DNA of 64,000 nucleotides from a virus, in IMG/VR virus record IMGVR_UViG_3300010354_015978, positions 46,676-110,675 of that record; one strand, given 5' to 3'. The notes beneath the pieces are model-generated. The model saw nothing but the letters and a program-made list of their open reading frames with translations, did no database searches and had not been told where the DNA came from. Position numbers and translations under genes: made by a program. This document shows, one piece after another, positions 1 through 64,000 of the stretch; within the stretch, counting starts at the first letter, position 1, and every line of letters begins with the position of its first letter.

Positions 1-15
1 CACTCTAGTGTAGCA

Positions 16-708
16 TTATCCTGCTGAGTCAGCAACGAAGTCTGATGCCATGGGGAATACCTGGGCAATGACTTGCGCACAGGCTCGCGCCACTTCTTGA
101 TGTTCTTTTTGTGTGCCGTGTCCGCTGCGCAGTTCTATGAAATGGATCCAACTGCGCAGGGTACCATTCATGTAGAGTCTGCTTTCTACAAGCCCTTCTG
201 GTAGCACGGCCCGAGCCTGCTCTTTGGCGATGCCATTGCGGGCCGCCCACTCGTATACTTCACGGGCCTTGTTGATGACTTCCAGTTGCTTGGTGTGCCA
301 GACCTTGGCCAGTTCCTGGGCCTCGGTGTCAGTGGGGTCAAGCTCTATGCTGTTTTGTCGATTCTTGGTGTCTTGTAGCCGTGCTTCTCTAACCACGAAA
401 TCGAGGTCTCGAGTTGGGTCAGCATATCTCTGGCTGAATTCCTGGAATGAGAAACTTCTGTGTCGGAGGATTTGTCGGGCGATGTCTCGGGTGGTGCGGA
501 TTTCAAGACATGCTGACACCATTTCGAGCGGGCTCCAGTGTTGGTGTCGTACCAGGTATCGTATGAGCCGTTGGGATGTTTCGCTGTTAAATTGGTTGCT
601 GGGATTGCTGACACGGGCGCAATACGCGATGAGTTCTTGCGCATCCGTGAGGCCCAGATCTCTAAATTCCTCAGTGGGTTGGCTGTGGGATACGAGACGA
701 ACATTCAT
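16..708 (-). CDS. thyX: FAD-dependent thymidylate synthase
   Basis: ThyX motif RHRSFSFQEFSQRY; HWSPLE; GIAKEQARAVLP; LRSGHGTQKEH. Confidence 0.96.
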   Translation of the reverse strand: MNVRLVSHSQPTEEFRDLGLTDAQELIAYCARVSNPSNQFNSETSQRLIRYLVRHQHWSPLEMVSACLEIRTTRDIARQILRHRSFSFQEFSQRYADPTRDLDFVVREARLQDTKNRQNSIELDPTDTEAQELAKVWHTKQLEVINKAREVYEWAARNGIAKEQARAVLPEGLVESRLYMNGTLRSWIHFIELRSGHGTQKEHQEVARACAQVIAQVFPMASDFVADSAG

Positions 709-1010
709 TGTATACCTTTTAAGAGTTTGTCGGTTTCGGGCTGCAATCGTTCCGCCACGGCTTCCACATCCAGCACGAATTCCATGCTGGCGATGTGTTG
801 CTCGTTATCGCGGATGTAGCGATCCACGATGTTTTCTACCACGGCCGGGGCTGCGCCTTGATCGCGCAGTTTACGTAGATTGATAGTGCGTTGTCTGCGA
901 TCCTGTGTGCGGAATATGATCTTCTTGACACATTCAATTGGTACATGCTCTTTGTCAACTTGCTCTACGATGTCTTCCCAGCGTTTTAGGAAGTCATTAG
1001 TTAGCAGCAT
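705..1010 (-). CDS. hypothetical protein (start re-assigned to MLLTNDF)
   Basis: ORF tightly packed between neighbours; stop overlaps the thyX start. Confidence 0.65.
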   Translation of the reverse strand: MLLTNDFLKRWEDIVEQVDKEHVPIECVKKIIFRTQDRRQRTINLRKLRDQGAAPAVVENIVDRYIRDNEQHIASMEFVLDVEAVAERLQPETDKLLKGIQ

Positions 1011-1695
1011 CCGCCACCGCCTTGACTTTAGCAGGACGACCACGCTTGGGTTTGGCGGCTTCGCTAGGCACTCCAGTGAGACCAGCGGCTTGACTCATGA
1101 GACGCTCGGCTTCGGCCAATAGCCCTTTGGCTTCTCGGCTCATGCGTTCGGCCTGTGTCTGCAGGTCACGAGCCAAGGCAGCATCGTCCAAGGCCCGGGC
1201 AGCATCACTGCCGGCCACTGTGGAACTGCCTTGACGCACTTGATCAATGGGCGCACCTACCTCGCGACCGAACTCATCGCGCGGGCGAACCTTGCCGGTC
1301 ATGCCCTTGTTGGCATCCAGTTCGGCCAATCGCTTGATGGCCTGTTCGCCTGCGTTCATCTCGCGCAGGATGTTGTTCATCTCTTCCAGGTTCACATGGC
1401 TGCTGGGATTGGGCGTGACCACCACTTGTTTGGTCTGCACCTTTTTCAGCATGCCCTCGGCGTGCAGGGTCTGCAGCATGGGGCGTCCATCGTTGAACAG
1501 TTCACGGAACAGCACATCAGCAAGACTGTCGGCGTTTTGTGCCACCGGGCCTTCGATCACGCGCATCATGGTGTCGTGCATGGCTACCGGCAGCGTGTCG
1601 GTGTATACCAACAGCGTCATGTGTTCTTCACCGGGCACTTCCCGGAATACTATGGCTACCTTGCGGTCGCCGTGTCTACCTACGTGCTTGATCAT
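997..1695 (-). CDS. hypothetical phage protein with C-terminal KRGRP (AT-hook-like) motif
   Basis: 232 aa ORF; upstream GGAG; coiled coil followed by KPKRGRPAK. Confidence 0.8.
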   Translation of the reverse strand: MIKHVGRHGDRKVAIVFREVPGEEHMTLLVYTDTLPVAMHDTMMRVIEGPVAQNADSLADVLFRELFNDGRPMLQTLHAEGMLKKVQTKQVVVTPNPSSHVNLEEMNNILREMNAGEQAIKRLAELDANKGMTGKVRPRDEFGREVGAPIDQVRQGSSTVAGSDAARALDDAALARDLQTQAERMSREAKGLLAEAERLMSQAAGLTGVPSEAAKPKRGRPAKVKAVADAAN

Positions 1696-1913
1696 AAACT
1701 TTCTCCTTGGGACTCTTGTGGTATGTTGGGCAGATTATTCTGCGTCTGTTCCTGTGCCCGGGCTACTACGCCGTTCAGGAAGGCATCCAGTTTGTTGTAC
1801 AGAGTGCCAATGGCTGCCATCTCGTTGGCTTTGAATGCTCCACGGCTCTGTGCCAGTTCCACGATTTCTCGTAGACCCGCTAAATCGTTGATGTTGAATT
1901 CTAGGTTATCCAT
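1692..1913 (-). CDS. hypothetical protein (start MDNLEF)
   Basis: TAAATA motif just upstream; stop overlaps the next start. Confidence 0.7.
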   Translation of the reverse strand: MDNLEFNINDLAGLREIVELAQSRGAFKANEMAAIGTLYNKLDAFLNGVVARAQEQTQNNLPNIPQESQGESL

Positions 1914-1931
1914 GCAGTTATTTAATGCAAG

Positions 1932-1962
1932 AAAAACCCCGGTGAGCAAAACCCACCGGGGT
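1932..1962 (-). terminator. Rho-independent terminator after the VWA gene
   Basis: ACCCCGGTGGG-TTTT-GCTCACCGGGGT followed by a U run on the minus strand. Confidence 0.8.
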
Positions 1963-1987
1963 AATCATGCGGTTCTGGACAAATTGA

Positions 1988-3262
1988 TCAGTCGTTGTCG
2001 CCGTACAGCGCAAACACACCAAAGGGCGGGCTGGGGTTTTTGTCACCGTGTATGATCCACACCGTGTCGCAGTAGTTCTCGTCGCCCCAGGAACCGCAGG
2101 GGTAACCGTCCGTGAACACTACCAGGCGTTTGGGTTCAATGTCCTGGGCCTTCATGAAGTTGAACATGCACTCAAAGTCTGTGCCGCCACCGCCCATGAG
2201 ATCGTAGGTGTCGATGCTGTCCAGATTCTCGCTGGTGAACACCTGCAGGTTGTAGACTTCTGTGTCAAAGCATGCCACCATGATACGGTAGGCATCAAAG
2301 GTCTCCATGATGCCGCGGATCTCGCTGAGGAAGTCGCGTCCCTGCTGCTCACCAATCGAGCCCGACATGTCCATAAACACCATGATGTCGATCATGTCGG
2401 TGTTCTTCATGCCCGGCATCACAGCATCCACGTGCCAGCCCTTGCGCGAACTGCGCAGCCAAGTGTAGTCTGACTTGATGGTGCTCTCCAACTGCATGCG
2501 CAGGAGTTCGCGCCAGCTCATCTTGGGCTCGGTCAAGTTTTGGATGATGCGTTTGATGCCACCGGGCAAGGTACCAGCATCGCAAGTCTGCGCGGCGCTG
2601 AGTATGGCTTCCTTGATCTCGTCCTTGATCTTCTCGCGTTCTTCTTTGGTGAGTCGGGGACGTTTGCCGCCTTTACCGGGTTCCTTGCCTTCGCCGTCGC
2701 CCTCACCTTCATCACCGTCCAAGTGTTCGTCCAGCACACGGTCCAAGAGATCGCTGAGAGAGATCTTGTCGGCCTTTTCGTAGAGATCATCGTAGATCTC
2801 TTCCGATGCCTTGCCTTCGTATTTGGCGTCGTACAGGCACGGCACCGAAGTGATGAACTCGCCTACCTTGTGTTTCTTGAGATCGCCGTTGACAGCGAAA
2901 TCATTGGCCACGTTCCACAACTGCGGATCGCGTTCGCCGCGCCGACCAAAATGGTCATAGCAAACGTGCAGTACCTCATGCCCAAACAGGAATTCGATCT
3001 CCTTGGGCTTGAGCATCTTGATGAAACGAGTGTTGTAGTAAAAGTGGCGCCCGTCAGTGGCTGCGGTAGCACACCAGTCGTCGGCATTGACCAACTTGAG
3101 GCGCGTGGCAAGATTGCCAAAGAACGAACTGCGCAACAACAAGCCCACGCGGGCAGTTACCAGGGTTTCACGTACTTCGCGATCCACCTTGGGATCGGTG
3201 GGACCGATGAGTTGGGCAAACTTCTTTGCCATGTCTTTGTTAGCGGTATCAGTGCTCATCAA
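1988..3262 (-). CDS. metallopeptidase-like (HEXXH) + VWA domain protein (DUF2201-like)
   Basis: HEVLH; MIDAS motif DMSGS; GGGTDF; FTDGY; adjacent MoxR ATPase. Confidence 0.9.
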   Translation of the reverse strand: MMSTDTANKDMAKKFAQLIGPTDPKVDREVRETLVTARVGLLLRSSFFGNLATRLKLVNADDWCATAATDGRHFYYNTRFIKMLKPKEIEFLFGHEVLHVCYDHFGRRGERDPQLWNVANDFAVNGDLKKHKVGEFITSVPCLYDAKYEGKASEEIYDDLYEKADKISLSDLLDRVLDEHLDGDEGEGDGEGKEPGKGGKRPRLTKEEREKIKDEIKEAILSAAQTCDAGTLPGGIKRIIQNLTEPKMSWRELLRMQLESTIKSDYTWLRSSRKGWHVDAVMPGMKNTDMIDIMVFMDMSGSIGEQQGRDFLSEIRGIMETFDAYRIMVACFDTEVYNLQVFTSENLDSIDTYDLMGGGGTDFECMFNFMKAQDIEPKRLVVFTDGYPCGSWGDENYCDTVWIIHGDKNPSPPFGVFALYGDND

Positions 3263-3284
3263 GATACTCCTTTACTGTAGTCTA

Positions 3285-3313
3285 ATTATATGGGATATCG
3301 CAATACCCGTCAA
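3285..3313 (-). promoter_or_regulatory. sigma70-type promoter
   Basis: TTGACG-17-TATAAT upstream of the VWA gene. Confidence 0.8.
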
Positions 3314-3380
3314 CCGAAATAACTCATTGAGAATCAATGACTTATAGCGACCGTGGTTCTAGCAAAATCAATGACTTACG
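3309..3380. repeat. AATCAATGACTTA repeat element, copy 1
   Basis: two direct copies of aatcaatgactta; same element at ~5364, ~30821 and ~31731. Confidence 0.8.
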
Positions 3381-3391
3381 TAGCCTAAGCG

Positions 3392-3742
3392 TCACTTGGT
3401 CCTGGGGTGCGCCATCATAAAGAAACTCAGTTCCTTGTCCGTGGCCACGTAGATGCGGCATTGATTGTTGATGCCGTTGGTCCAACTCCAGTGCGGATTG
3501 ATGACCAAGGGCATCTCCATTTCGTCCTTGAGCCAGTGATTGGTCTTGCTGACATACTCACGGATGTCGTCGTACTGGCGCACTTCGGCACTCCAGCCAT
3601 AGGTGTTGAAGAACCACATCTGCGCTTCGGCAAAGTGCAAAGGTCCGTAGCCGGTGTGCATGCGGTTGGAAAATGCAATCTGGTACTGAAACAATTTGTT
3701 GTACCGATACCGCCCATCTAGTTTGGTGACTTGGTAATTCAT
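3392..3742 (-). CDS. hypothetical protein
   Basis: 116 aa; ATGA coupling with the upstream ORF. Confidence 0.75.
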
Positions 3743-3978
3743 GATGCTCGACCCAGGTATTTAAGAGCGAATATGGTGGCATCGTAGGGATTGACGAAAT
3801 GGAAATCTATGATCCAGCCGTTGGTCTCTACAAGGGGCGTCTGGGCTGAAACGAATCGCCACCGCTGACCCGGGCGACCAAAGTCTTTGGAAACCCGTTG
3901 CAGTAGATCTCGCACATCTTGATGAGAATAAGGTACGAACTCGTACCTTACTCGAGAAGTTGGGGTTGGGTCCGACAT
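3739..3978 (-). CDS. hypothetical protein (start MSDPTP)
   Basis: GAGG RBS; coupled to the downstream ORF. Confidence 0.65.
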
Positions 3979-4018
3979 AGCCCTATGTCCCTCGCGGTAT
4001 GGACCCAACCCCGTTTTC

Positions 4019-5110
4019 TCAGGAGTTGGCTTGCAGGATGTACTTGCCGTAACGCTGGTGGAACTCGTCAAAGTTCTTGAGCTTGGTGGGCTGGAACGGC
4101 AGGTTGTAAGTAGTGAGCGCGATACGCGCACCCATCACCACCAACTCAGTTTCAAAGTTGTCCATCATGAAGCGGAAGAAGTTGTCCGACATGTTGTGGA
4201 ACTCCTTGTCCGGCACCTTGCGATTCTCGATGGCATCGCGCAGTTCGTAGCACATGGACGTCACAAGACTGTACATGGCGCTGACTTCTTTCACCGACAA
4301 CTCTTTGGCTTTGCCAGCCAGGATGTCTTCGGGTTTGGGCAAGCGACTTGCGATCTTGCGGTGAGCCATGAACTTCACAGCCAGCCCTTCGCCCACAGTA
4401 CCTGCGATCAAGTCCGTGGCAGTGACATCTTCGATGTCCTCGTCTTCAATGATCTGGCTGACAAAATGCCAGGAGCGCGGAGTAGCAAATGCACGGCTGG
4501 AACTGCGAGCATCAAAGTCGTACAGGTCTTGCTTGGCGAAACTCAAGTAGCCCACTACGTCGGGATGTTCGCCGTTGCGCACAGCCCACTCCAACCAACT
4601 GGCAAAGTCCACGCGCATCTCACAGTGGACGAAGCGATTAGCCAGGGGAGTGGGCATGCGATACGTGACACCTTTGTCCGACTCGCGGTTACCGGCAGCG
4701 ATCATGACCACATTGTCGGGCAAGCGATAGCGACCGATACCGCGGTTCAGCACCAACTGATAAGCCGCTGCCTGTACCGCGGGAGCCGCAGAGTTCATTT
4801 CGTCCATAAACAGCACCACCACCGGGTACTGGCTAGCCAACTCCGCATCGGGCAAGTCCACGGGCGGAGCCCAGTCCATGCGTCCGGTATCTTTGTTGTA
4901 GAAAGGGATGCCACGGATGTCAGTGGGATCCATTTGACCCAAGCGAAGGTCGATCATGAAGCCGCCCAGCTCTTGTGTGATGCTGGCTACAACTTCACTC
5001 TTGCCGATGCCGGGAGGACCCCACAAAAACATGGGACGCTTCTTGGCAAAGCACTTCATGATGGCTTTGCGGGCACCGATTGCGGTTACTGTACGATGTT
5101 CGACGGACAT
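4019..5110 (-). CDS. MoxR/AAA_5-type AAA+ ATPase
   Basis: Walker A GPPGIGKS; Walker B LFMDE; AAGN; LANRF. Confidence 0.93.
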
Positions 5111-5150
5111 AGGGCTTATCCTTTAGGGTTATTTACAAACTACAGAACAG

Positions 5151-5179
5151 AGTATACACGGGGTTGAATTGTGTGTCAA
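5151..5179 (-). promoter_or_regulatory. sigma70-type promoter
   Basis: TTGACA-17-TATACT. Confidence 0.8.
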
Positions 5180-5310
5180 GCCTTATTGTAGGCTCGCACT
5201 TGCCATTCGCCATTGCCCATCAGCCACAACACCATGTTGGGATAGGTGTGCTGCGCCATGTACTGCTCGGCATAGCGACGACGGAATGTTGAATAAAGCA
5301 CGGTGTACAT
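5176..5310 (-). CDS. 44-aa small protein MYTVLYSTFRRRYAEQYMAQH... (not in ORF track)
   Basis: open frame read by hand; downstream of TTGACC-18-TAAACT promoter (5339-5368); AAGGA RBS. Confidence 0.55.
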   Translation of the reverse strand: MYTVLYSTFRRRYAEQYMAQHTYPNMVLWLMGNGEWQVRAYNKA

Positions 5311-5363
5311 ACAATCTCTATTTCCTTATTGTCCTCGTAGTTTACGACATCCTGGGATTTTCG

Positions 5364-5428
5364 GTCAACCAGATTAACTCTAATAGAATCAATGACTTAC
5401 AGGCGTCCAGCGTAAGTCATTGATTCTC
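5364..5428. repeat. AATCAATGACTTA...TAAGTCATTGATT palindromic element, copy 2
   Basis: agaatcaatgacttac-N10-gtaagtcattgattct inverted repeat. Confidence 0.85.
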
Positions 5429-5493
5429 AAAGGATTCTTTTTGCGTGGAATCTGTGGTTTTTTCGCAACACTTGGGGTGGACTTAAATACAGC

Positions 5494-5727
5494 ATGACCC
5501 CGGCTCAGCAGCACCTACGCGACAGCGACATGACCTATTGGTATCATCTCAGGCACAGCCTGGGCAACAGCCTGACCTTGGCCAAGTTGGCCTTGACCAG
5601 TTTCGTGCATGCGTTCCTGCCGCAGGTATGGCCACAACATTCGGCGCGCGGTGTCATACGCATCTACAATCGCATGCGCAGGTACAGTCACCTGCGACGC
5701 CTGCAGAACGATCTACGAGACCTTTGA
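5494..5727 (+). CDS. small DUF6356-like protein
   Basis: HL..sgmTY..H...S..FVHAFLP pattern; paralog at 36571; TAAATA just upstream. Confidence 0.7.
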   Translation: MTPAQQHLRDSDMTYWYHLRHSLGNSLTLAKLALTSFVHAFLPQVWPQHSARGVIRIYNRMRRYSHLRRLQNDLRDL

Positions 5728-6405
5728 CCCGCGACCGCTGTAGACTTCGTGCGAAGTCAAGGCGCGCATCACAGTGACACCAGGCCATACCACGCTGTGG
5801 TCCGCCAACAGCATGGCACGACCACGGCGAGCGATCACGGTTGAGCTGACCCCCACATACACATGATGTCCAATCTGCACGTTGCCGGTGAGCCTGGCGC
5901 CGATCTGTATCACGCTGTCAGGGCCCACAGTTACATCATGACTGACATAGGCCTGGTCACGTATGGTCACATGGTCATGCACCACAGCGCCATGGTTCAC
6001 CATGGCTAGGGCACCCACGCGCACGTTGCGCCCAAATCTAGCACCGGGTGATATCACGGCAGTGGGATGTACGATGGTGGCGCCCACGAGGTTGAAGCGT
6101 GACATCCACTCCAGGTACTGCTCACGTTTGGCGTTGTTGCGCTGGATGTCGGCATCGCGGCCCGGCTGCCAGCCAGTGGCCACAAAGAACTCGTATTGCT
6201 CGCGAGTGCCGGCTCTTAAGTATTCATGATCGGGCAACAATGGTAGGCCATGTATACTGTCCTGGCCACGATAGTCACGGTCCATGATGCCATGCACCCG
6301 GCGACCCACCAGCTCAAGACTTTCCACTACATTGGGCAAGGTGCTGCAATGGCCCATGATGATCACGGGCAGATGGTCTTCACGGATGGCTTGTATGGTG
6401 CGCAT
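5713..6405 (-). CDS. hexapeptide-repeat sugar acetyltransferase (NeuD/PglD-like)
   Basis: TIVHPTAVIS followed by left-handed beta-helix repeats; N-terminal Rossmann-like part. Confidence 0.85.
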   Translation of the reverse strand: MRTIQAIREDHLPVIIMGHCSTLPNVVESLELVGRRVHGIMDRDYRGQDSIHGLPLLPDHEYLRAGTREQYEFFVATGWQPGRDADIQRNNAKREQYLEWMSRFNLVGATIVHPTAVISPGARFGRNVRVGALAMVNHGAVVHDHVTIRDQAYVSHDVTVGPDSVIQIGARLTGNVQIGHHVYVGVSSTVIARRGRAMLLADHSVVWPGVTVMRALTSHEVYSGRGSKVS

Positions 6406-6430
6406 GTATAGATTTATCACCTAGTCAAGG

Positions 6431-6454
6431 CGAGACCCACCGAAGTGGGTCTCG
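6431..6454 (-). terminator. hairpin ending the tmRNA coding piece
   Basis: CGAGACCCAC-TTCG-GTGGGTCTCG. Confidence 0.7.
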
Positions 6455-6728
6455 GGAAGTTTCTGTTTCTCGGTATTCCTACCTCAGCAAGCCTCAAGCG
6501 GCCAGTGCGTATAGATCGTCGTTTGCGTCTATAAATTTGCTCGTTTAACGTCCGTCGCCTGACGTGCTGTCCACTCAGTTACTCTTTGCCCTGTCGAAAC
6601 CTTGACTGGCCCATCAAAAAACTTCTTAGCCGACCTTTCGGTATTCTACGGAAAGAAGCCTTTTGGTGGACCAGGTGGGAGTCGAACCCACGTCCAGAAC
6701 ACCTTTCTCATCGCTTCATACAGCAATA
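6455..6728 (-). ncRNA. ssrA: circularly permuted (two-piece) tmRNA, tag (A)ANDDLYALAA
   Basis: T-arm and acceptor 3' end GGACGTGGGTTCGACTCCCACCTGGTCCACCA (ends 6664) precede the 5' end GGGCCAGTCAAGGTTTCGAC (starts 6612); G3:U70; tag ORF 6526-6494. Outer ends approximate. Confidence 0.92.
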
Positions 6729-6729
6729 A

Positions 6730-7125
6730 TCAAAAATTTACCACGAACCTGCGACCACGATACTCAAACATCACGGTCTCGCCTACTTGTCGCTGCACGG
6801 GCACAGTGTTGCAGACCTGGCGCTGTTCCACATTGACCTGATCACGGCCGATGCGTTTGCCCACACCAGCACCCACAAGAGCACCCACCACAGTGGCTGC
6901 ATCACGACCACGACCGTCGCCCACTTGGTGACCGATGATACCGCCGGCCACGCCGCCGATCACGGTGCCCACGCCAGAATTGTCACGGGTGACATCTTCC
7001 ATGTAGCATTCTTGCTGATAGGCAGTGACCATGCGAGGACGACTCCAGACTACCTGGGCCACGTCTTCCGCTGCCATGGCAGCACCGCTGACTACAAATA
7101 GACCAATCGCAAACCACTTTTTCAT
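6730..7125 (-). CDS. secreted glycine-zipper 2TM domain protein
   Basis: signal peptide MKKWFAIGLF...AMA; GTVIGGVAGGIIGHQVGDGRGRDAATVVGALVGAGVG. Confidence 0.88.
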   Translation of the reverse strand: MKKWFAIGLFVVSGAAMAAEDVAQVVWSRPRMVTAYQQECYMEDVTRDNSGVGTVIGGVAGGIIGHQVGDGRGRDAATVVGALVGAGVGKRIGRDQVNVEQRQVCNTVPVQRQVGETVMFEYRGRRFVVNF

Positions 7126-7416
7126 GGTGACTCCTTTCTTGATATTTATTACTTTACACAAAACCAATAGGTGCGTCAACCAATTTGGCGCGAAATGGGA
7201 AACCTGGGTCATGCCCAGGTCTCCTCGTATTTGATAAGTGCCAGTTGTCTCGCTAACCAAAGCCTGAACAGCACGTAGTCCGAAAGTTGGTCTTGGTGCT
7301 GACAGGTCGGGTCGGTGTTGACTTCTGGCCGCCTATATCCCACATAGATCGATTCGTCGTCAATGTAGTATGCATCATCGACTCTGCCGGCCTGTAGTAG
7401 GATAAACCTTGAAGGA

Positions 7417-7629
7417 TTACTTCTTAGCGGTTTCGGCTTTCTTATCAGCAGGCTTGGCCGCTTCGCTTTTGGCAGGCTCGGCCTTCTTTTCAGCAGGCTT
7501 GGCTGCAGGAGTGGAAGGTGCAGCAGCAGCGGGCTTGGCTTCGGCCTTCTTTTCAGCGGGCTTGGCGGGTTCGGCTGCAAAAGCGGTCACAGCAAACATG
7601 CTGGCTACGAGAGTTGCTAGGAGTTTCAT
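7417..7629 (-). CDS. small secreted Ala/Lys/Pro-rich protein (acid-shock-protein-like)
   Basis: signal peptide ending AFA; PAKPAEKKAE repeats; AAAGGA RBS. Confidence 0.8.
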   Translation of the reverse strand: MKLLATLVASMFAVTAFAAEPAKPAEKKAEAKPAAAAPSTPAAKPAEKKAEPAKSEAAKPADKKAETAKK

Positions 7630-7696
7630 ACAGTTTCCTTTCGGTTAAAAACATAGATCCTGTCTATGTACTATATTAAACGCCTTGACCTGCGTC

Positions 7697-8281
7697 CTAG
7701 TTGACATCTCTTGGCAGGGGTTTGCCCAGATCGCTCCACTGTTGATCAGTGACCCCCCGCATGCGCAGGCTGCAGGACACCCGGGGTACTGGCCCGGCAT
7801 TGACTTGTACGCTGTGTGGAACTTTGATTTGGATCAAGGTTGGCCGCCGGATCGTGACCCGATGTGTTTCTTGGACATTGTCAAGATCGAATCCCAGATA
7901 GGTCACGGGACCGGCACCAATTGTGCGTCGTGTAGGCTCGGTTCGAGCATGGTAGAATATTGTGTCAGTTTGGTCGGTGTTGAGAATAGGTAAAACCAAA
8001 CTGTGATCACAATCGCCGGTATCAAGATGTGGTGACAAGCCGTCTTGATAGGATACAACAATACCAGTACATTTCCAATTGGCCATCAATCCTAAGTCAT
8101 TGATCATTTTGCGCAGCGACGAGATTTTGGTAAATCTGTCAGGTTGCTGGTAGTGCCAATCGTCCAGATAAAAAACTGAGGTCGCTGTTTGATCTTGGAT
8201 GTTTGGGTGTATCAACGCCAACAGGTCCTCGCGTACTTGAGGCCAATTCGGATGTTGTAGTTCGATATAGGGGGTTGACAC
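7697..8281 (-). CDS. putative 2OG-Fe(II)/cupin-fold oxygenase
   Basis: HxD (PHLD) ... PHSV ... R pattern. Confidence 0.55.
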   Translation of the reverse strand: MSTPYIELQHPNWPQVREDLLALIHPNIQDQTATSVFYLDDWHYQQPDRFTKISSLRKMINDLGLMANWKCTGIVVSYQDGLSPHLDTGDCDHSLVLPILNTDQTDTIFYHARTEPTRRTIGAGPVTYLGFDLDNVQETHRVTIRRPTLIQIKVPHSVQVNAGPVPRVSCSLRMRGVTDQQWSDLGKPLPRDVN

Positions 8282-8295
8282 AAGGTACTTATGGT

Positions 8296-8370
8296 TGGTA
8301 GGCGGTGAGGGGATCGAACCCCCGACCCTCTCCGTGTAAAGGAGACGCTCTACCTCTGAGCTAACCGCCT
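8296..8370 (-). tRNA. tRNA-Val(TAC)
   Basis: cloverleaf; loop TTTACAC; CCA encoded. Confidence 0.95.
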
Positions 8371-8373
8371 AAA

Positions 8374-8451
8374 TGGTCGGAATGGAGGGATTCGAACCCC
8401 CGACCCTCTGCTCCCAAAGCAGATGCGCTAGCCAGGCTGCGCTACATTCCG
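8374..8451 (-). tRNA. tRNA-Pro(TGG)
   Basis: cloverleaf; loop TTTGGGA; CCA. Confidence 0.95.
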
Positions 8452-8718
8452 GGAAGTGCTGTCAGTGGTAAGTGGGCTGCAACCACGAAACACATAGGCT
8501 TTGGCCGTGCGTAGTTCCATGAGGCTGAGCACACCGTCACTGTTCTTGTCGGCCTGGTCAAACAGGCTCTTGCTGATCTCGCAGTCCAGGCGCAGTTCTT
8601 CAAGACTGAGGCGACCGTCCAGATTCTGATCATAGAGATCTAATCTACGTTCGGTGGCCGACTGGGCCAAGGCCGACACGCTGGCAACGGCCATCAATGA
8701 CACGATTAACTTCTTCAT
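8428..8718 (-). CDS. secreted EF-hand protein
   Basis: signal peptide MKKLIVSL; EF-hands DQNLDGRLSLEE and DKNSDGVLSLME; 3' end overlaps tRNA-Pro. Confidence 0.85.
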   Translation of the reverse strand: MKKLIVSLMAVASVSALAQSATERRLDLYDQNLDGRLSLEELRLDCEISKSLFDQADKNSDGVLSLMELRTAKAYVFRGCSPLTTDSTSRNVAQPG

Positions 8719-8744
8719 ATTTGGTACTCCTATATAGACCAACT

Positions 8745-8818
8745 TGGCTGGGGTGCATGGGCTCGAACCACGATTAGCGGAATCAAAATCCGCTGTCCTA
8801 CCATTAGACGACACCCCA
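8745..8818 (-). tRNA. tRNA-Gln(TTG)
   Basis: cloverleaf; loop TTTTGAT; CCA. Confidence 0.95.
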
Positions 8819-8820
8819 AA

Positions 8821-9069
8821 TTAGTTTTCGAAACAGCGATAACCGGCCTGATGTTCGAAAGTCAACAGGCCAGCGCGAGGAGAACCTGGACGGGTACAAA
8901 TCCCCCAATCCGTGCCAAGATCCTTGCCCAGCGGGCGCCACCACCGACAGCCGCTGGAGCAGTCGGGGTAGTATTCTTCGGGATGGTCCCAACGTTCCAC
9001 TTCTCCACCGTAGTCACGATAGTCTGTGGGCAAACGCACCAGGATGTTCCAGTACCCTTTTTCACTCAT
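8821..9069 (-). CDS. small Cys-rich protein (DUF3027-like)
   Basis: DCSSGCRWW...DWGIC..P.SPRAG.LTFEH. Confidence 0.65.
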   Translation of the reverse strand: MSEKGYWNILVRLPTDYRDYGGEVERWDHPEEYYPDCSSGCRWWRPLGKDLGTDWGICTRPGSPRAGLLTFEHQAGYRCFEN

Positions 9070-9081
9070 GGGCGTAGTATA

Positions 9082-9516
9082 CTACACCACATATTCATAG
9101 TTAATGGTTTCTGGGTTGCTGCGGAACACCAAAGCACCATTTCGGAGATGGAACTTGCGCGCCATCTCGGTGGGTGGACTGAGAGTGACGAACCTAGTGA
9201 TCTCGGGGCGATGTTCGCGGATCCAATCGCGCGCCTGGAAAATGAGATCACGCCCGGCTCCGGGCTGATAACTCCATATTGTGTAGAAGATCGCGACCAA
9301 GGGATGATCGCAGTCCTGAAAGAGATCACGCTCGCTCTCGGGTATGGTGGCCTGATAACTCACACAGGTCACGGCCAGAGCACGGTCTTGGTCCCGGCTC
9401 ACAAACACATCGCGATTGGGACCTATGCGTGTCTGTTGTGGGATGCCGGGACGCACGGGATCTTCCTCTAGCAGTCGGAACAGGTCATCGGTGGTGTTGC
9501 GTATAAGATGGAGCAT
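9082..9516 (-). CDS. hypothetical protein, possible GNAT-like fold
   Basis: FYTIWSYQPGAG...MARKFHLRNG pattern. Confidence 0.65.
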   Translation of the reverse strand: MLHLIRNTTDDLFRLLEEDPVRPGIPQQTRIGPNRDVFVSRDQDRALAVTCVSYQATIPESERDLFQDCDHPLVAIFYTIWSYQPGAGRDLIFQARDWIREHRPEITRFVTLSPPTEMARKFHLRNGALVFRSNPETINYEYVV

Positions 9517-9556
9517 AATCAACGTATATATCTAAAAGATTAAAAAACAACTAGAA

Positions 9557-9633
9557 TGGCCCGGCCGGAGGGATTCGAACCCCCGACCGTGGGATTAGAA
9601 ATCCCATGCTCTATCCTACTGAGCTACGGCCGG
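9557..9633 (-). tRNA. tRNA-Arg(TCT)
   Basis: cloverleaf; loop TTTCTAA; CCA. Confidence 0.95.
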
Positions 9634-9636
9634 ACA

Positions 9637-9712
9637 TGGAGCGGGAGACGAGGCTTGAACTCGCGACATCCGGTTTGGAAGACCGGTGCTCTACCAACTG
9701 AGCTACTCCCGC
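9637..9712 (-). tRNA. tRNA-Gly(TCC)
   Basis: cloverleaf; loop CTTCCAA; U73; CCA. Confidence 0.95.
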
Positions 9713-9715
9713 GTA

Positions 9716-10186
9716 TTAGGCCACCATGGCGCGCTGCAAGCGATCAGCGGCGTAACTGGCCGCAAACGCATTGGGCTTGACCATGGGGATGACATTGCAG
9801 GTACCGCGTATGTAACCAATGGCCTGCTGTATCACGCAACTGCTGCCGTAGTGATCGTTGGGGTTGATGTCAAGATGCACTTCAACTTCACGATCAGCCA
9901 GCACCGGTGACAGTCTTTGATACATCTCACTGACACGATAAACTTCGTTCATGAGACGCATGCTGGGCCGGTCCACTCTCTGATCAAAGTCGCGCTCGCG
10001 CGAAACTTCGCCAAAAATTTTGCAACCGTTGTTGCCATTGACATGCACCACGATGGCCACGGTGTATTCCGCCCACCAGGTATGACGGAAACGATACCTG
10101 ACGCTATCAGCACCCAAGTACACCCTGGTGCCAGGTCCCTGTTGTTTAATGAAGTCCTGGACTTCTTGTAGGTTTATTTTTTGCAT
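9716..10186 (-). CDS. RNase H-like YkuK (DUF458) family protein
   Basis: YLGADS; RLMNEV; EVHLDIN; KPNAFAASYAADR. Confidence 0.85.
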   Translation of the reverse strand: MQKINLQEVQDFIKQQGPGTRVYLGADSVRYRFRHTWWAEYTVAIVVHVNGNNGCKIFGEVSRERDFDQRVDRPSMRLMNEVYRVSEMYQRLSPVLADREVEVHLDINPNDHYGSSCVIQQAIGYIRGTCNVIPMVKPNAFAASYAADRLQRAMVA

Positions 10187-10198
10187 AAGTCACTTGTT

Positions 10199-10780
10199 TT
10201 AATCCACGGTGTTGAGAGACGAGCTCTTGAACCCCACCATGCCGCCTTCCTGCTGGATGCGTTTGATGACATCTTCAAACAGTATGGGGCGATAGTCTGT
10301 GTGTTCCACGCACACACAATGATATCTAGTGTCAATCACCGGCTGGGCACCGGCATATTTGGCTCGCATCACGCGCCGGTAGTGCAGGTGACCGTGTATG
10401 TTACAGCCAAAGCGTCCCAGGCTTTCTTCATGCACCGGCACATGGCTCAATATCATGCCGTTCATGACATGGTAGCTGCGGATGTCGCGGAAGTGCGCAG
10501 CATAGTCATTGAGCTTGAAGATGTCATGGTTGCCCTTGATCAAGACCTTGTCGCCCTTGAGACGGCGCAGGATGTTGAGACTGCGTCGATTGATCACGAC
10601 ATCGCCGAGATGATACACTTTGTCATTGGGGCGCACGGTTTCGTTCCAACGCTGCACCATGGCTTCGTCCATTTCTTCAACGTCGTCCCAGGGGCGCAGT
10701 TTGCTACCGTCATCCCGGGTGAATCTGCAGACGCCGGTATGGCCAAAGTGAGTGTCACTGACCAGATATACCGCGGGCAT
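10199..10780 (-). CDS. calcineurin-like metallophosphoesterase
   Basis: SDTHFGH; HLGD; GNHD; HGHLH. Confidence 0.93.
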   Translation of the reverse strand: MPAVYLVSDTHFGHTGVCRFTRDDGSKLRPWDDVEEMDEAMVQRWNETVRPNDKVYHLGDVVINRRSLNILRRLKGDKVLIKGNHDIFKLNDYAAHFRDIRSYHVMNGMILSHVPVHEESLGRFGCNIHGHLHYRRVMRAKYAGAQPVIDTRYHCVCVEHTDYRPILFEDVIKRIQQEGGMVGFKSSSLNTVD

Positions 10781-10791
10781 GATAGTTCTCC

Positions 10792-11388
10792 TTATATGAG
10801 TTTGTGCGCAGCCACCATGAACCAGGCCGGGATGTTGTGCCCCGGCACTGGCATCTGTACGCTGCGAATGCTTTCTATGTCAAGATGTGGTTGCACAGCA
10901 TCCGCTATGTCAGCAAGACTGCGGTGACTGAGCTTGGGATCATCGCGGCGTCTTTGCTCGGTGCAGTCTACCACGCTGATGTATCTACCATGTGGTGCAA
11001 GATGCCGTGCTGCCGCGGCCACCAAGGCACTGCGGTCCTGACTGCGATTCAACACCACCATGACTCCGCGTTCAAACACCACGTCAAACTTGCCAAGATC
11101 CACACCGGGATCCAGTATGTCCGCATGTCGGAAATCTATGTTGGGCCAAGATGCACGACATTGTTGTATGATGTAATCGCTGATGTCCACGGCCACTACA
11201 TCATGTCCCTGTGATTCTAACCAGGCCGCATTGTAGCCTTGTCCGCAACCAATCTCCAGAACACGCAGGAAACGCTGTGGCTGCGATGAGAGCCATGCTT
11301 CTAGGTCAGCATCATGCACATGGTGCATCCATGCCGCTGACATCTGCTGCCACTGTTGATTCCAAAATTGTTGTAAAGGTTTGTCCAT
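10792..11388 (-). CDS. class I SAM-dependent methyltransferase
   Basis: VLEIGCGQG; VAVDIS; FDVVFE. Start uncertain. Confidence 0.9.
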   Translation of the reverse strand: MDKPLQQFWNQQWQQMSAAWMHHVHDADLEAWLSSQPQRFLRVLEIGCGQGYNAAWLESQGHDVVAVDISDYIIQQCRASWPNIDFRHADILDPGVDLGKFDVVFERGVMVVLNRSQDRSALVAAAARHLAPHGRYISVVDCTEQRRRDDPKLSHRSLADIADAVQPHLDIESIRSVQMPVPGHNIPAWFMVAAHKLI

Positions 11389-11597
11389 AGCAAAGGTCAC
11401 TGTCCTGTGTTTAAGAGCCAGGTGTGTTGGCCAGGGCTACCTGCCCTGCACCCAGCTCTCCTGATCATGCTTATTCCAGAAGCCATCCGGATACCACCCA
11501 ATTGGGTCGCAGTGGATCGTGGATCGGTTGCTCCCCTGACAGTTGGGGTATTGCTGGCGAAGCGGTCTTTCGCTCACGACCTTTGCTATGGTCACAC
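11385..11597 (-). ncRNA. candidate structured RNA closed by a 14-bp perfect stem
   Basis: CCATAGCAAAGGTC (11591-11578) pairs with GACCTTTGCTATGG (11398-11385); internal hairpins. Confidence 0.6.
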
Positions 11598-11608
11598 GTA
11601 ATTATAAC

Positions 11609-11700
11609 TGGTACCCCGGGCCGGAGTCGAACCGACATTGGCCAATTATCTGTTGCACACGGGATATAAATCCGCTGTTTTACCATTAAACTACCGGGGC
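11609..11700 (-). tRNA. atypical tRNA, anticodon TAT (Ile), 22-nt variable region
   Basis: GCCCCGG acceptor; D arm; loop TTTATAT; long V region; GGTTCGACTCC T-arm; ACCA. Confidence 0.85.
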
Positions 11701-11706
11701 ATGTCA

Positions 11707-11784
11707 TGGAGCATCGGGTGAGATTCGAACTCACGAATCGACGGCTTTGCAGGCCGCGCCATTGGACCACTCTGGTACCGATGC
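11707..11784 (-). tRNA. tRNA-Cys(GCA)
   Basis: loop CTGCAAA; U73; CCA. Confidence 0.92.
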
Positions 11785-11789
11785 ATGAT

Positions 11790-11864
11790 TGGAGCGGACG
11801 GAGGGATTCGAACCCTCGACATTCACGTTGGCAACGTGACATTCTACCACTGAATTACGCCCGC
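11790..11864 (-). tRNA. tRNA-Gly(GCC)
   Basis: loop TTGCCAA; CCA. Confidence 0.95.
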
Positions 11865-11865
11865 T

Positions 11866-11873
11866 TATAAATA
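11866..11873 (+). promoter_or_regulatory. T4-type late promoter TATAAATA
   Basis: exact TATAAATA 4 nt before ATG 11878. Confidence 0.7.
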
Positions 11874-11877
11874 TCCT

Positions 11878-12465
11878 ATGTTTCAATTCTTCACTAATGG
11901 TCGTTTGGCTTGGTTGCGTGTCCTGAAAAATGCCAGTTCTAGTTATGCTCGTGTGTTCGAAGATCTGGACTGGGAATTACACGATCTCTACAAAACCAAA
12001 ATTGATACTGACTCTCTGACTTGGTTTGGTCTACTACGCGATCCCAATGTAAGACACAGCATGGGCATCGTGCAGTATCTCATGGAGCAAAGCCTTCAGG
12101 CCTGTCTAGATGAACCACTGTGTCATCCCTTGCTGACATCGGCCTGCTTGGATGCACATAGCATGCCCATCACGGCCCAGATACCCGAAAGCATCGTGCA
12201 TCGGGCACACTGGTTTGTGCTGGACCATCCTACGTACGATCATGAGCGACTGTTGAGAAATTTTCTAAGAACTCACAAATTTGAACTGCCACCGGTGCCA
12301 CGCATACACGAAAGTACCGCGGAAAAACGACAAATGCAGCAGCGCATCGAAGATCTCAAAAAAGCCAATACCATGGCCTGGTACAAACTACAGATGGTGT
12401 TGGGTGCAGATCTCAAGCTCTATCGACACAGACTGCAGATGCAGCATCTATACGATACGCCATGA
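11878..12465 (+). CDS. sulfotransferase-like protein
   Basis: 5'-PSB-like RVLKNASSS and 3'-PB-like LLRDPNVR.S. Confidence 0.65.
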   Translation: MFQFFTNGRLAWLRVLKNASSSYARVFEDLDWELHDLYKTKIDTDSLTWFGLLRDPNVRHSMGIVQYLMEQSLQACLDEPLCHPLLTSACLDAHSMPITAQIPESIVHRAHWFVLDHPTYDHERLLRNFLRTHKFELPPVPRIHESTAEKRQMQQRIEDLKKANTMAWYKLQMVLGADLKLYRHRLQMQHLYDTP

Positions 12466-12467
12466 AC

Positions 12468-12559
12468 TGGCGGTGAGTGTTGGATTCGAACCAACGGACC
12501 CGGTTGCCCAGATCGACAGGTTAGCAACCTGCTGCTTTCGACCACTCAGCCAACTCACC
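12468..12559 (-). tRNA. tRNA-Ser(GCT)
   Basis: loop TTGCTAA; long V arm; G73; CCA. Confidence 0.95.
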
Positions 12560-12561
12560 TT

Positions 12562-12666
12562 TTATTCGTCTTTGTTGCGCCACGGCCACCACATGTAAGC
12601 GGTACAGGCCGCTGCGGCGATTGTAAATGCCAAGATACCAACGATGTTTGCTGCTATGAATTCCAC
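12562..12666 (-). CDS. 34-aa single-TM peptide MEFIAANIVGILAFTIAAAACTAYMWWPWRNKDE
   Basis: GTG start; hydrophobic segment plus charged tail; fills the inter-tRNA gap. Confidence 0.5.
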   Translation of the reverse strand: MEFIAANIVGILAFTIAAAACTAYMWWPWRNKDE

Positions 12667-12687
12667 TGTTCTACTCTCTCTGTTGTA

Positions 12688-12762
12688 TGGTGCCGGCGGA
12701 GAGATTTGAACTCCCGACCAACGGTTTACAAAACCGCTGCACTACCACTGTGCTACGCCGGC
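12688..12762 (-). tRNA. tRNA-Thr(TGT)
   Basis: loop TTTGTAA; CCA. Confidence 0.95.
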
Positions 12763-12809
12763 GCGATTTGATTATTATATAGCAAGGCATATGGCCTTGC
12801 AATGCTATC

Positions 12810-12902
12810 TGGCGGAAAAGGTGAGACTCGAACTCACACACTCCTGTCGGAGCCTTCGGTTTTCAAGACCGCTGCCGCTAGTCCAACTCGGCTAACTTTT
12901 CC
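12810..12902 (-). tRNA. tRNA-Ser(TGA)
   Basis: loop CTTGAAA; long V arm; G73; CCA. Confidence 0.93.
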
Positions 12903-13009
12903 AAGATCCGGTTACCCAGTCCGGAGCAGGCGTTAGGTCCCTGCGGCGCCTCAGTTCACCCATCCCGATGCCATGCCAAGCAGAGAGCCAGCCGGACGTT
13001 CGCTGTGTA

Positions 13010-13084
13010 TGGTGCTGATGAGTGGGATCGAACCACCGGCTTCCTCCTTACCAAGGAGGTACTCTACCACTGAGTTACATCAGC
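13010..13084 (-). tRNA. tRNA-Thr(GGT)
   Basis: loop TTGGTAA; CCA. Confidence 0.95.
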
Positions 13085-14639
13085 GTTGTTGTCTTGCCTG
13101 TTGCCAGACTATGTCTTTGTATTGCCTGGCCATGCGCCACTTGCGACGCACGATGTCGTCCCAGGGCAGTTGATCATAAGGAACACGGAACTGCTGTAGG
13201 TCATCGTAGCCCAGGCCCATGAATGTCCAGACCTGGTTGCTGGTGGGTCTGCGCACCACGCCAAAGTTGGCTTTGTCGCTGAGTTCACAGGCGCGGTAAA
13301 AGTCCATGTGATCGTTTTCCCAGTACAGCACGTTGGGATTGTCCTCGCAGGGACGGATGTTGCGATAGCCGTACTTTTCGGGATTGAGCTCTATCTTGCT
13401 GGGATAGAGATTGTATCCACGGTAGAGGTAGAACGCCGGCATGGCATAACTGTCCAAGGGGTTTTCGCTGCTGCGCAACCACTCTATGGTCTGTTCTAGG
13501 CTTTCCTGTGTCTCGTGTGGCAGGCCTGCTATGAGACTGGCACTGAGCATGGTCTTGGGCCAGCGATGCCGGAGTTCTTGCAGTCCCGCCGTGATGCGTT
13601 CGCGATCGGCACTCTTGCCAATGGCGCTGCCGGTGCGTTTGTTGAGGCTCTCGATACCAAAGTGCGTGGCTCTGCATCCGCTTTCGTAGATCATGTCCAT
13701 CTGATCACGGTGTGCCACGATGAGGTCCAGTCTTAGATAGGCCCAGTACTCCAGCTCAAATGGCAGCGCACGACTGAGATCCAACATGTACTGCACCTTC
13801 TCTCGGCTGTCGTTGAAGGTGTCATCCAAGAGATAGTATCGCGTGATGCCATAGCGTTCGTAGTTTTCCACCATCTCGCGATACAAGAGATCGTGTCGCT
13901 TGATGTAGTCCAGTTTGTTCTTGCCATTGAGCGGATAACTGCAAAATGCGCAGTGGAAGATGCATCCACGCGACACTTCTATGGGCAGGCTTTCGCCGGG
14001 CAAGACACCATCATAGGGCCGGTAACTCATGGTGGAGTTCACAAAGTCATATGACTCGGCCCGGCGATCATCTATGATGGTCGGACCCCAGATGCTGCGC
14101 TGCCGTTTGGGCAGCCTGATGCCTTGGCTGAGGTGTTGTGCCAGCCATACTATGCTGAGGTCAGCGTAGCCTGGTATCACGTAGTCATAATCGCGATTGA
14201 AATCGCTGTCGTGTGCCAGGGGACCGCCCAACACAAACTTGACTCTGGGATTGATACCATGTACATGGGCTTTGAGCTGTTGGTTGTATTGATGTCCGTG
14301 TGGCAGCATGGCGCCGTTCATGCGGCTCATGCTGTGGCTCAACACCATGTCGCGATCTCGGGGCTCTGCGATGCTGTAGTCAAACTGCCGTATCTCGCGG
14401 TAAAACATGGGATTGAACCCAATGAACAAGGTCTGGTCGCTGACCAGTCCCGACAGGATGTCAAAGATTTCCTCGGGAGCGAACACATGAGCGTGGTGCA
14501 GCACGAACACTTCAAACCCAGCCTGCCGGAGCTCATAGGCCACTTTGTAGGGCCCGTAACTCTTGGTCAGTCCGTATGTTTCAGTGATGTCCGAGATGAA
14601 AATTACGTTGGGGCGACTGTTGTCGAACCATTCGTTCAT
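13080..14639 (-). CDS. B12-binding-type radical SAM protein
   Basis: EVSRGCIFHCAFC; DDTFN; FGIES; IAGLPHET. Confidence 0.9.
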   Translation of the reverse strand: MNEWFDNSRPNVIFISDITETYGLTKSYGPYKVAYELRQAGFEVFVLHHAHVFAPEEIFDILSGLVSDQTLFIGFNPMFYREIRQFDYSIAEPRDRDMVLSHSMSRMNGAMLPHGHQYNQQLKAHVHGINPRVKFVLGGPLAHDSDFNRDYDYVIPGYADLSIVWLAQHLSQGIRLPKRQRSIWGPTIIDDRRAESYDFVNSTMSYRPYDGVLPGESLPIEVSRGCIFHCAFCSYPLNGKNKLDYIKRHDLLYREMVENYERYGITRYYLLDDTFNDSREKVQYMLDLSRALPFELEYWAYLRLDLIVAHRDQMDMIYESGCRATHFGIESLNKRTGSAIGKSADRERITAGLQELRHRWPKTMLSASLIAGLPHETQESLEQTIEWLRSSENPLDSYAMPAFYLYRGYNLYPSKIELNPEKYGYRNIRPCEDNPNVLYWENDHMDFYRACELSDKANFGVVRRPTSNQVWTFMGLGYDDLQQFRVPYDQLPWDDIVRRKWRMARQYKDIVWQQARQQR

Positions 14640-14655
14640 GTCATTATATATGCAT

Positions 14656-14733
14656 TGGTGGTGATGGGTGGGATCGAACCACCGACCTTGGGGTTATGAA
14701 TCCCACGCTCTGACCGGACTGAGCTACATCACC
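14656..14733 (-). tRNA. tRNA-Met(CAT) (elongator-type; Ile2 not excluded)
   Basis: loop TTCATAA; paired 1:72; CCA. Confidence 0.9.
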
Positions 14734-14738
14734 GGAAG

Positions 14739-14814
14739 TGGTACGGGCAGAGGGATTCGAACCCACGACCAACAGATTAAAAGTCTGCTGCTCTACCGAC
14801 TGAGCTATGCCCGC
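14739..14814 (-). tRNA. tRNA-Lys(TTT)
   Basis: loop CTTTTAA; CCA. Confidence 0.95.
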
Positions 14815-14815
14815 A

Positions 14816-14878
14816 TCAAAGACGTCGCATCACGATGAACAACATCACGAAAATTACCAAGATGACAAAGGCAGCCAT
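14816..14878 (-). CDS. 20-aa hydrophobic peptide MAAFVILVIFVMLFIVMRRL
   Basis: AGGAG RBS; fills the gap between two tRNAs. Confidence 0.55.
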   Translation of the reverse strand: MAAFVILVIFVMLFIVMRRL

Positions 14879-14893
14879 GATGTTCTCCTAGAT

Positions 14894-14969
14894 TGGTGCC
14901 TGGTGCTGGATTCGAACCAGCGACCCGCGCCTTATCAAGACGCTGCTCTACCAACTGAGCTAACCGGGC
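14894..14969 (-). tRNA. tRNA-Ile(GAT)
   Basis: loop TTGATAA; CCA. Confidence 0.95.
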
Positions 14970-14970
14970 A

Positions 14971-15047
14971 TGGGGTGACTGGTGGGAATCGAACCCACGA
15001 ATGTCGGGATCACAACCCGAGGCCTTGACCGCTTGGCTACAGCCACC
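14971..15047 (-). tRNA. tRNA-His(GTG)
   Basis: loop TTGTGAT; G-1:C73; CCA. Confidence 0.95.
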
Positions 15048-15054
15048 ATGGACA

Positions 15055-15131
15055 TGGTCTCTGTGACAGGATTTGAACCTGCGACCCCTTGCACCCCATG
15101 CAAGTGCGCTACCAGTCTGCGCCACACAGAG
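15055..15131 (-). tRNA. tRNA-Pro(GGG)
   Basis: loop ATGGGGT; C1:G72; CCA. Confidence 0.95.
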
Positions 15132-15275
15132 AAAAAAGAAATAGTAGGGGTTGAAGAAATCTGGTTCGTCTCTGGCACCTCGAGTATGCCTTGACCCTTG
15201 ATACTCCCATCGCTGTGCGACAAACCTTACACCAGAAGGTAGGGCGGGAAATTCTATTTATAACTGACAATAAAA

Positions 15276-15352
15276 TGGTGCCCCAGAGGAGACTCGAACT
15301 CCTAAAATTTGGCTTCTAAGACCAACACGTATACCAATTCCGTCACCGGGGC
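15276..15352 (-). tRNA. tRNA-Leu(TAG) with short variable loop
   Basis: Leu-type D arm GACGGAATTGGTATAC; loop CTTAGAA; 77 nt; A73. Confidence 0.9.
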
Positions 15353-15362
15353 GATATCAAAA

Positions 15363-15437
15363 TGGTGGAGGATGAGAGAATCGAACTCTCAACTCTGCGA
15401 TGCAAACGCAGCGTGTTCCCATTAGCACTAATCCCCC
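15363..15437 (-). tRNA. tRNA-Ala(TGC)
   Basis: loop TTTGCAT; G3:U70; CCA. Confidence 0.95.
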
Positions 15438-15441
15438 AAAC

Positions 15442-15518
15442 TGGCGACCCGTACCGGACTTGAACCGGTGGCCTCATGCGTGACAGGCATGCGATCTAAC
15501 CAACTGATCTAACGGGCC
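15442..15518 (-). tRNA. tRNA-Asp(GTC)
   Basis: loop CTGTCAC; G73; CCA. Confidence 0.95.
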
Positions 15519-15532
15519 AAATAAATATCTAC

Positions 15533-15709
15533 ATGGAAGTCGCAAAACTGCTGCCTGAGTACGTGCCTTTGATTGATACGCAGACGGCACGGGCAACCAA
15601 TACCGCTGTCAGCACAGCCGCTAGTCTACTGGTCATGACGCCGCAAGAAATACAACAAAATCTCGAGCGTTGGCGCGAGCACAATGAACGCATCCATGTA
15701 GTGGTGTAA
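15533..15709 (+). CDS. 58-aa hypothetical protein MEVAKLLPEYVPLID... (not in ORF track)
   Basis: open frame preceded by ATAAATA late-promoter motif. Confidence 0.55.
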   Translation: MEVAKLLPEYVPLIDTQTARATNTAVSTAASLLVMTPQEIQQNLERWREHNERIHVVV

Positions 15710-15915
15710 GGCGTGGGCTATCGTTCGCGTATTGGCCGCTACTAGATTGTTGTCAGCCATACCCCCACGCAGCATGGCCTAGTCCGTTACACCTCATGTA
15801 CAGTCGCGTGATACCCGAACGGACAATCTCTCTCACGCCTGCGATGTTGCGTCATGCCCGCTGTAAAAAAATAAGGCGGGGAGCCTCCGGTGATAGCCCT
15901 CCCATAACATCGTAA
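15709..15915 (-). ncRNA. candidate structured RNA(s): two consecutive closed domains
   Basis: AGGCGTG/CACGCCT and CGATGTT/AACATCG closing stems; inner GTCCGTT/AACGGAC. Confidence 0.5.
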
Positions 15916-15931
15916 GGTAGGAAGGCATTGT

Positions 15932-16006
<75 letters not shown>

Positions 16007-16011
16007 AAATG

Positions 16012-16086
16012 TGGTGAACCCAAGGGAATTCGAATCCCTATTCTCACCGTGAAAGGGTGATGTCCTAACCGTTAGACGATGGGTCC
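16012..16086 (-). tRNA. tRNA-Glu(TTC)
   Basis: loop CTTTCAC; CCA. Confidence 0.95.
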
Positions 16087-16095
16087 ATGATTGAA

Positions 16096-16275
16096 TTTGC
16101 TGACGGCCCAGCGCCACATCCATCGCTGGCATTTGACCTGTAAAACAAGACCGGTCAGGTGTGTGGTACGCAGTGCCAGCAGATACTTGGGAGCCTCTCT
16201 CACGTTCAGACCTCGCTGTACCCTCTCTCGCCATGTGCCCATGGCGGATTTCTCTGCATCTGCACCGTCAACAAA
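16096..16275 (-). ncRNA. candidate ~180-nt multi-branched RNA
   Basis: TTTGTTGACGG/CCGTCAGCAAA closing stem; CGCCATG/CATGGCG; GCTGGCA/TGCCAGC; TGACC/GGTCA. Confidence 0.6.
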
Positions 16276-16278
16276 ACT

Positions 16279-16364
16279 TGGTGGGAAAGGAAGGATTCGA
16301 ACCTACTCAGCCTATGGCGCCAGATTTACAGTCTGGTGTGACTCTCCAACTTCACCGCTTGCCC
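16279..16364 (-). tRNA. tRNA-Tyr(GTA)
   Basis: loop CTGTAAA; V arm; CCA. Confidence 0.95.
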
Positions 16365-16368
16365 TTAA

Positions 16369-16466
16369 TTACTATATTGAAGCACTCTCTGTTATTTTTC
16401 GCAGAACTCACCTAAGAGTCGCCATCCAAACACTGTAATACAGTTGAGAGTGCTTCAATATAGTAA
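16369..16466 (-). repeat. 21-bp perfect inverted repeat hairpin (ATATTGAAGC family), copy A
   Basis: ttactatattgaagcactctc ... gagagtgcttcaatatagtaa. Confidence 0.9.
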
Positions 16467-16800
16467 GGTGCTTCCCCCTGCTGGCGGTAATTATAGCGCA
16501 TCAAGCATTGGGCTCTTCCTTACGGGTCCCAATACCATCACACACGCCTTCCACCCGCTTCCCAACACAGGGAGATTCTCGCATTGCCAGCGCCCTTCTC
16601 TGCCTAAGGGTAAGGTCCTGTGAGTCATGGTCTCACTTCTCATCGTGCGGACGCACACTATCCGATTATGAGTCGGAACGTTGGGATCACCGTTATGGAC
16701 AGCAATCTCCCTGCTGCCGTTTGCGCTCTAGGACTTGTCCGGAATTTCGTCTCTTCGAGCACACTGGGCTGGTTATGGTGGTCACAGCCATTTTCCGGTG
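16467..16800 (-). ncRNA. candidate ~330-nt ornate structured RNA (GOLLD-like?)
   Basis: at least 8 stems, a 10-bp long-range pairing and an isolated CAT anticodon-like arm; no credible ORF. Confidence 0.65.
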
Positions 16801-16805
16801 AATAC

Positions 16806-16881
<76 letters not shown>

Positions 16882-16889
16882 ATGAATTT

Positions 16890-16960
16890 CCATATTGAAG
16901 CACACTCACGGCTCTAAACCGCTGAACAATACTGTGCTGATAGAATGCGCTTCAATATGG
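16890..16960 (-). repeat. ATATTGAAGC-family hairpin, copy B
   Basis: CCATATTGAAGCGCATTC/GAGTGTGCTTCAATATGG, 18 bp with 2 G:U pairs on the minus strand. Confidence 0.85.
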
Positions 16961-17135
16961 CACCACAAAACACATGATACAGGATCACGATTTTGTGGTC
17001 AACCATATGGCAGGGTCATGCCCTGCCCAGGAGTCTTACCAGCCGCGTTGCCGCCACGGCCTTCATGTATCCTGTCCGCCCGTTCGACCCATTTGTTGTA
17101 CGCCGGTCCCACCCTCGTTGCGGTATGGCGTATTA
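16961..17135 (-). ncRNA. candidate pseudoknotted RNA at the 5' end of the tRNA array
   Basis: TACGCC/GGCGTA, GGCAGGG/CCCTGCC and ACCACAAAA/TTTTGTGGT hairpins; loop ATCCTGT complementary to upstream ACAGGAT. Confidence 0.55.
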
Positions 17136-17147
17136 GTAAGTCTGTCT

Positions 17148-17176
17148 AGTATACACGACCACTGGGTCAGCGTCAA
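17148..17176 (-). promoter_or_regulatory. sigma70 promoter P2 of the tRNA array
   Basis: TTGACG-17-TATACT. Confidence 0.8.
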
Positions 17177-17199
17177 CTAGTTTCTTACCATGCTAAACG

Positions 17200-17228
17200 A
17201 AAAACCCTGAGTCTTTCGATCTCAGGGT
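17200..17228 (-). terminator. intrinsic terminator (attenuator)
   Basis: ACCCTGAGATC-GAAA-GACTCAGGGT-TTTT. Confidence 0.85.
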
Positions 17229-17259
17229 CCGGTGTAGTCTTGGTGCTTTGGCACTGTGT

Positions 17260-17385
17260 CTACCTGGACCCTCTCCGATCGCTGTTTTCAATCGATACAG
17301 TGAGGCCCTTGCCTGTGGCAAACCAATAGGTTTGCATCACCGGGGTCTGGTGTATCGTTGATGATTTCAAACAGGAATTCTTCAT
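17260..17385 (-). CDS. putative 41-aa leader peptide MKNSCLKSSTIHQTPVMQTYWFATGKGLTVSIENSDRRGSR
   Basis: starts at the predicted +1 of promoter P1; last codons are complementary to the terminator 5' arm. Confidence 0.7.
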   Translation of the reverse strand: MKNSCLKSSTIHQTPVMQTYWFATGKGLTVSIENSDRRGSR

Positions 17386-17395
17386 CACAGGTCCT

Positions 17396-17424
17396 AGTAT
17401 ATGCTCTTATATATGCCTTGTCAA
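17396..17424 (-). promoter_or_regulatory. sigma70 promoter P1 of the tRNA array
   Basis: TTGACA-17-TATACT. Confidence 0.85.
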
Positions 17425-17478
17425 GAACAATCTGGCAAAATAGGCGTTGTTTTTACGCAACAGCCTTTTCCAGCAAGA

Positions 17479-17859
17479 TCACGCTGGGGGAGTTGGCCAA
17501 ATCACATCGGCAGCATTGGCGTAGTTCTGGGGCAAGTCGCGCAGCAGTTGACGATACGCTGCCCACTCAGCTCGCATGGTCTCGGCGCGATCCATGAGTT
17601 GTGTGTGATCGCACTCACGCAGCAATCGATTGCGTTGGGCACGTACCAGTTCCCATGTGGCAGGTGCACTCACTGGCGCCTTGTCCACCAGTGTAAGTTC
17701 TCCGTGTACCACGAGAATTTCTTTGCCGTTGCTGTTGATCTCACGTATCAGTCTGGCATGGTCAACAGCATTGACCTCAATCATGTCATCGGGCAGAGAA
17801 GGATACCGGAATCTGCTGTCGTAAAAACGTCGAGTGCTGGGACTGTAAAGTATGGCCAT
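17479..17859 (-). CDS. tail fibre assembly chaperone
   Basis: YSPSTRRFY; RAQRNRLLRECDHTQLMD; WAAYRQLLRDLPQ; WPTPP; follows the fibre gene. Confidence 0.9.
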   Translation of the reverse strand: MAILYSPSTRRFYDSRFRYPSLPDDMIEVNAVDHARLIREINSNGKEILVVHGELTLVDKAPVSAPATWELVRAQRNRLLRECDHTQLMDRAETMRAEWAAYRQLLRDLPQNYANAADVIWPTPPA

Positions 17860-17860
17860 G

Positions 17861-20800
17861 TCAGTATCCTACCGCGATATAAAACAGTTGTGTGGGCACC
17901 GTGGCCTGACTCTGAGATCTTTGCGACCACCAGGTAAAGGTGGCAGTGTCCAAAGCATAAACCATGGGCCAGTAGTCGTAATTGGAACCAAAAGCATTGT
18001 AGGTCATTGATATGCTCATGCAGGCTGTGGGAAATGCCACAGGGAAAGCCGCAGTGGGCAACTGACCTTCTGTCCAGTTGGCAAACCCACGGTCGATGCG
18101 ACCCCACTGCACGATGATGCTGCGCCCGGTAACAGGATCAGCATCAAACACCATCCATCCAGTGAGTGTGTCGATGGATATGTTTTGAGACACTTGGGTG
18201 CCTGGAGTACCAGCAGGCCCTTGTGGACCAGTTGCGCCGTTGGTGCCATTGTTGCCCGGAGGCCCTTGTACGCCTTGGACACCTTGTGGACCTTGTGGAC
18301 CCTGTGGGCCCGGTACACCGGCCAAGTTCACGGTCCAGGATGTAAATGATCCAGACCCCTGGGTGCTGGTTACATTGATGATCATCTGACCGCTGCCGCT
18401 GTTGTAGGTTTGGATGGTGCCTACCATGTAGCGATTTGCATCGTAGGCCACGATCACAGTCTGTCCAGGTGAGTAGGCCAGTGCAGTGGCAGCAAACAGA
18501 CTCTGGATGCCAGTGGTGATGCTCAGCGCTGTGGTACTGGTGGTGCTGTAGCGATCGCCAGGCAAACCTTGTGGACCTTGGGGACCCGTGATTGATGCAC
18601 CAGCCGGGCCTGGAGGACCCGCAGGGCCCGCAGCACCAGCCGGGCCAGCGGGACCTTGTGGTCCCTGTGGACCAGGGGCGCCTTGTGCGCCAGTGGCACC
18701 AGGGGGGCCAGCGGGACCGGGAACACCAGCAAGGTTTAGGCTCCAGGTATTGAAGGTGCCCGAGCCTTGTGTGGCAGTGACATTGATGGTGATGCTGCCA
18801 GTGTTGGTATTGTAGGTTTGCACCGTACCCACCATGTATCGCGTGGCATCTGCGGCCACGATAACAGTCTGACCCGGCGTGTAGGCCAGGCCTTGCCCTG
18901 GCAGGAAGGTTTTGAGTCCAGTGCCAATAGTGGTGCTGGAGCCTTCTGAGAACGTTTTGGAATATCTATCGCCCGCGGGACCTGGAAGTCCTTGTGCGCC
19001 GGCAGGACCGGCAGGACCGGCAGGACCAGCAGCACCTTGTGGACCTGGTGTTCCGGCCGGGCCCGGAGGACCAGCCGGTCCGGTAGAACCAGCAGGACCC
19101 GTGATACCTTGTGGTCCAGGAGGACCAGCAGGACCGGCAGGACCCTGTGGACCCGTGGCACCCTGTGGACCCGTGGCACCTGTGGCTCCGGCAGGGCCGG
19201 CAGGGCCAGTAGCACCGGCAGGACCTTGCGGACCCTGTGGGCCCGGAGCACCTGTGGCGCCTGCAAGGTTCACAGTCCAAGAGGTGTAGGTACCAGAACC
19301 GGTCTGCGATGTTACTACAAAAATCAGTTGTCCGTTGTTGACGTTGTAAGACGACACAGTGCCCTGCATGAAGTTGCCGCCATTGGCTGCAACCAGGATA
19401 CTCTGTCCAGCACTATAGGCCAAGCCTGCCTGCACTGTAATGGTGTAGGTTCCGGATCCTATAGAGAAGGTATTGCTGCTGGTGGTGCTGTATCGATCAC
19501 CCTGTGGTCCCTGTGGGCCCTGTGGTCCTTGGGCTCCGGCGGGACCTTGAGGACCTTGAGCTCCAGTGGGACCAGTTGGACCAATTGGGCCTTGCGGACC
19601 CACAGGACCTGTCGGACCTGCGGGACCTTGGGCGCCTACTGCACCTGCCAGGCTGATGGCCCATTGTGCGTAACTGCCACCGCCCTGGATCGAGGTCACG
19701 TTGACAATACAGGCACCTGTGGTGGCATTGTAACTCTGTATCACGCCGTTCATGAGATTTTCAGAGTTGACTGACACGATCACGCTCTGGCCAGGTTGAT
19801 AGGCCAGGCTGGGACCAATATTGAAATTCTTCACGCCCACGCTGAGTGGTGTCAGTGTAGAAGTGAAACTTGAACTGTAGCGATCACCGGGCGCACCAGC
19901 AGGACCTGCAGGGCCAGTTGCACCTGCAGCACCGGCAGGACCAGCGGGACCTTGTGGTCCTTGCGGTCCCGGCAATCCTGTTGTGGGGCCAGGTGGTCCG
20001 CGTTCACCCTGTGGTCCCTGTGGACCTGTGGCACCTTGCTGTCCAGGTTGTCCTTGTGGACCAGTGGCACCTTGTGGACCTTGCGCACCCGCAGTGCCCT
20101 GTGGACCCACGAGACCACTGAGGTTGATCACCCAGTCGGCATAGGTTCCCGATCCTACTACACTCAGCACGTTGACCAAGAGCTGACCGCTGTTGCGATT
20201 GTAGGATATCACACGTCCTTCCATGTAGGTAGACGCGGTGTTGGTCATGATTATGGGCTGCGCCGGTGTCAGCGCCAAGCCAGTGTCCGTGGTAAAGAAA
20301 ACTTCGCCCAGGCGCATGGTCACGGCGGTGGTGCTGAGACCAAAGTATCTGTCGCCGCGCTGGCCGTCGGCTCCCGCGGGTCCTTGTGGACCAATGGGTC
20401 CTTGTGGTCCCGGCGGGCCCTGTTGGATGGTCGCGCTGATAGTGGCCAAGACACCGTTGCGCTCCACGGTGATAAAGTCACCGCCCTGGATGTCTACGAT
20501 GCCGGTGTTTTCAATAAAGGTCTGACCAAGATAGGTGGTGGCATTGATGCCAGTACCACCGGTCACTGTGAGCACACCGGTGTTGTTGACCGTGATGTTG
20601 CCCTGTGTCTGTATGGGACCGCCCTGCACTGATATGCCAGGACCTGCAGTGATACCAATCTCGCTCACACCCGACGTGGGCACCACGATGTCGCTGGTGC
20701 CATCAAACAGGATACCGTTGATGAGCCGGCCCGGCGATAGTTTGCTGGCGCTGCTGGCCAGGCCCTTGAATTCTATCGTGGGCAGCAAATTGATGCCCAC

Positions 20801-21508
20801 CACCAGGGTCTCAAAGCCCGCAGGACGATCTGCTGGCAGTATGGTAAAGGCATCTTTGCTGATGATGGCCAGAGCCGTGCCATCCACATAGGCCACAATC
20901 ACAGCATGTTCGTCAAAGTTAGTGTCGCGCATCATCTCGCTGCTCCAGCGAGTGATGGCAAAGTTGGAAACGTTTTCGGGACCCACGAAATACCAGGCAT
21001 TGTCGCGATATACGAACAGTTGATCGCTGGTATTGTCAAAGTACATCTGTCCCTGCAGGGCGTTGTCAGGCGGGGTAGCAGTGACCTGTATGAGATTGAC
21101 CGGAGCCCATCCGCCCACGATGGTGTCATTACGTATGGTCAGGAACTGTGTGGCGGGATTGTACCAAAGGTCGCCGTTGTTGAGGCTGGTAGTGGGCTCG
21201 TCAACATCAAAGTACACAGTGTAGATGGGCTTCCAAGATCCCTGCTCGGGCAGTATGGTGGGATCACCCTGCCAGGCATACATCTTGTCGTTGGACGTGT
21301 TCCACCACAACTGTCCCTCGATGGGGTTGGGCGGTGGGCTGTCATCAGCGAAATTCTCCAACTGATGCACTAGATTCTCTACTTCGTATTCGCCGTAGGG
21401 AGTGACGTTGCGTCCCACCAGTGTTTGACTGGTAGCGGTTGTATTGATAGTGCCGTCTTCTACGACTGCAATCACCTGTCCACGACTGTTGTTTACGATA
21501 TACGCCAT
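17861..21508 (-). CDS. collagen-like tail fibre protein
   Basis: myovirus fibre N-terminus (LENFA..PP.NP.EGQLWW); G-X-Y tracts alternating with five GDRY(S/F) modules; C-terminal IVQWG...FPVAFPTAC tip. Confidence 0.9.
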
Positions 21509-21574
21509 GTTGTTCTCTCGGTACTACCTATTTATCCAATAAAGCGCCTACAAGTTGCGCCCAGAAATCTCCGG

Positions 21575-22447
21575 CTATTTTGTGGCTGCCGAGATGCTTT
21601 CGTAGGATTTTTTCAGTTTACTGTCAAAATACTGTCTGGCATTGACAGCGGGGTATTTGTTTATGCCCACTAGACTATCTATCATGATTTCCGCACGGGG
21701 ATGGATAAAATACGGAAAACTCAGGCGTGATCTATCCAGGGCCGCGTTGGTCACTCGATGGCGTGTGCTGACATAGACATCGTTGGTCCAGCGTTGCAGT
21801 AGATCGCCCACGTTGACCAGGCACGCACCGGGCATGTAGGGCGCTGTGATCCAGTTGCCCTGCCGGGTCTTGACTTCTAGTCCCGGCACATCGTTCTGCC
21901 ACAACAGGGTCAACGTGCCGATGTCGGTGTGTTCACCGCCGCGTGTCTGTCCTGGCAATACAGCGTCCTGCCAGCGGGGATAGTGTATCCAGCGAAGGGT
22001 GCTGGTAGTGCTGTTGGTGTGCTGGCTGATCAAGAAACCCAGGGGTAGATCCAGGGCTTCTTCCAGCAGGGACAGCATGATGATCATGCTGTCCCGGCAA
22101 CTTTGCGTCCAAGCATAGGCTGCTTGTTGATGATAGGCAGTGGGCCAAATCTTGTCATGCGGCCTACCAGGTCCCCAGGTCATGGCCTCGTGTAGATCAA
22201 ACGGAGTGCCAGGGCGGAAACTTTCCAGGAATCTCTCAAACCCTGTGTTGGTGTGGAGATCATAGGGTGCTGCCTGCGTGAGCAGGGATTCGGGCAGCGC
22301 GAACAGGGATTCAGCAGCGGCCAGGGCGCGTTCAAAAGGTCCACCACTGGTGGGCAGGCCCTTGACATAGGCAAACCCAACAGTGGTGAAGGCTTGGTGT
22401 AGAGCTCGGGCGCAGCCTGGCTGATCGATATCTACACAGGGTATCAT
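21575..22447 (-). CDS. isopenicillin N synthase-family 2OG-Fe(II) dioxygenase
   Basis: HTD.G.LTLL; NVGDLLQRWTND; HRV; R.S. Confidence 0.92.
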   Translation of the reverse strand: MIPCVDIDQPGCARALHQAFTTVGFAYVKGLPTSGGPFERALAAAESLFALPESLLTQAAPYDLHTNTGFERFLESFRPGTPFDLHEAMTWGPGRPHDKIWPTAYHQQAAYAWTQSCRDSMIIMLSLLEEALDLPLGFLISQHTNSTTSTLRWIHYPRWQDAVLPGQTRGGEHTDIGTLTLLWQNDVPGLEVKTRQGNWITAPYMPGACLVNVGDLLQRWTNDVYVSTRHRVTNAALDRSRLSFPYFIHPRAEIMIDSLVGINKYPAVNARQYFDSKLKKSYESISAATK

Positions 22448-22956
22448 GCTCTGGTCATGACTTTACACAGAGCGGCAATCACTGCCGCTGTGCGACCAAT
22501 ATCTCGTAGTTGTTCCACCGACACGCCCTCTTTGCGCAGCACGTCATAGTGGTTCTTCACGCAGAAATGACACTTGCCCACGATACTGGCAGCCAAGGCA
22601 TAGGTCTCGAACTTGGTCTTGGTGGTACCGCCATGCGTGGCGTAGGCGTTCATGCGCAACTGCGCAGGCAGGCCCCGGAGAGCAGGATCTTCGGTCATCT
22701 CAACATAGGGATACCAAACATTGTTCATGGCCATGAGACTGGCCGCGGTCAGGGCCGCAGTGCGATCTTCCTCCAGCATGGTGGGTTTGATGCGTTCTAC
22801 TATTTCTGCGTTGCCGGCAGCAAAGGCCGCGGCCAAACACACGCCCTTGACAGTGACTTCATCCAGGGTACTGCGGTTGACCACAGCATCAAGGTTGAGC
22901 CTGATGTCTTTGGCATAGTCAGGGATCCAGTCTTTGATTTCGTCGGTCCAGCTCAT
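22444..22956 (-). CDS. ahpD: alkyl hydroperoxide reductase AhpD
   Basis: PDYAKDIRLNL; MAMNNVWY; CHFCVKNH. Confidence 0.93.
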   Translation of the reverse strand: MSWTDEIKDWIPDYAKDIRLNLDAVVNRSTLDEVTVKGVCLAAAFAAGNAEIVERIKPTMLEEDRTAALTAASLMAMNNVWYPYVEMTEDPALRGLPAQLRMNAYATHGGTTKTKFETYALAASIVGKCHFCVKNHYDVLRKEGVSVEQLRDIGRTAAVIAALCKVMTRA

Positions 22957-23062
22957 TTCTTTTTCCTATATAGATGTTCGGCCAGCATCACGGCGATGAC
23001 CACCGTGATGCTGACCACAACAAGTTTGAACAGCCATGCATCTACGAGGCTGTTGATCAACA

Positions 23063-23596
23063 TTACAGTGTCTCGCCGCCGATGGCGCGATTGCAGGGGC
23101 AGAGTTCGCCGGTCTGCAAGGCGTCCAATACGCGCAGGGTCTCTTCGGGGCTGCGGCCCACGTTGAGGTTGTTGACCGTGACATGCTGTATCACGTTATC
23201 GGGATCCACGATGAACGTGGCGCGCAGGGCAGCACCAGCAGGTGCGTAGAACACGCCCAACTGATCGATGAGACTGCGCTCGTCGCGAGCAGTATCAGCA
23301 AACTGTACATGCGTGATCTTGGCAAGATCGGGGTGGGCTTTCTGCCAGGCCAACTTGCAGAACTCGTTGTCGGTGCTGCCGGTCAGCAACACAGCATCGC
23401 GATCCGCGAAATCTTTGGTCAGGCGGTCATAGGCCACGATCTCGGTGGGACACACAAAGGTAAAGTCCTTGGGATAGTAAACGATGACTTTCCATTTGCC
23501 GGCAAAAGATTCTTCAGTGATGGTGAAGAAATCATCCCGGCCCGGGTTCACGCCAGTGATGGCAAACTTTTCAATTCGGTCTCCGACTGTTTTCAT
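23063..23596 (-). CDS. ahpC: peroxiredoxin AhpC
   Basis: YPKDFTFVCPTE; GRSPEETLRVLDALQ; LCPC. Confidence 0.96.
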   Translation of the reverse strand: MKTVGDRIEKFAITGVNPGRDDFFTITEESFAGKWKVIVYYPKDFTFVCPTEIVAYDRLTKDFADRDAVLLTGSTDNEFCKLAWQKAHPDLAKITHVQFADTARDERSLIDQLGVFYAPAGAALRATFIVDPDNVIQHVTVNNLNVGRSPEETLRVLDALQTGELCPCNRAIGGETL

Positions 23597-23677
23597 TTGA
23601 TTCTCCTTGATGATAAACTAGACACATTATATAGCCTGCAGATGCCTATAGATCCGCGTTTTTTCATAGGTTTTTCC

Positions 23678-23714
23678 ATGGTTTGTTTCTATGGAGTCCA
23701 TAGGCTGCACCTAT
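23678..23714. promoter_or_regulatory. OxyR-type operator
   Basis: ATGG-N7-CTAT-N7-ATAG-N7-CTAT upstream of ahpC. Confidence 0.75.
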
Positions 23715-23732
23715 GACCAGTCTGGCTAAATA

Positions 23733-23833
23733 TCTCCGGGGAGTAGCCAGCCCAAGGGTGGGCTTCCAGGATCGTCAGCACGGCGCGCAGCGTCCGGTCC
23801 TGGGACGAAGAGGCAAGACCATTACTTGGGAGA
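23733..23833 (+). promoter_or_regulatory. yybP-ykoY (Mn2+) riboswitch
   Basis: GGGGAGTAGC...CGTCAGCAC...GGCAAGACC, directly upstream of terC/alx. Confidence 0.88.
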
Positions 23834-23839
23834 TCCTGT

Positions 23840-24781
23840 ATGGACTTGCTGTTGTCGGCGGCTGTGCTGCCTTGGATTGTATTTTTCATCTTGGTAATCG
23901 CGCTCCTGGCGTTCGACCTTGGAGTGCTTAATCGCAAAGACCACGAGATTTCAGTGCGCGAAAGCCTGTGGCTGTCCGCGTTCTACATAGCAGTGGCGGT
24001 GGTGTTTGGTCTGGGCGTGTGGTGGTGGCGTGGCGGAGAAGATGCGCTGCTGTACTATACCGGCTTTCTTGTAGAAAAAAGCCTGAGTCTAGACAATGTT
24101 TTTGTTTTTGCCTTGATCTTTGGTGCCCTGGGCATACCCAGACTCTACGAACACCGGGTGTTGGTATGGGGCATACTGGCCGCGCTGGTGTTGCGGGCTG
24201 CGTTCATAGGATTTGGCGCAGCGGCCGTGAGTGAGTGGCAGTGGATACTGTGGTTCTTTGGCGCGTTCCTGATCTACACCGGCGCCAAGATGCTGTGGGC
24301 CCAGGATGAAGAACCTGCTGGCCTGGAAAACAATCGAGTGTATCAATGGATGCAGCAGCGCATGAACCTCACCACCGAGTACCGTGGACATGCGTTCTGG
24401 TTCAGGGAAAATGGCGTGCGTTATTTCACGCCGCTGTTCGTGGCGCTGGTGCTGATCAACATAGCAGACATAGTGTTTGCCGTGGACTCTGTGCCGGCCA
24501 TCTTGGCCATCACCCAGGATCCTTTCATTGTGTACACCAGCAACATCTTTGCCATACTGGGACTGCGAGCCCTGTACTTTGCGCTCAGTGCCATGATACA
24601 CCGATTCCACTATCTCAAGTATGCCCTGGCCTTGATCCTGGTGCTGATCGGCGTCAAGATCGTGCTGATGATGTTGGGAATCAAGTTGGCACCGGCCATC
24701 ACCCTAAGCCTGACCTTTGGTCTCTTGGCGTCGGGTGTGGGCTACAGCATGTGGCGGACACGACATGAAACCGTTGCGTAA
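23840..24781 (+). CDS. terC: TerC/Alx family metal homeostasis membrane protein
   Basis: EKSLSLDNVFVF; DIVFAVDSVPAI; SNIFAILGLRALYF. Confidence 0.95.
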   Translation: MDLLLSAAVLPWIVFFILVIALLAFDLGVLNRKDHEISVRESLWLSAFYIAVAVVFGLGVWWWRGGEDALLYYTGFLVEKSLSLDNVFVFALIFGALGIPRLYEHRVLVWGILAALVLRAAFIGFGAAAVSEWQWILWFFGAFLIYTGAKMLWAQDEEPAGLENNRVYQWMQQRMNLTTEYRGHAFWFRENGVRYFTPLFVALVLINIADIVFAVDSVPAILAITQDPFIVYTSNIFAILGLRALYFALSAMIHRFHYLKYALALILVLIGVKIVLMMLGIKLAPAITLSLTFGLLASGVGYSMWRTRHETVA

Positions 24782-24857
24782 CATCACCCGCGCTGATCTA
24801 GTGATCAGACTGTTGGTAGTGGCTGTGTCGGTATTGGCCTGGGCCTGCTACCGATAG

Positions 24858-25184
24858 TCACGACACTAGGTTCTTGACCATCAGGATCTGTTGGTCAATG
24901 TCGGCGCGCTGGCGCAAAAGATCCAGCAGCGCGGGATTGCTCTTGGCCAGCTCGACCAGTTCCTGCTCACGGGCCTGGGCCTGTTTGGCCCACTCCAGAA
25001 CCGAGCGCACTTCCGGCGCTAGGTCCACGTGGGTGGCTGGCATGGATCTCCACATGCTGCCGTCCCAGACTTCGGTGTTATAGGTCTGCACGTTGTAGCG
25101 CATCATGCCCAGTCCCACTGCGCCGGTGTTGCTGGCATACACACTCTCACTCCAGGCGGTGAGCCCGGGTCCGGTCTTGATCAT
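24858..25184 (-). CDS. hypothetical protein
   Basis: ATGA-coupled; GMMRYN...EVWDG pattern plus coiled coil. Confidence 0.75.
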   Translation of the reverse strand: MIKTGPGLTAWSESVYASNTGAVGLGMMRYNVQTYNTEVWDGSMWRSMPATHVDLAPEVRSVLEWAKQAQAREQELVELAKSNPALLDLLRQRADIDQQILMVKNLVS

Positions 25185-25483
25185 TGTCGCATGCTTTCCA
25201 TGGTGATGAGTTTGCCCAGTTCCCGATCAAAGTCCTGTTCTTCGGTGATGATGTAGTGGCGAGAATCCATGCGATCTCGAACTCGGTCATGTGCGCGAAA
25301 GGTCACCACAAAACCACCTATGACTTTTTTGACCATGATATGCAGTCCGTCTCCCCAATTGGTGCTTTCTTCGGGCTGAACCTCTAACAACGTGTCAAGA
25401 GATTGCTTAATAGGCCTCCCATGTCTGGGCTGCTCCATTGCCCAGCGGAATTTTGCCAAAAACCATTTGTCAAACCATTTCAT
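25181..25483 (-). CDS. hypothetical protein
   Basis: GGAG RBS; ATGA coupling. Confidence 0.75.
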   Translation of the reverse strand: MKWFDKWFLAKFRWAMEQPRHGRPIKQSLDTLLEVQPEESTNWGDGLHIMVKKVIGGFVVTFRAHDRVRDRMDSRHYIITEEQDFDRELGKLITMESMRQ

Positions 25484-25794
25484 AAAGGCTCCTTTGATAT
25501 CAATTTGCGACGTGCAGGCGTATATTGTCCCGCACCAGTACCGTCACCGTTGATGGAGTTGTACCCAAATCCCAGCCCACGCCCGCCATCACCGTGTTCC
25601 AACCAAGGAGTGATGTATTCGCTCACAGCACCGTAGCCATTACCGCTGGCAAACGCCGTGGAGCCGAAGCCTTGTCCGTTGCTGTATCTGTCACCGTAGC
25701 CAAATCCTTGGCCATGCCCACGTCCATCGCCGTAGGCGTGCCCGAACCCATCACCATAGCCGTTGCCACTGGGGGTACCTACTGGCCAATACAT
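25480..25794 (-). CDS. Gly-rich (GxGYG/GDG repeat) protein
   Basis: GNGYGDGFGHAYGDG repeats. Confidence 0.65.
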   Translation of the reverse strand: MYWPVGTPSGNGYGDGFGHAYGDGRGHGQGFGYGDRYSNGQGFGSTAFASGNGYGAVSEYITPWLEHGDGGRGLGFGYNSINGDGTGAGQYTPARRKLISKEPL

Positions 25795-26033
25795 GCCAAC
25801 CCCCACTCTTGATCCACGGGCACCGAAAAGATTTCCACAGACTCAGGGATGTCAAGATCAGCCATGGGTCTGAGATCTGCTTGCTCGGGATGTTGTATCA
25901 CACCGTTGAATCCAATCTTTTCCCACTTGAAAACCCATACCACGCGGCTGAGTCGTATGCGTCCGTGCTCGCGACGTGCGTCGCCGGCAAAGATCCAACC
26001 ACGATCCAGTACCATGATCACTCTATTGCTCAT
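25779..26033 (-). CDS. hypothetical protein
   Basis: ATGA-coupled; precedes the Gly-rich ORF. Confidence 0.7.
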   Translation of the reverse strand: MSNRVIMVLDRGWIFAGDARREHGRIRLSRVVWVFKWEKIGFNGVIQHPEQADLRPMADLDIPESVEIFSVPVDQEWGLACIGQ

Positions 26034-26737
26034 GCGTTTGTCTCCAATGTATCCACTATCATGTCAGCAAAGGCTCTGTGCGCTTCCACACCTGGGTGGA
26101 TACCATCGGGATCAAGGCTGTTGATGACATGGCTGTATTCATACATGCCAACGCCAGGCTCGGCCCGCACATAGTTGGCATCAAAATCTTTTATCACTGC
26201 GCCCAGGGTCTCGTGCTGGGTGTAGTCCATCATGGTCATGAAACGAAACGCCAGACCTTGATCTTGTAGGTAGTGCATGAACATGCGTAGCAGCGTGGCG
26301 TTTTGTTGTTCCACGCGCTCAAAACCCATGTCCTTAATCACGGCGTGGTGGCCAATCAACCATCCGTAGTCCAGCACTGTGCCATCCCAAGGTATGGTGT
26401 GCAGATTGGGATGATCCAGCCCGCATTGTACATGATATCGAGCAGGATCGCTGACATTGAATACCACCAAGGTATGCTGTGGGCGATAAAGAAATTTGGT
26501 CAGCACATCGCAGATCGTGATCACCGTGGGCATGATACCACCGCCACAAAACGACAGATTCACCAGGCTATTTGCCTCCAGCCGTTGCGCTAAGAATCCA
26601 GCCCAGGTCTTGGGATCGCTTGCATTGTCGCCCACATAACTATTGCCGCCCCGGAAATTCGCCTTGGTAGGAGGAACACCGCCGATACCATCAGCAGTGA
26701 AACTACACCCAGCCGTGATCAAATGTCTATACTTCAT
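26030..26737 (-). CDS. SGNH/GDSL-like protein
   Basis: AGCSFT; DGIHP. Confidence 0.75.
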   Translation of the reverse strand: MKYRHLITAGCSFTADGIGGVPPTKANFRGGNSYVGDNASDPKTWAGFLAQRLEANSLVNLSFCGGGIMPTVITICDVLTKFLYRPQHTLVVFNVSDPARYHVQCGLDHPNLHTIPWDGTVLDYGWLIGHHAVIKDMGFERVEQQNATLLRMFMHYLQDQGLAFRFMTMMDYTQHETLGAVIKDFDANYVRAEPGVGMYEYSHVINSLDPDGIHPGVEAHRAFADMIVDTLETNA

Positions 26738-27266
26738 CGGGATCGGTCACCACGCTCCAGCCCAGTCTACGTAGATCCTCTCGTATTTCATCCGTGACCG
26801 CGCCCTCGCCCACATAACCTTTGGAGCCATCTTCGTCGCCATTTCCGAGACCACTGCCTATGCCCGAGCAGTACCAGTCGATGTAGTCACCTTCCTCGCG
26901 CATGTCGGCAATGATGCCACCGGCATAGCGCCAACTGCAACTCCACTTTTCGCCCTTGAGCACCGGCCATACCTCGATGCGCTGGAAGTCATTGTTGCAC
27001 ATGGCCGCATAGAGATGCTGGCTGTATACTTCGCTGGTGCGCACCTTGTCCAAGATCCAGTCGGTGGTGCGGAGATCGTGCTCCATGTTGTTGTGCGACC
27101 ACTCAACGTCATCCTCGCTGGCGCGCTTTTTCTGCATCCAGTCCTCTTCAAAGCGTACCATGTTCTGGTAGTTTTTGTCGGTATCAGGATCGCCACCTTT
27201 TTCAATCACGCGCTCACGCAATCGATCGATGCCAAAGGTGCCCCGCTTGGGGCTACGGCTGATCAT
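26727..27266 (-). CDS. conserved phage hypothetical protein
   Basis: 179 aa; LYAAMCNN..WSCSWRYAGGI..DYIDWYCSG. Confidence 0.8.
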   Translation of the reverse strand: MISRSPKRGTFGIDRLRERVIEKGGDPDTDKNYQNMVRFEEDWMQKKRASEDDVEWSHNNMEHDLRTTDWILDKVRTSEVYSQHLYAAMCNNDFQRIEVWPVLKGEKWSCSWRYAGGIIADMREEGDYIDWYCSGIGSGLGNGDEDGSKGYVGEGAVTDEIREDLRRLGWSVVTDPDEV

Positions 27267-27502
27267 TGCAGTTTCCTTTGCTCGGAGTTTTCGTGGAAGG
27301 CATCCAGGATGCGATCCTGCTCATCGGGCGGCAGCATGTCAAATTGATCTTCTGTGAGTGGTTCGCCCAGTTCAATCAATTCTCCGTTTTCGGCCAGACG
27401 AGTCAGCTCAGCCACCATGGCATCCAGTTCTTCTTGTGTGCCTTCGAAGTTGTCAAAACAACCGGGAGCAAATTCGATCTTGAACTTTTTTTCTGTGGAC
27501 AT
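27263..27502 (-). CDS. small acidic hypothetical protein
   Basis: ATGA coupling. Confidence 0.75.
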   Translation of the reverse strand: MSTEKKFKIEFAPGCFDNFEGTQEELDAMVAELTRLAENGELIELGEPLTEDQFDMLPPDEQDRILDAFHENSEQRKLQ

Positions 27503-27518
27503 AATCGTACCTGTGAAA

Positions 27519-27594
27519 TGGTGGGCCCACTAGGATTCGAACCTAGACTCAACGGATTATGAGTCCGCTGCATTGACCGTTATGCTATAGGCCC
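27519..27594 (-). tRNA. tRNA-CAT, probably Ile2 (lysidine) type
   Basis: GGGCCTA acceptor; loop CTCATAA; CCA. Confidence 0.9.
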
Positions 27595-27613
27595 AGTGTT
27601 TGATTATACTAGG

Positions 27614-28270
27614 TCAGTGAGTCTGTGTCAACTCATCATTGAGCACTTGGTCGACCAAATCCCGCAGCAGCACATGGTGCCAACCATGATGCCAATGCCG
27701 CGGCATCCAGGAATGGTCGGCGTACCAGTCAGGCTGTGATTCGGGATGACATCCTATCAAGGTCAATCGATCCTGATGTATGGCCATGGCCTGCCCGGTC
27801 TCGTATCTAGCCACTACCTGATGTGGTCCCGAACCTACAAAGCATGCCCCGTCATAAAAGTACATGCGAGTGTCATGTCCTTGCCACGTCACTGGCATGG
27901 CCTTGGGGTGTGGTCTGCTGGTGTTGGCGACGGGCTGGCGTATGTACTGCTCCACTTCGATATCACGCAACAGGTCAAAATAATGACGTCCCGCCCAGTA
28001 GGCGCCCATGCAGATCCCGATGTAATGTCCCCCAGCAACCACAAAATTGCGTATGGCATCCGCATGATTAAACATGAGACGATCATAGGTGTCGGCGTCC
28101 CCGGTGCCGCCAGGCACCACAACAGCATCAACATCCTGCCAGAAACTTGCTTCTATTTTGTGCCGGGTAAAGATCTTGAATCTATAGTGCCCGGCCAGGG
28201 CATGCATGACTCCATTGGCGCTTTGTACAGAACACTGTGGTTGGTGTACAAATATCGCCAGAGTTTTCAT
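27614..28270 (-). CDS. BPL-N / class I glutamine amidotransferase-like protein
   Basis: VVPGG; YIGICMGAY; GCHPE. Confidence 0.85.
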   Translation of the reverse strand: MKTLAIFVHQPQCSVQSANGVMHALAGHYRFKIFTRHKIEASFWQDVDAVVVPGGTGDADTYDRLMFNHADAIRNFVVAGGHYIGICMGAYWAGRHYFDLLRDIEVEQYIRQPVANTSRPHPKAMPVTWQGHDTRMYFYDGACFVGSGPHQVVARYETGQAMAIHQDRLTLIGCHPESQPDWYADHSWMPRHWHHGWHHVLLRDLVDQVLNDELTQTH

Positions 28271-28725
28271 TATGCAGGCTTTTGTTTGGTTAGTTCACAC
28301 ATCAACAAAAAATGTTCATACGCCCGGCGCACCGATTCATGCTGCATCAATCGATCCGCTTCGGCTGACATAGCGTCCACCGCTGCCCTGGCCAGATCAT
28401 AATATGATCCGCGTCTCAGGCTCCGAGCTTCATCACCCCATACTGCGATTAGGTTCAACCAAGCCTCGTGTTCCTGGGGCGTGAGAGCCCTGCGGGGAGG
28501 TTGCACCTGATCTGCTGTATTTAAGGCCGCGCAGATGGCTTCTTCTGCTATGCGCCCGGCTGCGATCATGGCAGCGTAGTTGGGTTCTACATCGTAGCGA
28601 CGGCTCTGCCCCCCGGGGTAGCACATCACGAGATGCGCACCTTGCGGGAAACTGTCTAAAACGTCGTTGTCGTATTCGGCGCAGGGCACATAGCGGCGCC
28701 CCACTTTCTTATAGAGAGTTGCCAT
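28270..28725 (-). CDS. hypothetical protein (start MATLYKK)
   Basis: TAATG coupling downstream; AGGA RBS. Confidence 0.75.
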   Translation of the reverse strand: MATLYKKVGRRYVPCAEYDNDVLDSFPQGAHLVMCYPGGQSRRYDVEPNYAAMIAAGRIAEEAICAALNTADQVQPPRRALTPQEHEAWLNLIAVWGDEARSLRRGSYYDLARAAVDAMSAEADRLMQHESVRRAYEHFLLMCELTKQKPA

Positions 28726-28945
28726 GCTGGATCCTTCCAATAATGGCTTGCGCATCCGAAAAATCCGTTATCTCTTGCTGGTCCATGTATTCCATGATCA
28801 TGACATCCACCAGGGCTTGGGCTGTGGGTCGCACACGCGGCGGCAGTGCCTGCATCCAGGCTCGCAGTTCGTCGATGCCGTCAAGGCTCCAAATATGGTC
28901 GCAGAGCTCGCGTTGTAGCGGTGTGAGGTTGGTGAGTGTGATCAT
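28709..28945 (-). CDS. hypothetical protein
   Basis: ATGA coupling. Confidence 0.7.
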   Translation of the reverse strand: MITLTNLTPLQRELCDHIWSLDGIDELRAWMQALPPRVRPTAQALVDVMIMEYMDQQEITDFSDAQAIIGRIQHGNSL

Positions 28946-29232
28946 GATTTCTGGGACAGTTGTTTCATAAGATAAGCCTGCTCGCTCTTGATACGGCGTT
29001 CTTCTAAGGACGCCAAATACCGCGTTTTGCCATCCCCATCGAGTTGGTTGATGGCCCCGGCCAGCATGGCCATCAGGGTGCCTGTGGCATAAGGGTAGCC
29101 ATCCACTCCGTGAATGGTGGTTTTGTTTTCTTTTAGCACCGCAGACACCATGTCATCGATGGCACGACTGATCTGGGCATAGGTGATCTCGGGTTGGGCC
29201 AGTCTATCGGTCAGCATGCGTTTTTTCCTCAT
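28942..29232 (-). CDS. hypothetical protein
   Basis: operon packing; start uncertain. Confidence 0.65.
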   Translation of the reverse strand: MRKKRMLTDRLAQPEITYAQISRAIDDMVSAVLKENKTTIHGVDGYPYATGTLMAMLAGAINQLDGDGKTRYLASLEERRIKSEQAYLMKQLSQKS

Positions 29233-29233
29233 G

Positions 29234-29398
29234 TCAGTAGTGCTGGGCCCAATGCACAAACTCGATCATGTCCGAGTCTACTTTGCCAAAGATCACGCGC
29301 TCCACTTCGTCCAAGGGCACATTGAGACGATGGGCGATTTGGTATTGATCCAGTCCCTGACCACGCAGATCCTTGATCTTTTGTTCGGTTTCGGTCAT
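29234..29398 (-). CDS. small HTH-like protein
   Basis: GLDQYQIAHRLNVPLDEVERV. Confidence 0.6.
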   Translation of the reverse strand: MTETEQKIKDLRGQGLDQYQIAHRLNVPLDEVERVIFGKVDSDMIEFVHWAQHY

Positions 29399-29565
29399 AC
29401 CATGTGCCTCTCGTTGTGATCTTGATACCACATCCGGAGTTCTTCCTCCAGGCGCTTGACTTCGTCAAAGTTCTGGGCGCGTCCCAGCATCTCCACAAAG
29501 TTTCGCAAGGTAGTAAGTTCCACACGGGTACCAATGGGCATCACTTCAAAGTCATTGCTAGGCAT
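29395..29565 (-). CDS. 56-aa hypothetical protein MPSNDFEVMPIG... (not in ORF track)
   Basis: GGAG RBS; ATGA coupling. Confidence 0.65.
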   Translation of the reverse strand: MPSNDFEVMPIGTRVELTTLRNFVEMLGRAQNFDEVKRLEEELRMWYQDHNERHMV

Positions 29566-29824
29566 TGTTTCTCTCCTTGTTGATTTTGAGATAGTACATG
29601 GTCAAATCACTATCGGGCTCCAACCTCAACACACGTTCCGGCAGGCATCGATTGGTCCAGTTGTAGCGATGATCACGATGGCTCCATGCCACCTTGATCA
29701 CACGCGCACAGATCTTTTCCACGCGCCCCACGCAGACATGACTGGCTCGCGCATAGGCCACGTAGTCACCTGCTACCAGGGGTCTTCCCATCATATCTTG
29801 TGCTAATAATGCAGACTGCATCAT
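29558..29824 (-). CDS. hypothetical protein (SH3-like beta barrel)
   Basis: D.MGRPLVAGDYVAY. Confidence 0.65.
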   Translation of the reverse strand: MMQSALLAQDMMGRPLVAGDYVAYARASHVCVGRVEKICARVIKVAWSHRDHRYNWTNRCLPERVLRLEPDSDLTMYYLKINKERNNA

Positions 29825-30159
29825 GCTGTCTCCCACTCTACTTCGTCCAGAAACTGGATGTGTTCACTGCCGTCGTACTCTTGCACGACGAACTTCCTGC
29901 CCTGATCAATCCACACCACTTCAAGACCCTCCACACTGATGTAGGCATCGGGGTACTTGATGGCACAGATCTCCTGTGCCTTGACGTAGACATCATCAAA
30001 GTTGGTTTCGTTGAGCAAAAGATCAACCACCTGGGCATCATACAGCATGCCGGGGTAACTTTTGTTCCAGGTGCTCCAGCCCGCACCAAAGCCCCGGCTG
30101 ATCAACACCGCGACCTTGCCGTCACGGTACACGCGGGAGGTTGGTGGTGCTTGATTCAT
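29821..30159 (-). CDS. conserved phage hypothetical protein
   Basis: VAVLISRGFGAGWSTW...EYDGSE. Confidence 0.8.
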   Translation of the reverse strand: MNQAPPTSRVYRDGKVAVLISRGFGAGWSTWNKSYPGMLYDAQVVDLLLNETNFDDVYVKAQEICAIKYPDAYISVEGLEVVWIDQGRKFVVQEYDGSEHIQFLDEVEWETA

Positions 30160-30446
30160 CGCGCCCCTCGATATATTTCTTTCATGACATGCTCAAATAC
30201 CTTGGCAGTGTCACTGGTGCAGTACAACGCAAAGTCCGTGATCAATGCCGTAAAGCCGGCCCTCATGGTATCTAGATCATCGCCACGATTGAACAACAGA
30301 GTGACCCGTTTGTTCATGGTATCGGCCACCTTGTCCATGATCACGCGACTGTGGGTGTTGGTGCCCAGTTTCCATTGCTCGGGACTGAGATTCACGCTCA
30401 CGGTGGTACGGATAACGATATTGGGATGCGGCTTATAGATGTTCAA
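30156..30446 (-). CDS. hypothetical protein
   Basis: coupled on both sides. Confidence 0.65.
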   Translation of the reverse strand: MNIYKPHPNIVIRTTVSVNLSPEQWKLGTNTHSRVIMDKVADTMNKRVTLLFNRGDDLDTMRAGFTALITDFALYCTSDTAKVFEHVMKEIYRGAR

Positions 30447-30790
30447 ACACTTGCCCTCTTTTCACGGACGTCGCTGTTGAGATTGGGACGCAGGTCCCGT
30501 ATCAATTCTCGCTCACGAGCATGCGCCTCTCGCTTGCCGCGTATCACTTCCAGGATGCGGAACTGGAATGCTCCGGTGCCGCGCTCGCGCATGGCTTCGT
30601 ACAGCAACCAAGACTTGTCTTCAGTGCGGCTGCGATAGATGTGCTTGTTGATGCGGGTCTTCACGCTCTTGAGCACCGTGCTTTCAGTCTTTGCGGTGAC
30701 ACCAATGTAGAAATCGCGACCGCTGTCAATCTGGTATATGATATGAGTGCGGTCTGCGCGTCGCTTGCGGGGTGACTTTTTAGCATCCAT
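30443..30790 (-). CDS. GIY-YIG nuclease family protein
   Basis: HIIY...FYIGVT...R..KH...E..LI..LRPNLN; leaderless after a promoter. Confidence 0.85.
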   Translation of the reverse strand: MDAKKSPRKRRADRTHIIYQIDSGRDFYIGVTAKTESTVLKSVKTRINKHIYRSRTEDKSWLLYEAMRERGTGAFQFRILEVIRGKREAHARERELIRDLRPNLNSDVREKRASV

Positions 30791-30796
30791 GTTCGT

Positions 30797-30825
30797 AGTA
30801 TACGACGCCTGGGGTAAGCAGTCAA
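30797..30825 (-). promoter_or_regulatory. sigma70 promoter
   Basis: TTGACT-17-TATACT; ATG at the predicted +1. Confidence 0.8.
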
Positions 30826-30880
30826 CCAGAATAATCCATTAGAAATCAATGACTTACAGGCGACGTAAGTCATTGATTTT
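30821..30880. repeat. AATCAATGACTTA palindromic element, copy 3
   Basis: aaatcaatgacttac-N7-gtaagtcattgattt. Confidence 0.85.
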
Positions 30881-30914
30881 ATTAGGGCCCTATTTGTGGC
30901 TTTTTCGCAACAGA

Positions 30915-31268
30915 TCAGCGTTGGCAGATCTGCTGATAATGCGTGAGATTTCCCCAGTAATCATACACCGGGATCTTGTGGCACACCAAGGGGCGCACAT
31001 ACTCGGGGTAGGGATAGGGGTAGTTGGGCGGGGGGTAGGGTGCAGGGCGATACACCACCGGGGGCGGCACACCGATGACCACGCTCACAGGCGGGTAGTG
31101 CCGATGCCCGTGATGCCCGTGATCGTGCCCACGATCACGGCTGAGTTGATACCCAATCACGGCGCCCACTAGAGCGCCCACCACGGCCCTGTCATCGGCC
31201 TGTGCAGCAGGGGCAAACCCCGCCGCTGCCAACGACAGCGCGATCACAGCAACTAGTGTCTTTTTCAT
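30915..31268 (-). CDS. secreted glycine-zipper/Pro-Tyr-rich protein
   Basis: signal peptide ending AQA; VGALVGAVIG. Confidence 0.8.
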   Translation of the reverse strand: MKKTLVAVIALSLAAAGFAPAAQADDRAVVGALVGAVIGYQLSRDRGHDHGHHGHRHYPPVSVVIGVPPPVVYRPAPYPPPNYPYPYPEYVRPLVCHKIPVYDYWGNLTHYQQICQR

Positions 31269-31352
31269 GTCAGTTCCTCGGGGAAATGCCCCATTACAAT
31301 ATCATGATAACACAGGTGCATTTTGATGTCAACCTGTGCTAGACCCTGTAAA

Positions 31353-31748
31353 TCACTGCAGGGTAACGCCCTCACAGGCGCTTTCTATCAGGGCCACCGC
31401 GATCGTGCTGAGTTCAGCACAATGCTGCCTATGTGCTTCGTGACTGCTGTCCCACCAAGCGTCAAAATTGCCGCTGTGCAGCGACACCCACATTTCCATG
31501 AGCGCAACAAAGTCATCTGCGCCCAAATTCTCCAACAATAGATGCCCAGCGTCATCCAGTCCATCCACCATGTCATTCACGGTTTGGTAACTGTAGATCT
31601 CGCCATCTGTGTGCAGAACTCTGTACATCCGATTTCCTCGGTGATTTATAGTATGTATAACATAACACGAAAAACCCCGGCTCGTCAATGCATCTAAACC
31701 AAACTCATTTAGATGCATGGTTGGGCTGTGTAAGTCATTGATTTTCAA
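31353..31748 (-). CDS. hypothetical protein (start uncertain)
   Basis: 131 aa ORF; 5' end overlaps a repeat half-site. Confidence 0.55.
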   Translation of the reverse strand: MKINDLHSPTMHLNEFGLDALTSRGFSCYVIHTINHRGNRMYRVLHTDGEIYSYQTVNDMVDGLDDAGHLLLENLGADDFVALMEMWVSLHSGNFDAWWDSSHEAHRQHCAELSTIAVALIESACEGVTLQ

Positions 31749-31754
31749 AGGATT

Positions 31755-32117
31755 TCAGTGTTTGCCCACGTTGCGCAACCAATTTTCCACGTCGCCGTAC
31801 AGCGTGGCCATCATGGCTTCCCGGGTGCTGAACAACACCAGGCGCCGTGCCCGGCGATCCAGATAGTAGGGCCATTCCAGTTTGCGATCCAGATCCAGCA
31901 GCATGGCCTGTGTGAGGTTGCGGCTGTCCAGTTCCACCTGCCAGCTCACGATGGCCGCTGCGCACAAGGCTTGGTATCCAGTCTCGGTGAGGCGGTAACC
32001 ACCATCACGGCGGATGTTCTGATACCATGTTTTCATGGCACGTTCCAATGTGATGTTGTTGCCGCCTGGCAGCAGGTCCAGGATTACCTGCGTGATGTCA
32101 CGCCGGCTTTTCGCCAC
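31755..32117 (-). CDS. hypothetical protein
   Basis: operon packing. Confidence 0.75.
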   Translation of the reverse strand: MAKSRRDITQVILDLLPGGNNITLERAMKTWYQNIRRDGGYRLTETGYQALCAAAIVSWQVELDSRNLTQAMLLDLDRKLEWPYYLDRRARRLVLFSTREAMMATLYGDVENWLRNVGKH

Positions 32118-32403
32118 GGTACACTACCTGACCTTCCCGGAGCAGCACCACGCTGAACTTGTCGGTCTTGAACTGGTGGTTGAGCTTGCGAGCCAGATTG
32201 ATGGCGTGTCCGGAATTGCTGAAAGACACCTTCTTGTACTTGGGGCCGGGATACTGTACCAGCATGTTGGCGGTCTTGAGGTTGATGGGTGCGCCATCAT
32301 AGAAAACCGCGTAGATGCCCGTGGCTGCCAAGACCTGCTCGGTGCGATAGGTTTGGCGATCTGTGATCTCGGCCAGGATTTTGGGTTTGGGTCTGCTCAT
32401 CAA
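32098..32403 (-). CDS. conserved phage hypothetical protein
   Basis: GGAG RBS; ATAAATA upstream. Confidence 0.8.
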   Translation of the reverse strand: MMSRPKPKILAEITDRQTYRTEQVLAATGIYAVFYDGAPINLKTANMLVQYPGPKYKKVSFSNSGHAINLARKLNHQFKTDKFSVVLLREGQVVYRGEKPA

Positions 32404-32438
32404 TATCTCCTATGATATTTATCATAGGAAACACCGAT

Positions 32439-32645
32439 TTAGAACGACCCGCCCTGGATTTCCACTTGCAATACCTCTGCGGCCTGCGGTTTTTGGGCCG
32501 TTGTGCGCAGTTCTTCCACTATCAAGAGCAGGCGCGTGATATCGGCATGGAGATCACGGGCTTCACCCAGGGTCATCATGACATCTCGTGTCTGTCGTGC
32601 TTCTGCGCTCTTGATGCGGTCAATGAAGCGATTGATGTGGATCAT
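32439..32645 (-). CDS. hypothetical protein
   Basis: ATGA coupling. Confidence 0.7.
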   Translation of the reverse strand: MIHINRFIDRIKSAEARQTRDVMMTLGEARDLHADITRLLLIVEELRTTAQKPQAAEVLQVEIQGGSF

Positions 32646-33091
32646 GAGCGTCGTGCCTCGTCCGCGGACATGAACGGGCCCTGATATTCATAGCGTTGCA
32701 GCAGGATCAATTTGGGGCAAAACATCACGCGCCAATCACGCCCATTGCGACGCACACGGTACCAACCTGCGGCCAACCAGGATCGGCTGCGCGGTTCTGT
32801 AGTCCACAGGGGCAGTTGATGCTTGACATCAAACATGGCGTTGTGCGCGGTGCCCTTGGTGGGGTAGCCATGCACCGATCTAGGATCTGCTTCGGGTGCC
32901 TGACGCTCGGCGGTTTCAAATTCTACATCGCCCAGTCTCTGGCGCAACATGCTGAGCGTGGTGACTTCCACAGTGTCACCATAGAGGTTCACAGCATAAC
33001 CACCTGTGGTGGCTTCGATATTGCCGATCTTGCGATCCTGATCTCGCAAGATCCAGTACTGGTCGGGTATCACGGCTTTGGCTTTGATCAT
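32642..33091 (-). CDS. hypothetical protein (start MIKAKAV)
   Basis: GGAG RBS; ATGA coupling. Confidence 0.75.
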   Translation of the reverse strand: MIKAKAVIPDQYWILRDQDRKIGNIEATTGGYAVNLYGDTVEVTTLSMLRQRLGDVEFETAERQAPEADPRSVHGYPTKGTAHNAMFDVKHQLPLWTTEPRSRSWLAAGWYRVRRNGRDWRVMFCPKLILLQRYEYQGPFMSADEARRS

Positions 33092-34101
33092 GTTGTCTCC
33101 TGGTCTCTTAAATGTCCCGCGTAGGGACTGTTCAGCCACCGGGCAAACACTTCGGCCTGCTCGCTGATTTTGTTGAGTTCAAAACGTCCGCAAAATCGCA
33201 TGAAGTGTACACCTACCTGGGGCTGGATACCAACTCGCACGTTGTCGTGGATGGCAGCGTCTACCGCGGCCTTGACATCGCTGGGCTGGGCAGTAAGGTC
33301 TACCAGTTGCCGATTGCGATGATAATCATCCAAGACTCTGTGCTCTTGTCCTTCGTGATCGGTCCAGCGGCTCAGCATGAGATTGTTCCAAGCATAACCC
33401 TGTCGTTCACGATCTGCAAAGGCTTCCTGCAATCCCACGCGATTCTTGGTGCCCTTGACCCTCACACCGGGATAGGCCGAGAACACATTGTCAGTGGGAT
33501 CACCCCTCATGCACTTCTCAAACAACAACCACTGGGGGTCAGGAGTGGTCTTGGGCTGCTGGGTTTTCTTGTCTAGTACCGGCTGATTCTTGGCATCAAA
33601 TATGCCCTGTATGGTCAGCAGTTCATCTGTGATGCCGTTGTATTGCTGTACGTTGGGTGCCAACAGTTGAACGAAGTCAGTGTCGCTGGACACAATAATG
33701 TGTTCATCGCCGGGGTGTAAAGCGATCCAGCGGGCAATGACATCGTCCGCTTCGGCCCGTTCGTGCCTGATCACGGAGCAGTTGGTGTGCTCCAACAAGT
33801 ATTTAGTCAAGTGATCGTAGGTTTCCCAGAACACCTGCTCTTCTTCACGCTCTTTTTCTGTCAGTGCAGCACGGTTTTCTGCACGATTGCGCTTGTAGGG
33901 CGGATATACATCCTTGCGCCAACTGCGTCCCTCCAGGGCAAATACCACGTGATCCGCAGGGAATCTACGGTATACCTTGTTGATGCTGCTGAGCGTGATG
34001 TGCAGGGCGTAGCCAACTTTCTCCCATGTGTCAGCAGCCCGGAAAGCCGCGTGACGGGCACGGAAGAACACATTGGCTGTGTCCATGAGAAGATATCGCA
34101 T
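33088..34101 (-). CDS. T4 RNase H-like 5'-3' exonuclease / flap endonuclease
   Basis: LLMD; WRKDVYPPYKRNR; EADDVI; SSDTDFVQL; GDPTDNV. Confidence 0.93.
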   Translation of the reverse strand: MRYLLMDTANVFFRARHAAFRAADTWEKVGYALHITLSSINKVYRRFPADHVVFALEGRSWRKDVYPPYKRNRAENRAALTEKEREEEQVFWETYDHLTKYLLEHTNCSVIRHERAEADDVIARWIALHPGDEHIIVSSDTDFVQLLAPNVQQYNGITDELLTIQGIFDAKNQPVLDKKTQQPKTTPDPQWLLFEKCMRGDPTDNVFSAYPGVRVKGTKNRVGLQEAFADRERQGYAWNNLMLSRWTDHEGQEHRVLDDYHRNRQLVDLTAQPSDVKAAVDAAIHDNVRVGIQPQVGVHFMRFCGRFELNKISEQAEVFARWLNSPYAGHLRDQETT

Positions 34102-34106
34102 CGAGA

Positions 34107-34820
34107 TTACACCAGTAGTTCGTTATCTATGATGTAGTTTAACATGAAATTGGCCCAGGCCGCATGGGCTTCTTGTCCGAAATGCCAAGATTCGGGCGAA
34201 ACAGTCCTGAAGCGATTGCGTTTTAGATATGCGTCGTAGGTAAAGTCTGGGCTGTAGGGCATGATGTAGTTCACGCCCCAGTCTCGCCGCTGGCTCTGCA
34301 CAATGTCACCAAAATGATTGTTGCCGTTGAAAAACACATGGCGCACATTTTGGGCCCGGAGTTCCAAATGCAGTTGCCAGATGTCTTCGTGTGCGCGTCG
34401 TGCGCAGTCACGATAATCCATGTCAGCAACCCACTGACGATAGCGTTTGTGATGTTTGGCGGGGACATCATCTGTGCCCGAGGCTGTGACCTGATAACTC
34501 ACACCATCGATCCACCATTCTTCACGCTCCCAAGTGCTCCACTGGATCACTATCAAGGTCTCGGGCAACCAGGACTGATTGCGTGACAGCCACTCGCGCG
34601 TGGTGCGCAGTATACGGGCATTGCTGCTGGCCGACTCAGCGTCGGTGTGCAACACTGCCTTGATGTTTTCGCTGAGTCTCTTGGCCCAACTCACTTGCCA
34701 GTTATCGGGATGCGGTGCTCGCTTCATGTAGTTGAAGCGCGGATCATCCTCGGCAAAGGCATGTGGATTTACTGCTTCAGCGGCAGCAGCGTGGCTGTCA
34801 CCGTTGACGTAGAGTTTCAT
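34107..34820 (-). CDS. SGNH/GDSL-like protein
   Basis: NGDSH; SSNARI; QWS; WHFG..AH. Confidence 0.75.
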   Translation of the reverse strand: MKLYVNGDSHAAAAEAVNPHAFAEDDPRFNYMKRAPHPDNWQVSWAKRLSENIKAVLHTDAESASSNARILRTTREWLSRNQSWLPETLIVIQWSTWEREEWWIDGVSYQVTASGTDDVPAKHHKRYRQWVADMDYRDCARRAHEDIWQLHLELRAQNVRHVFFNGNNHFGDIVQSQRRDWGVNYIMPYSPDFTYDAYLKRNRFRTVSPESWHFGQEAHAAWANFMLNYIIDNELLV

Positions 34821-35290
34821 GGCCGTGTGACCTTTTCGGCTTCGGCTGCTGCCACGCGCTTGCGCAGACTGCTGCTGCTGAACGAGTGATCTCGACCGTT
34901 GTAGATGATGTCAATGCCGCGCTGAAAACATTCGTCGCGACCAGAAAAATCTTTGTTTTCGTATTCCACGCCCAGGATGCGCACATCCAGGGGCAGGATC
35001 AACAGCAGGTCTATAAGATCGCGTTCGGTCTCGTACACCACCACCTCGTCCACGTAGCGACAAGCCGCTAACTGTATCTGTCGCTCCACGATGCTCTGCA
35101 CGGGATGATTCTTGGTGTCGGGACGATCTATAGTGGGGTCGGTTTGTAGACCGGCAATGAGATAATCGCAGTGATTCTTGGCTTCGCTCAGCATGGCTAT
35201 GTGGCCAGCATGCAGCATGTCAAAGGTGCTGAACGTGATGCCGATCTTCTTGCCATCGGCCTTGAGCTGTTTGACATGATTGAAAATCAT
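34817..35290 (-). CDS. cytidylyltransferase (TagD-like)
   Basis: STFDMLHAGH; YVDEVVVY; RDHSFSSS. Confidence 0.92.
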   Translation of the reverse strand: MIFNHVKQLKADGKKIGITFSTFDMLHAGHIAMLSEAKNHCDYLIAGLQTDPTIDRPDTKNHPVQSIVERQIQLAACRYVDEVVVYETERDLIDLLLILPLDVRILGVEYENKDFSGRDECFQRGIDIIYNGRDHSFSSSSLRKRVAAAEAEKVTRP

Positions 35291-35480
35291 GCGACCTCCC
35301 GGAACATTTGTCGCCGGCCTTCTTCACCCAAGACAGCATCAAAGATTTCTCGGGTGCGCTGCATCATGGCACAGGCCAGCATGAGCTGATCATGGCTATT
35401 CATGCACTCCATGATCTGCCGGTCCACCGGCACCATGAGTTGTTCCATGCGTGTTTTTACTGCGTCGTCTGTCATGTCAT
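35287..35480 (-). CDS. hypothetical protein (start MTDDAV region)
   Basis: GAGG RBS; coupled on both sides. Confidence 0.65.
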
Positions 35481-36157
35481 TACCTCTTGACCAGCACTCC
35501 CTGTAGTGAAGTGGCCTGTGCAAATTGTTCTATACCGGTTTGGAAAATACCAGGACTTAAATTGTCATTGATCAACTGTGCTAATTTTTGGTGATTTGCC
35601 GGCATCAAATGTCCCGTCCTAGCATCCAAATAGTGATCATGCCAAGCTCGACATGCATCGTCACTATCGAACAATGGTCTGATCTCCCAACAAGATACGT
35701 CGTACAAGTTGAATTGTAACTTCAAAGGAGGAAAAAAACAAGGGATCACCATGACGTTTGGCCAGGTGCGCATGACATGATGTATAACGGCAGCATTGAC
35801 AAAGTTGTCTTGCTCTACGTCTACCAGTTCCATGTAGTAGTCGCGATACACTTGCTGTTTGCGTTGCACTCTAGAATCTTTGCTGACAATAGGTTCAGTC
35901 ACGCGCCAATGTTGCCAGGTTCGTGGCCATGGTGGACCATAAGGAGTTGGAAAACTCAGTCGCCCTGGCATGGTAGCGCACCATATGGCCAACTCGTAGT
36001 TTGCTGCATGCTCCTGCAGTCGCTCCACGCTGAACATGATGCTGCTGCCAGGTTCGCCATGGCAGGTCACGTCGTGCCCTAGATCAGCCAGATACCTCCA
36101 CCAAATTGGAGTTTGGTCAGCGTGGGCATAACTGTCGCCAAAGACCCCAATCTTCAA
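35480..36157 (-). CDS. SGNH/GDSL-like protein (TTG start)
   Basis: IGVFGDSY; PGSS; RTGHL; TTGA overlap with the upstream stop. Confidence 0.72.
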   Translation of the reverse strand: MKIGVFGDSYAHADQTPIWWRYLADLGHDVTCHGEPGSSIMFSVERLQEHAANYELAIWCATMPGRLSFPTPYGPPWPRTWQHWRVTEPIVSKDSRVQRKQQVYRDYYMELVDVEQDNFVNAAVIHHVMRTWPNVMVIPCFFPPLKLQFNLYDVSCWEIRPLFDSDDACRAWHDHYLDARTGHLMPANHQKLAQLINDNLSPGIFQTGIEQFAQATSLQGVLVKR

Positions 36158-36560
36158 CTGTGTTCTCTCCGTCCTCCGCCGATGTCGCGACTGCGAGTGT
36201 AGCGCACCTGTGGATTCATGGCCTGTTCTTGTTCCCAGGTTTCTAGCACACGTTGCGACAAACATTCTGGAACCAACGATCCACGATGTCGGCATCAGTA
36301 TCTCTGGGATCCTTTTGATATCCAGCGCGTACAAGATTGGCCACGAACTTGTCATTCCAATCTAGTTCAAACGCACCAGAGTTGATGTCCTCGGGATCAA
36401 TGTCCATGCTGATAACTGTGATATAGGGTTCACCGCGCTCGTTGGCCAATTCTTTTTCGGTCTTCTCAGGCGGCTTGGGCGGTTCAGGACGAGGTTCAGC
36501 AGCAGCTCGGGGCTTGACCGGCTTGCGTCCAATATTGAGTAGTTTGTTCCAAAGTTTCAT
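36154..36560 (-). CDS. hypothetical protein with apparent 1-nt frameshift near 36247
   Basis: alternative frame continues LETWEQEQAMNPQVRYTRSRDIGGGRREHS* and couples to the next gene. Confidence 0.6.
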
Positions 36561-36570
36561 GTGGTGTACC

Positions 36571-36804
36571 TCAGTCGCGACTGGCTTGCGCGATCATGTC
36601 TTGGTATTCTGCATTGGGATGGTCACGCAGTCTTTCGTGGTATAAGTCTATCACGGTCTTGGCCGCAGTGGCCGGGAACAGACTGGGGTGGATGGCATGC
36701 AGTAGACTGGCCACGCCGGCACCAATCAGTCTCAGTCCCGCTATCAGGGCCCAGCGGCTGTGTTCAGCGTAGGTTACTCCGCTTTCAACTAGATGTGGGT
36801 GCAT
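36571..36804 (-). CDS. small DUF6356-like protein
   Basis: HLVESGVTYAEH...LLHAIHP; paralog of 5494..5727. Confidence 0.7.
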   Translation of the reverse strand: MHPHLVESGVTYAEHSRWALIAGLRLIGAGVASLLHAIHPSLFPATAAKTVIDLYHERLRDHPNAEYQDMIAQASRD

Positions 36805-38218
36805 GATCAAGTTCCTGTTGTTTGAATGCATACAACAAAATAGGACGACTGGGCTTCATGCCGCTCAGGACTTCGGGCAAGTCAAAGCGTTTGACTGCTT
36901 TCAACACATGCCAGGGACTCAAGTCACGGGCAATGTCTTGATTGATGCGGTCTAGATCAGCAGGCATGCTGTCGTCAAACACTGCCAGGTAGAGTTCGTT
37001 GTCCTGGAAATCGCCCACGACCTGGAACTGTGACGTGCCAAAGTGTTCACGCAAGTATGTATCCAACGGTGCTATGTCCACGGCTCTTTTACCGCGCCAA
37101 ATTTTGTAGTTGCGCGCCCGAAAACGAACGCCGTGATCCAGCGACTCAAAAACATCTTCGATGCTGTGCCATGCGTGTCCGGCCCAACGCACATCCACGC
37201 TGGTGGGGTTGAAACGATATTCAAGATTGGGCATGATCTCGTGAAACACGCCGGGCTGGAAATCTTTATAGTTGTCCGGCGTGATCCTGCCCACAAACAT
37301 CACGCCCACTTCGCTGCACCCAAAGATATCCAAGATCTCGCGCGGCTTAAGATTTTCCATGACCCACGACACCTTGTTGGGTGTGGTACCGCGTATGCAA
37401 TGCAGGCTGAGTTTGCCCATGAGATCCGTGGGTCTGGCACGGTCAAAGTCCTGTAACCAGTCATAGGGCACCAGCATGCGTGTCACGCCAAACTGATAGG
37501 CATAAGGCAGCACACGACTGGCAAAGGTTGCACCATCATAGGTTCCACCTTCTAGCAGATCGGACCGGCTCCAAAAATGTGTGCTGCTGACGTGCAGCAA
37601 GGGAATGGCATAGTTGAGAAACAGGCTGGCATGATGCAGCGTTTTCCAATGAAAGGCACGGTCATGCATGTTGAAACCAAACATACCAATGAGGTTGTGC
37701 GTGAGATCCGCAACCAATTGGTGTGTGAAGTCCACGATCTTGGGCATTCCCGTGGTTCCGCTGCTGTGCGTTTTCACTGCCACGGTATTGGCGTCTATGG
37801 GCGCTGATATCTGCCACTCAATCTCGGCGTATTGTGCCTGTGGCGCGTAGTCCGTGGTGCTAAAAGAGATCTTGTCGGCAAAGGCCTCGCGCACCACATG
37901 ATCATGTATGACCACGTCCACGAAGTCATAGAAACCGCGGAACTCGGGAATGGCAGTATAGCCTACATGGAAGTCGTGTACAAATACATTGGCGCCCAAC
38001 TCCCACACCGCCTGCAGGCAAGGCACGATGTGGTCAAAGTTGTTGTGCCCAATAAACACCGTGCGGCCCACGGTGTCACCACCCAGCAAGTGATAAAGTT
38101 GGTGTTTGTAAAACAACCTGCGGTTGTTGATCTCGACATGATCAATGAGATTGCCATGGAAATCTATCAGACGCAGATCTCTGCGTATCAGTTCCGCGGC
38201 ATTCACGAATTGCGTCAT
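36785..38218 (-). CDS. AMP-binding (ANL superfamily) adenylating enzyme-like protein
   Basis: HSSGTTGMPK; FGCSEVG. Confidence 0.8.
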   Translation of the reverse strand: MTQFVNAAELIRRDLRLIDFHGNLIDHVEINNRRLFYKHQLYHLLGGDTVGRTVFIGHNNFDHIVPCLQAVWELGANVFVHDFHVGYTAIPEFRGFYDFVDVVIHDHVVREAFADKISFSTTDYAPQAQYAEIEWQISAPIDANTVAVKTHSSGTTGMPKIVDFTHQLVADLTHNLIGMFGFNMHDRAFHWKTLHHASLFLNYAIPLLHVSSTHFWSRSDLLEGGTYDGATFASRVLPYAYQFGVTRMLVPYDWLQDFDRARPTDLMGKLSLHCIRGTTPNKVSWVMENLKPREILDIFGCSEVGVMFVGRITPDNYKDFQPGVFHEIMPNLEYRFNPTSVDVRWAGHAWHSIEDVFESLDHGVRFRARNYKIWRGKRAVDIAPLDTYLREHFGTSQFQVVGDFQDNELYLAVFDDSMPADLDRINQDIARDLSPWHVLKAVKRFDLPEVLSGMKPSRPILLYAFKQQELDHAPTSS

Positions 38219-39114
38219 CAAGTTCCCCAGGCGTTGCGCCAGATATCCACTTGCAGTCTTGGGCTGTAGCGCCATCCGCGCTGCATGGCCAGTCGTGCCA
38301 CCTGCTGAGTGTTCAAGTTATATACCTGCGGAACTCCGCCCACGGGCATGAGATAGATGGGACCCGAGAAGCCTGCGCCACGGAATTCTTGTACCGCACG
38401 GTCTGCATCCTCCACATCCTGCTCAGTGGCCACCACGAACTTGAGATAGGTCATGCCCAATTCTTGATAAGACGCCACTACTTCGGGACGTATGGCCTTG
38501 TCCCAGGGTTCGCCTGAGCATGGCAGTTTGGGACTCACGCTGAAAGTGAGATTGTCATGATCTCGACCGTGACGTGTGAAATCTGCAAACAGGAAGTCAT
38601 GCATTTCAGCATAAAGCGCCTGTGTGCCGTTGGTCTCGAACGTTAGATTCTGCAGGCCGCGTTGCATGCACAGCCCGATCATTTCGGGATACAGTTGCTG
38701 ATAGCCCAACAAGGGCTCGCCGCCCGTGATCACGAGATGCACGTCGTCTTGGAAACGATTGTTGGTCCAGTTCCCGCCGGGAATCAAGGCATGCATTCGA
38801 TCCACGATGACATCTACAGAATCCTGCTCATTGAACCGCTTGAACTCGGGATAGATGCTGGCATAGGTATCGCAGCCCGATGTGACCAGGGGTAGGTCTT
38901 CAAACTTCTGATAGCGTGTGGGCTCTCGTCGTATGTCATCAATGATGGCGACCACTTCGGGATTGTGCCCGTCAATGACTTCATCCCGCGGGCGCCCAAA
39001 CTTGCGGCAGCGGAAGTTGCAGCCAAAGGTTCTAAAGAACACACTGGGCACACCGGCCCAGCGTCCTTCGCCCTGCAGGCTGTAGAATACTTCTGTGTAG
39101 GTGATCTTTTCCAT
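38218..39114 (-). CDS. queE: 7-carboxy-7-deazaguanine synthase (radical SAM)
   Basis: EVFYSLQGEG; FFRTFGCNFRC...CDT; ITGGEP; ETNGT; SVSPK; SPRLQ. Confidence 0.93.
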   Translation of the reverse strand: MEKITYTEVFYSLQGEGRWAGVPSVFFRTFGCNFRCRKFGRPRDEVIDGHNPEVVAIIDDIRREPTRYQKFEDLPLVTSGCDTYASIYPEFKRFNEQDSVDVIVDRMHALIPGGNWTNNRFQDDVHLVITGGEPLLGYQQLYPEMIGLCMQRGLQNLTFETNGTQALYAEMHDFLFADFTRHGRDHDNLTFSVSPKLPCSGEPWDKAIRPEVVASYQELGMTYLKFVVATEQDVEDADRAVQEFRGAGFSGPIYLMPVGGVPQVYNLNTQQVARLAMQRGWRYSPRLQVDIWRNAWGT

Positions 39115-39546
39115 CTATACCTCTCGGGTTTCGTCTAGGTTTGAATCACTGGGAAACTTGAAACTGCCAAACCTGATCAACAGCAAACTGATGGCCAGGA
39201 TCAATATAGCGCCACACATGGCCACGATCTCCCAGATCTTGTCATGAGCAGCCACCAGGTCCACCACGTATCTTGTGATGGCTGTTATGGCTATGTAGGC
39301 CAGGAACCGCACCGGCATGTGATTTGTCTTGAAGTAGATGCCTACCATGGCACCGATCTCAAGATAGATAAACAGCAGCAATAGATCCTGCACCGAAGCA
39401 TGATGCTTGTCCAGCAGTCCAATGAAAGTCCATGTAGCAGCCCACACCGTGGCAGCACCTATGGCAAACAAGGCCAGCCGGTGGAACACACCAACCAGTT
39501 GATTGCCCAACTGGTCTAGTTTGTTCATGAGTTTTGTTGTGGCCAT
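39115..39546 (-). CDS. psiE: phosphate-starvation-inducible PsiE family membrane protein
   Basis: DLLLLFIYLEIGAMVGIYFKTNHMPVRF..YIAITA. Confidence 0.88.
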   Translation of the reverse strand: MATTKLMNKLDQLGNQLVGVFHRLALFAIGAATVWAATWTFIGLLDKHHASVQDLLLLFIYLEIGAMVGIYFKTNHMPVRFLAYIAITAITRYVVDLVAAHDKIWEIVAMCGAILILAISLLLIRFGSFKFPSDSNLDETREV

Positions 39547-39962
39547 ATTTCTTCCCTAAGATATCTCAACAGTTCCTTGTCCGTGGGCTCAACGGCGTAG
39601 TTCTTTTTGAAAAAGATCTCATAGGAGTCAGACCCATACTTACCGATACCATACAACATTGTAGCATCATCGCCGTGCCAAGTCAAGAAATCGCGAGTCA
39701 TGCGCTGCAACCTATTATAGCGCACATTAACCATGCCCAAGGGCCAAATCACATCACGCACATCCTGTTCGCGTGCCTTGACAAACTCCAAGGGACTGCG
39801 CCAGCGACTCATGAACACAGGGAACACAGTTTTAACTGGCTTGCGCCCAGTCTGGTTCAGCATGATCACAGCCACCATGTGCTGCCACTTGCCCCAGACA
39901 GTGTCTAGGCCATCGGGCAACTGTTGTTGTACCATGAGATCATCGCGCAAGGGCTTGAGCAT
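39525..39962 (-). CDS. MBD4-like HhH DNA glycosylase
   Basis: IMLNQT; PLGM...R; HhH LYGIGKYGSDSY; PTDKEL. Confidence 0.8.
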   Translation of the reverse strand: MLKPLRDDLMVQQQLPDGLDTVWGKWQHMVAVIMLNQTGRKPVKTVFPVFMSRWRSPLEFVKAREQDVRDVIWPLGMVNVRYNRLQRMTRDFLTWHGDDATMLYGIGKYGSDSYEIFFKKNYAVEPTDKELLRYLREEIWPQQNS

Positions 39963-40644
39963 AGTCGGCTCTCCAGAAGTCGGCCGCGGCCGAGTGTGCT
40001 TGTTCAAGTGGGTGTAGTCCAGGTTGTGTAATGGGGTAATCATGATGCCGACACCACTCCAAAAAGGTCATACCATCCCAAGTGCGCAGGCTGGGGCGTG
40101 TCAAGTCCAGCAAGGCCTGTGAGTATGCAGGAGCATGTTGGTCGCTGTCAACCAATTCGGGATCCATGTAGGTTTCAATGCTGGTGATGCCGCGCTGCCG
40201 GAGAAACTGCTGTGTGACAAACATGCTGTTGAGACTGCGCCACTTTTCCCATGTGCTGCTATGGCCTGTGAACTTTTCATACACATCCAATACGGCACGC
40301 GAATCAGCCTGATTCATGTGTTGGTGTAGTTTGCTGGGCACACAGGTTGGTCCCAGAGTGACCCAAGATTCAGTGGAGACCACATAGAAATCCCAGCGCA
40401 GGGCCCAAGTCCAATTGATCACGGCCAGGGTGTTGTGCGAGTGGTTTGTGGCAAAATATTCCACGACCTGGCGAGCAATAGCATCGTTGCCGCAGCCAGG
40501 TATGGCTCGAGTCTCGTAGTCGCAGCCTAGGTCAGCGGCAATGCGCCCCGGCCATGCTCGGTGGCCATCGGCGTTGTCCTCAAGTTCGGATCCATATACG
40601 AAACTGTCGCCAAAACTTACAATTTTTATTCTCGCAGAGCCCAA
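39940..40644 (-). CDS. SGNH/GDSL-like protein
   Basis: FGDSFVYG; GCGN; GLHP...H. Confidence 0.78.
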   Translation of the reverse strand: MGSARIKIVSFGDSFVYGSELEDNADGHRAWPGRIAADLGCDYETRAIPGCGNDAIARQVVEYFATNHSHNTLAVINWTWALRWDFYVVSTESWVTLGPTCVPSKLHQHMNQADSRAVLDVYEKFTGHSSTWEKWRSLNSMFVTQQFLRQRGITSIETYMDPELVDSDQHAPAYSQALLDLTRPSLRTWDGMTFLEWCRHHDYPITQPGLHPLEQAHSAAADFWRADYAQALAR

Positions 40645-41771
40645 TGGTTCTCTCCTCTTATTTGGTCCAGCGTATCATTAAAATTTTCGCTGCGCTTCCA
40701 GAGTCCCTTGTCAAATGGCGTGTTCTCGATCCCCTGTATCAAGCCTCCTAACATGCTACGTTGTTCCTCATCTAGATCCATGTCACGGCACCGCACAAGA
40801 TATTGCAAAACTTTGCCACGTAGATGATCCGGCCAATTATAGGCTGAAAGATAGTATGGTCGATCACACACAAAAAACTGGTGCCGGCAACCAAGATCTC
40901 CATGACGACCTTGGGGTTCTCGACTCAAGGCCTGTGCCCAACGTCCCAACTCCAATACCGGCGCCAATCGCATCACGTTGAGGTTGCTGACCACGGTGTT
41001 GATGTCAAGGCTTGAACTGTACTGGGCCAGCCAGGCTAGATTGGCGTGCACCAAAGACCAGTTGGTACCATGTCGGACAATCTCGGCATCTGCACCCACA
41101 GCATCAATGCTGACGGTCCAGTGCAGATTGGGCAATCTCAGGGTGAGTTCGCGCCAAAAGTCATCGGTGAAACTGCCATTGGTGGTGATCAACACCTGCA
41201 CATCAGATCTCCCGCTGGCCAGCACATGTTCCAACATGGTTCTAACTTCGGGAATCAAAGTGGGTTCACCGCCTGTAAACATGAAACGTCGTATCTGGCC
41301 TACGTTGTTCAGTATCCAATCACGATTGATGTCTTGCACACGCACGGTTTTGGTTTCCGGACGATCACCGTACCATTGCAGCAGGACCGGATTCTGTTTG
41401 GCTTCGTTGCTGATAGCATGACTGAAGTCGGGGTGGCAACTGCGGCAACGGTAATTGCAGATATTGCTGCTGCGATAGTCTATAAAATCAATATTGGTCT
41501 GATCACTGATTTCATGATTGTAGTCGCGTAGAGCCTCTGTACGCATGCTGCGTCCGTGTCTTTGTTCGCTGACCCAACAGCCGTTGCAAACTTTAGGCTG
41601 TTGGCCGGACAGAAACTGCTGCTGTAGATTGTTTAACCATGGGTGATTGACCCATTGGTCCAGTGTTACAGCCTGCCGGGGTATTTGACAACAAGGACTG
41701 ACTCCGTGGCTATCAACAAATACCGACTTAAACGGCAGAGGACAGTACCATTGCCGGCCAGCCTCGGTCAT
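40626..41771 (-). CDS. radical SAM protein with N-terminal SPASM/twitch domain
   Basis: CPLPF; PCC; CNYRCRSC; TGGEP; TTNG; SIDAVG. Confidence 0.9.
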   Translation of the reverse strand: MTEAGRQWYCPLPFKSVFVDSHGVSPCCQIPRQAVTLDQWVNHPWLNNLQQQFLSGQQPKVCNGCWVSEQRHGRSMRTEALRDYNHEISDQTNIDFIDYRSSNICNYRCRSCHPDFSHAISNEAKQNPVLLQWYGDRPETKTVRVQDINRDWILNNVGQIRRFMFTGGEPTLIPEVRTMLEHVLASGRSDVQVLITTNGSFTDDFWRELTLRLPNLHWTVSIDAVGADAEIVRHGTNWSLVHANLAWLAQYSSSLDINTVVSNLNVMRLAPVLELGRWAQALSREPQGRHGDLGCRHQFFVCDRPYYLSAYNWPDHLRGKVLQYLVRCRDMDLDEEQRSMLGGLIQGIENTPFDKGLWKRSENFNDTLDQIRGENHWALRE

Positions 41772-42139
41772 TTGGGCAAGAAAAATCCGTCCAGTTTGGG
41801 AGGTTGCCAATCGTCAGGCTTGAGTATCTTGCCATCTTCTCGGCGTCGTACCTTGCCAGTCTTGGGATCAATCTTGGCAAAGTTGCTGCGCATGACTTCT
41901 TTCCATGCACCTTTACCATCGGCGCCTAGGCTGTGAATAGCACCCACTGTGACCACAATGATGTCGATCAAGGCATCCAACGCTTCAACATCATCCTTGG
42001 ATTGCAGAGCTGCCTGTAGTTCTTTGTGTTCTTCTGCGATTAGATCACAGTAGAGATTGAACTGCGCATCATCAAATTTATCCACGGTCTGCCCGCAGGC
42101 TCGCATGAATTTGCGTTGATCTTCAAATACGTCACTCAT
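41768..42139 (-). CDS. MazG-like/PRA-PH nucleotide pyrophosphohydrolase
   Basis: EEHKEL; DALID; EVMRSNFAK; REDGKILKP. Confidence 0.9.
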   Translation of the reverse strand: MSDVFEDQRKFMRACGQTVDKFDDAQFNLYCDLIAEEHKELQAALQSKDDVEALDALIDIIVVTVGAIHSLGADGKGAWKEVMRSNFAKIDPKTGKVRRREDGKILKPDDWQPPKLDGFFLPK

Positions 42140-42723
42140 TACTGATGCTCCTCTTGTGGATTCCAACGACGCCACCATTCTTCCCAGGGAAACACTATCC
42201 ACTGGGGATCGTCTATCTTGTTGATGGTTTCCGCACAATAGTCAACGTCCAGTGCGCTGGCACTGTTTTGATTTTCATACAGCACAGCCACGCGCACATT
42301 GTTGTTCCATACGTCCTGCCAGGCAGCATCCTTGGGCAGGCAACTGATCTGCCAGTCATTCTTGATCCAGGTCAGGGTGGCTCCGCTGTCATTGATGTCA
42401 TCTACCAGCAGGATGTTCTTGCGACGTGATATGTGGCTGCTGGTGGGCATTTCTTCCGTGCGCTCGCTCTGGGGCACATAGCCATATGCGTCTTCGGACA
42501 TCCAGGCGTTGGTCTCGCAATCCATTTCTTGGCCGTCGCGCAACGTGACCTTGAGTGTGTGCATGTGACAACCAAGATACTGGCTGATGAGGTTGGCGGG
42601 AACCAAACCACCGCGCGTGATGCCTACCACATAGTCCGGCTGCCAGCCGTCACGCCACATCTGGCGAATGAGCTCCTGCACTTGGCGCTGCACATCATTC
42701 CAGCTCACATAAACTTTTTTCAT
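42139..42723 (-). CDS. purine phosphoribosyltransferase (Gpt-like)
   Basis: VGITRGGLVPA; PRPP motif LLVDDINDSGAT; WIVFPWE. Confidence 0.92.
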   Translation of the reverse strand: MKKVYVSWNDVQRQVQELIRQMWRDGWQPDYVVGITRGGLVPANLISQYLGCHMHTLKVTLRDGQEMDCETNAWMSEDAYGYVPQSERTEEMPTSSHISRRKNILLVDDINDSGATLTWIKNDWQISCLPKDAAWQDVWNNNVRVAVLYENQNSASALDVDYCAETINKIDDPQWIVFPWEEWWRRWNPQEEHQ

Positions 42724-43529
42724 GCATACCTCGTCATCTGTCGGTTGGTATCAAACGCCAACATCTTGGCCCAGGGATCGCGTTTGCCTTGTTGGCACTC
42801 GGTGTAGGCAGTGGTATCATAGCCCTTTTCCGTCATGTACTCATGCAAGCGGTGTGCGTCTTGCATGCGTAGTTTTCGGTAGTTGGGATGGTTGAAGTCC
42901 CGAGGATTTTGAGGATTTCCCTCTAGTTCCCACATGCGCCTACCATCAAATGTAGCATCTTTGTTGTTGCCAGTCAAGTCAAAACGGTCATGATCCACAC
43001 GTATATCGGTGCGCAGCATGATGTCCAACAACCAAGCAATCTGGCTGATCCAAGCGTCGTTGAGCGGATGCTGGCTGAGATAGCCTAAAACATCGTACCA
43101 GGCACGCGGAACAATGGGGAATATGCTGTAGGGATGGCTCTTGTGAGTGTCAAAGGCCTGGATCACAAACCTACCGGTCTCGGCACGGATCTTGCTGTCC
43201 CAACCTTTGTCCAGCATCACAGCATCATCGTTCCAGAATATCATCCACTCGCCCTGGGCTTCAGCGGCCAAGGCATTGATATACTCATTGAGTCGTTGGT
43301 AACCCAGTCTAGGAAACATCATGATTTCGTATGTGCCACCAGACGCTTCGATGCGCGGCAGTATCTGTGTCTGGAAGTAGTCCAGACTGTCTGCATCATC
43401 ATCGTCAAACGCCATGATCCATTCAATGTTGGCAGCATCAGCAGCATTGTCTATGAGACTCATGATGCTGCGCTCCAACATGGTGGTTCGACCTCGGGTG
43501 GGCAATAATATAGACAGCAACTCTGACAT
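42720..43529 (-). CDS. glycosyltransferase family 2 (GT-A)
   Basis: SILLPTRGR; AFDDDD; WNDDA. Confidence 0.85.
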   Translation of the reverse strand: MSELLSILLPTRGRTTMLERSIMSLIDNAADAANIEWIMAFDDDDADSLDYFQTQILPRIEASGGTYEIMMFPRLGYQRLNEYINALAAEAQGEWMIFWNDDAVMLDKGWDSKIRAETGRFVIQAFDTHKSHPYSIFPIVPRAWYDVLGYLSQHPLNDAWISQIAWLLDIMLRTDIRVDHDRFDLTGNNKDATFDGRRMWELEGNPQNPRDFNHPNYRKLRMQDAHRLHEYMTEKGYDTTAYTECQQGKRDPWAKMLAFDTNRQMTRYA

Positions 43530-43530
43530 A

Positions 43531-44247
43531 TCAGAACTCCAATACCAAATGACTTCCCATGCGTTGCAGCACTTCGCGAGCCTGCTTGCTCCAACGATCA
43601 TACAAGGCATCGTCTACCAAGCGGCAATGCTCCAGTGGGCCGGCATCGCGACCAATCCAGATGGGGTGATAATCAGGCCAGTTCACCACGATGAAGCGTC
43701 CCCGGAACTGCTGCACTATACGATCCCAGATGGGATCAAACACAGGCTCGGGAATGTGTTCCAGGCTTTCCACCATCATGATGGTATCAAATTCCGCCAA
43801 GGGAATTTCATCGATGACATCTTCAATACCACGCGCGATGGGTACCGCGGACTGGTGCAAGCGACCAAAGTAGTGCTCGCCTGTGTCTCTGTACCAGCGA
43901 TCGGCGCCGGGACTGAGCTCCACGCTGACGCAATCGATACCAAGATGCACTAGAGTATTGGCCACTTCACCGCGACCACCACCGATCTCCAAAACCTTTT
44001 GCGGCCGGCGCTTGCCCCAGGCACGTATAAACTCCACCTGCTGGTCAATGTTGTAGCCATGCTGCTCAAATCTACCATTGGGCGTGACTTGGAAGCAGCC
44101 CGGGAAGGTTTCGTATAGTTTGGTGTAGCCGATGTCGTGCGCATAACACACCGCAGCCATGGCGTCTCCGAACTTCAAAGCCCGAGCTCGCCAACTGGCT
44201 ATGCCATCACTGTGGGTGAAATACCCGTAATTGTAGATGTCTTTCAT
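43531..44247 (-). CDS. class I SAM-dependent methyltransferase
   Basis: VLEIGGGRG; FDTI..ESLEHI. Confidence 0.85.
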   Translation of the reverse strand: MKDIYNYGYFTHSDGIASWRARALKFGDAMAAVCYAHDIGYTKLYETFPGCFQVTPNGRFEQHGYNIDQQVEFIRAWGKRRPQKVLEIGGGRGEVANTLVHLGIDCVSVELSPGADRWYRDTGEHYFGRLHQSAVPIARGIEDVIDEIPLAEFDTIMMVESLEHIPEPVFDPIWDRIVQQFRGRFIVVNWPDYHPIWIGRDAGPLEHCRLVDDALYDRWSKQAREVLQRMGSHLVLEF

Positions 44248-44807
44248 CAGCCCTCGTACACAGCAGAGTTGGCATCGTGCTCAAACACTTCCACGCTGCG
44301 CAGGCGCACACCCAGGCCCACGGGATAGCGTGGGCGATGCACTTTGCCTGTGGGCATGCCCCATGCTTCGCCGCGCTGATAGGTTTCCAAGATGTCCTGC
44401 ATGGTCTTGTAGGCCAGCTCGGCGAATTTTTCACAGCCCACAGCGTCTACTACACGCAGGTCGCAAACAGCACCACGCTCGTTGGGCGCACGGCTCTTGA
44501 CGTTGTTGTTGCCGTCTGCAGTCACGAGATCATTCATCTGCTGGAAAAACGCCAAGTGCGGATCGTCGCGAGCAATCAGCAGTGTGTGATCAAACATGTA
44601 CTCTGCCCACTCCTTGAAGGCTTTGAGACCTCCGAAGTCCATGACCCAGTTGCGATCATCCAAGGTCTCGCTTTCAAACACCAGCCGGATGCCGATGCTG
44701 TAACCATGCAGCAGGCTGCAATGGCTGTGTGTGCTGCGCCACTGCCGGAAGCAGCAGCTCAAGCCACGGTCGTTACCGTAAGTTTTGGTTGATAGATATT
44801 TGGCCAT
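44247..44807 (-). CDS. queD: 6-carboxytetrahydropterin synthase
   Basis: HCSLLHGY; WVMDFG; FDH; GCE. Confidence 0.92.
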   Translation of the reverse strand: MAKYLSTKTYGNDRGLSCCFRQWRSTHSHCSLLHGYSIGIRLVFESETLDDRNWVMDFGGLKAFKEWAEYMFDHTLLIARDDPHLAFFQQMNDLVTADGNNNVKSRAPNERGAVCDLRVVDAVGCEKFAELAYKTMQDILETYQRGEAWGMPTGKVHRPRYPVGLGVRLRSVEVFEHDANSAVYEG

Positions 44808-44830
44808 CTTTAGTCTCCACAGTCTAAGAT

Positions 44831-44873
44831 GGCATGCAGAATATTTAGAGTGGGATGAATGCCGAAGTCCACT
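44831..44873 (-). promoter_or_regulatory. candidate preQ1-I-like H-type pseudoknot upstream of queD
   Basis: AGTGG/CCACT stem; loop GGCAT pairs with downstream ATGCC. Confidence 0.5.
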
Positions 44874-44904
44874 TGAACTAGTGTACGCGGATATTTAGTG
44901 AAAG

Positions 44905-45288
44905 TCAACACTGTCGGTAAGAACCCGTGCGGTAGTTGGCCTGGCCTGGTATGACACCACGCACGCCACCTACAGGGTCAGGGGTATCACCATGACGCCG
45001 TGGTATGAGATGCACATGCGGATACATCACGGTCTGTCCCGCAGCAATGCCACGATTGATGCCCACGTTGTACCCATCAGCCAGTCCCTGCGACACCAAG
45101 TCATCACCGTGTTTGTGTGCTGCTCGATAACAGTCCATGACATGGTCCAAGGTGTTCCAGCGCGGCACAAACAGCAGGTGTCCGGGTGCCACAGGAAATC
45201 GATCTCGGAATACCACATAGGTGGCACCTTGAGTCTCGATGTCCTGCCAGGGCGCCACTCCCTCAGATTGTGCCTGTGCCAGATCCAT
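44905..45288 (-). CDS. HIT family nucleotide hydrolase
   Basis: PVAPGHLL; AGQTVMYPHVHLIPR. Confidence 0.93.
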   Translation of the reverse strand: MDLAQAQSEGVAPWQDIETQGATYVVFRDRFPVAPGHLLFVPRWNTLDHVMDCYRAAHKHGDDLVSQGLADGYNVGINRGIAAGQTVMYPHVHLIPRRHGDTPDPVGGVRGVIPGQANYRTGSYRQC

Positions 45289-45289
45289 G

Positions 45290-46228
45290 TCAGTCCTGTT
45301 CTTCTAAATCTTCCCAGCCATATTTCAGCAGTTCTTCATAGTTCCATTCAGTGTCGCCCTTGGGCATGTAGCCTACGCTGGCGTGAAAACCTTTGCCCCA
45401 GGTGCTGAGATAGTCCATATCAACTGACAATGGTTTCTTGTCATAGAAATATTGATTAATATGTGTAGTCATGGTGTTTTCACAAACACCAAACACTAAC
45501 TTATTGACATCAAAATCATCACCATAAGTTTCTACAACTACACGAAGGAAACTACCTTTTTGTGCATCATAGCACATCAATACTGGTACTGGGTCAACAA
45601 GTCCTTTCTTGGTATCGTGTACAAACATTTCTGTGCTATAAACGTGTTTCCTATTGTCTGTATTGTAATCCTTGCCTACACCTTTTTCTGTGTACTTTTT
45701 TTGGCTCCAATCAAAATTGCGCTTCTTGGTTTCCTTGTCGTCCCAATCCACAGCACCATCCACATACACAGCCTTGGGATGCAGCACAATCTCAGTAACA
45801 GTAAATGAACTGTATTCGCTGCTGACAACAGTATCGTGTTCGATACCATCTAGTTCCCAATATTCTACATACTTACGACCTGGCGCAACTTCGGGGCTGT
45901 TACTATCAAAGCCGCCCTCTTCTTCGTCGGACTCACTGTCCTCGTCATCGGTATCTTCATCAAAGTCATCACCATATGCTGCCTTTTCGTGCATGGCCAG
46001 GATATGATCTGACAACAGATGCTTGCGATCTTCATCAAGCCAATACTGCACGAATTCTTCTGATACAGTATCTACCATGAGTTCGCCACCATAGCCACCA
46101 AAGTCCAGCATGAAGTAACGTTTGCCGGCGTGTGGGTCAACAACTTTCTTGACGGCCTTTTTCTTGGCGGTCTTTTTGTTGGCAGAGATCTTCTTGGCAG
46201 GTTTGTCCTTGGACTTAGGCTTGGCCAT
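45290..46228 (-). CDS. hypothetical protein with Lys-rich N-terminus and acidic tract
   Basis: 312 aa ORF; visibly AT-richer than neighbours. Confidence 0.8.
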   Translation of the reverse strand: MAKPKSKDKPAKKISANKKTAKKKAVKKVVDPHAGKRYFMLDFGGYGGELMVDTVSEEFVQYWLDEDRKHLLSDHILAMHEKAAYGDDFDEDTDDEDSESDEEEGGFDSNSPEVAPGRKYVEYWELDGIEHDTVVSSEYSSFTVTEIVLHPKAVYVDGAVDWDDKETKKRNFDWSQKKYTEKGVGKDYNTDNRKHVYSTEMFVHDTKKGLVDPVPVLMCYDAQKGSFLRVVVETYGDDFDVNKLVFGVCENTMTTHINQYFYDKKPLSVDMDYLSTWGKGFHASVGYMPKGDTEWNYEELLKYGWEDLEEQD

Positions 46229-46370
46229 GGCGTTGTTCCTCTAGCCGCGCCTTGAGTTGTTCAAACATGTATTCGATGCTGAGATTATCAAGTTCGAACT
46301 CTGTATCGTGTACGTTTTCGTTTACCACGACAACTTTTTTACCACTATCAGTTTCCAATGTCAGTTTCAT
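46215..46370 (-). CDS. hypothetical protein (start MKLTLE)
   Basis: GAGG RBS. Confidence 0.6.
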   Translation of the reverse strand: MKLTLETDSGKKVVVVNENVHDTEFELDNLSIEYMFEQLKARLEEQRHGQA

Positions 46371-46386
46371 CTTGGGTCCTCTTGTT

Positions 46387-46521
46387 TCAATCTTTCGCAA
46401 TACGATGCCGGGGCTCTGAGAACAGTTTGAATTGCGGCAGCAACACAAAGCTCAACAAAAAAACAGCGCCCAACAACATCAGTATGGGGGTCAGCAGTAA
46501 TTTCGCTACAAAATTTTTCAA
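46387..46521 (-). CDS. small membrane protein (TTG start)
   Basis: hydrophobic LLLTPILMLLGAVFLLSFVLL; TTGA coupling. Confidence 0.5.
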   Translation of the reverse strand: MKNFVAKLLLTPILMLLGAVFLLSFVLLPQFKLFSEPRHRIAKD

Positions 46522-46727
46522 GTATTGAAGTACCATATGATCCCGAAAAGCATCATGAATGCACAGGTCACGGCCAGCTCGCCCAACAACGATATGCGTT
46601 GTTTTTGTTGTGGACATCCGCCCTGCTGGTAATCGCAGAACTGTATGGGTCGGCCTAGATCGTCTAATTGACGATTACATCCTTCCACTGGACATCGATC
46701 CGGGGTTGATTTTGTTCTCTGGAACAT
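46518..46727 (-). CDS. small Cys-rich membrane-anchored protein
   Basis: CPVEGC...CDYQQGGCP plus C-terminal TM. Confidence 0.6.
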   Translation of the reverse strand: MFQRTKSTPDRCPVEGCNRQLDDLGRPIQFCDYQQGGCPQQKQRISLLGELAVTCAFMMLFGIIWYFNT

Positions 46728-46728
46728 G

Positions 46729-46893
46729 TCAGGCCACAATGTTATATTGTTCGCGCAGGATTTTTTTGTAGGGCTTGCCTTCTTCTATGAGCCGGCAAAC
46801 TAACTTGAGTCGGTCGGCCAATTCAGCCTCGTTGGTCATTTCCAGTTTGACTACAATGGTGCGAAGTTCGTCTAGTGTGATGGGAAGATCCAT
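46729..46893 (-). CDS. 54-aa hypothetical protein MDLPITLDEL... (not in ORF track)
   Basis: AGGA RBS; fills the gap after folE. Confidence 0.6.
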   Translation of the reverse strand: MDLPITLDELRTIVVKLEMTNEAELADRLKLVCRLIEEGKPYKKILREQYNIVA

Positions 46894-46909
46894 GTCAAGT
46901 TCCTATGTG

Positions 46910-47677
46910 TTACTGGTGGCCCTTCATGCTCAAGCAGATGTCGTAGAACTCTTGCTTGAGTGCGGGATCTGTGGCAAAAGCGCCCAGCATGATGGCAGTG
47001 GTCATGTCAGACTCATGCTCGCGAACACCGCGCTGTGTCATGCAGTGGTGCTCGGCCTTGACCACCACAGCGATGTGCTGGGTCTTGGCGTACTTTTTCA
47101 AGGCTTCTGCAATCTGTGTGGTCATTTCTTCCTGGATCTGTGGACGCTCGCAGATGTGATGCACCAAGCGATTGAACTTGCTGAGACCAATCACCTCATC
47201 TTCGGGCACTATGCCCACCCAGCATCGACCCACGATGTTCTGGAAGTGATGCGCACAGGTACTGCGTATGCTGATAGGACCCGTGGTATACAGACTCTTG
47301 TAACCCATGTTGGGGAACGCAGTGACCTTGGGCACAGGACGATAGCGCCCCGAGAAAGTTTCTTTCACAAACATCTTGGCCACGCGACGCGCGGTATCTC
47401 GGGTGTTGTGGTCATTGTCGGTGTCGATCACCAGGCTGTCCAATACACCCTTGAATTTGTCTGCTACCTCTTCTACTAGGGCATCGATCTCACCTTCCTT
47501 GATGAAATCGCTGATGTTGTCATTGGCATGGAAGCGAGCATTGCCTTGATTAACAATGCGCTCGCGGATGACCTGGCTCAAAGGACGGCCATCGGGGCTG
47601 ACCAAGGCAATGGGCGCGGTGTCGAATTCTTCATCGAATTCGTCCAAAAACTTGTAGTCTAGATTTTTCTCTGTCAT
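46910..47677 (-). CDS. folE: GTP cyclohydrolase I
   Basis: TARRVAKM; STCAHH; GLSK; RPQIQE; HHCMTQRG. Confidence 0.96.
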   Translation of the reverse strand: MTEKNLDYKFLDEFDEEFDTAPIALVSPDGRPLSQVIRERIVNQGNARFHANDNISDFIKEGEIDALVEEVADKFKGVLDSLVIDTDNDHNTRDTARRVAKMFVKETFSGRYRPVPKVTAFPNMGYKSLYTTGPISIRSTCAHHFQNIVGRCWVGIVPEDEVIGLSKFNRLVHHICERPQIQEEMTTQIAEALKKYAKTQHIAVVVKAEHHCMTQRGVREHESDMTTAIMLGAFATDPALKQEFYDICLSMKGHQ

Positions 47678-47742
47678 TGATATCTCCGAGTTATGGGTGG
47701 TGGATCACCATGAGTGTATTATAAGATCTATTTAGGTCGCTG

Positions 47743-48339
47743 TCAAGGCACAACTGTGAACTGTCGTAGATCTGGGTAGGTAACATTCTGGACTTCGTAT
47801 GGTTTTTTGGTCCGCAGCAAATCTAGGCCACGCACACAATCTTCCAGAGTGGGGCAGTAGTGAAAGCCTTGTGGATAGATCTGCTGCTTGGTCCAAGGCG
47901 AAAATCTCAAGTCTCGCCCATCACTGCGCATCTGGCTTAAACGAGCATAGGCATCAGCGTCGTCCAGCAGTATGGCACCAACCTTGCCGATATGCAGGGG
48001 TTTGGTGTTGCCGAAACTCAAGCATTGCACCTGACCAGGTTTGTACATGCCGGGAGTTAGACAGCGTGCCGAATCCCAGATGTTGGTACCATGAAATCGA
48101 TACTGTCCTTGCCAGGGCTCGTCCAACAATAGATACTTGACGCCCAACAGTTCCATGGTCTGCACCACGCTGAGATAGGTGAAGGCAGTGAACTCACATC
48201 TGCGGACTTTGTAGTATCGGAAAGCCAGCTCAATGGCATGAGTGCAACCATCTGTCAAGACCACATATGGTGCACATGTATATGCCGACAGCGCGGATTC
48301 AAACTCAAACAGCCGATCAAAGGTCACAGCGAATACCAC
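47743..48339 (-). CDS. short DegT/DnrJ-family PLP aminotransferase-like protein
   Basis: DGCTHAIEL; WDSA; SFGNTKPL; G+VGAI. Confidence 0.8.
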   Translation of the reverse strand: MVFAVTFDRLFEFESALSAYTCAPYVVLTDGCTHAIELAFRYYKVRRCEFTAFTYLSVVQTMELLGVKYLLLDEPWQGQYRFHGTNIWDSARCLTPGMYKPGQVQCLSFGNTKPLHIGKVGAILLDDADAYARLSQMRSDGRDLRFSPWTKQQIYPQGFHYCPTLEDCVRGLDLLRTKKPYEVQNVTYPDLRQFTVVP

Positions 48340-49274
48340 TTCCAGGCAGTTTCAATGATGTCCTTGAGCGTGTGTTCTGGCTGCCATCCCGCGGCCAGTC
48401 GGAACTTGTCGCTGTTGGCAGTGAGCATGGCAGGATCACCCGGGCGCCGCGGACCATCGCTGACCACGGGGTTCCTGCCCAGCACTTCGCTCACAGCAGC
48501 AATGATCTCGCGATTGCTGACGCCTCGATCACTGCCGAGATTGTACACGCCACTCTCCACCTTGCTGTCCAAGGCCATGACATGTGCTTCAGCGATATCA
48601 GCTACGTGCAGGTAATCTCTCACGCAGGTACCGTCTGCAGTATCATAGTCGGTGCCCATGAGCCTGAATTCTTTATTGTCGCGCAGGCTTTCCAGCAATC
48701 GAGCAATGATGTGCGAGGCTCCGGGATATTGGCCGTGTCGCTGCATGGGGTCAGCGCCGCAGGCATTGAAGTAGCGGAACGCCACGTATTTCAGGCCATA
48801 GGCCCGGCGGTAACTTTCCATCATCCACTCGATCATGCGCTTGCTTTCGCCATAGGGTGAGATTGGTTCCGCGGGGTCAATCTCCTGCACCGGTACCATG
48901 ATGGGTTCACCATACACCGCGGCGCTGCTGCTGAAGATCACGCGGGCTCCTTCGGCCACCGCACGGCCTTCCAGCAGCGACATGGTCTTGACAAAGTTGT
49001 TGTAGTAGTAGGTGCTGGGATCTACCATGCTGGGACCTACCAGACTGGTACCGCCGCAGTGGATGATTGCATCACATTGACTGCTGTGCATGGTGCTCAA
49101 GGAGTTTGGATCGGCAAAATCCTGCATGTAAAAATCATCAAAGAATGCCGACAACCGTGTGGGCACCGGGCGCAGGTCAAACCCTATGACTCGATGTCCG
49201 TGTTGTTTGAGATGGATCGCGGTCTGACCGCCGATGTATCCTGTGGCGCCGGTCACTACTACTGTTTTTGTCAT
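48324..49274 (-). CDS. galE: UDP-glucose 4-epimerase
   Basis: TGATGYIG; FSSSAAVYG; YGESK; RYFNACG; DGTCVRDYLHV. Confidence 0.93.
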   Translation of the reverse strand: MTKTVVVTGATGYIGGQTAIHLKQHGHRVIGFDLRPVPTRLSAFFDDFYMQDFADPNSLSTMHSSQCDAIIHCGGTSLVGPSMVDPSTYYYNNFVKTMSLLEGRAVAEGARVIFSSSAAVYGEPIMVPVQEIDPAEPISPYGESKRMIEWMMESYRRAYGLKYVAFRYFNACGADPMQRHGQYPGASHIIARLLESLRDNKEFRLMGTDYDTADGTCVRDYLHVADIAEAHVMALDSKVESGVYNLGSDRGVSNREIIAAVSEVLGRNPVVSDGPRRPGDPAMLTANSDKFRLAAGWQPEHTLKDIIETAWKWYSL

Positions 49275-50467
49275 TGTGGATCCTTGTTTAGTTGATATTT
49301 GGCGGCGGGCACATGATCACGATAGCGATTGCCACTGCGATTCCACTGCTCGCCTTGACCAGTGATGATGTCTACGATGCGATCCACGGTACCATTGTTC
49401 CAATCTGAAATCAGACCCATGTTGTGATGCGGCTCGCTCAGCAGACGAGTGAGTTTACCTTTTGCGTCGTCTTGGCTCCAGGGTACATACATGCGCTCGG
49501 GGTCGTTGGCAAAGGTCTCGGGGAAACTGCGATATGCGGGATACAGCACATTGCAGCCTAGAGTGTCGGCTTCGCTCACGGTGTTGGAAACCCAGTCCTG
49601 CAAGGCGCAGTTGAACAGCACTCGTGTGTCATTCAACAGCTCGTAGTATTGATTCTTGGAGAGGTTTTCGTAGATTTCCAATTTGCCTTGGGCAGCCAAA
49701 CGCCGCGCACGTTCCACGTATTCAGGATTGTTGCTGCGTAGTGGGCCGCCTGAGAACACCGCAAACTTGGTGGCAGAGAACTCTTGATAGGCTTCAGCAA
49801 GATCCATGAAGAAGCCTGGCTGTTTTTCTTGATCGAATCGCGCTGCAAAGCCCACTCTGCGTGTGCGATCAAAGAAGTTGCGGATGTTGCCCGCACCGCC
49901 AATGCGTTCCAGCACTTCTTGCTTGCCAAACGCCAGACCGCTTATATTATAGATAGGAGCAGTCCAGCCAGCAATGCGCATATGAGCAACCATCTCCTCG
50001 TTTGTGGCCAAGACAGCGGTCGCGAAGTGGTTAACCATCTTTTCATATGTCGACATCCAGCCTGCCATGCCCCAGACATGTACAAAATCGTCAGGGTCGA
50101 TAGCCTGAGCCAGGCAACGAACAAAGATGCGAGGGCGCTGTGCCACAGGAACTTGATCCAGAATGTATGGGAGGCTTTCGATTCCGGGTTGGAACATGTC
50201 TTCGAAGTAGATAACGTCTTCACTGGTGACTTCTCCGTTGCGCATTAACTGTACCAGATTCATCATCTGGCTCATGCTGAAATAACTGCGTCCATGCGCA
50301 TCCAGTACCTGACCCACCGAGATGCTCTTGGTGTTGTCAATTACTGAACCTGGGACATACACTACATCCAGGCCGCGGCGCTCAAACACCCGACGGTTCC
50401 ACTCGGTGAGCTGTAGCGTGTATCTGGCCTCGTAACTTTCAAGGCCCATGTAAAATAATTTTCGCAT
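49271..50467 (-). CDS. GT-B glycosyltransferase (start MRKLFYMG)
   Basis: FAARFDQEKQP; ALQDWVSNTVSEA; YPAYRSFPE. Confidence 0.75.
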   Translation of the reverse strand: MRKLFYMGLESYEARYTLQLTEWNRRVFERRGLDVVYVPGSVIDNTKSISVGQVLDAHGRSYFSMSQMMNLVQLMRNGEVTSEDVIYFEDMFQPGIESLPYILDQVPVAQRPRIFVRCLAQAIDPDDFVHVWGMAGWMSTYEKMVNHFATAVLATNEEMVAHMRIAGWTAPIYNISGLAFGKQEVLERIGGAGNIRNFFDRTRRVGFAARFDQEKQPGFFMDLAEAYQEFSATKFAVFSGGPLRSNNPEYVERARRLAAQGKLEIYENLSKNQYYELLNDTRVLFNCALQDWVSNTVSEADTLGCNVLYPAYRSFPETFANDPERMYVPWSQDDAKGKLTRLLSEPHHNMGLISDWNNGTVDRIVDIITGQGEQWNRSGNRYRDHVPAAKYQLNKDPQ

Positions 50468-50477
50468 GTCAGGCTCT

Positions 50478-50696
50478 TTAGCGGCCAAATGCACGTCGGC
50501 TGTCCTGGAACCACATGTCCTTGGCAGGCTTACCTGACATAAACTTGTTAAACTGTTGGAAAGCATAACTCTTCCAGTTGTAGAGGTCTGCTTCGTTATA
50601 GCGATAGCCAAAGTCACGACAGAAGTCACGGAAGGCTTCCAAGTCGTCAAAGATAGCCTGCACTTTGGGATTGGATTTCACTGCGGGTCTTGACAT
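50478..50696 (-). CDS. hypothetical protein
   Basis: 72 aa; operon packing. Confidence 0.7.
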   Translation of the reverse strand: MSRPAVKSNPKVQAIFDDLEAFRDFCRDFGYRYNEADLYNWKSYAFQQFNKFMSGKPAKDMWFQDSRRAFGR

Positions 50697-50705
50697 TTTA
50701 GTCTC

Positions 50706-51152
50706 TTAGATTTTCAGTTGTTGTGTGGGTTGGTGAGTTTCGTAAGTAATCAAGCATCCGTTCTCACCATCTTCGGATACTTCGATCCAGACCGCACGGC
50801 CGGGATATCTATCACTGATACAGGTATATAGGTCATCTGCAATCATCTCGCAGGATTTGTGATCCAAGGACAGCACACCGCTGCCATAGAGGTTCAGCAA
50901 CCAGCGCTTGAATTGGATAAACTCGATGTCGCGATCATTGTGGAACACTTCGATGCTGACGCGGAAGTGGAATATATGTCGATGCGGGTGACCTAGGAAA
51001 CTAACATCGTATTCGTCTCCCGTGGCCAACTGGGGATCGGTGGCCGCAGCGGGATAACAATGGATACCTTCGCGGGTGAACGTGACCCAGATCTTGCGTC
51101 CTGCCGCGCGCCGGATGCGTTCCACGGTTTCTCTCTGTTCTTGATTCATCAT
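50706..51152 (-). CDS. QueD-paralogous T-fold protein, DpdL-like (putative CDG decarboxylase)
   Basis: LGHPHRHIF matches the LxxxHRHxF signature recalled for DpdL; SCE; EDGENG. Confidence 0.7.
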   Translation of the reverse strand: MMNQEQRETVERIRRAAGRKIWVTFTREGIHCYPAAATDPQLATGDEYDVSFLGHPHRHIFHFRVSIEVFHNDRDIEFIQFKRWLLNLYGSGVLSLDHKSCEMIADDLYTCISDRYPGRAVWIEVSEDGENGCLITYETHQPTQQLKI

Positions 51153-51661
51153 GTCAACACTTCGTCCTTGTCATAATGGTGCCAGGGTGTAAACTTGTCT
51201 ACTGACATGAGATCATGCAGTCGATGGCACCAGACCCCGGGATTGGTGCTGTCAAAGTCACGGTCATCGATCTTGACCATGGTGTTGTAATTCCATAATT
51301 TTATGAAAGGTACAGCAACGCGAATCTGTGGTATGAAATTGTTGTATTCGCACAGTCCACCATCATGGAATTCTTCCAGGGCCGTGGTGGGAATATCCAA
51401 GGTGCATAACAGTCCACGCGCTAGGAAGTGCTTGATCATGGCCTCCCATGTTTCGTAGTCCTCAGCATCGGCGGGCTGGAAACTGTGATTGGCACCAAAG
51501 AACAGGTGCCGGATGCGCACATCGGATCTTGACAGTTCATATTCAATGTCTTCAATTTTCTGCACACCCACCACAAACAGAGTGGGCATGTCGTAGGCGG
51601 GAGTACGTTCTACTTCGCGCCCAAAAAAGAAGTTGACATCATCAAAGCCTGGTCGGTTCAT
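51149..51661 (-). CDS. hypothetical protein within the deazaguanine locus
   Basis: G.EVERTP...TLFVVG; HLFFGANHSF; TNPGVWCH. Confidence 0.75.
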   Translation of the reverse strand: MNRPGFDDVNFFFGREVERTPAYDMPTLFVVGVQKIEDIEYELSRSDVRIRHLFFGANHSFQPADAEDYETWEAMIKHFLARGLLCTLDIPTTALEEFHDGGLCEYNNFIPQIRVAVPFIKLWNYNTMVKIDDRDFDSTNPGVWCHRLHDLMSVDKFTPWHHYDKDEVLT

Positions 51662-51867
51662 CGTTCATCATCCATGTCTAGGGTTTCGTGATCATGTTCC
51701 CATTGCTGACGTTGCAACTTTTGTATCTGATCCTTGAGGGACAGACGCTGCTTCTTTAGAGTTTGCATGTCGGCATCATTGAACACTCCGGTTCGTTCCA
51801 AAGTATCAATGCGTTTGTCCAACACACGATGCATTTCTTCAAGGTGGGCTATCCTCGTTTGGTACAT
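51658..51867 (-). CDS. DUF465/YdcH-like coiled-coil protein
   Basis: HRVLDKRI...LKKQRLSLKDQI. Confidence 0.75.
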   Translation of the reverse strand: MYQTRIAHLEEMHRVLDKRIDTLERTGVFNDADMQTLKKQRLSLKDQIQKLQRQQWEHDHETLDMDDER

Positions 51868-53389
51868 CTAGACTATCCTCCAATTGGTCCAATTTCCCTT
51901 GATCAAGATCATCCTGATCCGCTTCCACTTCTTCAACATCAAATAGTGAGTTGAACATGGTGTGCGCATTGACAGCACGTTTGCCAGTAAAGCCGCGCGT
52001 GCCAACAACACGTTCCCACACTTTAGCATGATCATCGATAATGCTCAAGCTCTTTTGGCGATCCCCGGCAGCAAACACGCGATCAATGACCCGGCGCACG
52101 TCAAAGTCGCTGTTGGTGGGATGCACCATCATGTCGGGGCAAATGCCTTGATCATAAAGCCTATTGGCCCTCTGCACTGCCTCGATGTGCATCCAAACGT
52201 TGTGTCCCATGAGCAAGGCATAACTGAAACTGTCCCAGGATGTTCGGCCTTCCTTGCCGATCTTGTTGAGCATACCGGGTTGATACACGCACACATCGGA
52301 AATCTTGAGCCTGCTGCTGATAGGACTGTCTTCAAACGTGGCATGGATGCCGTCCTGCGTGACAGCATCTCGGAACAGGCGATTGTCTGTGGCGTATTTT
52401 TTATTGTCCACAGTGGGCGACATCTTGTAACTCCACTTGTCGCGATTGTCTGTGGCTATGGTATGATACAGTTGTCCGTTGGCAATGGCCAAGAAGGGTG
52501 ATGCGCAGTCAAACGATATCGTGAACTTGGGATTGGCGTAGCGACGCACTGCGCGTTGGATGTCAGTGAGCAACACCGCCCATTCCAACTTGGAGGTACC
52601 CAAGAAGTGCATCCAGTCATGCAGGCCTTCTTGTAGCAATCCGTCATGGATGAGATGCACCAGGCGTTTCAGCACCAGATGCACATCGCACATGTTCTGA
52701 CCACCCATGGCCCAACCTTCAAATGGTCGCTGGTGCTTGGCAGGATCTGAATAGTCTTTCATGAGACTGTACCAGTGGTCAGCCTCGGCGTGGTTGCCGC
52801 CCTGCAGCACGTTCAAGGTCTTGGTCGTGCCATAGCGATTGGCCATCCAAAAGTCATTGTTGAACTTGGTGGCGTTGACTGCATCTTCGTAACTGGAGAT
52901 TCCGGCCAAGGCAGCCCACTCAGGATTACGATAGGTCCACGTGGGTATGTCCATGGTCATACCGTACGTGGCTATGCCCATCTGCCATTTCAGCACTTCT
53001 TCGCGTTTGAGCTGTGCAGCCCGGTCCGTGGGATCGGCCCAACGTCCCGGCCACACGCCCTTGGCAATCTGGAATCCGCCCGAATCTGCCAGCATGATGG
53101 TGCCGGGATCGCGGTTGCGAATCATGTCCTCTTTGGGATGATGCTTGGTTAAATCTAGATTGGCATGCCCCGCCGAGTACAGGCTCCATCGATATGGGAA
53201 CAAGGCCTGTTGTGGATTCAGCCAGTTCAACTGCTCCATGTCAGTGATGCCCTGGGGCATCCTGGCATCTTCCACATACTTGCCAAATCGTTGCTTGCCG
53301 ATGTAGGTGGCATAGAATCCACTTATGGCCGGCAGGAACACAGCATAGTCATGCTGCTTGGCAGTTAGATTGTCTTGTTCTATTGTCAC
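51839..53389 (-). CDS. dpdA: TGT-fold DpdA-like deazaguanine transglycosylase (GTG start)
   Basis: DSGGFQ; MTMDIP; NVLQG; GWAMGG; HFLG; SFDCASP; HN. Confidence 0.8.
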   Translation of the reverse strand: MTIEQDNLTAKQHDYAVFLPAISGFYATYIGKQRFGKYVEDARMPQGITDMEQLNWLNPQQALFPYRWSLYSAGHANLDLTKHHPKEDMIRNRDPGTIMLADSGGFQIAKGVWPGRWADPTDRAAQLKREEVLKWQMGIATYGMTMDIPTWTYRNPEWAALAGISSYEDAVNATKFNNDFWMANRYGTTKTLNVLQGGNHAEADHWYSLMKDYSDPAKHQRPFEGWAMGGQNMCDVHLVLKRLVHLIHDGLLQEGLHDWMHFLGTSKLEWAVLLTDIQRAVRRYANPKFTISFDCASPFLAIANGQLYHTIATDNRDKWSYKMSPTVDNKKYATDNRLFRDAVTQDGIHATFEDSPISSRLKISDVCVYQPGMLNKIGKEGRTSWDSFSYALLMGHNVWMHIEAVQRANRLYDQGICPDMMVHPTNSDFDVRRVIDRVFAAGDRQKSLSIIDDHAKVWERVVGTRGFTGKRAVNAHTMFNSLFDVEEVEADQDDLDQGKLDQLEDSLDVPNEDSPP

Positions 53390-53399
53390 GTGATGCCGA

Positions 53400-54131
53400 T
53401 CACTTGCTCTGCGCAGGCAGAATGTAGCGATACTGTGCGATACCAGAGTCAACCACGATCTCAGCAGCGCCTTCGTCTGAGATTTTGATGGTCTTGTCGC
53501 CCACAAGATCCAAGATCGAGATCACGGTCTTGACCGGCCATGCCCATGCTCGTTTGAGCGTGCCATTGACATCGGCCTGGAACACAAACTCACCGGCGTG
53601 TGTGCTGTGATCGCCAAAGAAGAACTTGAGATCCTTGCCTTCGGTCTTGGCTTGGAAGTTGGCTTCTTCGCTGTTGGCCTGGGCCTGCATCTTGAGTCTC
53701 TGGATGCCGGCCACAGTGGGTTCAAATTCGATGTTCCAAGATACACCACGGAACTTGGCTGTCTTGAGCTGCTCGTTGATGATCTCACTGGTCATGAATC
53801 TGTAGTCGTTCTTGAAGTCACCAGCAGCGTTTTTGAAATGCAAGCCCACGGGAGTGTCTGTGCCGTTGCGATTCTGGCGAGTCACAGTGATCACTGCGTT
53901 CTCGCGATACTCCTGCAGATTCAGCAGGATCTTGAGTTTGGCCAAGTTGGGCATGCCAAACGTGCCAATGAAGTCGGCCACAGGCGCATGAAACTTGCCC
54001 TGCACCACCACGCTGCGGTCGCTGGCCAAGCCATCGATCACGGTGTCTTTGTCGGTGCCGGTGATTTTGATCAAGTCAATGCAGCCAAGATCAAACGTGT
54101 GTGAAACTAGGTCTAGTAAATGGTCTCTCAT
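53400..54131 (-). CDS. putative sliding clamp (gp45/PCNA-like)
   Basis: 243 aa beta-rich; ends YRYILPAQ; near the polymerase. Inference from size and context. Confidence 0.55.
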   Translation of the reverse strand: MRDHLLDLVSHTFDLGCIDLIKITGTDKDTVIDGLASDRSVVVQGKFHAPVADFIGTFGMPNLAKLKILLNLQEYRENAVITVTRQNRNGTDTPVGLHFKNAAGDFKNDYRFMTSEIINEQLKTAKFRGVSWNIEFEPTVAGIQRLKMQAQANSEEANFQAKTEGKDLKFFFGDHSTHAGEFVFQADVNGTLKRAWAWPVKTVISILDLVGDKTIKISDEGAAEIVVDSGIAQYRYILPAQSK

Positions 54132-54155
54132 GATATCTCCTTGGATCGTTATATT

Positions 54156-55109
54156 TTACGCGATAGGTCGGTTAGTGTCAACGACTTTTGCAAGACTCTG
54201 ACCGCCGCGTAGGCTGACTCTATGCCCGGGCTTGTGAAATTCCAACCATGTGTTGGCAGCATCAAGATGCTGGCTGAGTCCGTGCTGGAATCCGGTTCCT
54301 TCAGCAGCAGCAATTATCATGGATGCCGGTGTGTAGCACATGAACGCACGTTCTACCATGACCACACCACCGCTGCGATCGCAGTCGTTGATGCTCATGT
54401 GCAGCGTGGCTCCGGGTTCCATGAAACGATACAGTTCCGCAAGATAGGTACGTATCAGCTCAATAGGCTTGTAGTGAAAAAAGTTGTAGGCCAGGCAATA
54501 GCCAATCTGGCCTTCGGGCAGACCCAGTTGGATACGGGCTTCAGGAAACTCTTTGACCATGTAGGGGCGTAATCTTGATTGGTATTTAGGGTTGAACCTG
54601 GTGATGCAGGGATTCAGGAGTTCGTAGTTTTCGTCCACGAGGTACAAAGGATCCAATCCCACCAACTTGGAGGTCCACTCCTCAAGTCCCGGTCTGATAA
54701 TCAAGCCAGACCGCTGCCAGTCACTGAAGCGAAGGATGCGTCCCAACACAAAGTCATGCATTTCTTCGGTCAAGGTGGGGCGGCGATGCAGGATGATGGG
54801 CACAGGATCACGCCGCATTTCGTCCTCGTAGAGACTGTAACTATCTGAAAGGTATTTTGGCCTTGTTTCCGCAATCAAGGTATCGATATGATTGCGCAGA
54901 GCAGTGACACCGGTGTCAAAAGTTATGAGTTCGCCAAAGATCCTGTCATAACTCAGTCTAAGATTACCTATGAGATCCGGCGCTTGTATCGCATTGGTGT
55001 GCAAGAAGTGCATGAAAGGATCCAGAAGTTTACGAAAGCGATCGTCGATCTGCATGGGACGTTGTTCATCCAACTGTTCGCGGAGGTATAGTAGATTGCT
55101 GAGTTTCAT
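54156..55109 (-). CDS. methyltransferase-like protein with N-terminal coiled coil
   Basis: degenerate class I motifs (LIIRPG; LPEGQIG; YRFMEPGA). Confidence 0.55.
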   Translation of the reverse strand: MKLSNLLYLREQLDEQRPMQIDDRFRKLLDPFMHFLHTNAIQAPDLIGNLRLSYDRIFGELITFDTGVTALRNHIDTLIAETRPKYLSDSYSLYEDEMRRDPVPIILHRRPTLTEEMHDFVLGRILRFSDWQRSGLIIRPGLEEWTSKLVGLDPLYLVDENYELLNPCITRFNPKYQSRLRPYMVKEFPEARIQLGLPEGQIGYCLAYNFFHYKPIELIRTYLAELYRFMEPGATLHMSINDCDRSGGVVMVERAFMCYTPASMIIAAAEGTGFQHGLSQHLDAANTWLEFHKPGHRVSLRGGQSLAKVVDTNRPIA

Positions 55110-57769
55110 TGAAAGTCAAACAACGTTTGGAAAGTGTTTTCGGTGTTGGTGGCCGACAGCAAGTCCCAATCCAATACACCCAGGAGGTTGTCGATCTTGC
55201 CGTCTATGACCGTGGCTTCCATGGCAGCATCATCAAACGGCAGATCTCGGAACCACTGCGGCAGATGCAGTTCATCTGTGGGATAGGCCACACTGGTCCA
55301 GCCCAGAGCATTGTCTTTGAGCTTGCACACGATGACTTTCATGCCATCCACGATCTGCATGCTGTAGTTGTCGCTGTTCATGCGTCGCAGCGTGTTCCAG
55401 TTCATGCCGGCTCGCACATGTCCCGGCATGTTGGTCTTGCCTTCCGCATGCTCGCGCTTGCTGTACATGGTGAGATTGTTCACACGCTTGGGGGATCCTT
55501 TTTCCCAGCCCGGCCTATCAGCAAACGTGTACTTGAAGTCGCGGATCTTCTGCACCACATCATCGCGCATCGCACCCACCAGCACGTCCTGCAGGATGTC
55601 ACTGAGGAAGTCCTGGATGATCTTGGGAGTGTCGCTGCGTTTGAGATCCAGGCCCATGGCCTTGACCTTGCCGGGTTTGCCGTTGACGTCGATGCGCTTG
55701 CCTTCTTTGTCAATGATCATGACAGCGTAGCGTTTCTTTGTGATGAACAAGCCCTTGCTGGCCACCAGTTCTCGTCCGCCGCGTATCACGCTGCCCAGTT
55801 CGCGAGGAACATGGAACGCTTGCTCCATGAATCCCGGAAAGCTCTGGTTGACTTGATCTGCGATGCTGTCATAGAGCTGGATGCAGACTTCCTTGGACCA
55901 AGGCATGCGCCCTGACTCAACTTCGCTGCGCACAGCAGGCCATGCGGAAAAGTAGCAGGAGTCTGTGTCACCGTATATGATTGCTTCGCCCACGTGATCA
56001 TAGCGTCCCGTGATACACTCATTGACGTGAGCGTCCATGTGTCGGGCGATGGCACGACCCGTCAGCGTGGTACTCTGACCGATGCGTTTGTCAAAAAACC
56101 TACAACCGGGATTGAGAATGGCACCATAGAGACTGTTCAAGTTAATCTTCTTGACCAACTGCCGCTTGTCCCAGTAGGCCTCGTCTTCCTTGCTGGTACT
56201 CTCTTTGAGCTTCTTCTGCATCTCTTTACGCTCTGCGTACCAGCGCTTGAGCAGTCCGGGGATCACTGCTTCTGTGTCAAACGTGAATATAGTGCCGTTG
56301 GCGCTGAGGATCCAGGGACGGTTGCTGTCAAAGATCATGTGCCACACTTCTGCGGCGCTGTGTACGGTTTCCTCGCCGTTCTCCCAGTCTATGGTGATCT
56401 CGGTACCGCGTTGCTGTTCCATGACAGCGGTGTATTCCAATGTACCAAATAGGCCTTCCCAGGCCGCGGCAAAACTGGCACCACCCGCCTGCTTTTCAGC
56501 GATGTAGCGGTCAGTCATGATGGGACGCAGTTGCCCCACGATGGTCTCGGGTCCCATGTTCAAGGCACGGATGGTACTGGGATAGAGACTGTTGATGTCG
56601 ATACTGCCCACCCAGTCATGCATGCCCTTCTTGGGATAGGCCACGTAGGCTCCTGCGGCCTGAGTTTCTTCATCTGTGAGCTGCTCGCGCCGATTGGGCA
56701 CCACCATGCCGCGCTCGTGCGCTTCGTTGATGATGGCCTGCTCTGTCACAGCCACAGCGCCCATGGTGGTGGGCAGTAGCACTGTGTTTTCGTGCGCTAG
56801 TGTGTTGGCTAGGTCCAGGAAACGCAGTTTGCGATCAATGTTGGCCAGCAGCGTGACGTCCTGGCGGTTGTACTCGATAAATGTCTTCCAGTTCTGGTTG
56901 TAGAGCTGGTCCAAGGTGCCTTCAAACGCTGTCTTGCTGCCCAGTTCTTCGTACTCACCAATGGCATCCAGGCTGTAACTGTGACGTTCTTCATAGGTGT
57001 ACTTGCGATACAGTTGCATGTAGTCAAGATGCACACGACCAATGAGATCAAACGTGATGTTTTCTGCGCCGAATCTCTCAAAGGTTCTCTGCTTGGGCAG
57101 TTGATTCCAGAGACAAAAACGCCGCGTGTCGTCCTTGCTCAATACACGAGTCACGCGCTGCACCACATAGGGTATGTCGTAGCCTTCTGAGTTCCATCCG
57201 CTCAGGACGTCGGCATCATCTATGAGATTGAGAAAGGTGTCCAAGAGCTCGCTTTCCTCACGGAACACAAATGTGTTGGGGAACTCACGCGCGATTTCGG
57301 CGGCAGTGTCATCGCTCATGTGTCGAGGTGGGATCACCAGCGTGACCAGTTGATCCAGCCAGTCGAGATACACCGATATGGCTGTGATGGGATTGAAGGG
57401 ATCTTCGGGACGGCTGAATCCGCGCTCGGGATCGAAGTCTACTTCAATGTCAAAGAACGCGGTGTGCAGTCGCGGCGCGTCTTGCCCTTTGTAATTGGTC
57501 TCCAGGCACCGGAACACGGGATTGATGTCGCCCTCGTAGATTTTCTTGCCACTCTGCACACGCAGTTCCTTGCGGAACTCTTTGCTGTGGCGGCTGGAGA
57601 ATCTCGATACCGGAGTGTTGAAGATGCTGCGGAACTTGCCCCGGGGATCATCGTAATAGAATATAAACGTGGCGGGATACTCGGCATAGTATCTCTCGCC
57701 ACGTTTGTCGCGACCCACGATATGGATCTGATCGCGATCACGATCAAAAAGTGCGTCTACGTAACTCAT
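55106..57769 (-). CDS. family B DNA polymerase (T4 gp43-like)
   Basis: ExoI FDIEVD; DINSLYPS; KKINLNSLYG; YGDTDS; KKRY. Confidence 0.97.
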   Translation of the reverse strand: MSYVDALFDRDRDQIHIVGRDKRGERYYAEYPATFIFYYDDPRGKFRSIFNTPVSRFSSRHSKEFRKELRVQSGKKIYEGDINPVFRCLETNYKGQDAPRLHTAFFDIEVDFDPERGFSRPEDPFNPITAISVYLDWLDQLVTLVIPPRHMSDDTAAEIAREFPNTFVFREESELLDTFLNLIDDADVLSGWNSEGYDIPYVVQRVTRVLSKDDTRRFCLWNQLPKQRTFERFGAENITFDLIGRVHLDYMQLYRKYTYEERHSYSLDAIGEYEELGSKTAFEGTLDQLYNQNWKTFIEYNRQDVTLLANIDRKLRFLDLANTLAHENTVLLPTTMGAVAVTEQAIINEAHERGMVVPNRREQLTDEETQAAGAYVAYPKKGMHDWVGSIDINSLYPSTIRALNMGPETIVGQLRPIMTDRYIAEKQAGGASFAAAWEGLFGTLEYTAVMEQQRGTEITIDWENGEETVHSAAEVWHMIFDSNRPWILSANGTIFTFDTEAVIPGLLKRWYAERKEMQKKLKESTSKEDEAYWDKRQLVKKINLNSLYGAILNPGCRFFDKRIGQSTTLTGRAIARHMDAHVNECITGRYDHVGEAIIYGDTDSCYFSAWPAVRSEVESGRMPWSKEVCIQLYDSIADQVNQSFPGFMEQAFHVPRELGSVIRGGRELVASKGLFITKKRYAVMIIDKEGKRIDVNGKPGKVKAMGLDLKRSDTPKIIQDFLSDILQDVLVGAMRDDVVQKIRDFKYTFADRPGWEKGSPKRVNNLTMYSKREHAEGKTNMPGHVRAGMNWNTLRRMNSDNYSMQIVDGMKVIVCKLKDNALGWTSVAYPTDELHLPQWFRDLPFDDAAMEATVIDGKIDNLLGVLDWDLLSATNTENTFQTLFDFQ

Positions 57770-57869
57770 GTCTCTCCCATGGATTATGGCCCATGTTGCC
57801 TTGATTCGTGCTGGTTACGCCAGCGATGCGCCATTGGACTGTCAATGGTATTTAGGCCGCGTAGATGCT

Positions 57870-58133
57870 TTACAGAGTTTTGCCTACTGTGGTAAGGATC
57901 GTCTCCAACAGTTCATGGTCCTGCTGTTCCTTGCCAAATTCGGCCTTGTGCGCGAGTCGGATGGCTTTCTTTAGCACACTGGGTTTGATCTCCATCTCTT
58001 CTGCGATGGCCTTGATGGTGTCGCTGAGTCCGGCATTGAGTGTTTCCACTTCATGCATCACGGCCATGCCTTCATTGATGATTTGGGTCAGCTTGGCCTT
58101 TTGTTCGGCGTTGAAAGTTTTGTTCGAATTCAT
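57870..58133 (-). CDS. T4 DsbA-like dsDNA-binding protein
   Basis: 87 aa helical; IKAIAEEMEIKPSVLKKAIRLAHK. Confidence 0.6.
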   Translation of the reverse strand: MNSNKTFNAEQKAKLTQIINEGMAVMHEVETLNAGLSDTIKAIAEEMEIKPSVLKKAIRLAHKAEFGKEQQDHELLETILTTVGKTL

Positions 58134-58181
58134 GTGTTACTCCTGATAGGATAGCCTATTGTAGCAGATCTACAACTGTTG

Positions 58182-59291
58182 TCAACTGATCTGATCAATG
58201 TGCATGCCGTTCATGCAGTGGATACCCGGTAGGTGTGCTACCTTCAATAGTTCTTGTCGGGCTGACTCAAACTCGGGGTGGGTGTTGTCAAATACATCAG
58301 CGTTTTTGAATCCACCTGGTCCCATGACACCACCAAAATCAAGGAGTCGGCAATACTCCACTGTGTCCACATTGAAAGTCTGGCTGAGTTCATAAAACTC
58401 CAGCATTTCATGATAGTTGTCTTTTTGTACCACCATGCGGTTATTGAACTTCATACCATTCTTAGATTTTTTGTTTTTGAGCCACGCCATGGCCTCCAGG
58501 ATGTCGTGCCATTTACCACCACGGCGCAGGCGCTCATAGGTAGCCGGTCGCGCAGCGTCCATGGTCACTGTGATGGCGCTGACTCGGTCCTGCATGTCTC
58601 CCAGCCTGTGCCACCGCTCTGGTGCCAACAGTCCATTGGTTTGGATACTGAGACGTAGATTAGGAAAATTCTGCACTGGTATGTCATTGACAAACCGCAT
58701 CAGCATGGGACTAGCAAATAGTTCACCTGTGGTACTTAAATGTAACCTTATGTCATGATCTGCGCTGCCACAAAAAATAGCTCTGGTCAGTTTGGCTCCA
58801 ATTTCTTCATTGCGCTTTGTTTCCCAAGCCTCATTGGTCTTGACCTTGGTACGACAACTGGGGCAACTTAGATTACAAGTTTCATCACCGGCCAGGGTGA
58901 TGTCATAGGGCATGATCCAACGGTTGGGATCATCAAGGATTTCCAAAACTCGCGGTGGCGTATTGTCGCGTGTATTGAGGTTGTTGGTTGCGATGAGACC
59001 ACACTTTCGGTCGTCACAATAATCATAGGTACCTTGAGCTATGCTGCCTCGTATGGCAGTGCTAAACTCATTGCCCAGAATTTCTGGCAGTGTTTCCCGA
59101 AAGATGTTGCCTACTATGCTTGGCTGCCAGGCCGTACAACCACATAGCGCGACCGCGCCGTCTAGGTGTATGTTCACGCTGATGTAAGGCGTCAAACAAA
59201 TTTTGCCCTGCAGTTTTTTACTACCACCCACGGGCGTAAGCCATTTGCCTGACTGTCTTATGGGCACGACTCGCGAGGTTTGCACGGACAT
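58182..59291 (-). CDS. radical SAM protein with N-terminal SPASM domain
   Basis: CNLSCPSC; TTGELF; QTNG; RRGGKW. Confidence 0.9.
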   Translation of the reverse strand: MSVQTSRVVPIRQSGKWLTPVGGSKKLQGKICLTPYISVNIHLDGAVALCGCTAWQPSIVGNIFRETLPEILGNEFSTAIRGSIAQGTYDYCDDRKCGLIATNNLNTRDNTPPRVLEILDDPNRWIMPYDITLAGDETCNLSCPSCRTKVKTNEAWETKRNEEIGAKLTRAIFCGSADHDIRLHLSTTGELFASPMLMRFVNDIPVQNFPNLRLSIQTNGLLAPERWHRLGDMQDRVSAITVTMDAARPATYERLRRGGKWHDILEAMAWLKNKKSKNGMKFNNRMVVQKDNYHEMLEFYELSQTFNVDTVEYCRLLDFGGVMGPGGFKNADVFDNTHPEFESARQELLKVAHLPGIHCMNGMHIDQIS

Positions 59292-59292
59292 A

Positions 59293-60576
59293 TCAATAGC
59301 GATAGGTATCAGGCTTGTAAGGACCGCCGGGGCGAACGTTGATGTACTGTGCCTGCTGATCAGTTAGACGAGTGAGCTGTGCACCTATGCGCTCCAGATG
59401 CAGCCGAGCAACTTCTTCGTCAAGATGTTTGGGCAGCAGGTAGATCTCGCCAGGCTGGTAACGGTCATTGTGTTGGAACAGTTCAATCTGTGCCAGCACC
59501 TGGTTGGTAAAACTATTGCTCATGACAAAACTAGGATGCCCTGTGGCACAACCCAGATTGACCAAGCGCCCCCGGGCCAGGAGTATGATACGGTGCCCAT
59601 CAGGGAAGATCACATGATCCACTTGCGGCTTGATCTCTTCCCACCAGCAGTCTTGCAGTGCAGCCACATCAATCTCGTTGTCAAAGTGACCAATGTTGCA
59701 CACTATGGCTTGATCGCGCATGCGATCCATGTGCTCGCGCGTAATGACATTGACATTGCCGGTGGCCGTGACAAAGATGTCGGCCTTGTCCGCCGCGTAT
59801 TCCATGGTGACCACGCGGTAGCCCTCCATGGCTGCTTGCAGGGCACAGATGGGATCTACTTCTGTGACCCAAACCTGGGCGCTCAAGGCACGCAGCGCAG
59901 CCGCAGAACCTTTGCCCACATCACCAAAGCCCGCTACCACAGCAACCTTGCCGGCGATCATGACATCAGTGGCGCGCTTGATACCGTCCACAAGACTCTC
60001 TCGGCAGCCATAGAGATTGTCAAACTTGCTCTTGGTAACTGAGTCATTGACGTTGAACGCCGGGAACGGCAGCAGTTTTTGTGCTGCCTTCTCGCGCAGG
60101 CGTTGTATGCCCGTGGTGGTCTCTTCACTGACACCCACGATGCCGGGCAGCAGTTGGGGATATTTGGTTATCACACGATCTGTGAGATCATGACCATCGT
60201 CCAACAGCATGTTGGGCTGCCAACCTTCCAAGGTCTGGTCTATGCACCACCAGTATTCTTCTTCGGTCTCGCCCTTCCATGCGTACACCGGTATGCCCAG
60301 ATCAGCAATGGCCGCGGCAGCATGGTCCTGTGTGCTGAAAATATTGCAGCTGGACCAGCGCACTTCTGCGCCCAGGGCCACCAAGACCTTGATCAGTACC
60401 GCGGTCTGGATGGTCATGTGCAGACTACCAGCGATGCGGGCGCCATACAGGGGCTTGAGGTTTTGGTAACGACGCAGGATCTGCATGAGACCCGGCATTT
60501 CACTTTCTGCTATGGCAATCTCTTTATGGCCCCATGCGGCCAGCGCGATATCCGCGACTTTGTATGGGATGGTCAT
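59293..60576 (-). CDS. ahcY: S-adenosylhomocysteine hydrolase
   Basis: [12 protein letters not shown]; SCNIFSTQD; EETTTG; [11 protein letters not shown]; GFGDVGKG; CNIGHFD. Confidence 0.98.
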
Positions 60577-60661
60577 AGCAATATATATGCTCACTTCGTT
60601 GCCAAGGGTAGCGAATCCAGGCTCCAGGCAGCAGCCGCCTTATCACTTAGGGTCTACGGTC

Positions 60662-60898
60662 CTAAGGTGAATTCCGGAGGCGATGATATACCTCGATTTG
60701 GTCCAGCATGTTTTTCAGCACAGGGTCATTTTGGGCGGCACGATGTATGTCTCCCCAGAGCTTGCTGTGGCGCAGTTGTTCTTCCAGTTTTTGCTTGCGC
60801 GGGCTCACTGAGTACAGGGTACGTTCCACGCTGCCAGGTTGGCGCACATACACGGTCTCCCCGCCGTCGGGACTTTCAAAGATCTGTAGTGGTTGCAT
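60662..60898 (-). CDS. hypothetical protein (start MQPLQIFESPDGG)
   Basis: operon packing. Confidence 0.7.
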   Translation of the reverse strand: MQPLQIFESPDGGETVYVRQPGSVERTLYSVSPRKQKLEEQLRHSKLWGDIHRAAQNDPVLKNMLDQIEVYHRLRNSP

Positions 60899-60899
60899 G

Positions 60900-61121
60900 T
60901 TAACCGCGTGGTTGTCCGCGTTGTGGGAATTTGCGTGCTCGTATTTGGTCTTGCAGTTGTTCTCGGGCATGATCAAAGTCTGTGGCAGCGATGTTGACAT
61001 CGCGTTCGGTCACGGTCTCTGGTACCGCAACCACATAGTTGGTGGCGCGCCGACGCTGGGCTCGGCGTATGATGGCCTGCTGTTCGAGTTCTATCAGGGT
61101 GAATTTGTAGTTGGTGGTCAT
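60900..61121 (-). CDS. hypothetical protein (start MTTNYK)
   Basis: ATGA coupling. Confidence 0.65.
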   Translation of the reverse strand: MTTNYKFTLIELEQQAIIRRAQRRRATNYVVAVPETVTERDVNIAATDFDHAREQLQDQIRARKFPQRGQPRG

Positions 61122-61534
61122 TGGCGTATGGGTCCGCCTTCTACCCAGGCAGTGCAGGTGCGCTTGGCGGCACACTTGAACTTGAGGAACTTGCAGTAGC
61201 CCAGTGTGCCGGCGTCAATGGTGCTCATGGGGTCACTGCCGGGTTCACTGCCGATGCCCCGGGCGATGCAATCCAGCATCCGGTCCGAGATGTCAAATGC
61301 AGCACAGTTGCCGCAGCGAGCAGATTTGGCCTGCTCGATGTCGTCCATGTTCCACTCTTTGGCAATGCCGGCCCAGTAGACCTCATTGGGTTCGTTGGGA
61401 TCCAAGGGACCATACATGTATTCATCTATGGCCTTTTTGCGATTCTTGAGATTGAGATCAATGTTCTGTGTAGCGGGCGGGCATCCACGCTCCATGGCTT
61501 CCAGCATGTTGATCACGTCTCTCATGACAGTCAT
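61118..61534 (-). CDS. Cys-motif hypothetical protein
   Basis: CGNC...GYC...KCAAKRTC.AW. Confidence 0.75.
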   Translation of the reverse strand: MTVMRDVINMLEAMERGCPPATQNIDLNLKNRKKAIDEYMYGPLDPNEPNEVYWAGIAKEWNMDDIEQAKSARCGNCAAFDISDRMLDCIARGIGSEPGSDPMSTIDAGTLGYCKFLKFKCAAKRTCTAWVEGGPIRQ

Positions 61535-61750
61535 CCGTTGAGTTTGACAGACATGCTATTGACCATGCCTATCTTGCGTACACGTCGTGTTCTACGTGGG
61601 TTGTTGGCCTCGTGTACCGGTGCCGTGGGCGTCACTGGCGAGGCGTGTCGATTATTGGCACGGTTGTGCTTGTTGTTGGGTTCCGGACGAACCTCAACAT
61701 GTTCGGGCTGGCGCAGTGGCACGATGCGGGGATTACTTGGTTTTGACATT
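61531..61750 (-). CDS. basic hypothetical protein MSKPSNPRIV...
   Basis: fills the gap; ATGA coupling to the next ORF. Confidence 0.5.
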
Positions 61751-62092
61751 TTTTGCTGATCCTTGTCGTTCGGGGTTGGGATCTTGCCTGCGCTTCCTAG
61801 CCGCTGCCGATGCCCGACCTTTCTTGCCCAGCGCATGAGCCTTGCTCTGCGGGAGGCATTTGGGTTTGCCTTCGCCTTCACTGCCACGCGCACAGTCACC
61901 GCGTATCTTGCCGTCGGGACCAAAGCGAACCCACTTCTCTCGGAACCACTTGCGCAGATCCTCGTCCAAGGCTTCGTTCTTGTTGCGTCCCGCGCAGTGA
62001 GCGCGTTGACTAAAGCCGCGCGGTCTAGCACAGTTGATGGAACGTTTGTATTTGGTGCTCCACTTCTCTGTAATGAACTCGCTTGCTCTCAT
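61733..62092 (-). CDS. putative internal head protein (MRASEFITE)
   Basis: T4 capsid-targeting-like N-terminus; basic Cys-containing modules. Confidence 0.75.
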   Translation of the reverse strand: MRASEFITEKWSTKYKRSINCARPRGFSQRAHCAGRNKNEALDEDLRKWFREKWVRFGPDGKIRGDCARGSEGEGKPKCLPQSKAHALGKKGRASAAARKRRQDPNPERQGSAKNVKTK

Positions 62093-62094
62093 AG

Positions 62095-63420
62095 TTATCG
62101 TGGCACCGTGATGCCGTATTTTTCTGCCAGGTTGTTGCGCACGGTCTGGTAATAGGTCACGGCTGCTGCGGCCTTGGCAGCATCGCTGCTGGAACGCATG
62201 TTCATGGCACGAGCCTGCCAGAATTCTTTTTCCTGGGCTGCCAGTCTAAATGCATCACGATCACGTGGGTCCTGCAGTTGGTGTGCAAACCATCGATCAA
62301 ACTGGCGCTCTTCAGCGCGATATTGATTGATCTCTTGAGTGACCACTCTCCGCAACACGTCGCGATTGTCTAGGCCGCGATTCTGATTAACCACGCCCAC
62401 GACCATGGGCAGGGCTCGAGCCACATCGCCAAGATCAAATGCATTGGCATTTTGTGATGCCATGGGTCCCAGCAGACCCAGGCTCATGACAATGGCAGCA
62501 GCCTTTTCCTTGAGTCCTTCATTTAGATCAACTTCGTTGAGTGATTGACCGCGCAATGTGCCTACAGTCACGGCCGGCGTCTTGAGACGCATTTTTTCAT
62601 TGGCGGCAGATACCACGCTGTCAAACTCCAAAGCAAATACTCGATTACCGTCTTTGTCCCGACTCTCTGGTCCCAGGACATATCGCCCATTGGCTATGAC
62701 ATTGGCGGCCGCTGCTGCTTTGCTGCTCAAGGGCACCGCGGGCAACTTTGTAGTGCCTTCGCCGCCCTTGTAGGTCCTTATGGTGCTGGGCTTGAATCCC
62801 TCATCTCGCATGATTTCAGGATATTCCATCATGTCCGGACCTGCCAGCACCAACTTGGGTCCTGCTACGATTTTGGCATAGAATACTCCGGAATCGCCTT
62901 CCAGGATTTCTCGCACAAAGTCAACGTTGAAGTCCAGCGTGGCCTGTCCACTGACCTTGGGTGCTGTCTCAATTTCTTGATCGATAGCATTCTGCAGATT
63001 CTTCAAGGCTTCATTGGGTGTGTCACCCTTGGCCTTGAACTTGGCTTGCAAAGTCCGGGGATTTTCCGCCACTGCGATGAAATACAGATTGTTGAACTTT
63101 TTGCGGCTGACATAGACGTCGTAACGTTTGTATGAGTCTAGAGCTTGATACTTTTTGTCCGCTGCGTAGCCTGTGAGTTCGGTGAGCGACTGGCTTTCAT
63201 TTTTGGCCTTGTTGCCCCAGTTGGCAGCACCTTTTTTACGGCATTGTACCAAGGCACCTGATGCATAGGCACTGGGCCATATCTTGTAGCGGCTTTTGAC
63301 TTTGTGATAACACGCGTCTTGCTTCTCGGCCAGTACAGGATCAGACACAGCAACACCGCCACAACGGGGACATTTGTTTTCGTGAATGATTTTTTCTGCT
63401 ACAAATTCTGTGGCTCTCAT
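62095..63420 (-). CDS. putative multi-module internal head protein (MRATEFVAE)
   Basis: capsid-targeting-like N-terminus; modules separated by LxE sites. Confidence 0.75.
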   Translation of the reverse strand: MRATEFVAEKIIHENKCPRCGGVAVSDPVLAEKQDACYHKVKSRYKIWPSAYASGALVQCRKKGAANWGNKAKNESQSLTELTGYAADKKYQALDSYKRYDVYVSRKKFNNLYFIAVAENPRTLQAKFKAKGDTPNEALKNLQNAIDQEIETAPKVSGQATLDFNVDFVREILEGDSGVFYAKIVAGPKLVLAGPDMMEYPEIMRDEGFKPSTIRTYKGGEGTTKLPAVPLSSKAAAAANVIANGRYVLGPESRDKDGNRVFALEFDSVVSAANEKMRLKTPAVTVGTLRGQSLNEVDLNEGLKEKAAAIVMSLGLLGPMASQNANAFDLGDVARALPMVVGVVNQNRGLDNRDVLRRVVTQEINQYRAEERQFDRWFAHQLQDPRDRDAFRLAAQEKEFWQARAMNMRSSSDAAKAAAAVTYYQTVRNNLAEKYGITVPR

Positions 63421-64000
63421 GATGTGATTCCCATGCGCTGTAGCCAGCTCTGGCGTTGTGGTGCTGAGGCAGGTTGGTTGCGCGACTGTCTTGCGGTGCG
63501 AGTCTGTGGCGCAGCACGAGCGGCAGCGGCTTCAGGCGCCCCTGCCATGTGCAGGTCAAATTGTTGATCCAGGAATGCCGACATGCTCTGTGGCAGGGCT
63601 CGATCTGGACGTTTCATCAGTGCCCATTCGCCGCGGTCATTGAGTCCAAAATCGCTGTTATTGTATCGGATCACGATGGGCTCATCATTGACTATGGATA
63701 CACCTTGTGCCAAAGTGGATGGGGCACTAGACTGAGTGGGTGCCGGAGCAGGTGCTGGCGTCTGCGTCGGTGCAGGAACAGGTGCTGGAGCAGGAGCTGG
63801 TGTTGACGTCTGCGACGGAGCTGGAGCTGGAGCTGGTGTTGACGTCTGCGACGGAGCTGGAGCTGGAGCTGGTGTTGACGTCTGCGACGGAGCTGGAGCT
63901 GGAGCCGGAGCCGGAGTAGGTGCAGCAGGTGCAGCCGCACCACTGCGTCGTGACAACTCATCGCGAGCAGCCTGTATTACCGGGGATGCGTCTGTGGCGC
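63417..64000 (-). CDS. Pro/Ala-rich protein, probably 5'-truncated by the window edge
   Basis: frame stays open to the window end; PAPAPAPSQTST repeats. Confidence 0.7.
   Translation of the reverse strand, partial: ATDASPVIQAARDELSRRSGAAAPAAPTPAPAPAPAPSQTSTPAPAPAPSQTSTPAPAPAPSQTSTPAPAPAPVPAPTQTPAPAPAPTQSSAPSTLAQGVSIVNDEPIVIRYNNSDFGLNDRGEWALMKRPDRALPQSMSAFLDQQFDLHMAGAPEAAAARAAPQTRTARQSRNQPASAPQRQSWLQRMGITS
63793..63900. repeat. 36-bp tandem repeat x3 (coding)
   Basis: ggagctggtgttgacgtctgcgacggagctggagct. Confidence 0.9.

Follow-up and report, generated by a model that had tools for sequence, protein, structure and literature searches.

A widespread structured RNA family in the tRNA arrays of large uncultivated freshwater phages

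The 64-kb stretch of DNA analysed here (the window) is the final part of a 110.7-kb virus record in IMG/VR with a CheckV completeness of 32%; the phage is therefore a jumbo phage. The window encodes a collagen-like tail fibre and a DNA polymerase that matches the PHROG DNA-polymerase family phrog_262, which we take to be the T4-type family. ARAGORN identified an array of 24 tRNA genes on its minus strand (8296-16881), with a 25th tRNA gene, also on the minus strand, lying apart at 27.5 kb and a tmRNA gene (6403-6756, minus strand) just downstream of the array. Between the tRNA-Trp and tRNA-Tyr genes of this array, and on the same strand as they are, an earlier reading of the letters (the original prediction) had placed a structured RNA, GOLLD-like or new, at 16467-16800. 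These outer limits agree well with the conserved core and 5' domain described below, which together occupy 16467-16805, and all 19 sequence words quoted in the prediction were found on the minus strand at the places given for them or only a few bases away. An ORF search revealed no reading frame that accounts for the region, ARAGORN and the Rfam tRNA model reported nothing between 16365 and 16805, and blastn against 50,697 cultured-phage records matched only the neighbouring tRNA-Trp. A separate hairpin lies between the RNA and tRNA-Tyr; the word UAUUGAAGCAC begins at the RNA 3' end in at least ten other loci.

Relatives of the RNA were reached through a radical SAM gene inside the window's tRNA array, which led to a distantly related phage contig (L004). 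The tRNA array of this contig contains a stretch 73% identical to the flagged region that covers only its 3' two-thirds. Further relatives were gathered by scanning IMG/VR for two words conserved between copies, by blastn, and with a covariance model, R1, built from 58 homologues. About 90 loci in uncultivated phage contigs were obtained in this way, each with exactly one match, at 50-239 bits. Family members are 135-280 nt long, most of them 200 nt, and the core in the window measures 217 nt. Typical members score 190-239 bits as against 150 bits for the window, itself one of the training sequences; near relatives outside the training set score alike (L194, 145 bits; L125, L058 and L159, 123-151 bits). 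Together with L048, whose core is 92% identical, and with L167 and L194, the window forms a divergent subtype. At the other extreme, six compact members of 135-149 nt (50-66 bits) keep the 5' half alone, and these compact relatives lie outside tRNA arrays altogether.

The RNA occurs as a single copy wherever whole records were searched: once in the window's own 110.7-kb record, between tRNA-Trp and tRNA-Tyr on the tRNA strand, and once in each of five genomes of 320-347 kb that are 92-100% complete. Its carriers are T4-like and 320-347 kb jumbo phage genomes. Between 39% and 64% of the words sampled from the stretch were recovered in each of 14 DNA runs, which come from nine studies and are all labelled lake or fresh water except four runs of one study. 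Neither the core nor a consensus member matched any of the 50,697 cultured-phage records by blastn. The family was likewise absent from cellular and prophage genomes in a pattern scan of one genome per prokaryotic species: a gapped pattern fitting most members, applied to one genome per GTDB species, gave two matches, and as both were R1-negative and without tRNAs we attribute them to chance. The stretch encodes a member of a widespread, uncatalogued family of structured non-coding RNAs of about 200 nt, located in the tRNA arrays of large uncultivated freshwater phages.

Rfam 15, applied to the whole window at the gathering threshold, returned no family for this RNA, and at E<=10 there was nothing relevant for positions 16350-16900, for the consensus-type member L011 or for the compact member L185. 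A 2023 survey gives 10,006 candidate viral structured RNAs and, from IMG/VR, 8,495 unnamed candidates (PMC10690425). The family is new relative to Rfam and could be one of those unnamed candidates.

Table 1. Features of the RNA locus and its immediate neighbours; positions are those of the window.
Feature	Position	Strand	Evidence or remark
tRNA-Trp(CCA)	16806..16881	minus	ARAGORN; Rfam tRNA 66 bits; upstream neighbour of the RNA
Optional 5' accessory domain, three predicted hairpins	16686..16805	minus	RNAalifold, 4 sequences: 30 pairs, 5 compensatory
Conserved core RNA	16467..16683	minus	cmsearch with R1 (window among its training sequences): 150.1 bits, E 9e-42, full model positions 1-201
H1, UCCGA/UCGGA, loop CUCAUAA	16661..16677	minus	5/5 stem pairs with compensatory changes
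H2, GUGUG/CGCAC	16645..16658	minus	3/5 pairs compensatory, e.g. GC 37 / CG 27
Nearly invariant single strand GAUGAGAA(GU)	16637..16644	minus	Columns >=90% conserved; between H2 and H3
H3, GUGAG/CUCAC, loop ACCAUGA	16620..16636	minus	Predicted kissing partner of H1 loop; compensatory changes
J3/4 (AGGACCUUA) and H4, CCCUU/AAGGG, loop AGGCAGAG	16593..16619	minus	H4 4/5 pairs compensatory
H5, CGC/GCG, 7-nt loop UGGCAAU	16580..16592	minus	Third pair CG 53 / UA 13
Pa 5' strand, CUCCCUG	16568..16574	minus	Pairs with CAGGGGG 16480-16474; 4/4 modelled pairs compensatory
Pd (GGCGUG/UGCGCU), putative kink-turn and hairpin H8	16495..16548	minus	Pd 5/6, H8 7/7 pairs compensatory
3' strands: Pc CCGC 16487-16484, Pb CAG 16483-16481, Pa CAGGGGG 16480-16474	16474..16487	minus	
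Long hairpin, arms UAUAUUGAAGCACUCUC/GAGAGUGCUUCAAUAUA	16369..16466	minus	Separate element between the RNA and tRNA-Tyr
tRNA-Tyr(GUA)	16279..16364	minus	ARAGORN; downstream neighbour of the RNA

Evidence for the structure is comparative, not thermodynamic. The minimum free energy of the single sequence, -113 kcal/mol, was no better than that of its shuffles (z = -1.19). RNAalifold, run on a MAFFT alignment of 58 members, returned 38 pairs, 26 of them with compensatory changes. For a test pair by pair, we used a model-based alignment of 83 matches (69 distinct) together with helices and tertiary pairs that lie outside the model. Across the 69 distinct sequences, 95.9% of cells held standard pairs, in comparison with 80.5% when partners were shuffled and 34-46% when one partner was slid. 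Compensatory changes were present in 39 of the 54 pairs, and none of 500 shuffles reached any of five measures. This covariation among homologues, and the lack of a strong Rfam hit (GOLLD and ROOL included, at the gathering threshold and at E<=10), bear out the proposal of a new structured non-coding RNA in a phage tRNA cluster.

The comparative data show a core fold of ten helices, with a loop-loop kiss between H1 and H3 and a pseudoknot between J3/4 and the H4 loop (PK1), and point to a kink-turn (Table 1). Five of the stems first proposed from the window sequence undergo compensatory changes in homologues, namely TCCGA/TCGGA (H1), GTGAG/CTCAC (H3), CCCTT/AAGGG (H4), ATTGGG/CCCAAT (H8) and the GGCAGC/GCTGTC hairpin of the 5' domain. 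A sixth, GTGCG/CGCAC, was correct as a helix (H2, again with compensatory changes) but not in its register, which is GUGUG/CGCAC instead. Three others did not hold up: CCGGAA/TTCCGG is broken in relatives, where a covarying CACCG/CGGUG helix closes the 5' domain instead; GCTGGC/GCCAGC is incompatible with four covarying helices, H5, Pc, Pb and Pa; and TCCCAAC/GTTGGGA, which collides with Pb, is missing from the closest relative, L048, and its 92% identical core.

The helices that join the middle of the core to its 3' tail vary in sequence from member to member. Pa, CUCCCUG:CAGGGGG in the window, appears elsewhere as GAAUCU:AGAUUC, GGACCC:GGGUCC, CUCUCUG:CAGAGAG and CCUCUUUG:CAGAGAGG. The window has UUG:CAG for Pb where the consensus has UCG:CGG. 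In Pc (16558-16555 with 16487-16484) a C:G pair is replaced by U:A in L187 and L220 and by A:U in L165. Pd (16548-16543 with 16500-16495) and the variable hairpin H8 (16536-16504) are separated in the window by a UGU bulge (16542-16540) followed by G16539-A16501 and A16538-G16502. This pattern suggests a kink-turn between Pd and H8; the tandem G-A/A-G occurs in 46-47 of the 69 sequences, and about 15 have G-C/A-U instead. The H5 loop UGGCAAU looks like a T-loop and may be one.

Several unpaired stretches hardly vary at all. They comprise GAUGAGAAGU, GGGUGG (which occurs twice), UGGCAAU and AUAAUUACC, and the strand GAUGAGAA(GU) is retained even by the compact variants of 135-149 nt. The 5' bases A3, C4, G5 and U6 are unpaired yet 90-100% conserved. 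Three further pairings were examined by eye, of 5' ACGU with the bases after H3, of the H2 loop ACC with the second GGGUGG, and of GCUGGC with 3' GCCRG; all were dropped, showing no covariation.

Complementarity between the H1 and H3 loops was found in every subgroup, with 4-6 Watson-Crick pairs kept despite different sequences and with at least six types of loop pair. The consensus UGUC:GACA is replaced by UCAU:AUGA in the window and by AUCA:UGAU, GUCA:UGAC, UAACG:CGUUA or UAAU:AUUA in other members; loop column 14 with column 55, for example, is GC in 43 cases and AU in 20. PK1 behaves similarly. Most members have GGU:ACC and L034 has GGC:GCC; the window clade has ACC:GGU or CCU:AGG, the window itself pairing CCU of J3/4 with AGG of the H4 loop. 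Both contacts lie outside model R1, yet both covary. The original prediction had read H1 as a lone CAT anticodon arm, possibly a tRNA-Met decoy. CUCAUAA, the loop that carries this triplet, is however confined to the window and L048, and eleven other loop sequences of 6-8 nt, among them GUGUCU, CUAAUCA and GGUAACGC, take its place elsewhere. As the H1 loop differs between members and changes in step with the H3 loop, we regard it as a kissing loop and not as a tRNA-Met decoy.

The window member consists of a divergent-subtype core and an extra 120-nt 5' domain. This domain is closed by the covarying CACCG (16800-16796)/CGGUG (16692-16688), and its last hairpin, GGCAGC/GCUGUC, displays an invariant loop, AGGGAGAUU. 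Copies 83-88% identical to it stand 3-4 nt before the core in L115, L083, L249, L246 and L248, and four metagenome contigs (L250, L251, L252 and L254) contain the hairpin-loop motif followed by the core. An exact 22-mer of the hairpin had no match in IMG/VR. In all, the domain is fused to the core in only about eight distinct relatives and is absent from about 80 members.

The loop of this hairpin had been proposed to form a long-range pseudoknot with the core. In the window, CAGGGAGATT (16713-16704) is indeed complementary to AATCTCCCTG (16577-16568) at ten of ten positions, and every RNA with the 5' domain allows at least 6 bp of such pairing: ten Watson-Crick pairs in the window, ten with a bulge and two G-U pairs in L250 and L254, and six in the L115 type. 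A conserved pairing did not emerge, however. The loop CAGGGAGAUU is invariant while the presumed target strand varies, and a loop that never varies can provide no compensatory proof. The target strand covaries instead with the 3' tail, as Pa, so that the 10-bp pairing, which judged by its letters is possible, would at best be an alternative. If real, it would exclude Pa and would thus constitute a toggle and not a static pseudoknot. It is possible, then, that the 5'-domain loop and the 3' tail compete for one strand in a conformational toggle.

Traces of the RNA were seen in RNA libraries. Four metatranscriptome runs from lakes or rivers, each with its own study code, yielded contigs on 16481-16665. 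Four of the contigs are letter-perfect, with a word depth of 16-388, and two, 174-175 nt in length, do not extend beyond the core. Such contigs carry no 5' or 3' ends, strand or level, and RNA libraries may contain DNA; they are consistent with a stable transcript, short of proof. No RNA contig fell on 16682-16801 in the 5' domain or on 16370-16465 in the hairpin. As these are contigs only, with no DNA run alongside, this absence is no evidence that the 5' domain or the hairpin is cut off. A high depth over tRNA-Trp came from contigs of other organisms that are 90-95% alike, and is uninformative for this phage.

Across the relatives, the association with tRNA genes is close. Among 87 loci, 79 contain tRNA genes, always on the same strand as the RNA. 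In 48 of 70 loci (...CCA|GAACGU), no more than 0-10 nt separate G1 of the RNA from the end of an upstream tRNA whose CCA is encoded, and in 32 of 71 the next tRNA begins no more than 30 nt, mostly 0-8 nt, past the RNA 3' end. The identity of the neighbouring tRNAs varies, Tyr, Ser, Arg and Cys being commonest upstream and Cys, Ala and Ile downstream. Protein-coding neighbours are less regular: clustering of the genes around 91 loci revealed no fixed partner, the commonest families occurring in at most 22 loci (<=25%). They encode a PdeM-like metallophosphoesterase, a PF04308 RNase-H-like protein, an unnamed 149-aa protein, an RNA-polymerase omega-like ORF and a D-Ala-D-Ala carboxypeptidase. 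Regulation of a neighbouring gene by the RNA is unlikely.

Because the RNA fills the spacer between two tRNAs exactly in most relatives, we take it to be a stable RNA that is freed as the tRNAs mature. On our preferred reading, to which we assign a probability of about 0.6, it is a non-coding RNA that is co-transcribed with the tRNAs, released by their maturation, and active in trans as a stable folded molecule. The host's tRNA-maturation nucleases would excise it. Its 3' end would arise when RNase P cleaves at the 5' end of the downstream tRNA, and its 5' end, at GAACGU, when the CCA end of the upstream tRNA matures. The released RNA would then persist and act in trans, most likely by attaching to some conserved part of the tRNA or translation machinery or by pairing with its own copies, since it has many invariant unpaired nucleotides and no constant partner gene beside it. 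The conservation of unpaired bases is the one observation from which we infer action in trans. Four features of the RNA point to an action based on shape, be it target binding, catalysis or self-assembly: its invariant unpaired bases are dense, its fold is knotted, it has a kink-turn, and compact relatives outside arrays have kept its 5' half. These compact relatives, lying outside tRNA arrays, also count against the release of the RNA by tRNA maturation. In the window, the 120-nt domain and a 98-nt hairpin separate the core from the flanking tRNAs, and additional processing steps or an own promoter would therefore be needed.

Phage tRNA arrays shelter enigmatic structured RNAs; T4 rnaC and rnaD have been recognised since the 1970s, and GOLLD and ROOL followed. 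To our knowledge, none of these has an assigned function. Like the RNA described here, T4 rnaC (species 1, 139 nt) and rnaD (species 2, 119 nt) are non-coding RNAs on the tRNA strand, in or beside a phage tRNA cluster and flanked by a tRNA, and are presumably released by the same maturation nucleases. Ours is larger (200-340 nt), with a predicted kink-turn arm, kissing loop and pseudoknot of its own, and R1, searched in that direction only, had no match at E<=10 in the part of the T4 genome that holds both genes (NC_000866, 69000-74000). The family is a further, unrelated example of structured RNAs in phage tRNA arrays. Its small size (about 200 nt), the many members in public data (about 90 contigs) and an unusual wealth of tertiary motifs make it tractable for structural and biochemical work. 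With R1 it can be annotated in viral metagenomes, in which it has so far been left as a gap. Its single copy in lake phages of 320-347 kb and its exact fit to tRNA genes argue for a place in the phage translation module. A function for it, be it as a catalyst, as a binder of tRNAs or in self-assembly, would help to explain why phages keep such RNAs beside their tRNAs.

We rank a trans-acting stable RNA of the translation module above a cis processing element or ribozyme, and the latter above an RNA-only multimer. As a cis element, the RNA would either be a new self-cleaving ribozyme that cuts its own 5' edge after CCA, or a folded spacer that orders the cuts of RNase P and RNase E. Theta ribozymes are small self-cleavers of the HDV fold, roughly 50-70 nt long. 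They sit beside tRNAs of gut phages, as structured elements immediately 3' of tRNA genes (PMC10879173), and in most loci our RNA too begins immediately behind an encoded CCA (CCA|GAACGU), with A3, C4, G5 and U6 conserved though unpaired, and with many invariant unpaired bases in a complex, knotted fold. Unlike theta ribozymes, it has no HDV-type nested double pseudoknot, its 5' bases lie outside any helix resembling the P1 that the HDV fold needs, and about 200 nt is large for a self-cleaver. None of the Rfam models for HDV/theta, hammerhead, twister, hatchet, pistol or glmS ribozymes matched the window member, L011 or L185 at E<=10. A hammerhead was also considered from the sequence and rejected, GAUGAG being present without CUGAUGA. 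The core, moreover, is intact in the window and about 20 other loci that have no directly preceding tRNA, and in compact form the RNA occurs outside tRNA arrays. We therefore consider a cis element unlikely.

A bolder proposal, to which we give similarly little credence, is that of a new RNA class working directly on tRNAs, either as a ribozyme that frees itself or as a molecule that captures the tRNA 3' end or elbow in the manner of T-box and RNase P RNAs. In the first form, a cut at its own first nucleotide would free the RNA and, at once, the mature CCA end of the preceding tRNA. In the second, the GGGUGG loops, the T-loop-like hairpin and the kink-turn arm would grip tRNAs while the phage takes over translation. 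In the window subtype, the 5' domain might in addition act as a switch for helix Pa. The words GGGUGG and UACCGC recall two sequences that contact tRNA 3' ends, the T-box sequence and the GGU in loop L15 of RNase P RNA; this resemblance is a lead and not a test. Judged by the letters, the likeness to these RNAs is one of vocabulary only: an arm with a probable kink-turn at its base, a candidate T-loop and these two words. In contrast to T-box and RNase P RNAs, ours has no P4-type core and no terminator or antiterminator, and the GGU of J3/4 is already paired to the H4 loop within the molecule. Rfam models of RNase P RNA, T-box, tmRNA, SRP and 6S RNA found nothing in the window member, L011 or L185 at E<=10.

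The third place in our ranking falls to an RNA-only multimer like ROOL and GOLLD, in which the H1-H3 pairing would form between molecules. Covariation is blind to whether a contact is made within or between molecules, and covarying loop-loop contacts are a hallmark of GOLLD and ROOL, in which loop pairings first predicted as tertiary proved to be bridges between chains (PMC12286853). Those elaborate pseudoknotted RNAs, like ours, are encoded by phages or prophages, often near tRNA islands (PMC12286853), and no protein partner is evident from the neighbour clustering. The original suggestion of a GOLLD-like RNA was apt as regards location, but not as regards size or a match to the models. GOLLD and ROOL measure from about 500 to over 800 nt and assemble into cages of 8 to 14 copies, whereas the present RNA is 3-4 times smaller (217 nt for the core, 338 nt with the 5' domain). 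No homology to them is detectable: their Rfam models gave no match on the whole window at the gathering threshold, on 16350-16900 at E<=10, or on L011. H1 and H3 are only one hairpin apart, and a kiss within the molecule would be sterically easy. A multimer is accordingly improbable in our view.

Far less credible is the combination first proposed from the window, in which a tRNA-Met anticodon-arm decoy for anticodon nucleases would be embedded in a GOLLD-like RNA with a 10-bp pseudoknot. The CUCAUAA loop on its 5-bp stem and the ten complementary bases do exist in the window, and at least 6 bp of the latter could form in every RNA with the 5' domain. The decoy nevertheless conflicts with the variability of the loop and its covariation with the H3 loop, with the failure of ARAGORN and Rfam to find a tRNA here, and with the lack of a GOLLD or ROOL match. 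The static pseudoknot conflicts with an unchanging partner loop, with a target strand that pairs with the 3' tail through compensatory changes across the family, and with the existence of about 80 members without the 5' domain.

A small protein gene or a DNA element (a promoter, an attachment site or the remnant of a decayed tRNA) in place of an RNA gene could account for the TATAAT word inside the conserved CUAUAAUUACC and for the stop-free frames that run through the entire element in 23 of the 64 members, yet the chance of this is close to negligible, for these frames fall into four frame/strand classes and differ between members, with none open in more than 10 of the 64, member lengths differ by non-multiples of three, the 39 compensatory pairs are explicable by selection at the RNA level alone, and the flanks of the TATAAT word covary as helices Pd and Pc.

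The six compact relatives of the RNA retain helices H1-H5, the GAUGAGAAGU strand and, in a CGG:CCG version, the pseudoknot between J3/4 and the H4 loop, while their 3' part is short and unlike that of other members. The loci of five of the six hold no tRNA, the exception being contig L172, where one tRNA lies directly upstream. AT-rich UAGUAUAAAG precedes several of these compact RNAs.

In most of the RNAs fused to the 5' accessory domain (L115, L246, L248, L249, L251 and L252), the H5 loop reads UGGCAGU rather than UGGCAAU, the latter being retained in the window, L250 and L254. Either the accessory domain touches H5 in these RNAs, or the UGGCAGU version merely reflects shared descent; both are possible readings.

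Two long inverted-repeat hairpins stand beside tRNAs in the window, and the arms of both contain UAUUGAAGCAC. In at least 10 loci of related phages, the RNA's 3' end marks the start of this same 11-mer, which is mostly present as one copy. The 11-mer may act as a processing or termination signal in these phages.

Features of the window and of related phage loci
Feature	Location	Strand	Remarks
Compact relatives, 135-149 nt	L199:1034-1168; L149:6760-6908; L138:4422-4556; L172:655-791; L210:8271-8406; L185:2997-3131
Inverted-repeat hairpin, long	window 16369-16466	minus	just 5' of tRNA-Tyr
Inverted-repeat hairpin, long	window 16890-16958	minus	just 5' of tRNA-Trp
tmRNA gene	window 6403-6756	minus	betaproteobacterial tmRNA 153.6 bits; permuted tmRNA 139.9 bits
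tRNA-Ile, anticodon UAU	window 11609-11700	minus	ARAGORN; Rfam tRNA 53.8 bits
COG2908 RNA motif, full-length	window 15205-15249	minus	Rfam 67.1 bits; gathering score 58.7
Radical SAM enzyme, 519 aa	window 13080-14639	minus	mid tRNA array
77-aa ORF	L086:7706-7936 and 18 other related loci		match to RNA polymerase omega/Rpb6 family, PF01192, E 9e-11

For the tmRNA gene of the phage, the betaproteobacterial and the permuted tmRNA models both give a score, and ARAGORN marks it as permuted; a betaproteobacterial host is suggested by this. The tRNA-Ile(UAU) is of unusual length, at 92 nt. Flanked by tRNA-Leu and tRNA-Pro within the phage tRNA array, the COG2908 motif is remote from the type of gene that gave the motif its name.

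The top matches of the radical SAM enzyme are B12-binding radical SAM families, PhpK-type P-methyltransferases being the best, and relatives 29-33% identical to it are encoded in three other phage contigs, of which only one, L004, has a visible tRNA array at the locus. The omega/Rpb6-like ORF recurs close to the tRNA arrays of these phages.

What the first reader, a model, noticed from the sequence alone, without database searches (positions are those of the whole stretch)
17200..17424. Putative 'all-codon' ribosome-sensing attenuator gating the phage tRNA array
Seen (minus strand): a near-consensus promoter TTGACA-17-TATACT (17424-17396) is followed at the predicted +1 by a leaderless 41-codon ORF (17385-17260), MKNSCLKSSTIHQTPVMQTYWFATGKGLTVSIENSDRRGSR. 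By hand count it contains all 20 amino acids and 35 different codons in 41. These include all four Thr codons, four Ser codons, both Lys, Gln and Asn codons, and rare ATA, AGA, AGG and CGG. Its last codons and stop (AGGGUCC-AG-GUAG) pair with CUAC..GGACCCU, which overlaps the 5' arm of an intrinsic terminator (ACCCUGAG..GAAA..CUCAGGGU-UUUU). The 24-tRNA/ncRNA array lies just downstream. Established: in trp/his-type attenuation a ribosome reaching the leader stop masks the antiterminator and termination occurs, whereas stalling allows read-through. Inference: this leader samples almost the whole decoding pool instead of one amino acid. Loss of any tRNA, for example through host anticodon nucleases or starvation, would then switch on the phage's replacement tRNAs. 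Caveat: a second promoter (17176-17148) downstream of the terminator could give basal expression.
Basis: partly seen in the sequence, partly recalled or inferred. Interest (0 to 1): 0.9.

Follow-up and report, generated by a model that had tools for sequence, protein, structure and literature searches.

The report
All-amino-acid leader attenuator before phage tRNAs
A tiny gene that uses all 20 amino acids is wired to a switchable transcription stop at the head of this giant phage's tRNA genes; about two dozen diverged relatives in phages and bacteria keep the design, so tRNA output (in bacteria, an RNA-repair ligase) probably rises when ribosomes decode slowly.

Summary
On the minus strand, a near-consensus promoter (17424-17396) precedes a 41-codon ORF (17385-17260) with all 20 amino acids. 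The ORF's last codons form the 5' arm of an antiterminator, which competes with a strong intrinsic terminator (17228-17200). 24 tRNA genes and a tmRNA follow.

The unit is a family, not a chance ORF. Searches with the terminator alone recovered 24 further distinct units. All have an ORF of 20-46 codons ending in the same place. The promoter -35 box, antiterminator and terminator are kept, and both helices covary. Peptides are only about 22% identical between lineages, yet 8 of 11 lineages hold all 20 amino acids (combined P about 1e-9).

Phage units lie before tRNA arrays. Betaproteobacterial units lie before rtcB and tRNA genes.

Two corrections:
- The excess is in amino acids, not synonymous codons, so the "all-codon" label fails.
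- Here two further strong promoters follow the terminator, so read-through can only add to basal tRNA expression.

No expression data could be obtained. The mechanism, ribosome-mediated attenuation, is inferred. I found no publication of it. This scan has reported the same kind of element on other DNA.

The parts
17396..17424 (-). Promoter P1 of the unit (TTGACA-17-TATACT)
   Evidence: It matches 11 of 12 positions. A TTGACA -35 box with a 17-18 nt spacer lies before 22 of 25 homologous units.
17260..17385 (-). Leader ORF of 41 codons plus stop, holding all 20 amino acids. An in-frame GTG at 17388 lies 7 nt after the -10 box, so the ORF is leaderless or nearly so.
   Evidence: Composition is. 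Homologous ORFs of 20-46 codons end at the same place in all 25 units. Each has either a start codon 6-11 nt after the -10 box or a 35-39 nt leader with a Shine-Dalgarno-like GAGG or AAGG.
17288..17361 (-). Long hairpin inside the ORF around the single Trp codon. It is a possible RNA-polymerase pause or synchronising hairpin (inference).
   Evidence: It is predicted. A hairpin around the Trp codon recurs in the relatives' folds. Its function is not tested.
17260..17281 (-). Antiterminator 5' arm. It covers the last 7 codons and the stop codon.
   Evidence: In the fold of the nascent RNA it pairs with 17237-17217. The equivalent arm lies 3-28 nt before the stop in all 25 units.
17217..17237 (-). 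Antiterminator 3' arm. It overlaps the terminator's 5' arm and upper stem.
   Evidence: Covariation on alignment A4: 16 of 24 pairs change on both sides, score 0.294 against 0.143 for shuffles, 0 of 500 shuffles as high.
17200..17228 (-). Intrinsic terminator: 8-bp stem, 1-nt bulge, 2 further pairs, GAAA tetraloop, T5.
   Evidence: On A4, 99% of cells are paired and 3 pairs show compensatory changes. With a ribosome on the last codons, forming it is worth -10 to -12 kcal/mol. Without a ribosome it is worth -0.8.
17148..17176 (-). Promoter P2, immediately after the terminator. It would give attenuator-independent transcription.
   Evidence: It matches 10 of 12 positions. Comparable second promoters follow the units of L155 and L015. 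None follows those of L002, L003 or L150.
17026..17081 (-). Conserved structured RNA motif of unknown function. It follows the attenuator in most phage relatives.
   Evidence: 13 pairs, 9 with compensatory changes. There is no Rfam match.
16974..17002 (-). Promoter P3
   Evidence: It matches 10 of 12 positions.
8296..16881 (-). Array of 24 tRNA genes serving 19 amino acids (no Phe). It also holds a COG2908 RNA motif and a radical-SAM gene. The tmRNA follows at 6756-6403.

Best explanation
The unit is a ribosome-mediated (leader-peptide) transcription attenuator. Its leader is built to need almost every amino acid.

Proposed sequence of events:
1. RNA polymerase starts at P1.
2. A ribosome starts on the leaderless or nearly leaderless ORF and follows the polymerase.
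3. If decoding is smooth, the ribosome reaches the last 7-9 codons or the stop. There it covers the antiterminator's 5' arm. The terminator then forms and transcription ends at 17200.
4. If the ribosome is held up at any earlier codon, or never loads, the antiterminator sequesters the terminator's 5' arm. Polymerase then runs on into the conserved RNA motif and the tRNA/tmRNA array.

The sensing part of the leader holds 17-20 of the 20 amino acids. A shortage of almost any charged tRNA, or a general translation block, would therefore raise tRNA transcription. That transcription would fall again once decoding recovers.

In this window the output is added to that of promoters P2 and P3. In relatives the attenuator is the only route to the tRNA genes, to a small downstream gene, or in Betaproteobacteria to rtcB plus tRNAs.

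Shown here: the anatomy, conservation, covariation and composition bias. Inferred: translation, coupling and the regulatory response.
For: 1. Family found without bias towards the ORF. Homologues were found by the terminator sequence alone. All 25 distinct units nevertheless have an ATG ORF of 20-46 codons ending 23-37 nt before the terminator arm.

2. Start signals. Units fall into two classes. In one, the start codon lies 6-11 nt after the -10 box with no Shine-Dalgarno (SD), except an AGGA in the window. In the other, there is a 35-39 nt leader with GAGG or AAGG. The other two frames carry 0-5 stops.

3. Amino-acid set.
- There are 11 peptide lineages, 22% identical on average against 15% for shuffled peptides.
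- 8 of the 11 hold all 20 amino acids.
- Fisher combination over 12 representatives gives P = 8e-10 for the whole ORF.
- For the codons upstream of the antiterminator arm alone (17-20 kinds in 30-36 codons for most representatives) it gives P = 3e-8.

4. Antiterminator. In every unit the nascent RNA pairs the terminator's 5' arm with a segment inside the last 9 or so codons.
- Positions of that arm that vary change together with both partners.
- Tool counts on A4: antiterminator 73% of cells paired against 61% for shuffles, with 16 of 24 pairs compensatory.
- Terminator 99% paired. Slid controls are far lower.

5. Energetics. A ribosome in the last 7-14 codons makes terminator formation worth -10 to -15 kcal/mol. 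One further upstream, or none, usually leaves about +2 to -6, and down to -9 at some positions. This holds in all 11 units modelled.

6. Context.
- Same-strand tRNA genes lie 0.2-1.1 kb downstream in every phage contig with enough flank.
- Bacterial units precede a boxA-like element, rtcB and tRNAs.
- In L002, L003 and L150 no other strong promoter precedes the tRNAs.

7. Physiological precedent. In Anabaena a tRNA array and rtcB are co-induced by translational stress, through a repressor (PMC8421152, PMC10272220).
Against: - No transcript, ribosome-profiling or reporter data exist.
- In this window P2 and P3 follow the terminator. Read-through may change tRNA output only modestly.
- Each amino acid mostly occurs once, without the codon runs that give classical attenuators their sensitivity. 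Partial starvation may be sensed poorly.
- The last 7-13 codons cannot signal by this mechanism. In the window that excludes Asp and Arg, and by my footprint rule Glu.
- Equilibrium folding still favours the terminator slightly, by -0.8 to -7 kcal/mol, without a ribosome in several units. The switch depends on kinetics I cannot model.
- Bacterial homologues are less complete, with 16-19 kinds of amino acid. One (L183) has an ordinary 16 of 41.
- Codon choice shows no design.
- The covariation alignment was fitted to the structure by the covariance model, which favours it.
Confidence: 0.6

Rival explanations
1. The unit has the same attenuator anatomy but works as a general translation speedometer. 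It would sense ribosome availability, elongation-factor or antibiotic stress, or loss of transcription-translation coupling, as the toiL and PA5471.1 leaders do. The even composition would only prevent dependence on any one amino acid.
For: - No-ribosome and stalled-ribosome states both favour the antiterminator.
- There are no runs of any codon.
- Codon choice is not tuned.
- Bacterial homologues with only 16-19 amino-acid kinds keep the structure.
- Short leaders of 9-10 codons precede other rtcB genes of the same order.
Against: A speedometer needs an unbiased composition, not a complete one. Completeness is what is enriched: 8 of 11 lineages have all 20 amino acids in 38-46 residues, at 0.6-3% each by chance.
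Confidence: 0.22
2. The unit is a free-standing small gene, promoter-ORF-terminator, whose 38-46 residue peptide is the functional product. The hairpin that overlaps the stop codon would be only a 3' stabilising structure.
For: - A second promoter follows the terminator in the window, L155 and L015.
- Some residues recur: a single central Trp preceded by Thr or Ser, and Asp-Arg near the end.
Against: - Peptides are barely more alike than shuffled ones, 22% against 15%.
- There is no PHROGs family.
- The recurring Asp-Arg codons coincide with an RNA pairing segment.
- The covarying overlap of two mutually exclusive helices has no role in this reading.
- In L002, L150 and L097 the next gene starts about 20 nt after the T-run with no room for a promoter.
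- A need for all 20 amino acids in so short a peptide is unexplained.
Confidence: 0.1
3. The unit is an untranslated structured small RNA of about 190 nt, ended by its own terminator.
For: The fold is very stable, z = -4.8. Helices covary. The terminated transcript would be a discrete RNA.
Against: - One frame stays open in all 25 units and 11 lineages, while the other frames carry stops.
- The start codon always sits either at the transcription start or behind an SD-like motif.
- The amino-acid completeness is meaningless for a non-coding RNA.
- There is no Rfam match.
Confidence: 0.05
4. It is a chance ORF lying between an ordinary promoter and the terminator of the upstream tail-fibre operon.
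For: A single 41-codon ORF with all 20 amino acids is expected about once per 100 such ORFs. The window holds hundreds of small ORFs.
Against: The ORF, its position and its composition recur in 24 other units found independently of the ORF.
Confidence: 0.01

Closest known systems
Leader-peptide transcription attenuators of amino-acid operons (trpL, hisL, pheL, leuL; multivalent thrL and ilvL)
   Same: Both have a short translated leader ORF, an intrinsic terminator, and an antiterminator that shares a strand with it. In both, the ribosome's position decides which helix forms: full translation gives termination and stalling gives read-through.
   Different: - There are no runs of one or a few regulatory codons. 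The leader instead carries 17-20 different amino acids, mostly once each.
- No 1:2-type helix enforces termination when translation is absent.
- The controlled genes are tRNAs, or rtcB, not biosynthetic enzymes.
- Several members are leaderless.
toiL uORF of the E. coli topAI-yjhQ operon (PMC12121999), the PA5471.1 leader of armZ in Pseudomonas aeruginosa, and leaders of vmlR and msrD
   Same: These are uORFs that report general trouble of the ribosome and turn on downstream genes by relieving premature termination.
   Different: Those sense antibiotic-stalled ribosomes at particular codons. toiL acts through Rho. None is reported to carry a complete amino-acid set or to control tRNA genes.
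The trn tRNA array and rtcB of Anabaena sp. PCC 7120, de-repressed under translational stress by loss of the TrcR repressor (PMC8421152, PMC10272220)
   Same: The biological logic is the same: a supernumerary tRNA array and the RNA ligase RtcB are switched on when translation is impaired.
   Different: That control is by a protein repressor at the promoter. The paper's text contains neither 'attenuat', 'leader' nor 'terminator'.
T-box riboswitches
   Same: These are cis-acting leaders that read the tRNA charging state and choose between a terminator and an antiterminator.
   Different: T-boxes bind one specific uncharged tRNA directly and need no ribosome. No T-box or other Rfam family matches here.
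Polycysteine leaderless short ORFs acting as attenuators in mycobacteria (bioRxiv 10.1101/834739)
   Same: These are leaderless short ORFs at the 5' end of a transcript that use ribosome progress to control operon expression.
   Different: They are specific for one amino acid (Cys) and occur in a different phylum. I know them from the abstract only.

Membership tests
Ribosome-mediated (leader-peptide) transcription attenuator | A short ORF with translation start signals in the 5' leader | tested here: met
   The ORF has 41 codons. Its start lies 7-10 nt after the -10 box. Relatives are either leaderless (6-11 nt) or have an SD-like GAGG or AAGG. Translation itself is not shown.
Ribosome-mediated (leader-peptide) transcription attenuator | An intrinsic terminator between the leader ORF and the regulated genes | tested here: met
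   The terminator is at 17228-17200. On A4, 99% of cells are paired with compensatory changes.
Ribosome-mediated (leader-peptide) transcription attenuator | An antiterminator helix mutually exclusive with the terminator | tested here: met
   three-way covariation; 16 of 24 pairs compensatory; 0 of 500 shuffles reach the score.
Ribosome-mediated (leader-peptide) transcription attenuator | The ORF is placed so that a ribosome at its end masks the antiterminator while one stalled earlier does not | tested here: met
   The antiterminator 5' arm lies 3-28 nt before the stop in all 25 units. There is a step of about 6-14 kcal/mol in the modelled profile. This is in silico only.
Ribosome-mediated (leader-peptide) transcription attenuator | The leader is enriched in codons of the amino acid(s) whose supply is sensed | tested here: not met
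   There are no runs or enrichment of particular codons. Instead the amino-acid set is complete or nearly complete. This is the point of difference that makes it a new variant.
Ribosome-mediated (leader-peptide) transcription attenuator | The regulated genes depend on read-through, with no promoter in between | tested here: inconclusive
   This is not met in the window, where P2 and P3 intervene. It is met in L002, L003 and L150 and in the bacterial rtcB units.
Ribosome-mediated (leader-peptide) transcription attenuator | Read-through responds to charged-tRNA supply or leader translation | not testable with these tools
   This needs reporter, Term-seq or Ribo-seq experiments.
T-box riboswitch and other Rfam cis-regulators | A match to the family covariance model | tested here: not met
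   No Rfam match overlaps 17200-17395 at gathering score or at E up to 5; one chance-level hit (mir-1270, 23 bits against a gathering score of 90) lies over 17419-17488.

The most novel reading that the evidence does not exclude
The cassette would be a dedicated sensor for loss of any tRNA, shared between Betaproteobacteria and their giant phages. In the bacterium it would switch on the tRNA-repair ligase RtcB and spare tRNAs. In the phage it would switch on replacement tRNAs when host anticodon nucleases or other tRNA-depleting defences strike. That would make it a cis-acting counter-defence trigger that monitors all 20 decoding channels with one 40-codon test message.
Probability: 0.3. Interest if true: 0.9.

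Novelty: new variant of a known kind. Interest (0 to 1): 0.8.

Why it matters
How phages regulate their tRNA arrays is essentially unknown. Why large phages carry nearly complete tRNA sets is debated: codon bias, host shut-off, or escape from tRNA-cleaving defences.

A leader that must be decoded with every amino acid before transcription stops would be a simple feedback device tying tRNA supply to decoding capacity. It would extend classical attenuation from sensing one amino acid to sensing all of them, and from enzyme operons to tRNA and RNA-repair genes.

It is directly testable with a 230-bp cassette fused to a reporter. The bacterial versions before rtcB would be a regulator-free alternative to the known RtcR/sigma-54 control of RNA repair.

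Tried and rejected
- Close relatives by DNA or protein in the phage collection. Only tRNA-Trp matched, and the tail fibre gave distant N-terminal hits.
- Related loci via the tail-fibre chaperone protein in IMG/VR: none.
- A 15-base loop pattern gave 119+ loci. Nearly all were chance matches inside genes, and only L097 was new.
- Of the nine genome-collection hits, five lie inside coding sequence and are chance. One follows a gene in an Alistipes MAG. Two are the same hairpin used as a plain terminator after Bacteroidota tRNA genes. One is the Betaproteobacteria unit.
- L135/L149 (gut Alistipes-like contigs) carry the hairpin after an ordinary gene and were left out.
- AT-rich bidirectional terminators with the same stem (L008-L014) score weakly with the model and were not counted as members.
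- 'All-codon' design was rejected. Matching of leader codons to the phage's tRNAs was rejected.
- I looked for further attenuator units inside the array or elsewhere on the 110-kb contig. No other terminator-like hairpin lay outside a gene or tRNA, and there was one model hit.
- No RtcB is encoded on the contig, which is an estimated 32% of the genome. No boxA-like element lies near the unit in the window.
- PHROGs gave nothing for the leader peptide or for the small gene downstream in L002 and L097.
- Plain MAFFT alignments put the antiterminator arms out of register. I therefore used a covariance-model alignment, which is biased towards the structure. It also forces the GC-rich bacterial group into the wrong register, which lowers the paired fraction.
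- Locus L189 (unpublished genome G027) was not read.

Full report
**Setting**

The window is part of an IMG/VR virus record of 110,675 bases, estimated 32% complete. That suggests a giant phage. It has no close relative in the GenBank phage collection. Its tmRNA is of the betaproteobacterial type.

Upstream of the finding, on the same strand, lie a collagen-repeat tail fibre (21508-17861) and a tail-fibre assembly chaperone (17859-17479). Downstream lie 24 tRNA genes (16881-8296), a COG2908 RNA motif, a radical-SAM gene and the tmRNA.

**The observation**

- Promoter TTGACA-17-TATACT at 17424-17396 matches 11 of 12 positions.
- The ORF 17385-17260 has 41 codons, 35 different codons and all 20 amino acids.
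- An in-frame GTG lies 7 nt after the -10 box and the ATG 10 nt after it.
- The ORF's last codons pair with a segment that overlaps the 5' arm of a strong terminator (17228-17200). That terminator is really a bulged 10-bp stem closed by a GAAA tetraloop.
- The transcript folds far better than shuffles, z = -4.8.

Taken alone the composition is only mildly unusual. All 20 residues occur in 0.6-1.5% of comparable 41-codon stretches, and the window holds hundreds of small ORFs. The case therefore rests on relatives.

**Relatives**

Exact and degenerate patterns taken only from the terminator hairpin were scanned over IMG/VR, JGI/ENA metagenomes and the GTDB species genomes. After removing duplicates and chance hits, 24 further distinct units remained.

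Outside the hairpin the DNA is too diverged for a reliable alignment. Every unit nevertheless has:
- an ATG ORF of 20-46 codons, 38-46 in all phage units but one;
- a stop 23-37 nt before the terminator arm;
- in 22 of 25 units, a TTGACA -35 box with a 17-18 nt spacer upstream.

Start signals fall into two clean classes. In the first, the start codon lies 6-11 nt after the -10 box and there is no Shine-Dalgarno (SD). This class holds the window, L002, L006, L097, L150, L155 and L159. In the second, a leader of 35-39 nt carries GAGG or AAGG at the right distance. This class is the L003 and L132 groups. That dichotomy, and the stops in the other frames, argue that the frame is translated.

**Composition**

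The peptides form 11 lineages with a mean identity of 22% between lineages. Shuffled peptides give 15%.
- Eight lineages have all 20 amino acids in 38-46 residues.
- The others have 16-20.
- Against an independent-residue null drawn from the proteins of these contigs, each complete set has P = 0.006-0.03.
- Fisher's combination over one representative per lineage gives 8e-10.

Homologues were ascertained by the terminator, so this is not a selection artefact. With so little identity, inheritance cannot explain the retention.

I then split each ORF at the point where a ribosome's footprint (A-site plus 12 nt) begins to cover the antiterminator arm. The upstream, sensing-competent part holds 17-20 kinds in 30-36 codons in most representatives (P = 3e-8). 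The tail's contribution is not significant.

- Given the peptide, the number of different synonymous codons is as expected (window P = 0.025; nine other units 0.18-0.77).
- The leader's codons are not better matched to the phage's tRNAs than ordinary phage genes are, 83% against 76 +/- 8%.

The design is therefore pan-amino-acid, not all-codon.

**Structure**

- In all 25 units the nascent RNA, folded up to the terminator's 3' arm, pairs the terminator's 5' arm with a segment 3-28 nt before the stop codon.
- The arm sequences differ between lineages. Where the terminator's 5' arm varies, its antiterminator partner and its terminator partner change with it.
- On an alignment made with covariance model R1, the antiterminator has 73% of cells paired against 61% for shuffles. 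16 of 24 pairs change on both sides, and the covariation score is 0.294 against 0.143 (0 of 500 shuffles as high).
- The terminator is 99% paired with three compensatory pairs. Slid controls are much lower.
- That alignment is fitted to the structure. It also mis-registers the GC-rich bacterial group, whose antiterminator covers the whole terminator arm.

I also ran a simple equilibrium model that blocks the 29 nt under a ribosome. With the A-site in the last 7-14 codons or on the stop, terminator formation is worth -10 to -15 kcal/mol. With the ribosome further upstream or absent it is usually worth about +2 to -6, and down to -9 at some positions. All 11 units modelled show this step. So complete translation favours termination, and stalling or absence of translation favours read-through.

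**What is controlled**

*Phage contigs.* Same-strand tRNA genes follow within 0.2-1.1 kb wherever enough flank is held: the window, L002, L003/L005, L007, L097 and L150.
- In L002, L003 and L150 the leader's promoter is the only strong sigma-70-type promoter before those tRNAs. In L002 it matches 12 of 12 positions; L003 has two in tandem.
- In L002, L150 and L097 a 52-54 residue gene with its own SD starts about 20 nt after the T-run, with no room for a promoter.

*Conserved downstream RNA.* A structured RNA motif follows in most phage units. In the window it is at 17081-17026. It has 13 pairs, 9 of them compensatory, and no Rfam family.

*Bacterial versions.* GC-rich versions occur in Betaproteobacteria bacterium GR16-43 (CP019169.1) and in soil and rhizosphere contigs. 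There the order is promoter, ORF of 31-45 codons (16-20 kinds of amino acid), antiterminator/terminator, a boxA-like element, then rtcB followed by tRNA genes, or tRNA genes alone.

*Other rtcB genes.* I sampled 81 genomes of that order.
- One further rtcB carries a homologous unit (L183; ORF of 41 codons with an ordinary 16 kinds).
- Two have 9-10 codon ORFs plus a terminator directly before rtcB.
- Several have the classical sigma-54/RtcR arrangement.

RtcB is the RNA ligase associated with tRNA repair. The association therefore independently ties the cassette to trouble in the decoding apparatus.

**Caveats for this window**

- Two more strong promoters (17176-17148 and 17002-16974) lie between the terminator and tRNA-Trp. 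The unit here can only add to basal expression. L155 and L015 share this layout.
- Single codons are weak sensors of partial starvation. They would, however, stall ribosomes completely if a tRNA species were destroyed.
- Asp and Arg occur only in the tail of the window's ORF. By my footprint rule so does Glu. Stalls there would favour termination.
- I could obtain no transcript or ribosome data.

**Literature and earlier notes**

Eight full-text searches found no description of a pan-amino-acid leader, of attenuation of phage tRNA arrays, or of such a leader before rtcB.

The nearest published biology is the Anabaena trn array and rtcB. These are co-induced by translational stress through the TrcR repressor acting at promoters (PMC8421152, PMC10272220). 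The nearest mechanisms are the classical amino-acid attenuators and general stress-sensing uORFs such as toiL (PMC12121999).

This scan has already reported the same kind of element on other DNA (e1-5388380 and several others; rtcB-linked forms). Those are unchecked AI notes. I used them as leads only, and their sequences did not overlap my family in the index.

**Verdict**

The feature is real and conserved. It is best read as a ribosome-mediated attenuator whose leader samples nearly all amino acids and which controls tRNA or RNA-repair genes. It is a new variant of a known mechanism, established here only in silico. In this particular phage it is probably a modulator of the tRNA array and not its gate.

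Noticed in passing
window 17026-17081 (minus); also L002:3047-3096, L003:3545-3601, L097:3726-3782, L146:2856-2912: A conserved two-helix RNA motif begins with GGGCGGAC and has a GCGAUAA loop. It follows the attenuator in most phage relatives, 57-244 nt after the T-run. It has 13 pairs, 9 with compensatory changes, and no Rfam match. Its function is unknown.
   Followed up: partly
L157:1224-2749, L161, L134, L174 (Betaproteobacteria bacterium GR16-43), L183, L202, L187: rtcB genes of one betaproteobacterial order come in two regulatory styles. One is the sigma-54/RtcR promoter type. The other has leader ORF-terminator units, either homologous to the phage unit or with 9-10 codon ORFs. Some of these are followed by a boxA-like GCTCTTTAACAA element and by tRNA genes.
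   Followed up: partly
L002:2826-2984, L150, L097:3500-3664: A small gene of 52-54 residues with an SD starts about 20 nt after the attenuator's T-run in one phage subfamily. There is no PHROGs family and no counterpart was noticed in the window.
   Followed up: partly
L169, L170, L158: The same bulged GAAA-tetraloop hairpin (core GAGATCGAAAGACTC) plus a T-run serves as the terminator directly after tRNA genes in Bacteroidota MAGs. This could be convergence on a very stable hairpin or shared descent. It is unresolved.
   Followed up: no
window 15205-15249 (minus): A COG2908 RNA motif (Rfam RF02939, 67 bits, above gathering score) lies inside the tRNA array, between tRNA-Leu and tRNA-Pro.
   Followed up: no
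window 13080-14639 (minus): A 519-residue radical-SAM protein gene is embedded in the tRNA array between tRNA-Met and tRNA-Thr.
   Followed up: no
window 6403-6756 (minus): A phage-encoded tmRNA matches the betaproteobacterial model (154 bits) and also the permuted-tmRNA model (140 bits). It hints at a betaproteobacterial host. L002 also carries a tmRNA in its array.
   Followed up: no
window 16369-16466 and 16888-16962: Long perfect-stem hairpins lie just upstream of tRNA-Tyr and tRNA-Trp. They showed up only as chance-level miRNA-precursor hits in the Rfam E-value scan. Earlier first-reader notes mention them, and I did not examine them.
   Followed up: no
window 17861-21508 and 21575-22447 (minus): There is a 1215-residue tail fibre with seven collagen-repeat stretches and a gp53-like C-terminus. 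Upstream of it lies a 2OG-Fe(II) oxygenase gene.
   Followed up: no
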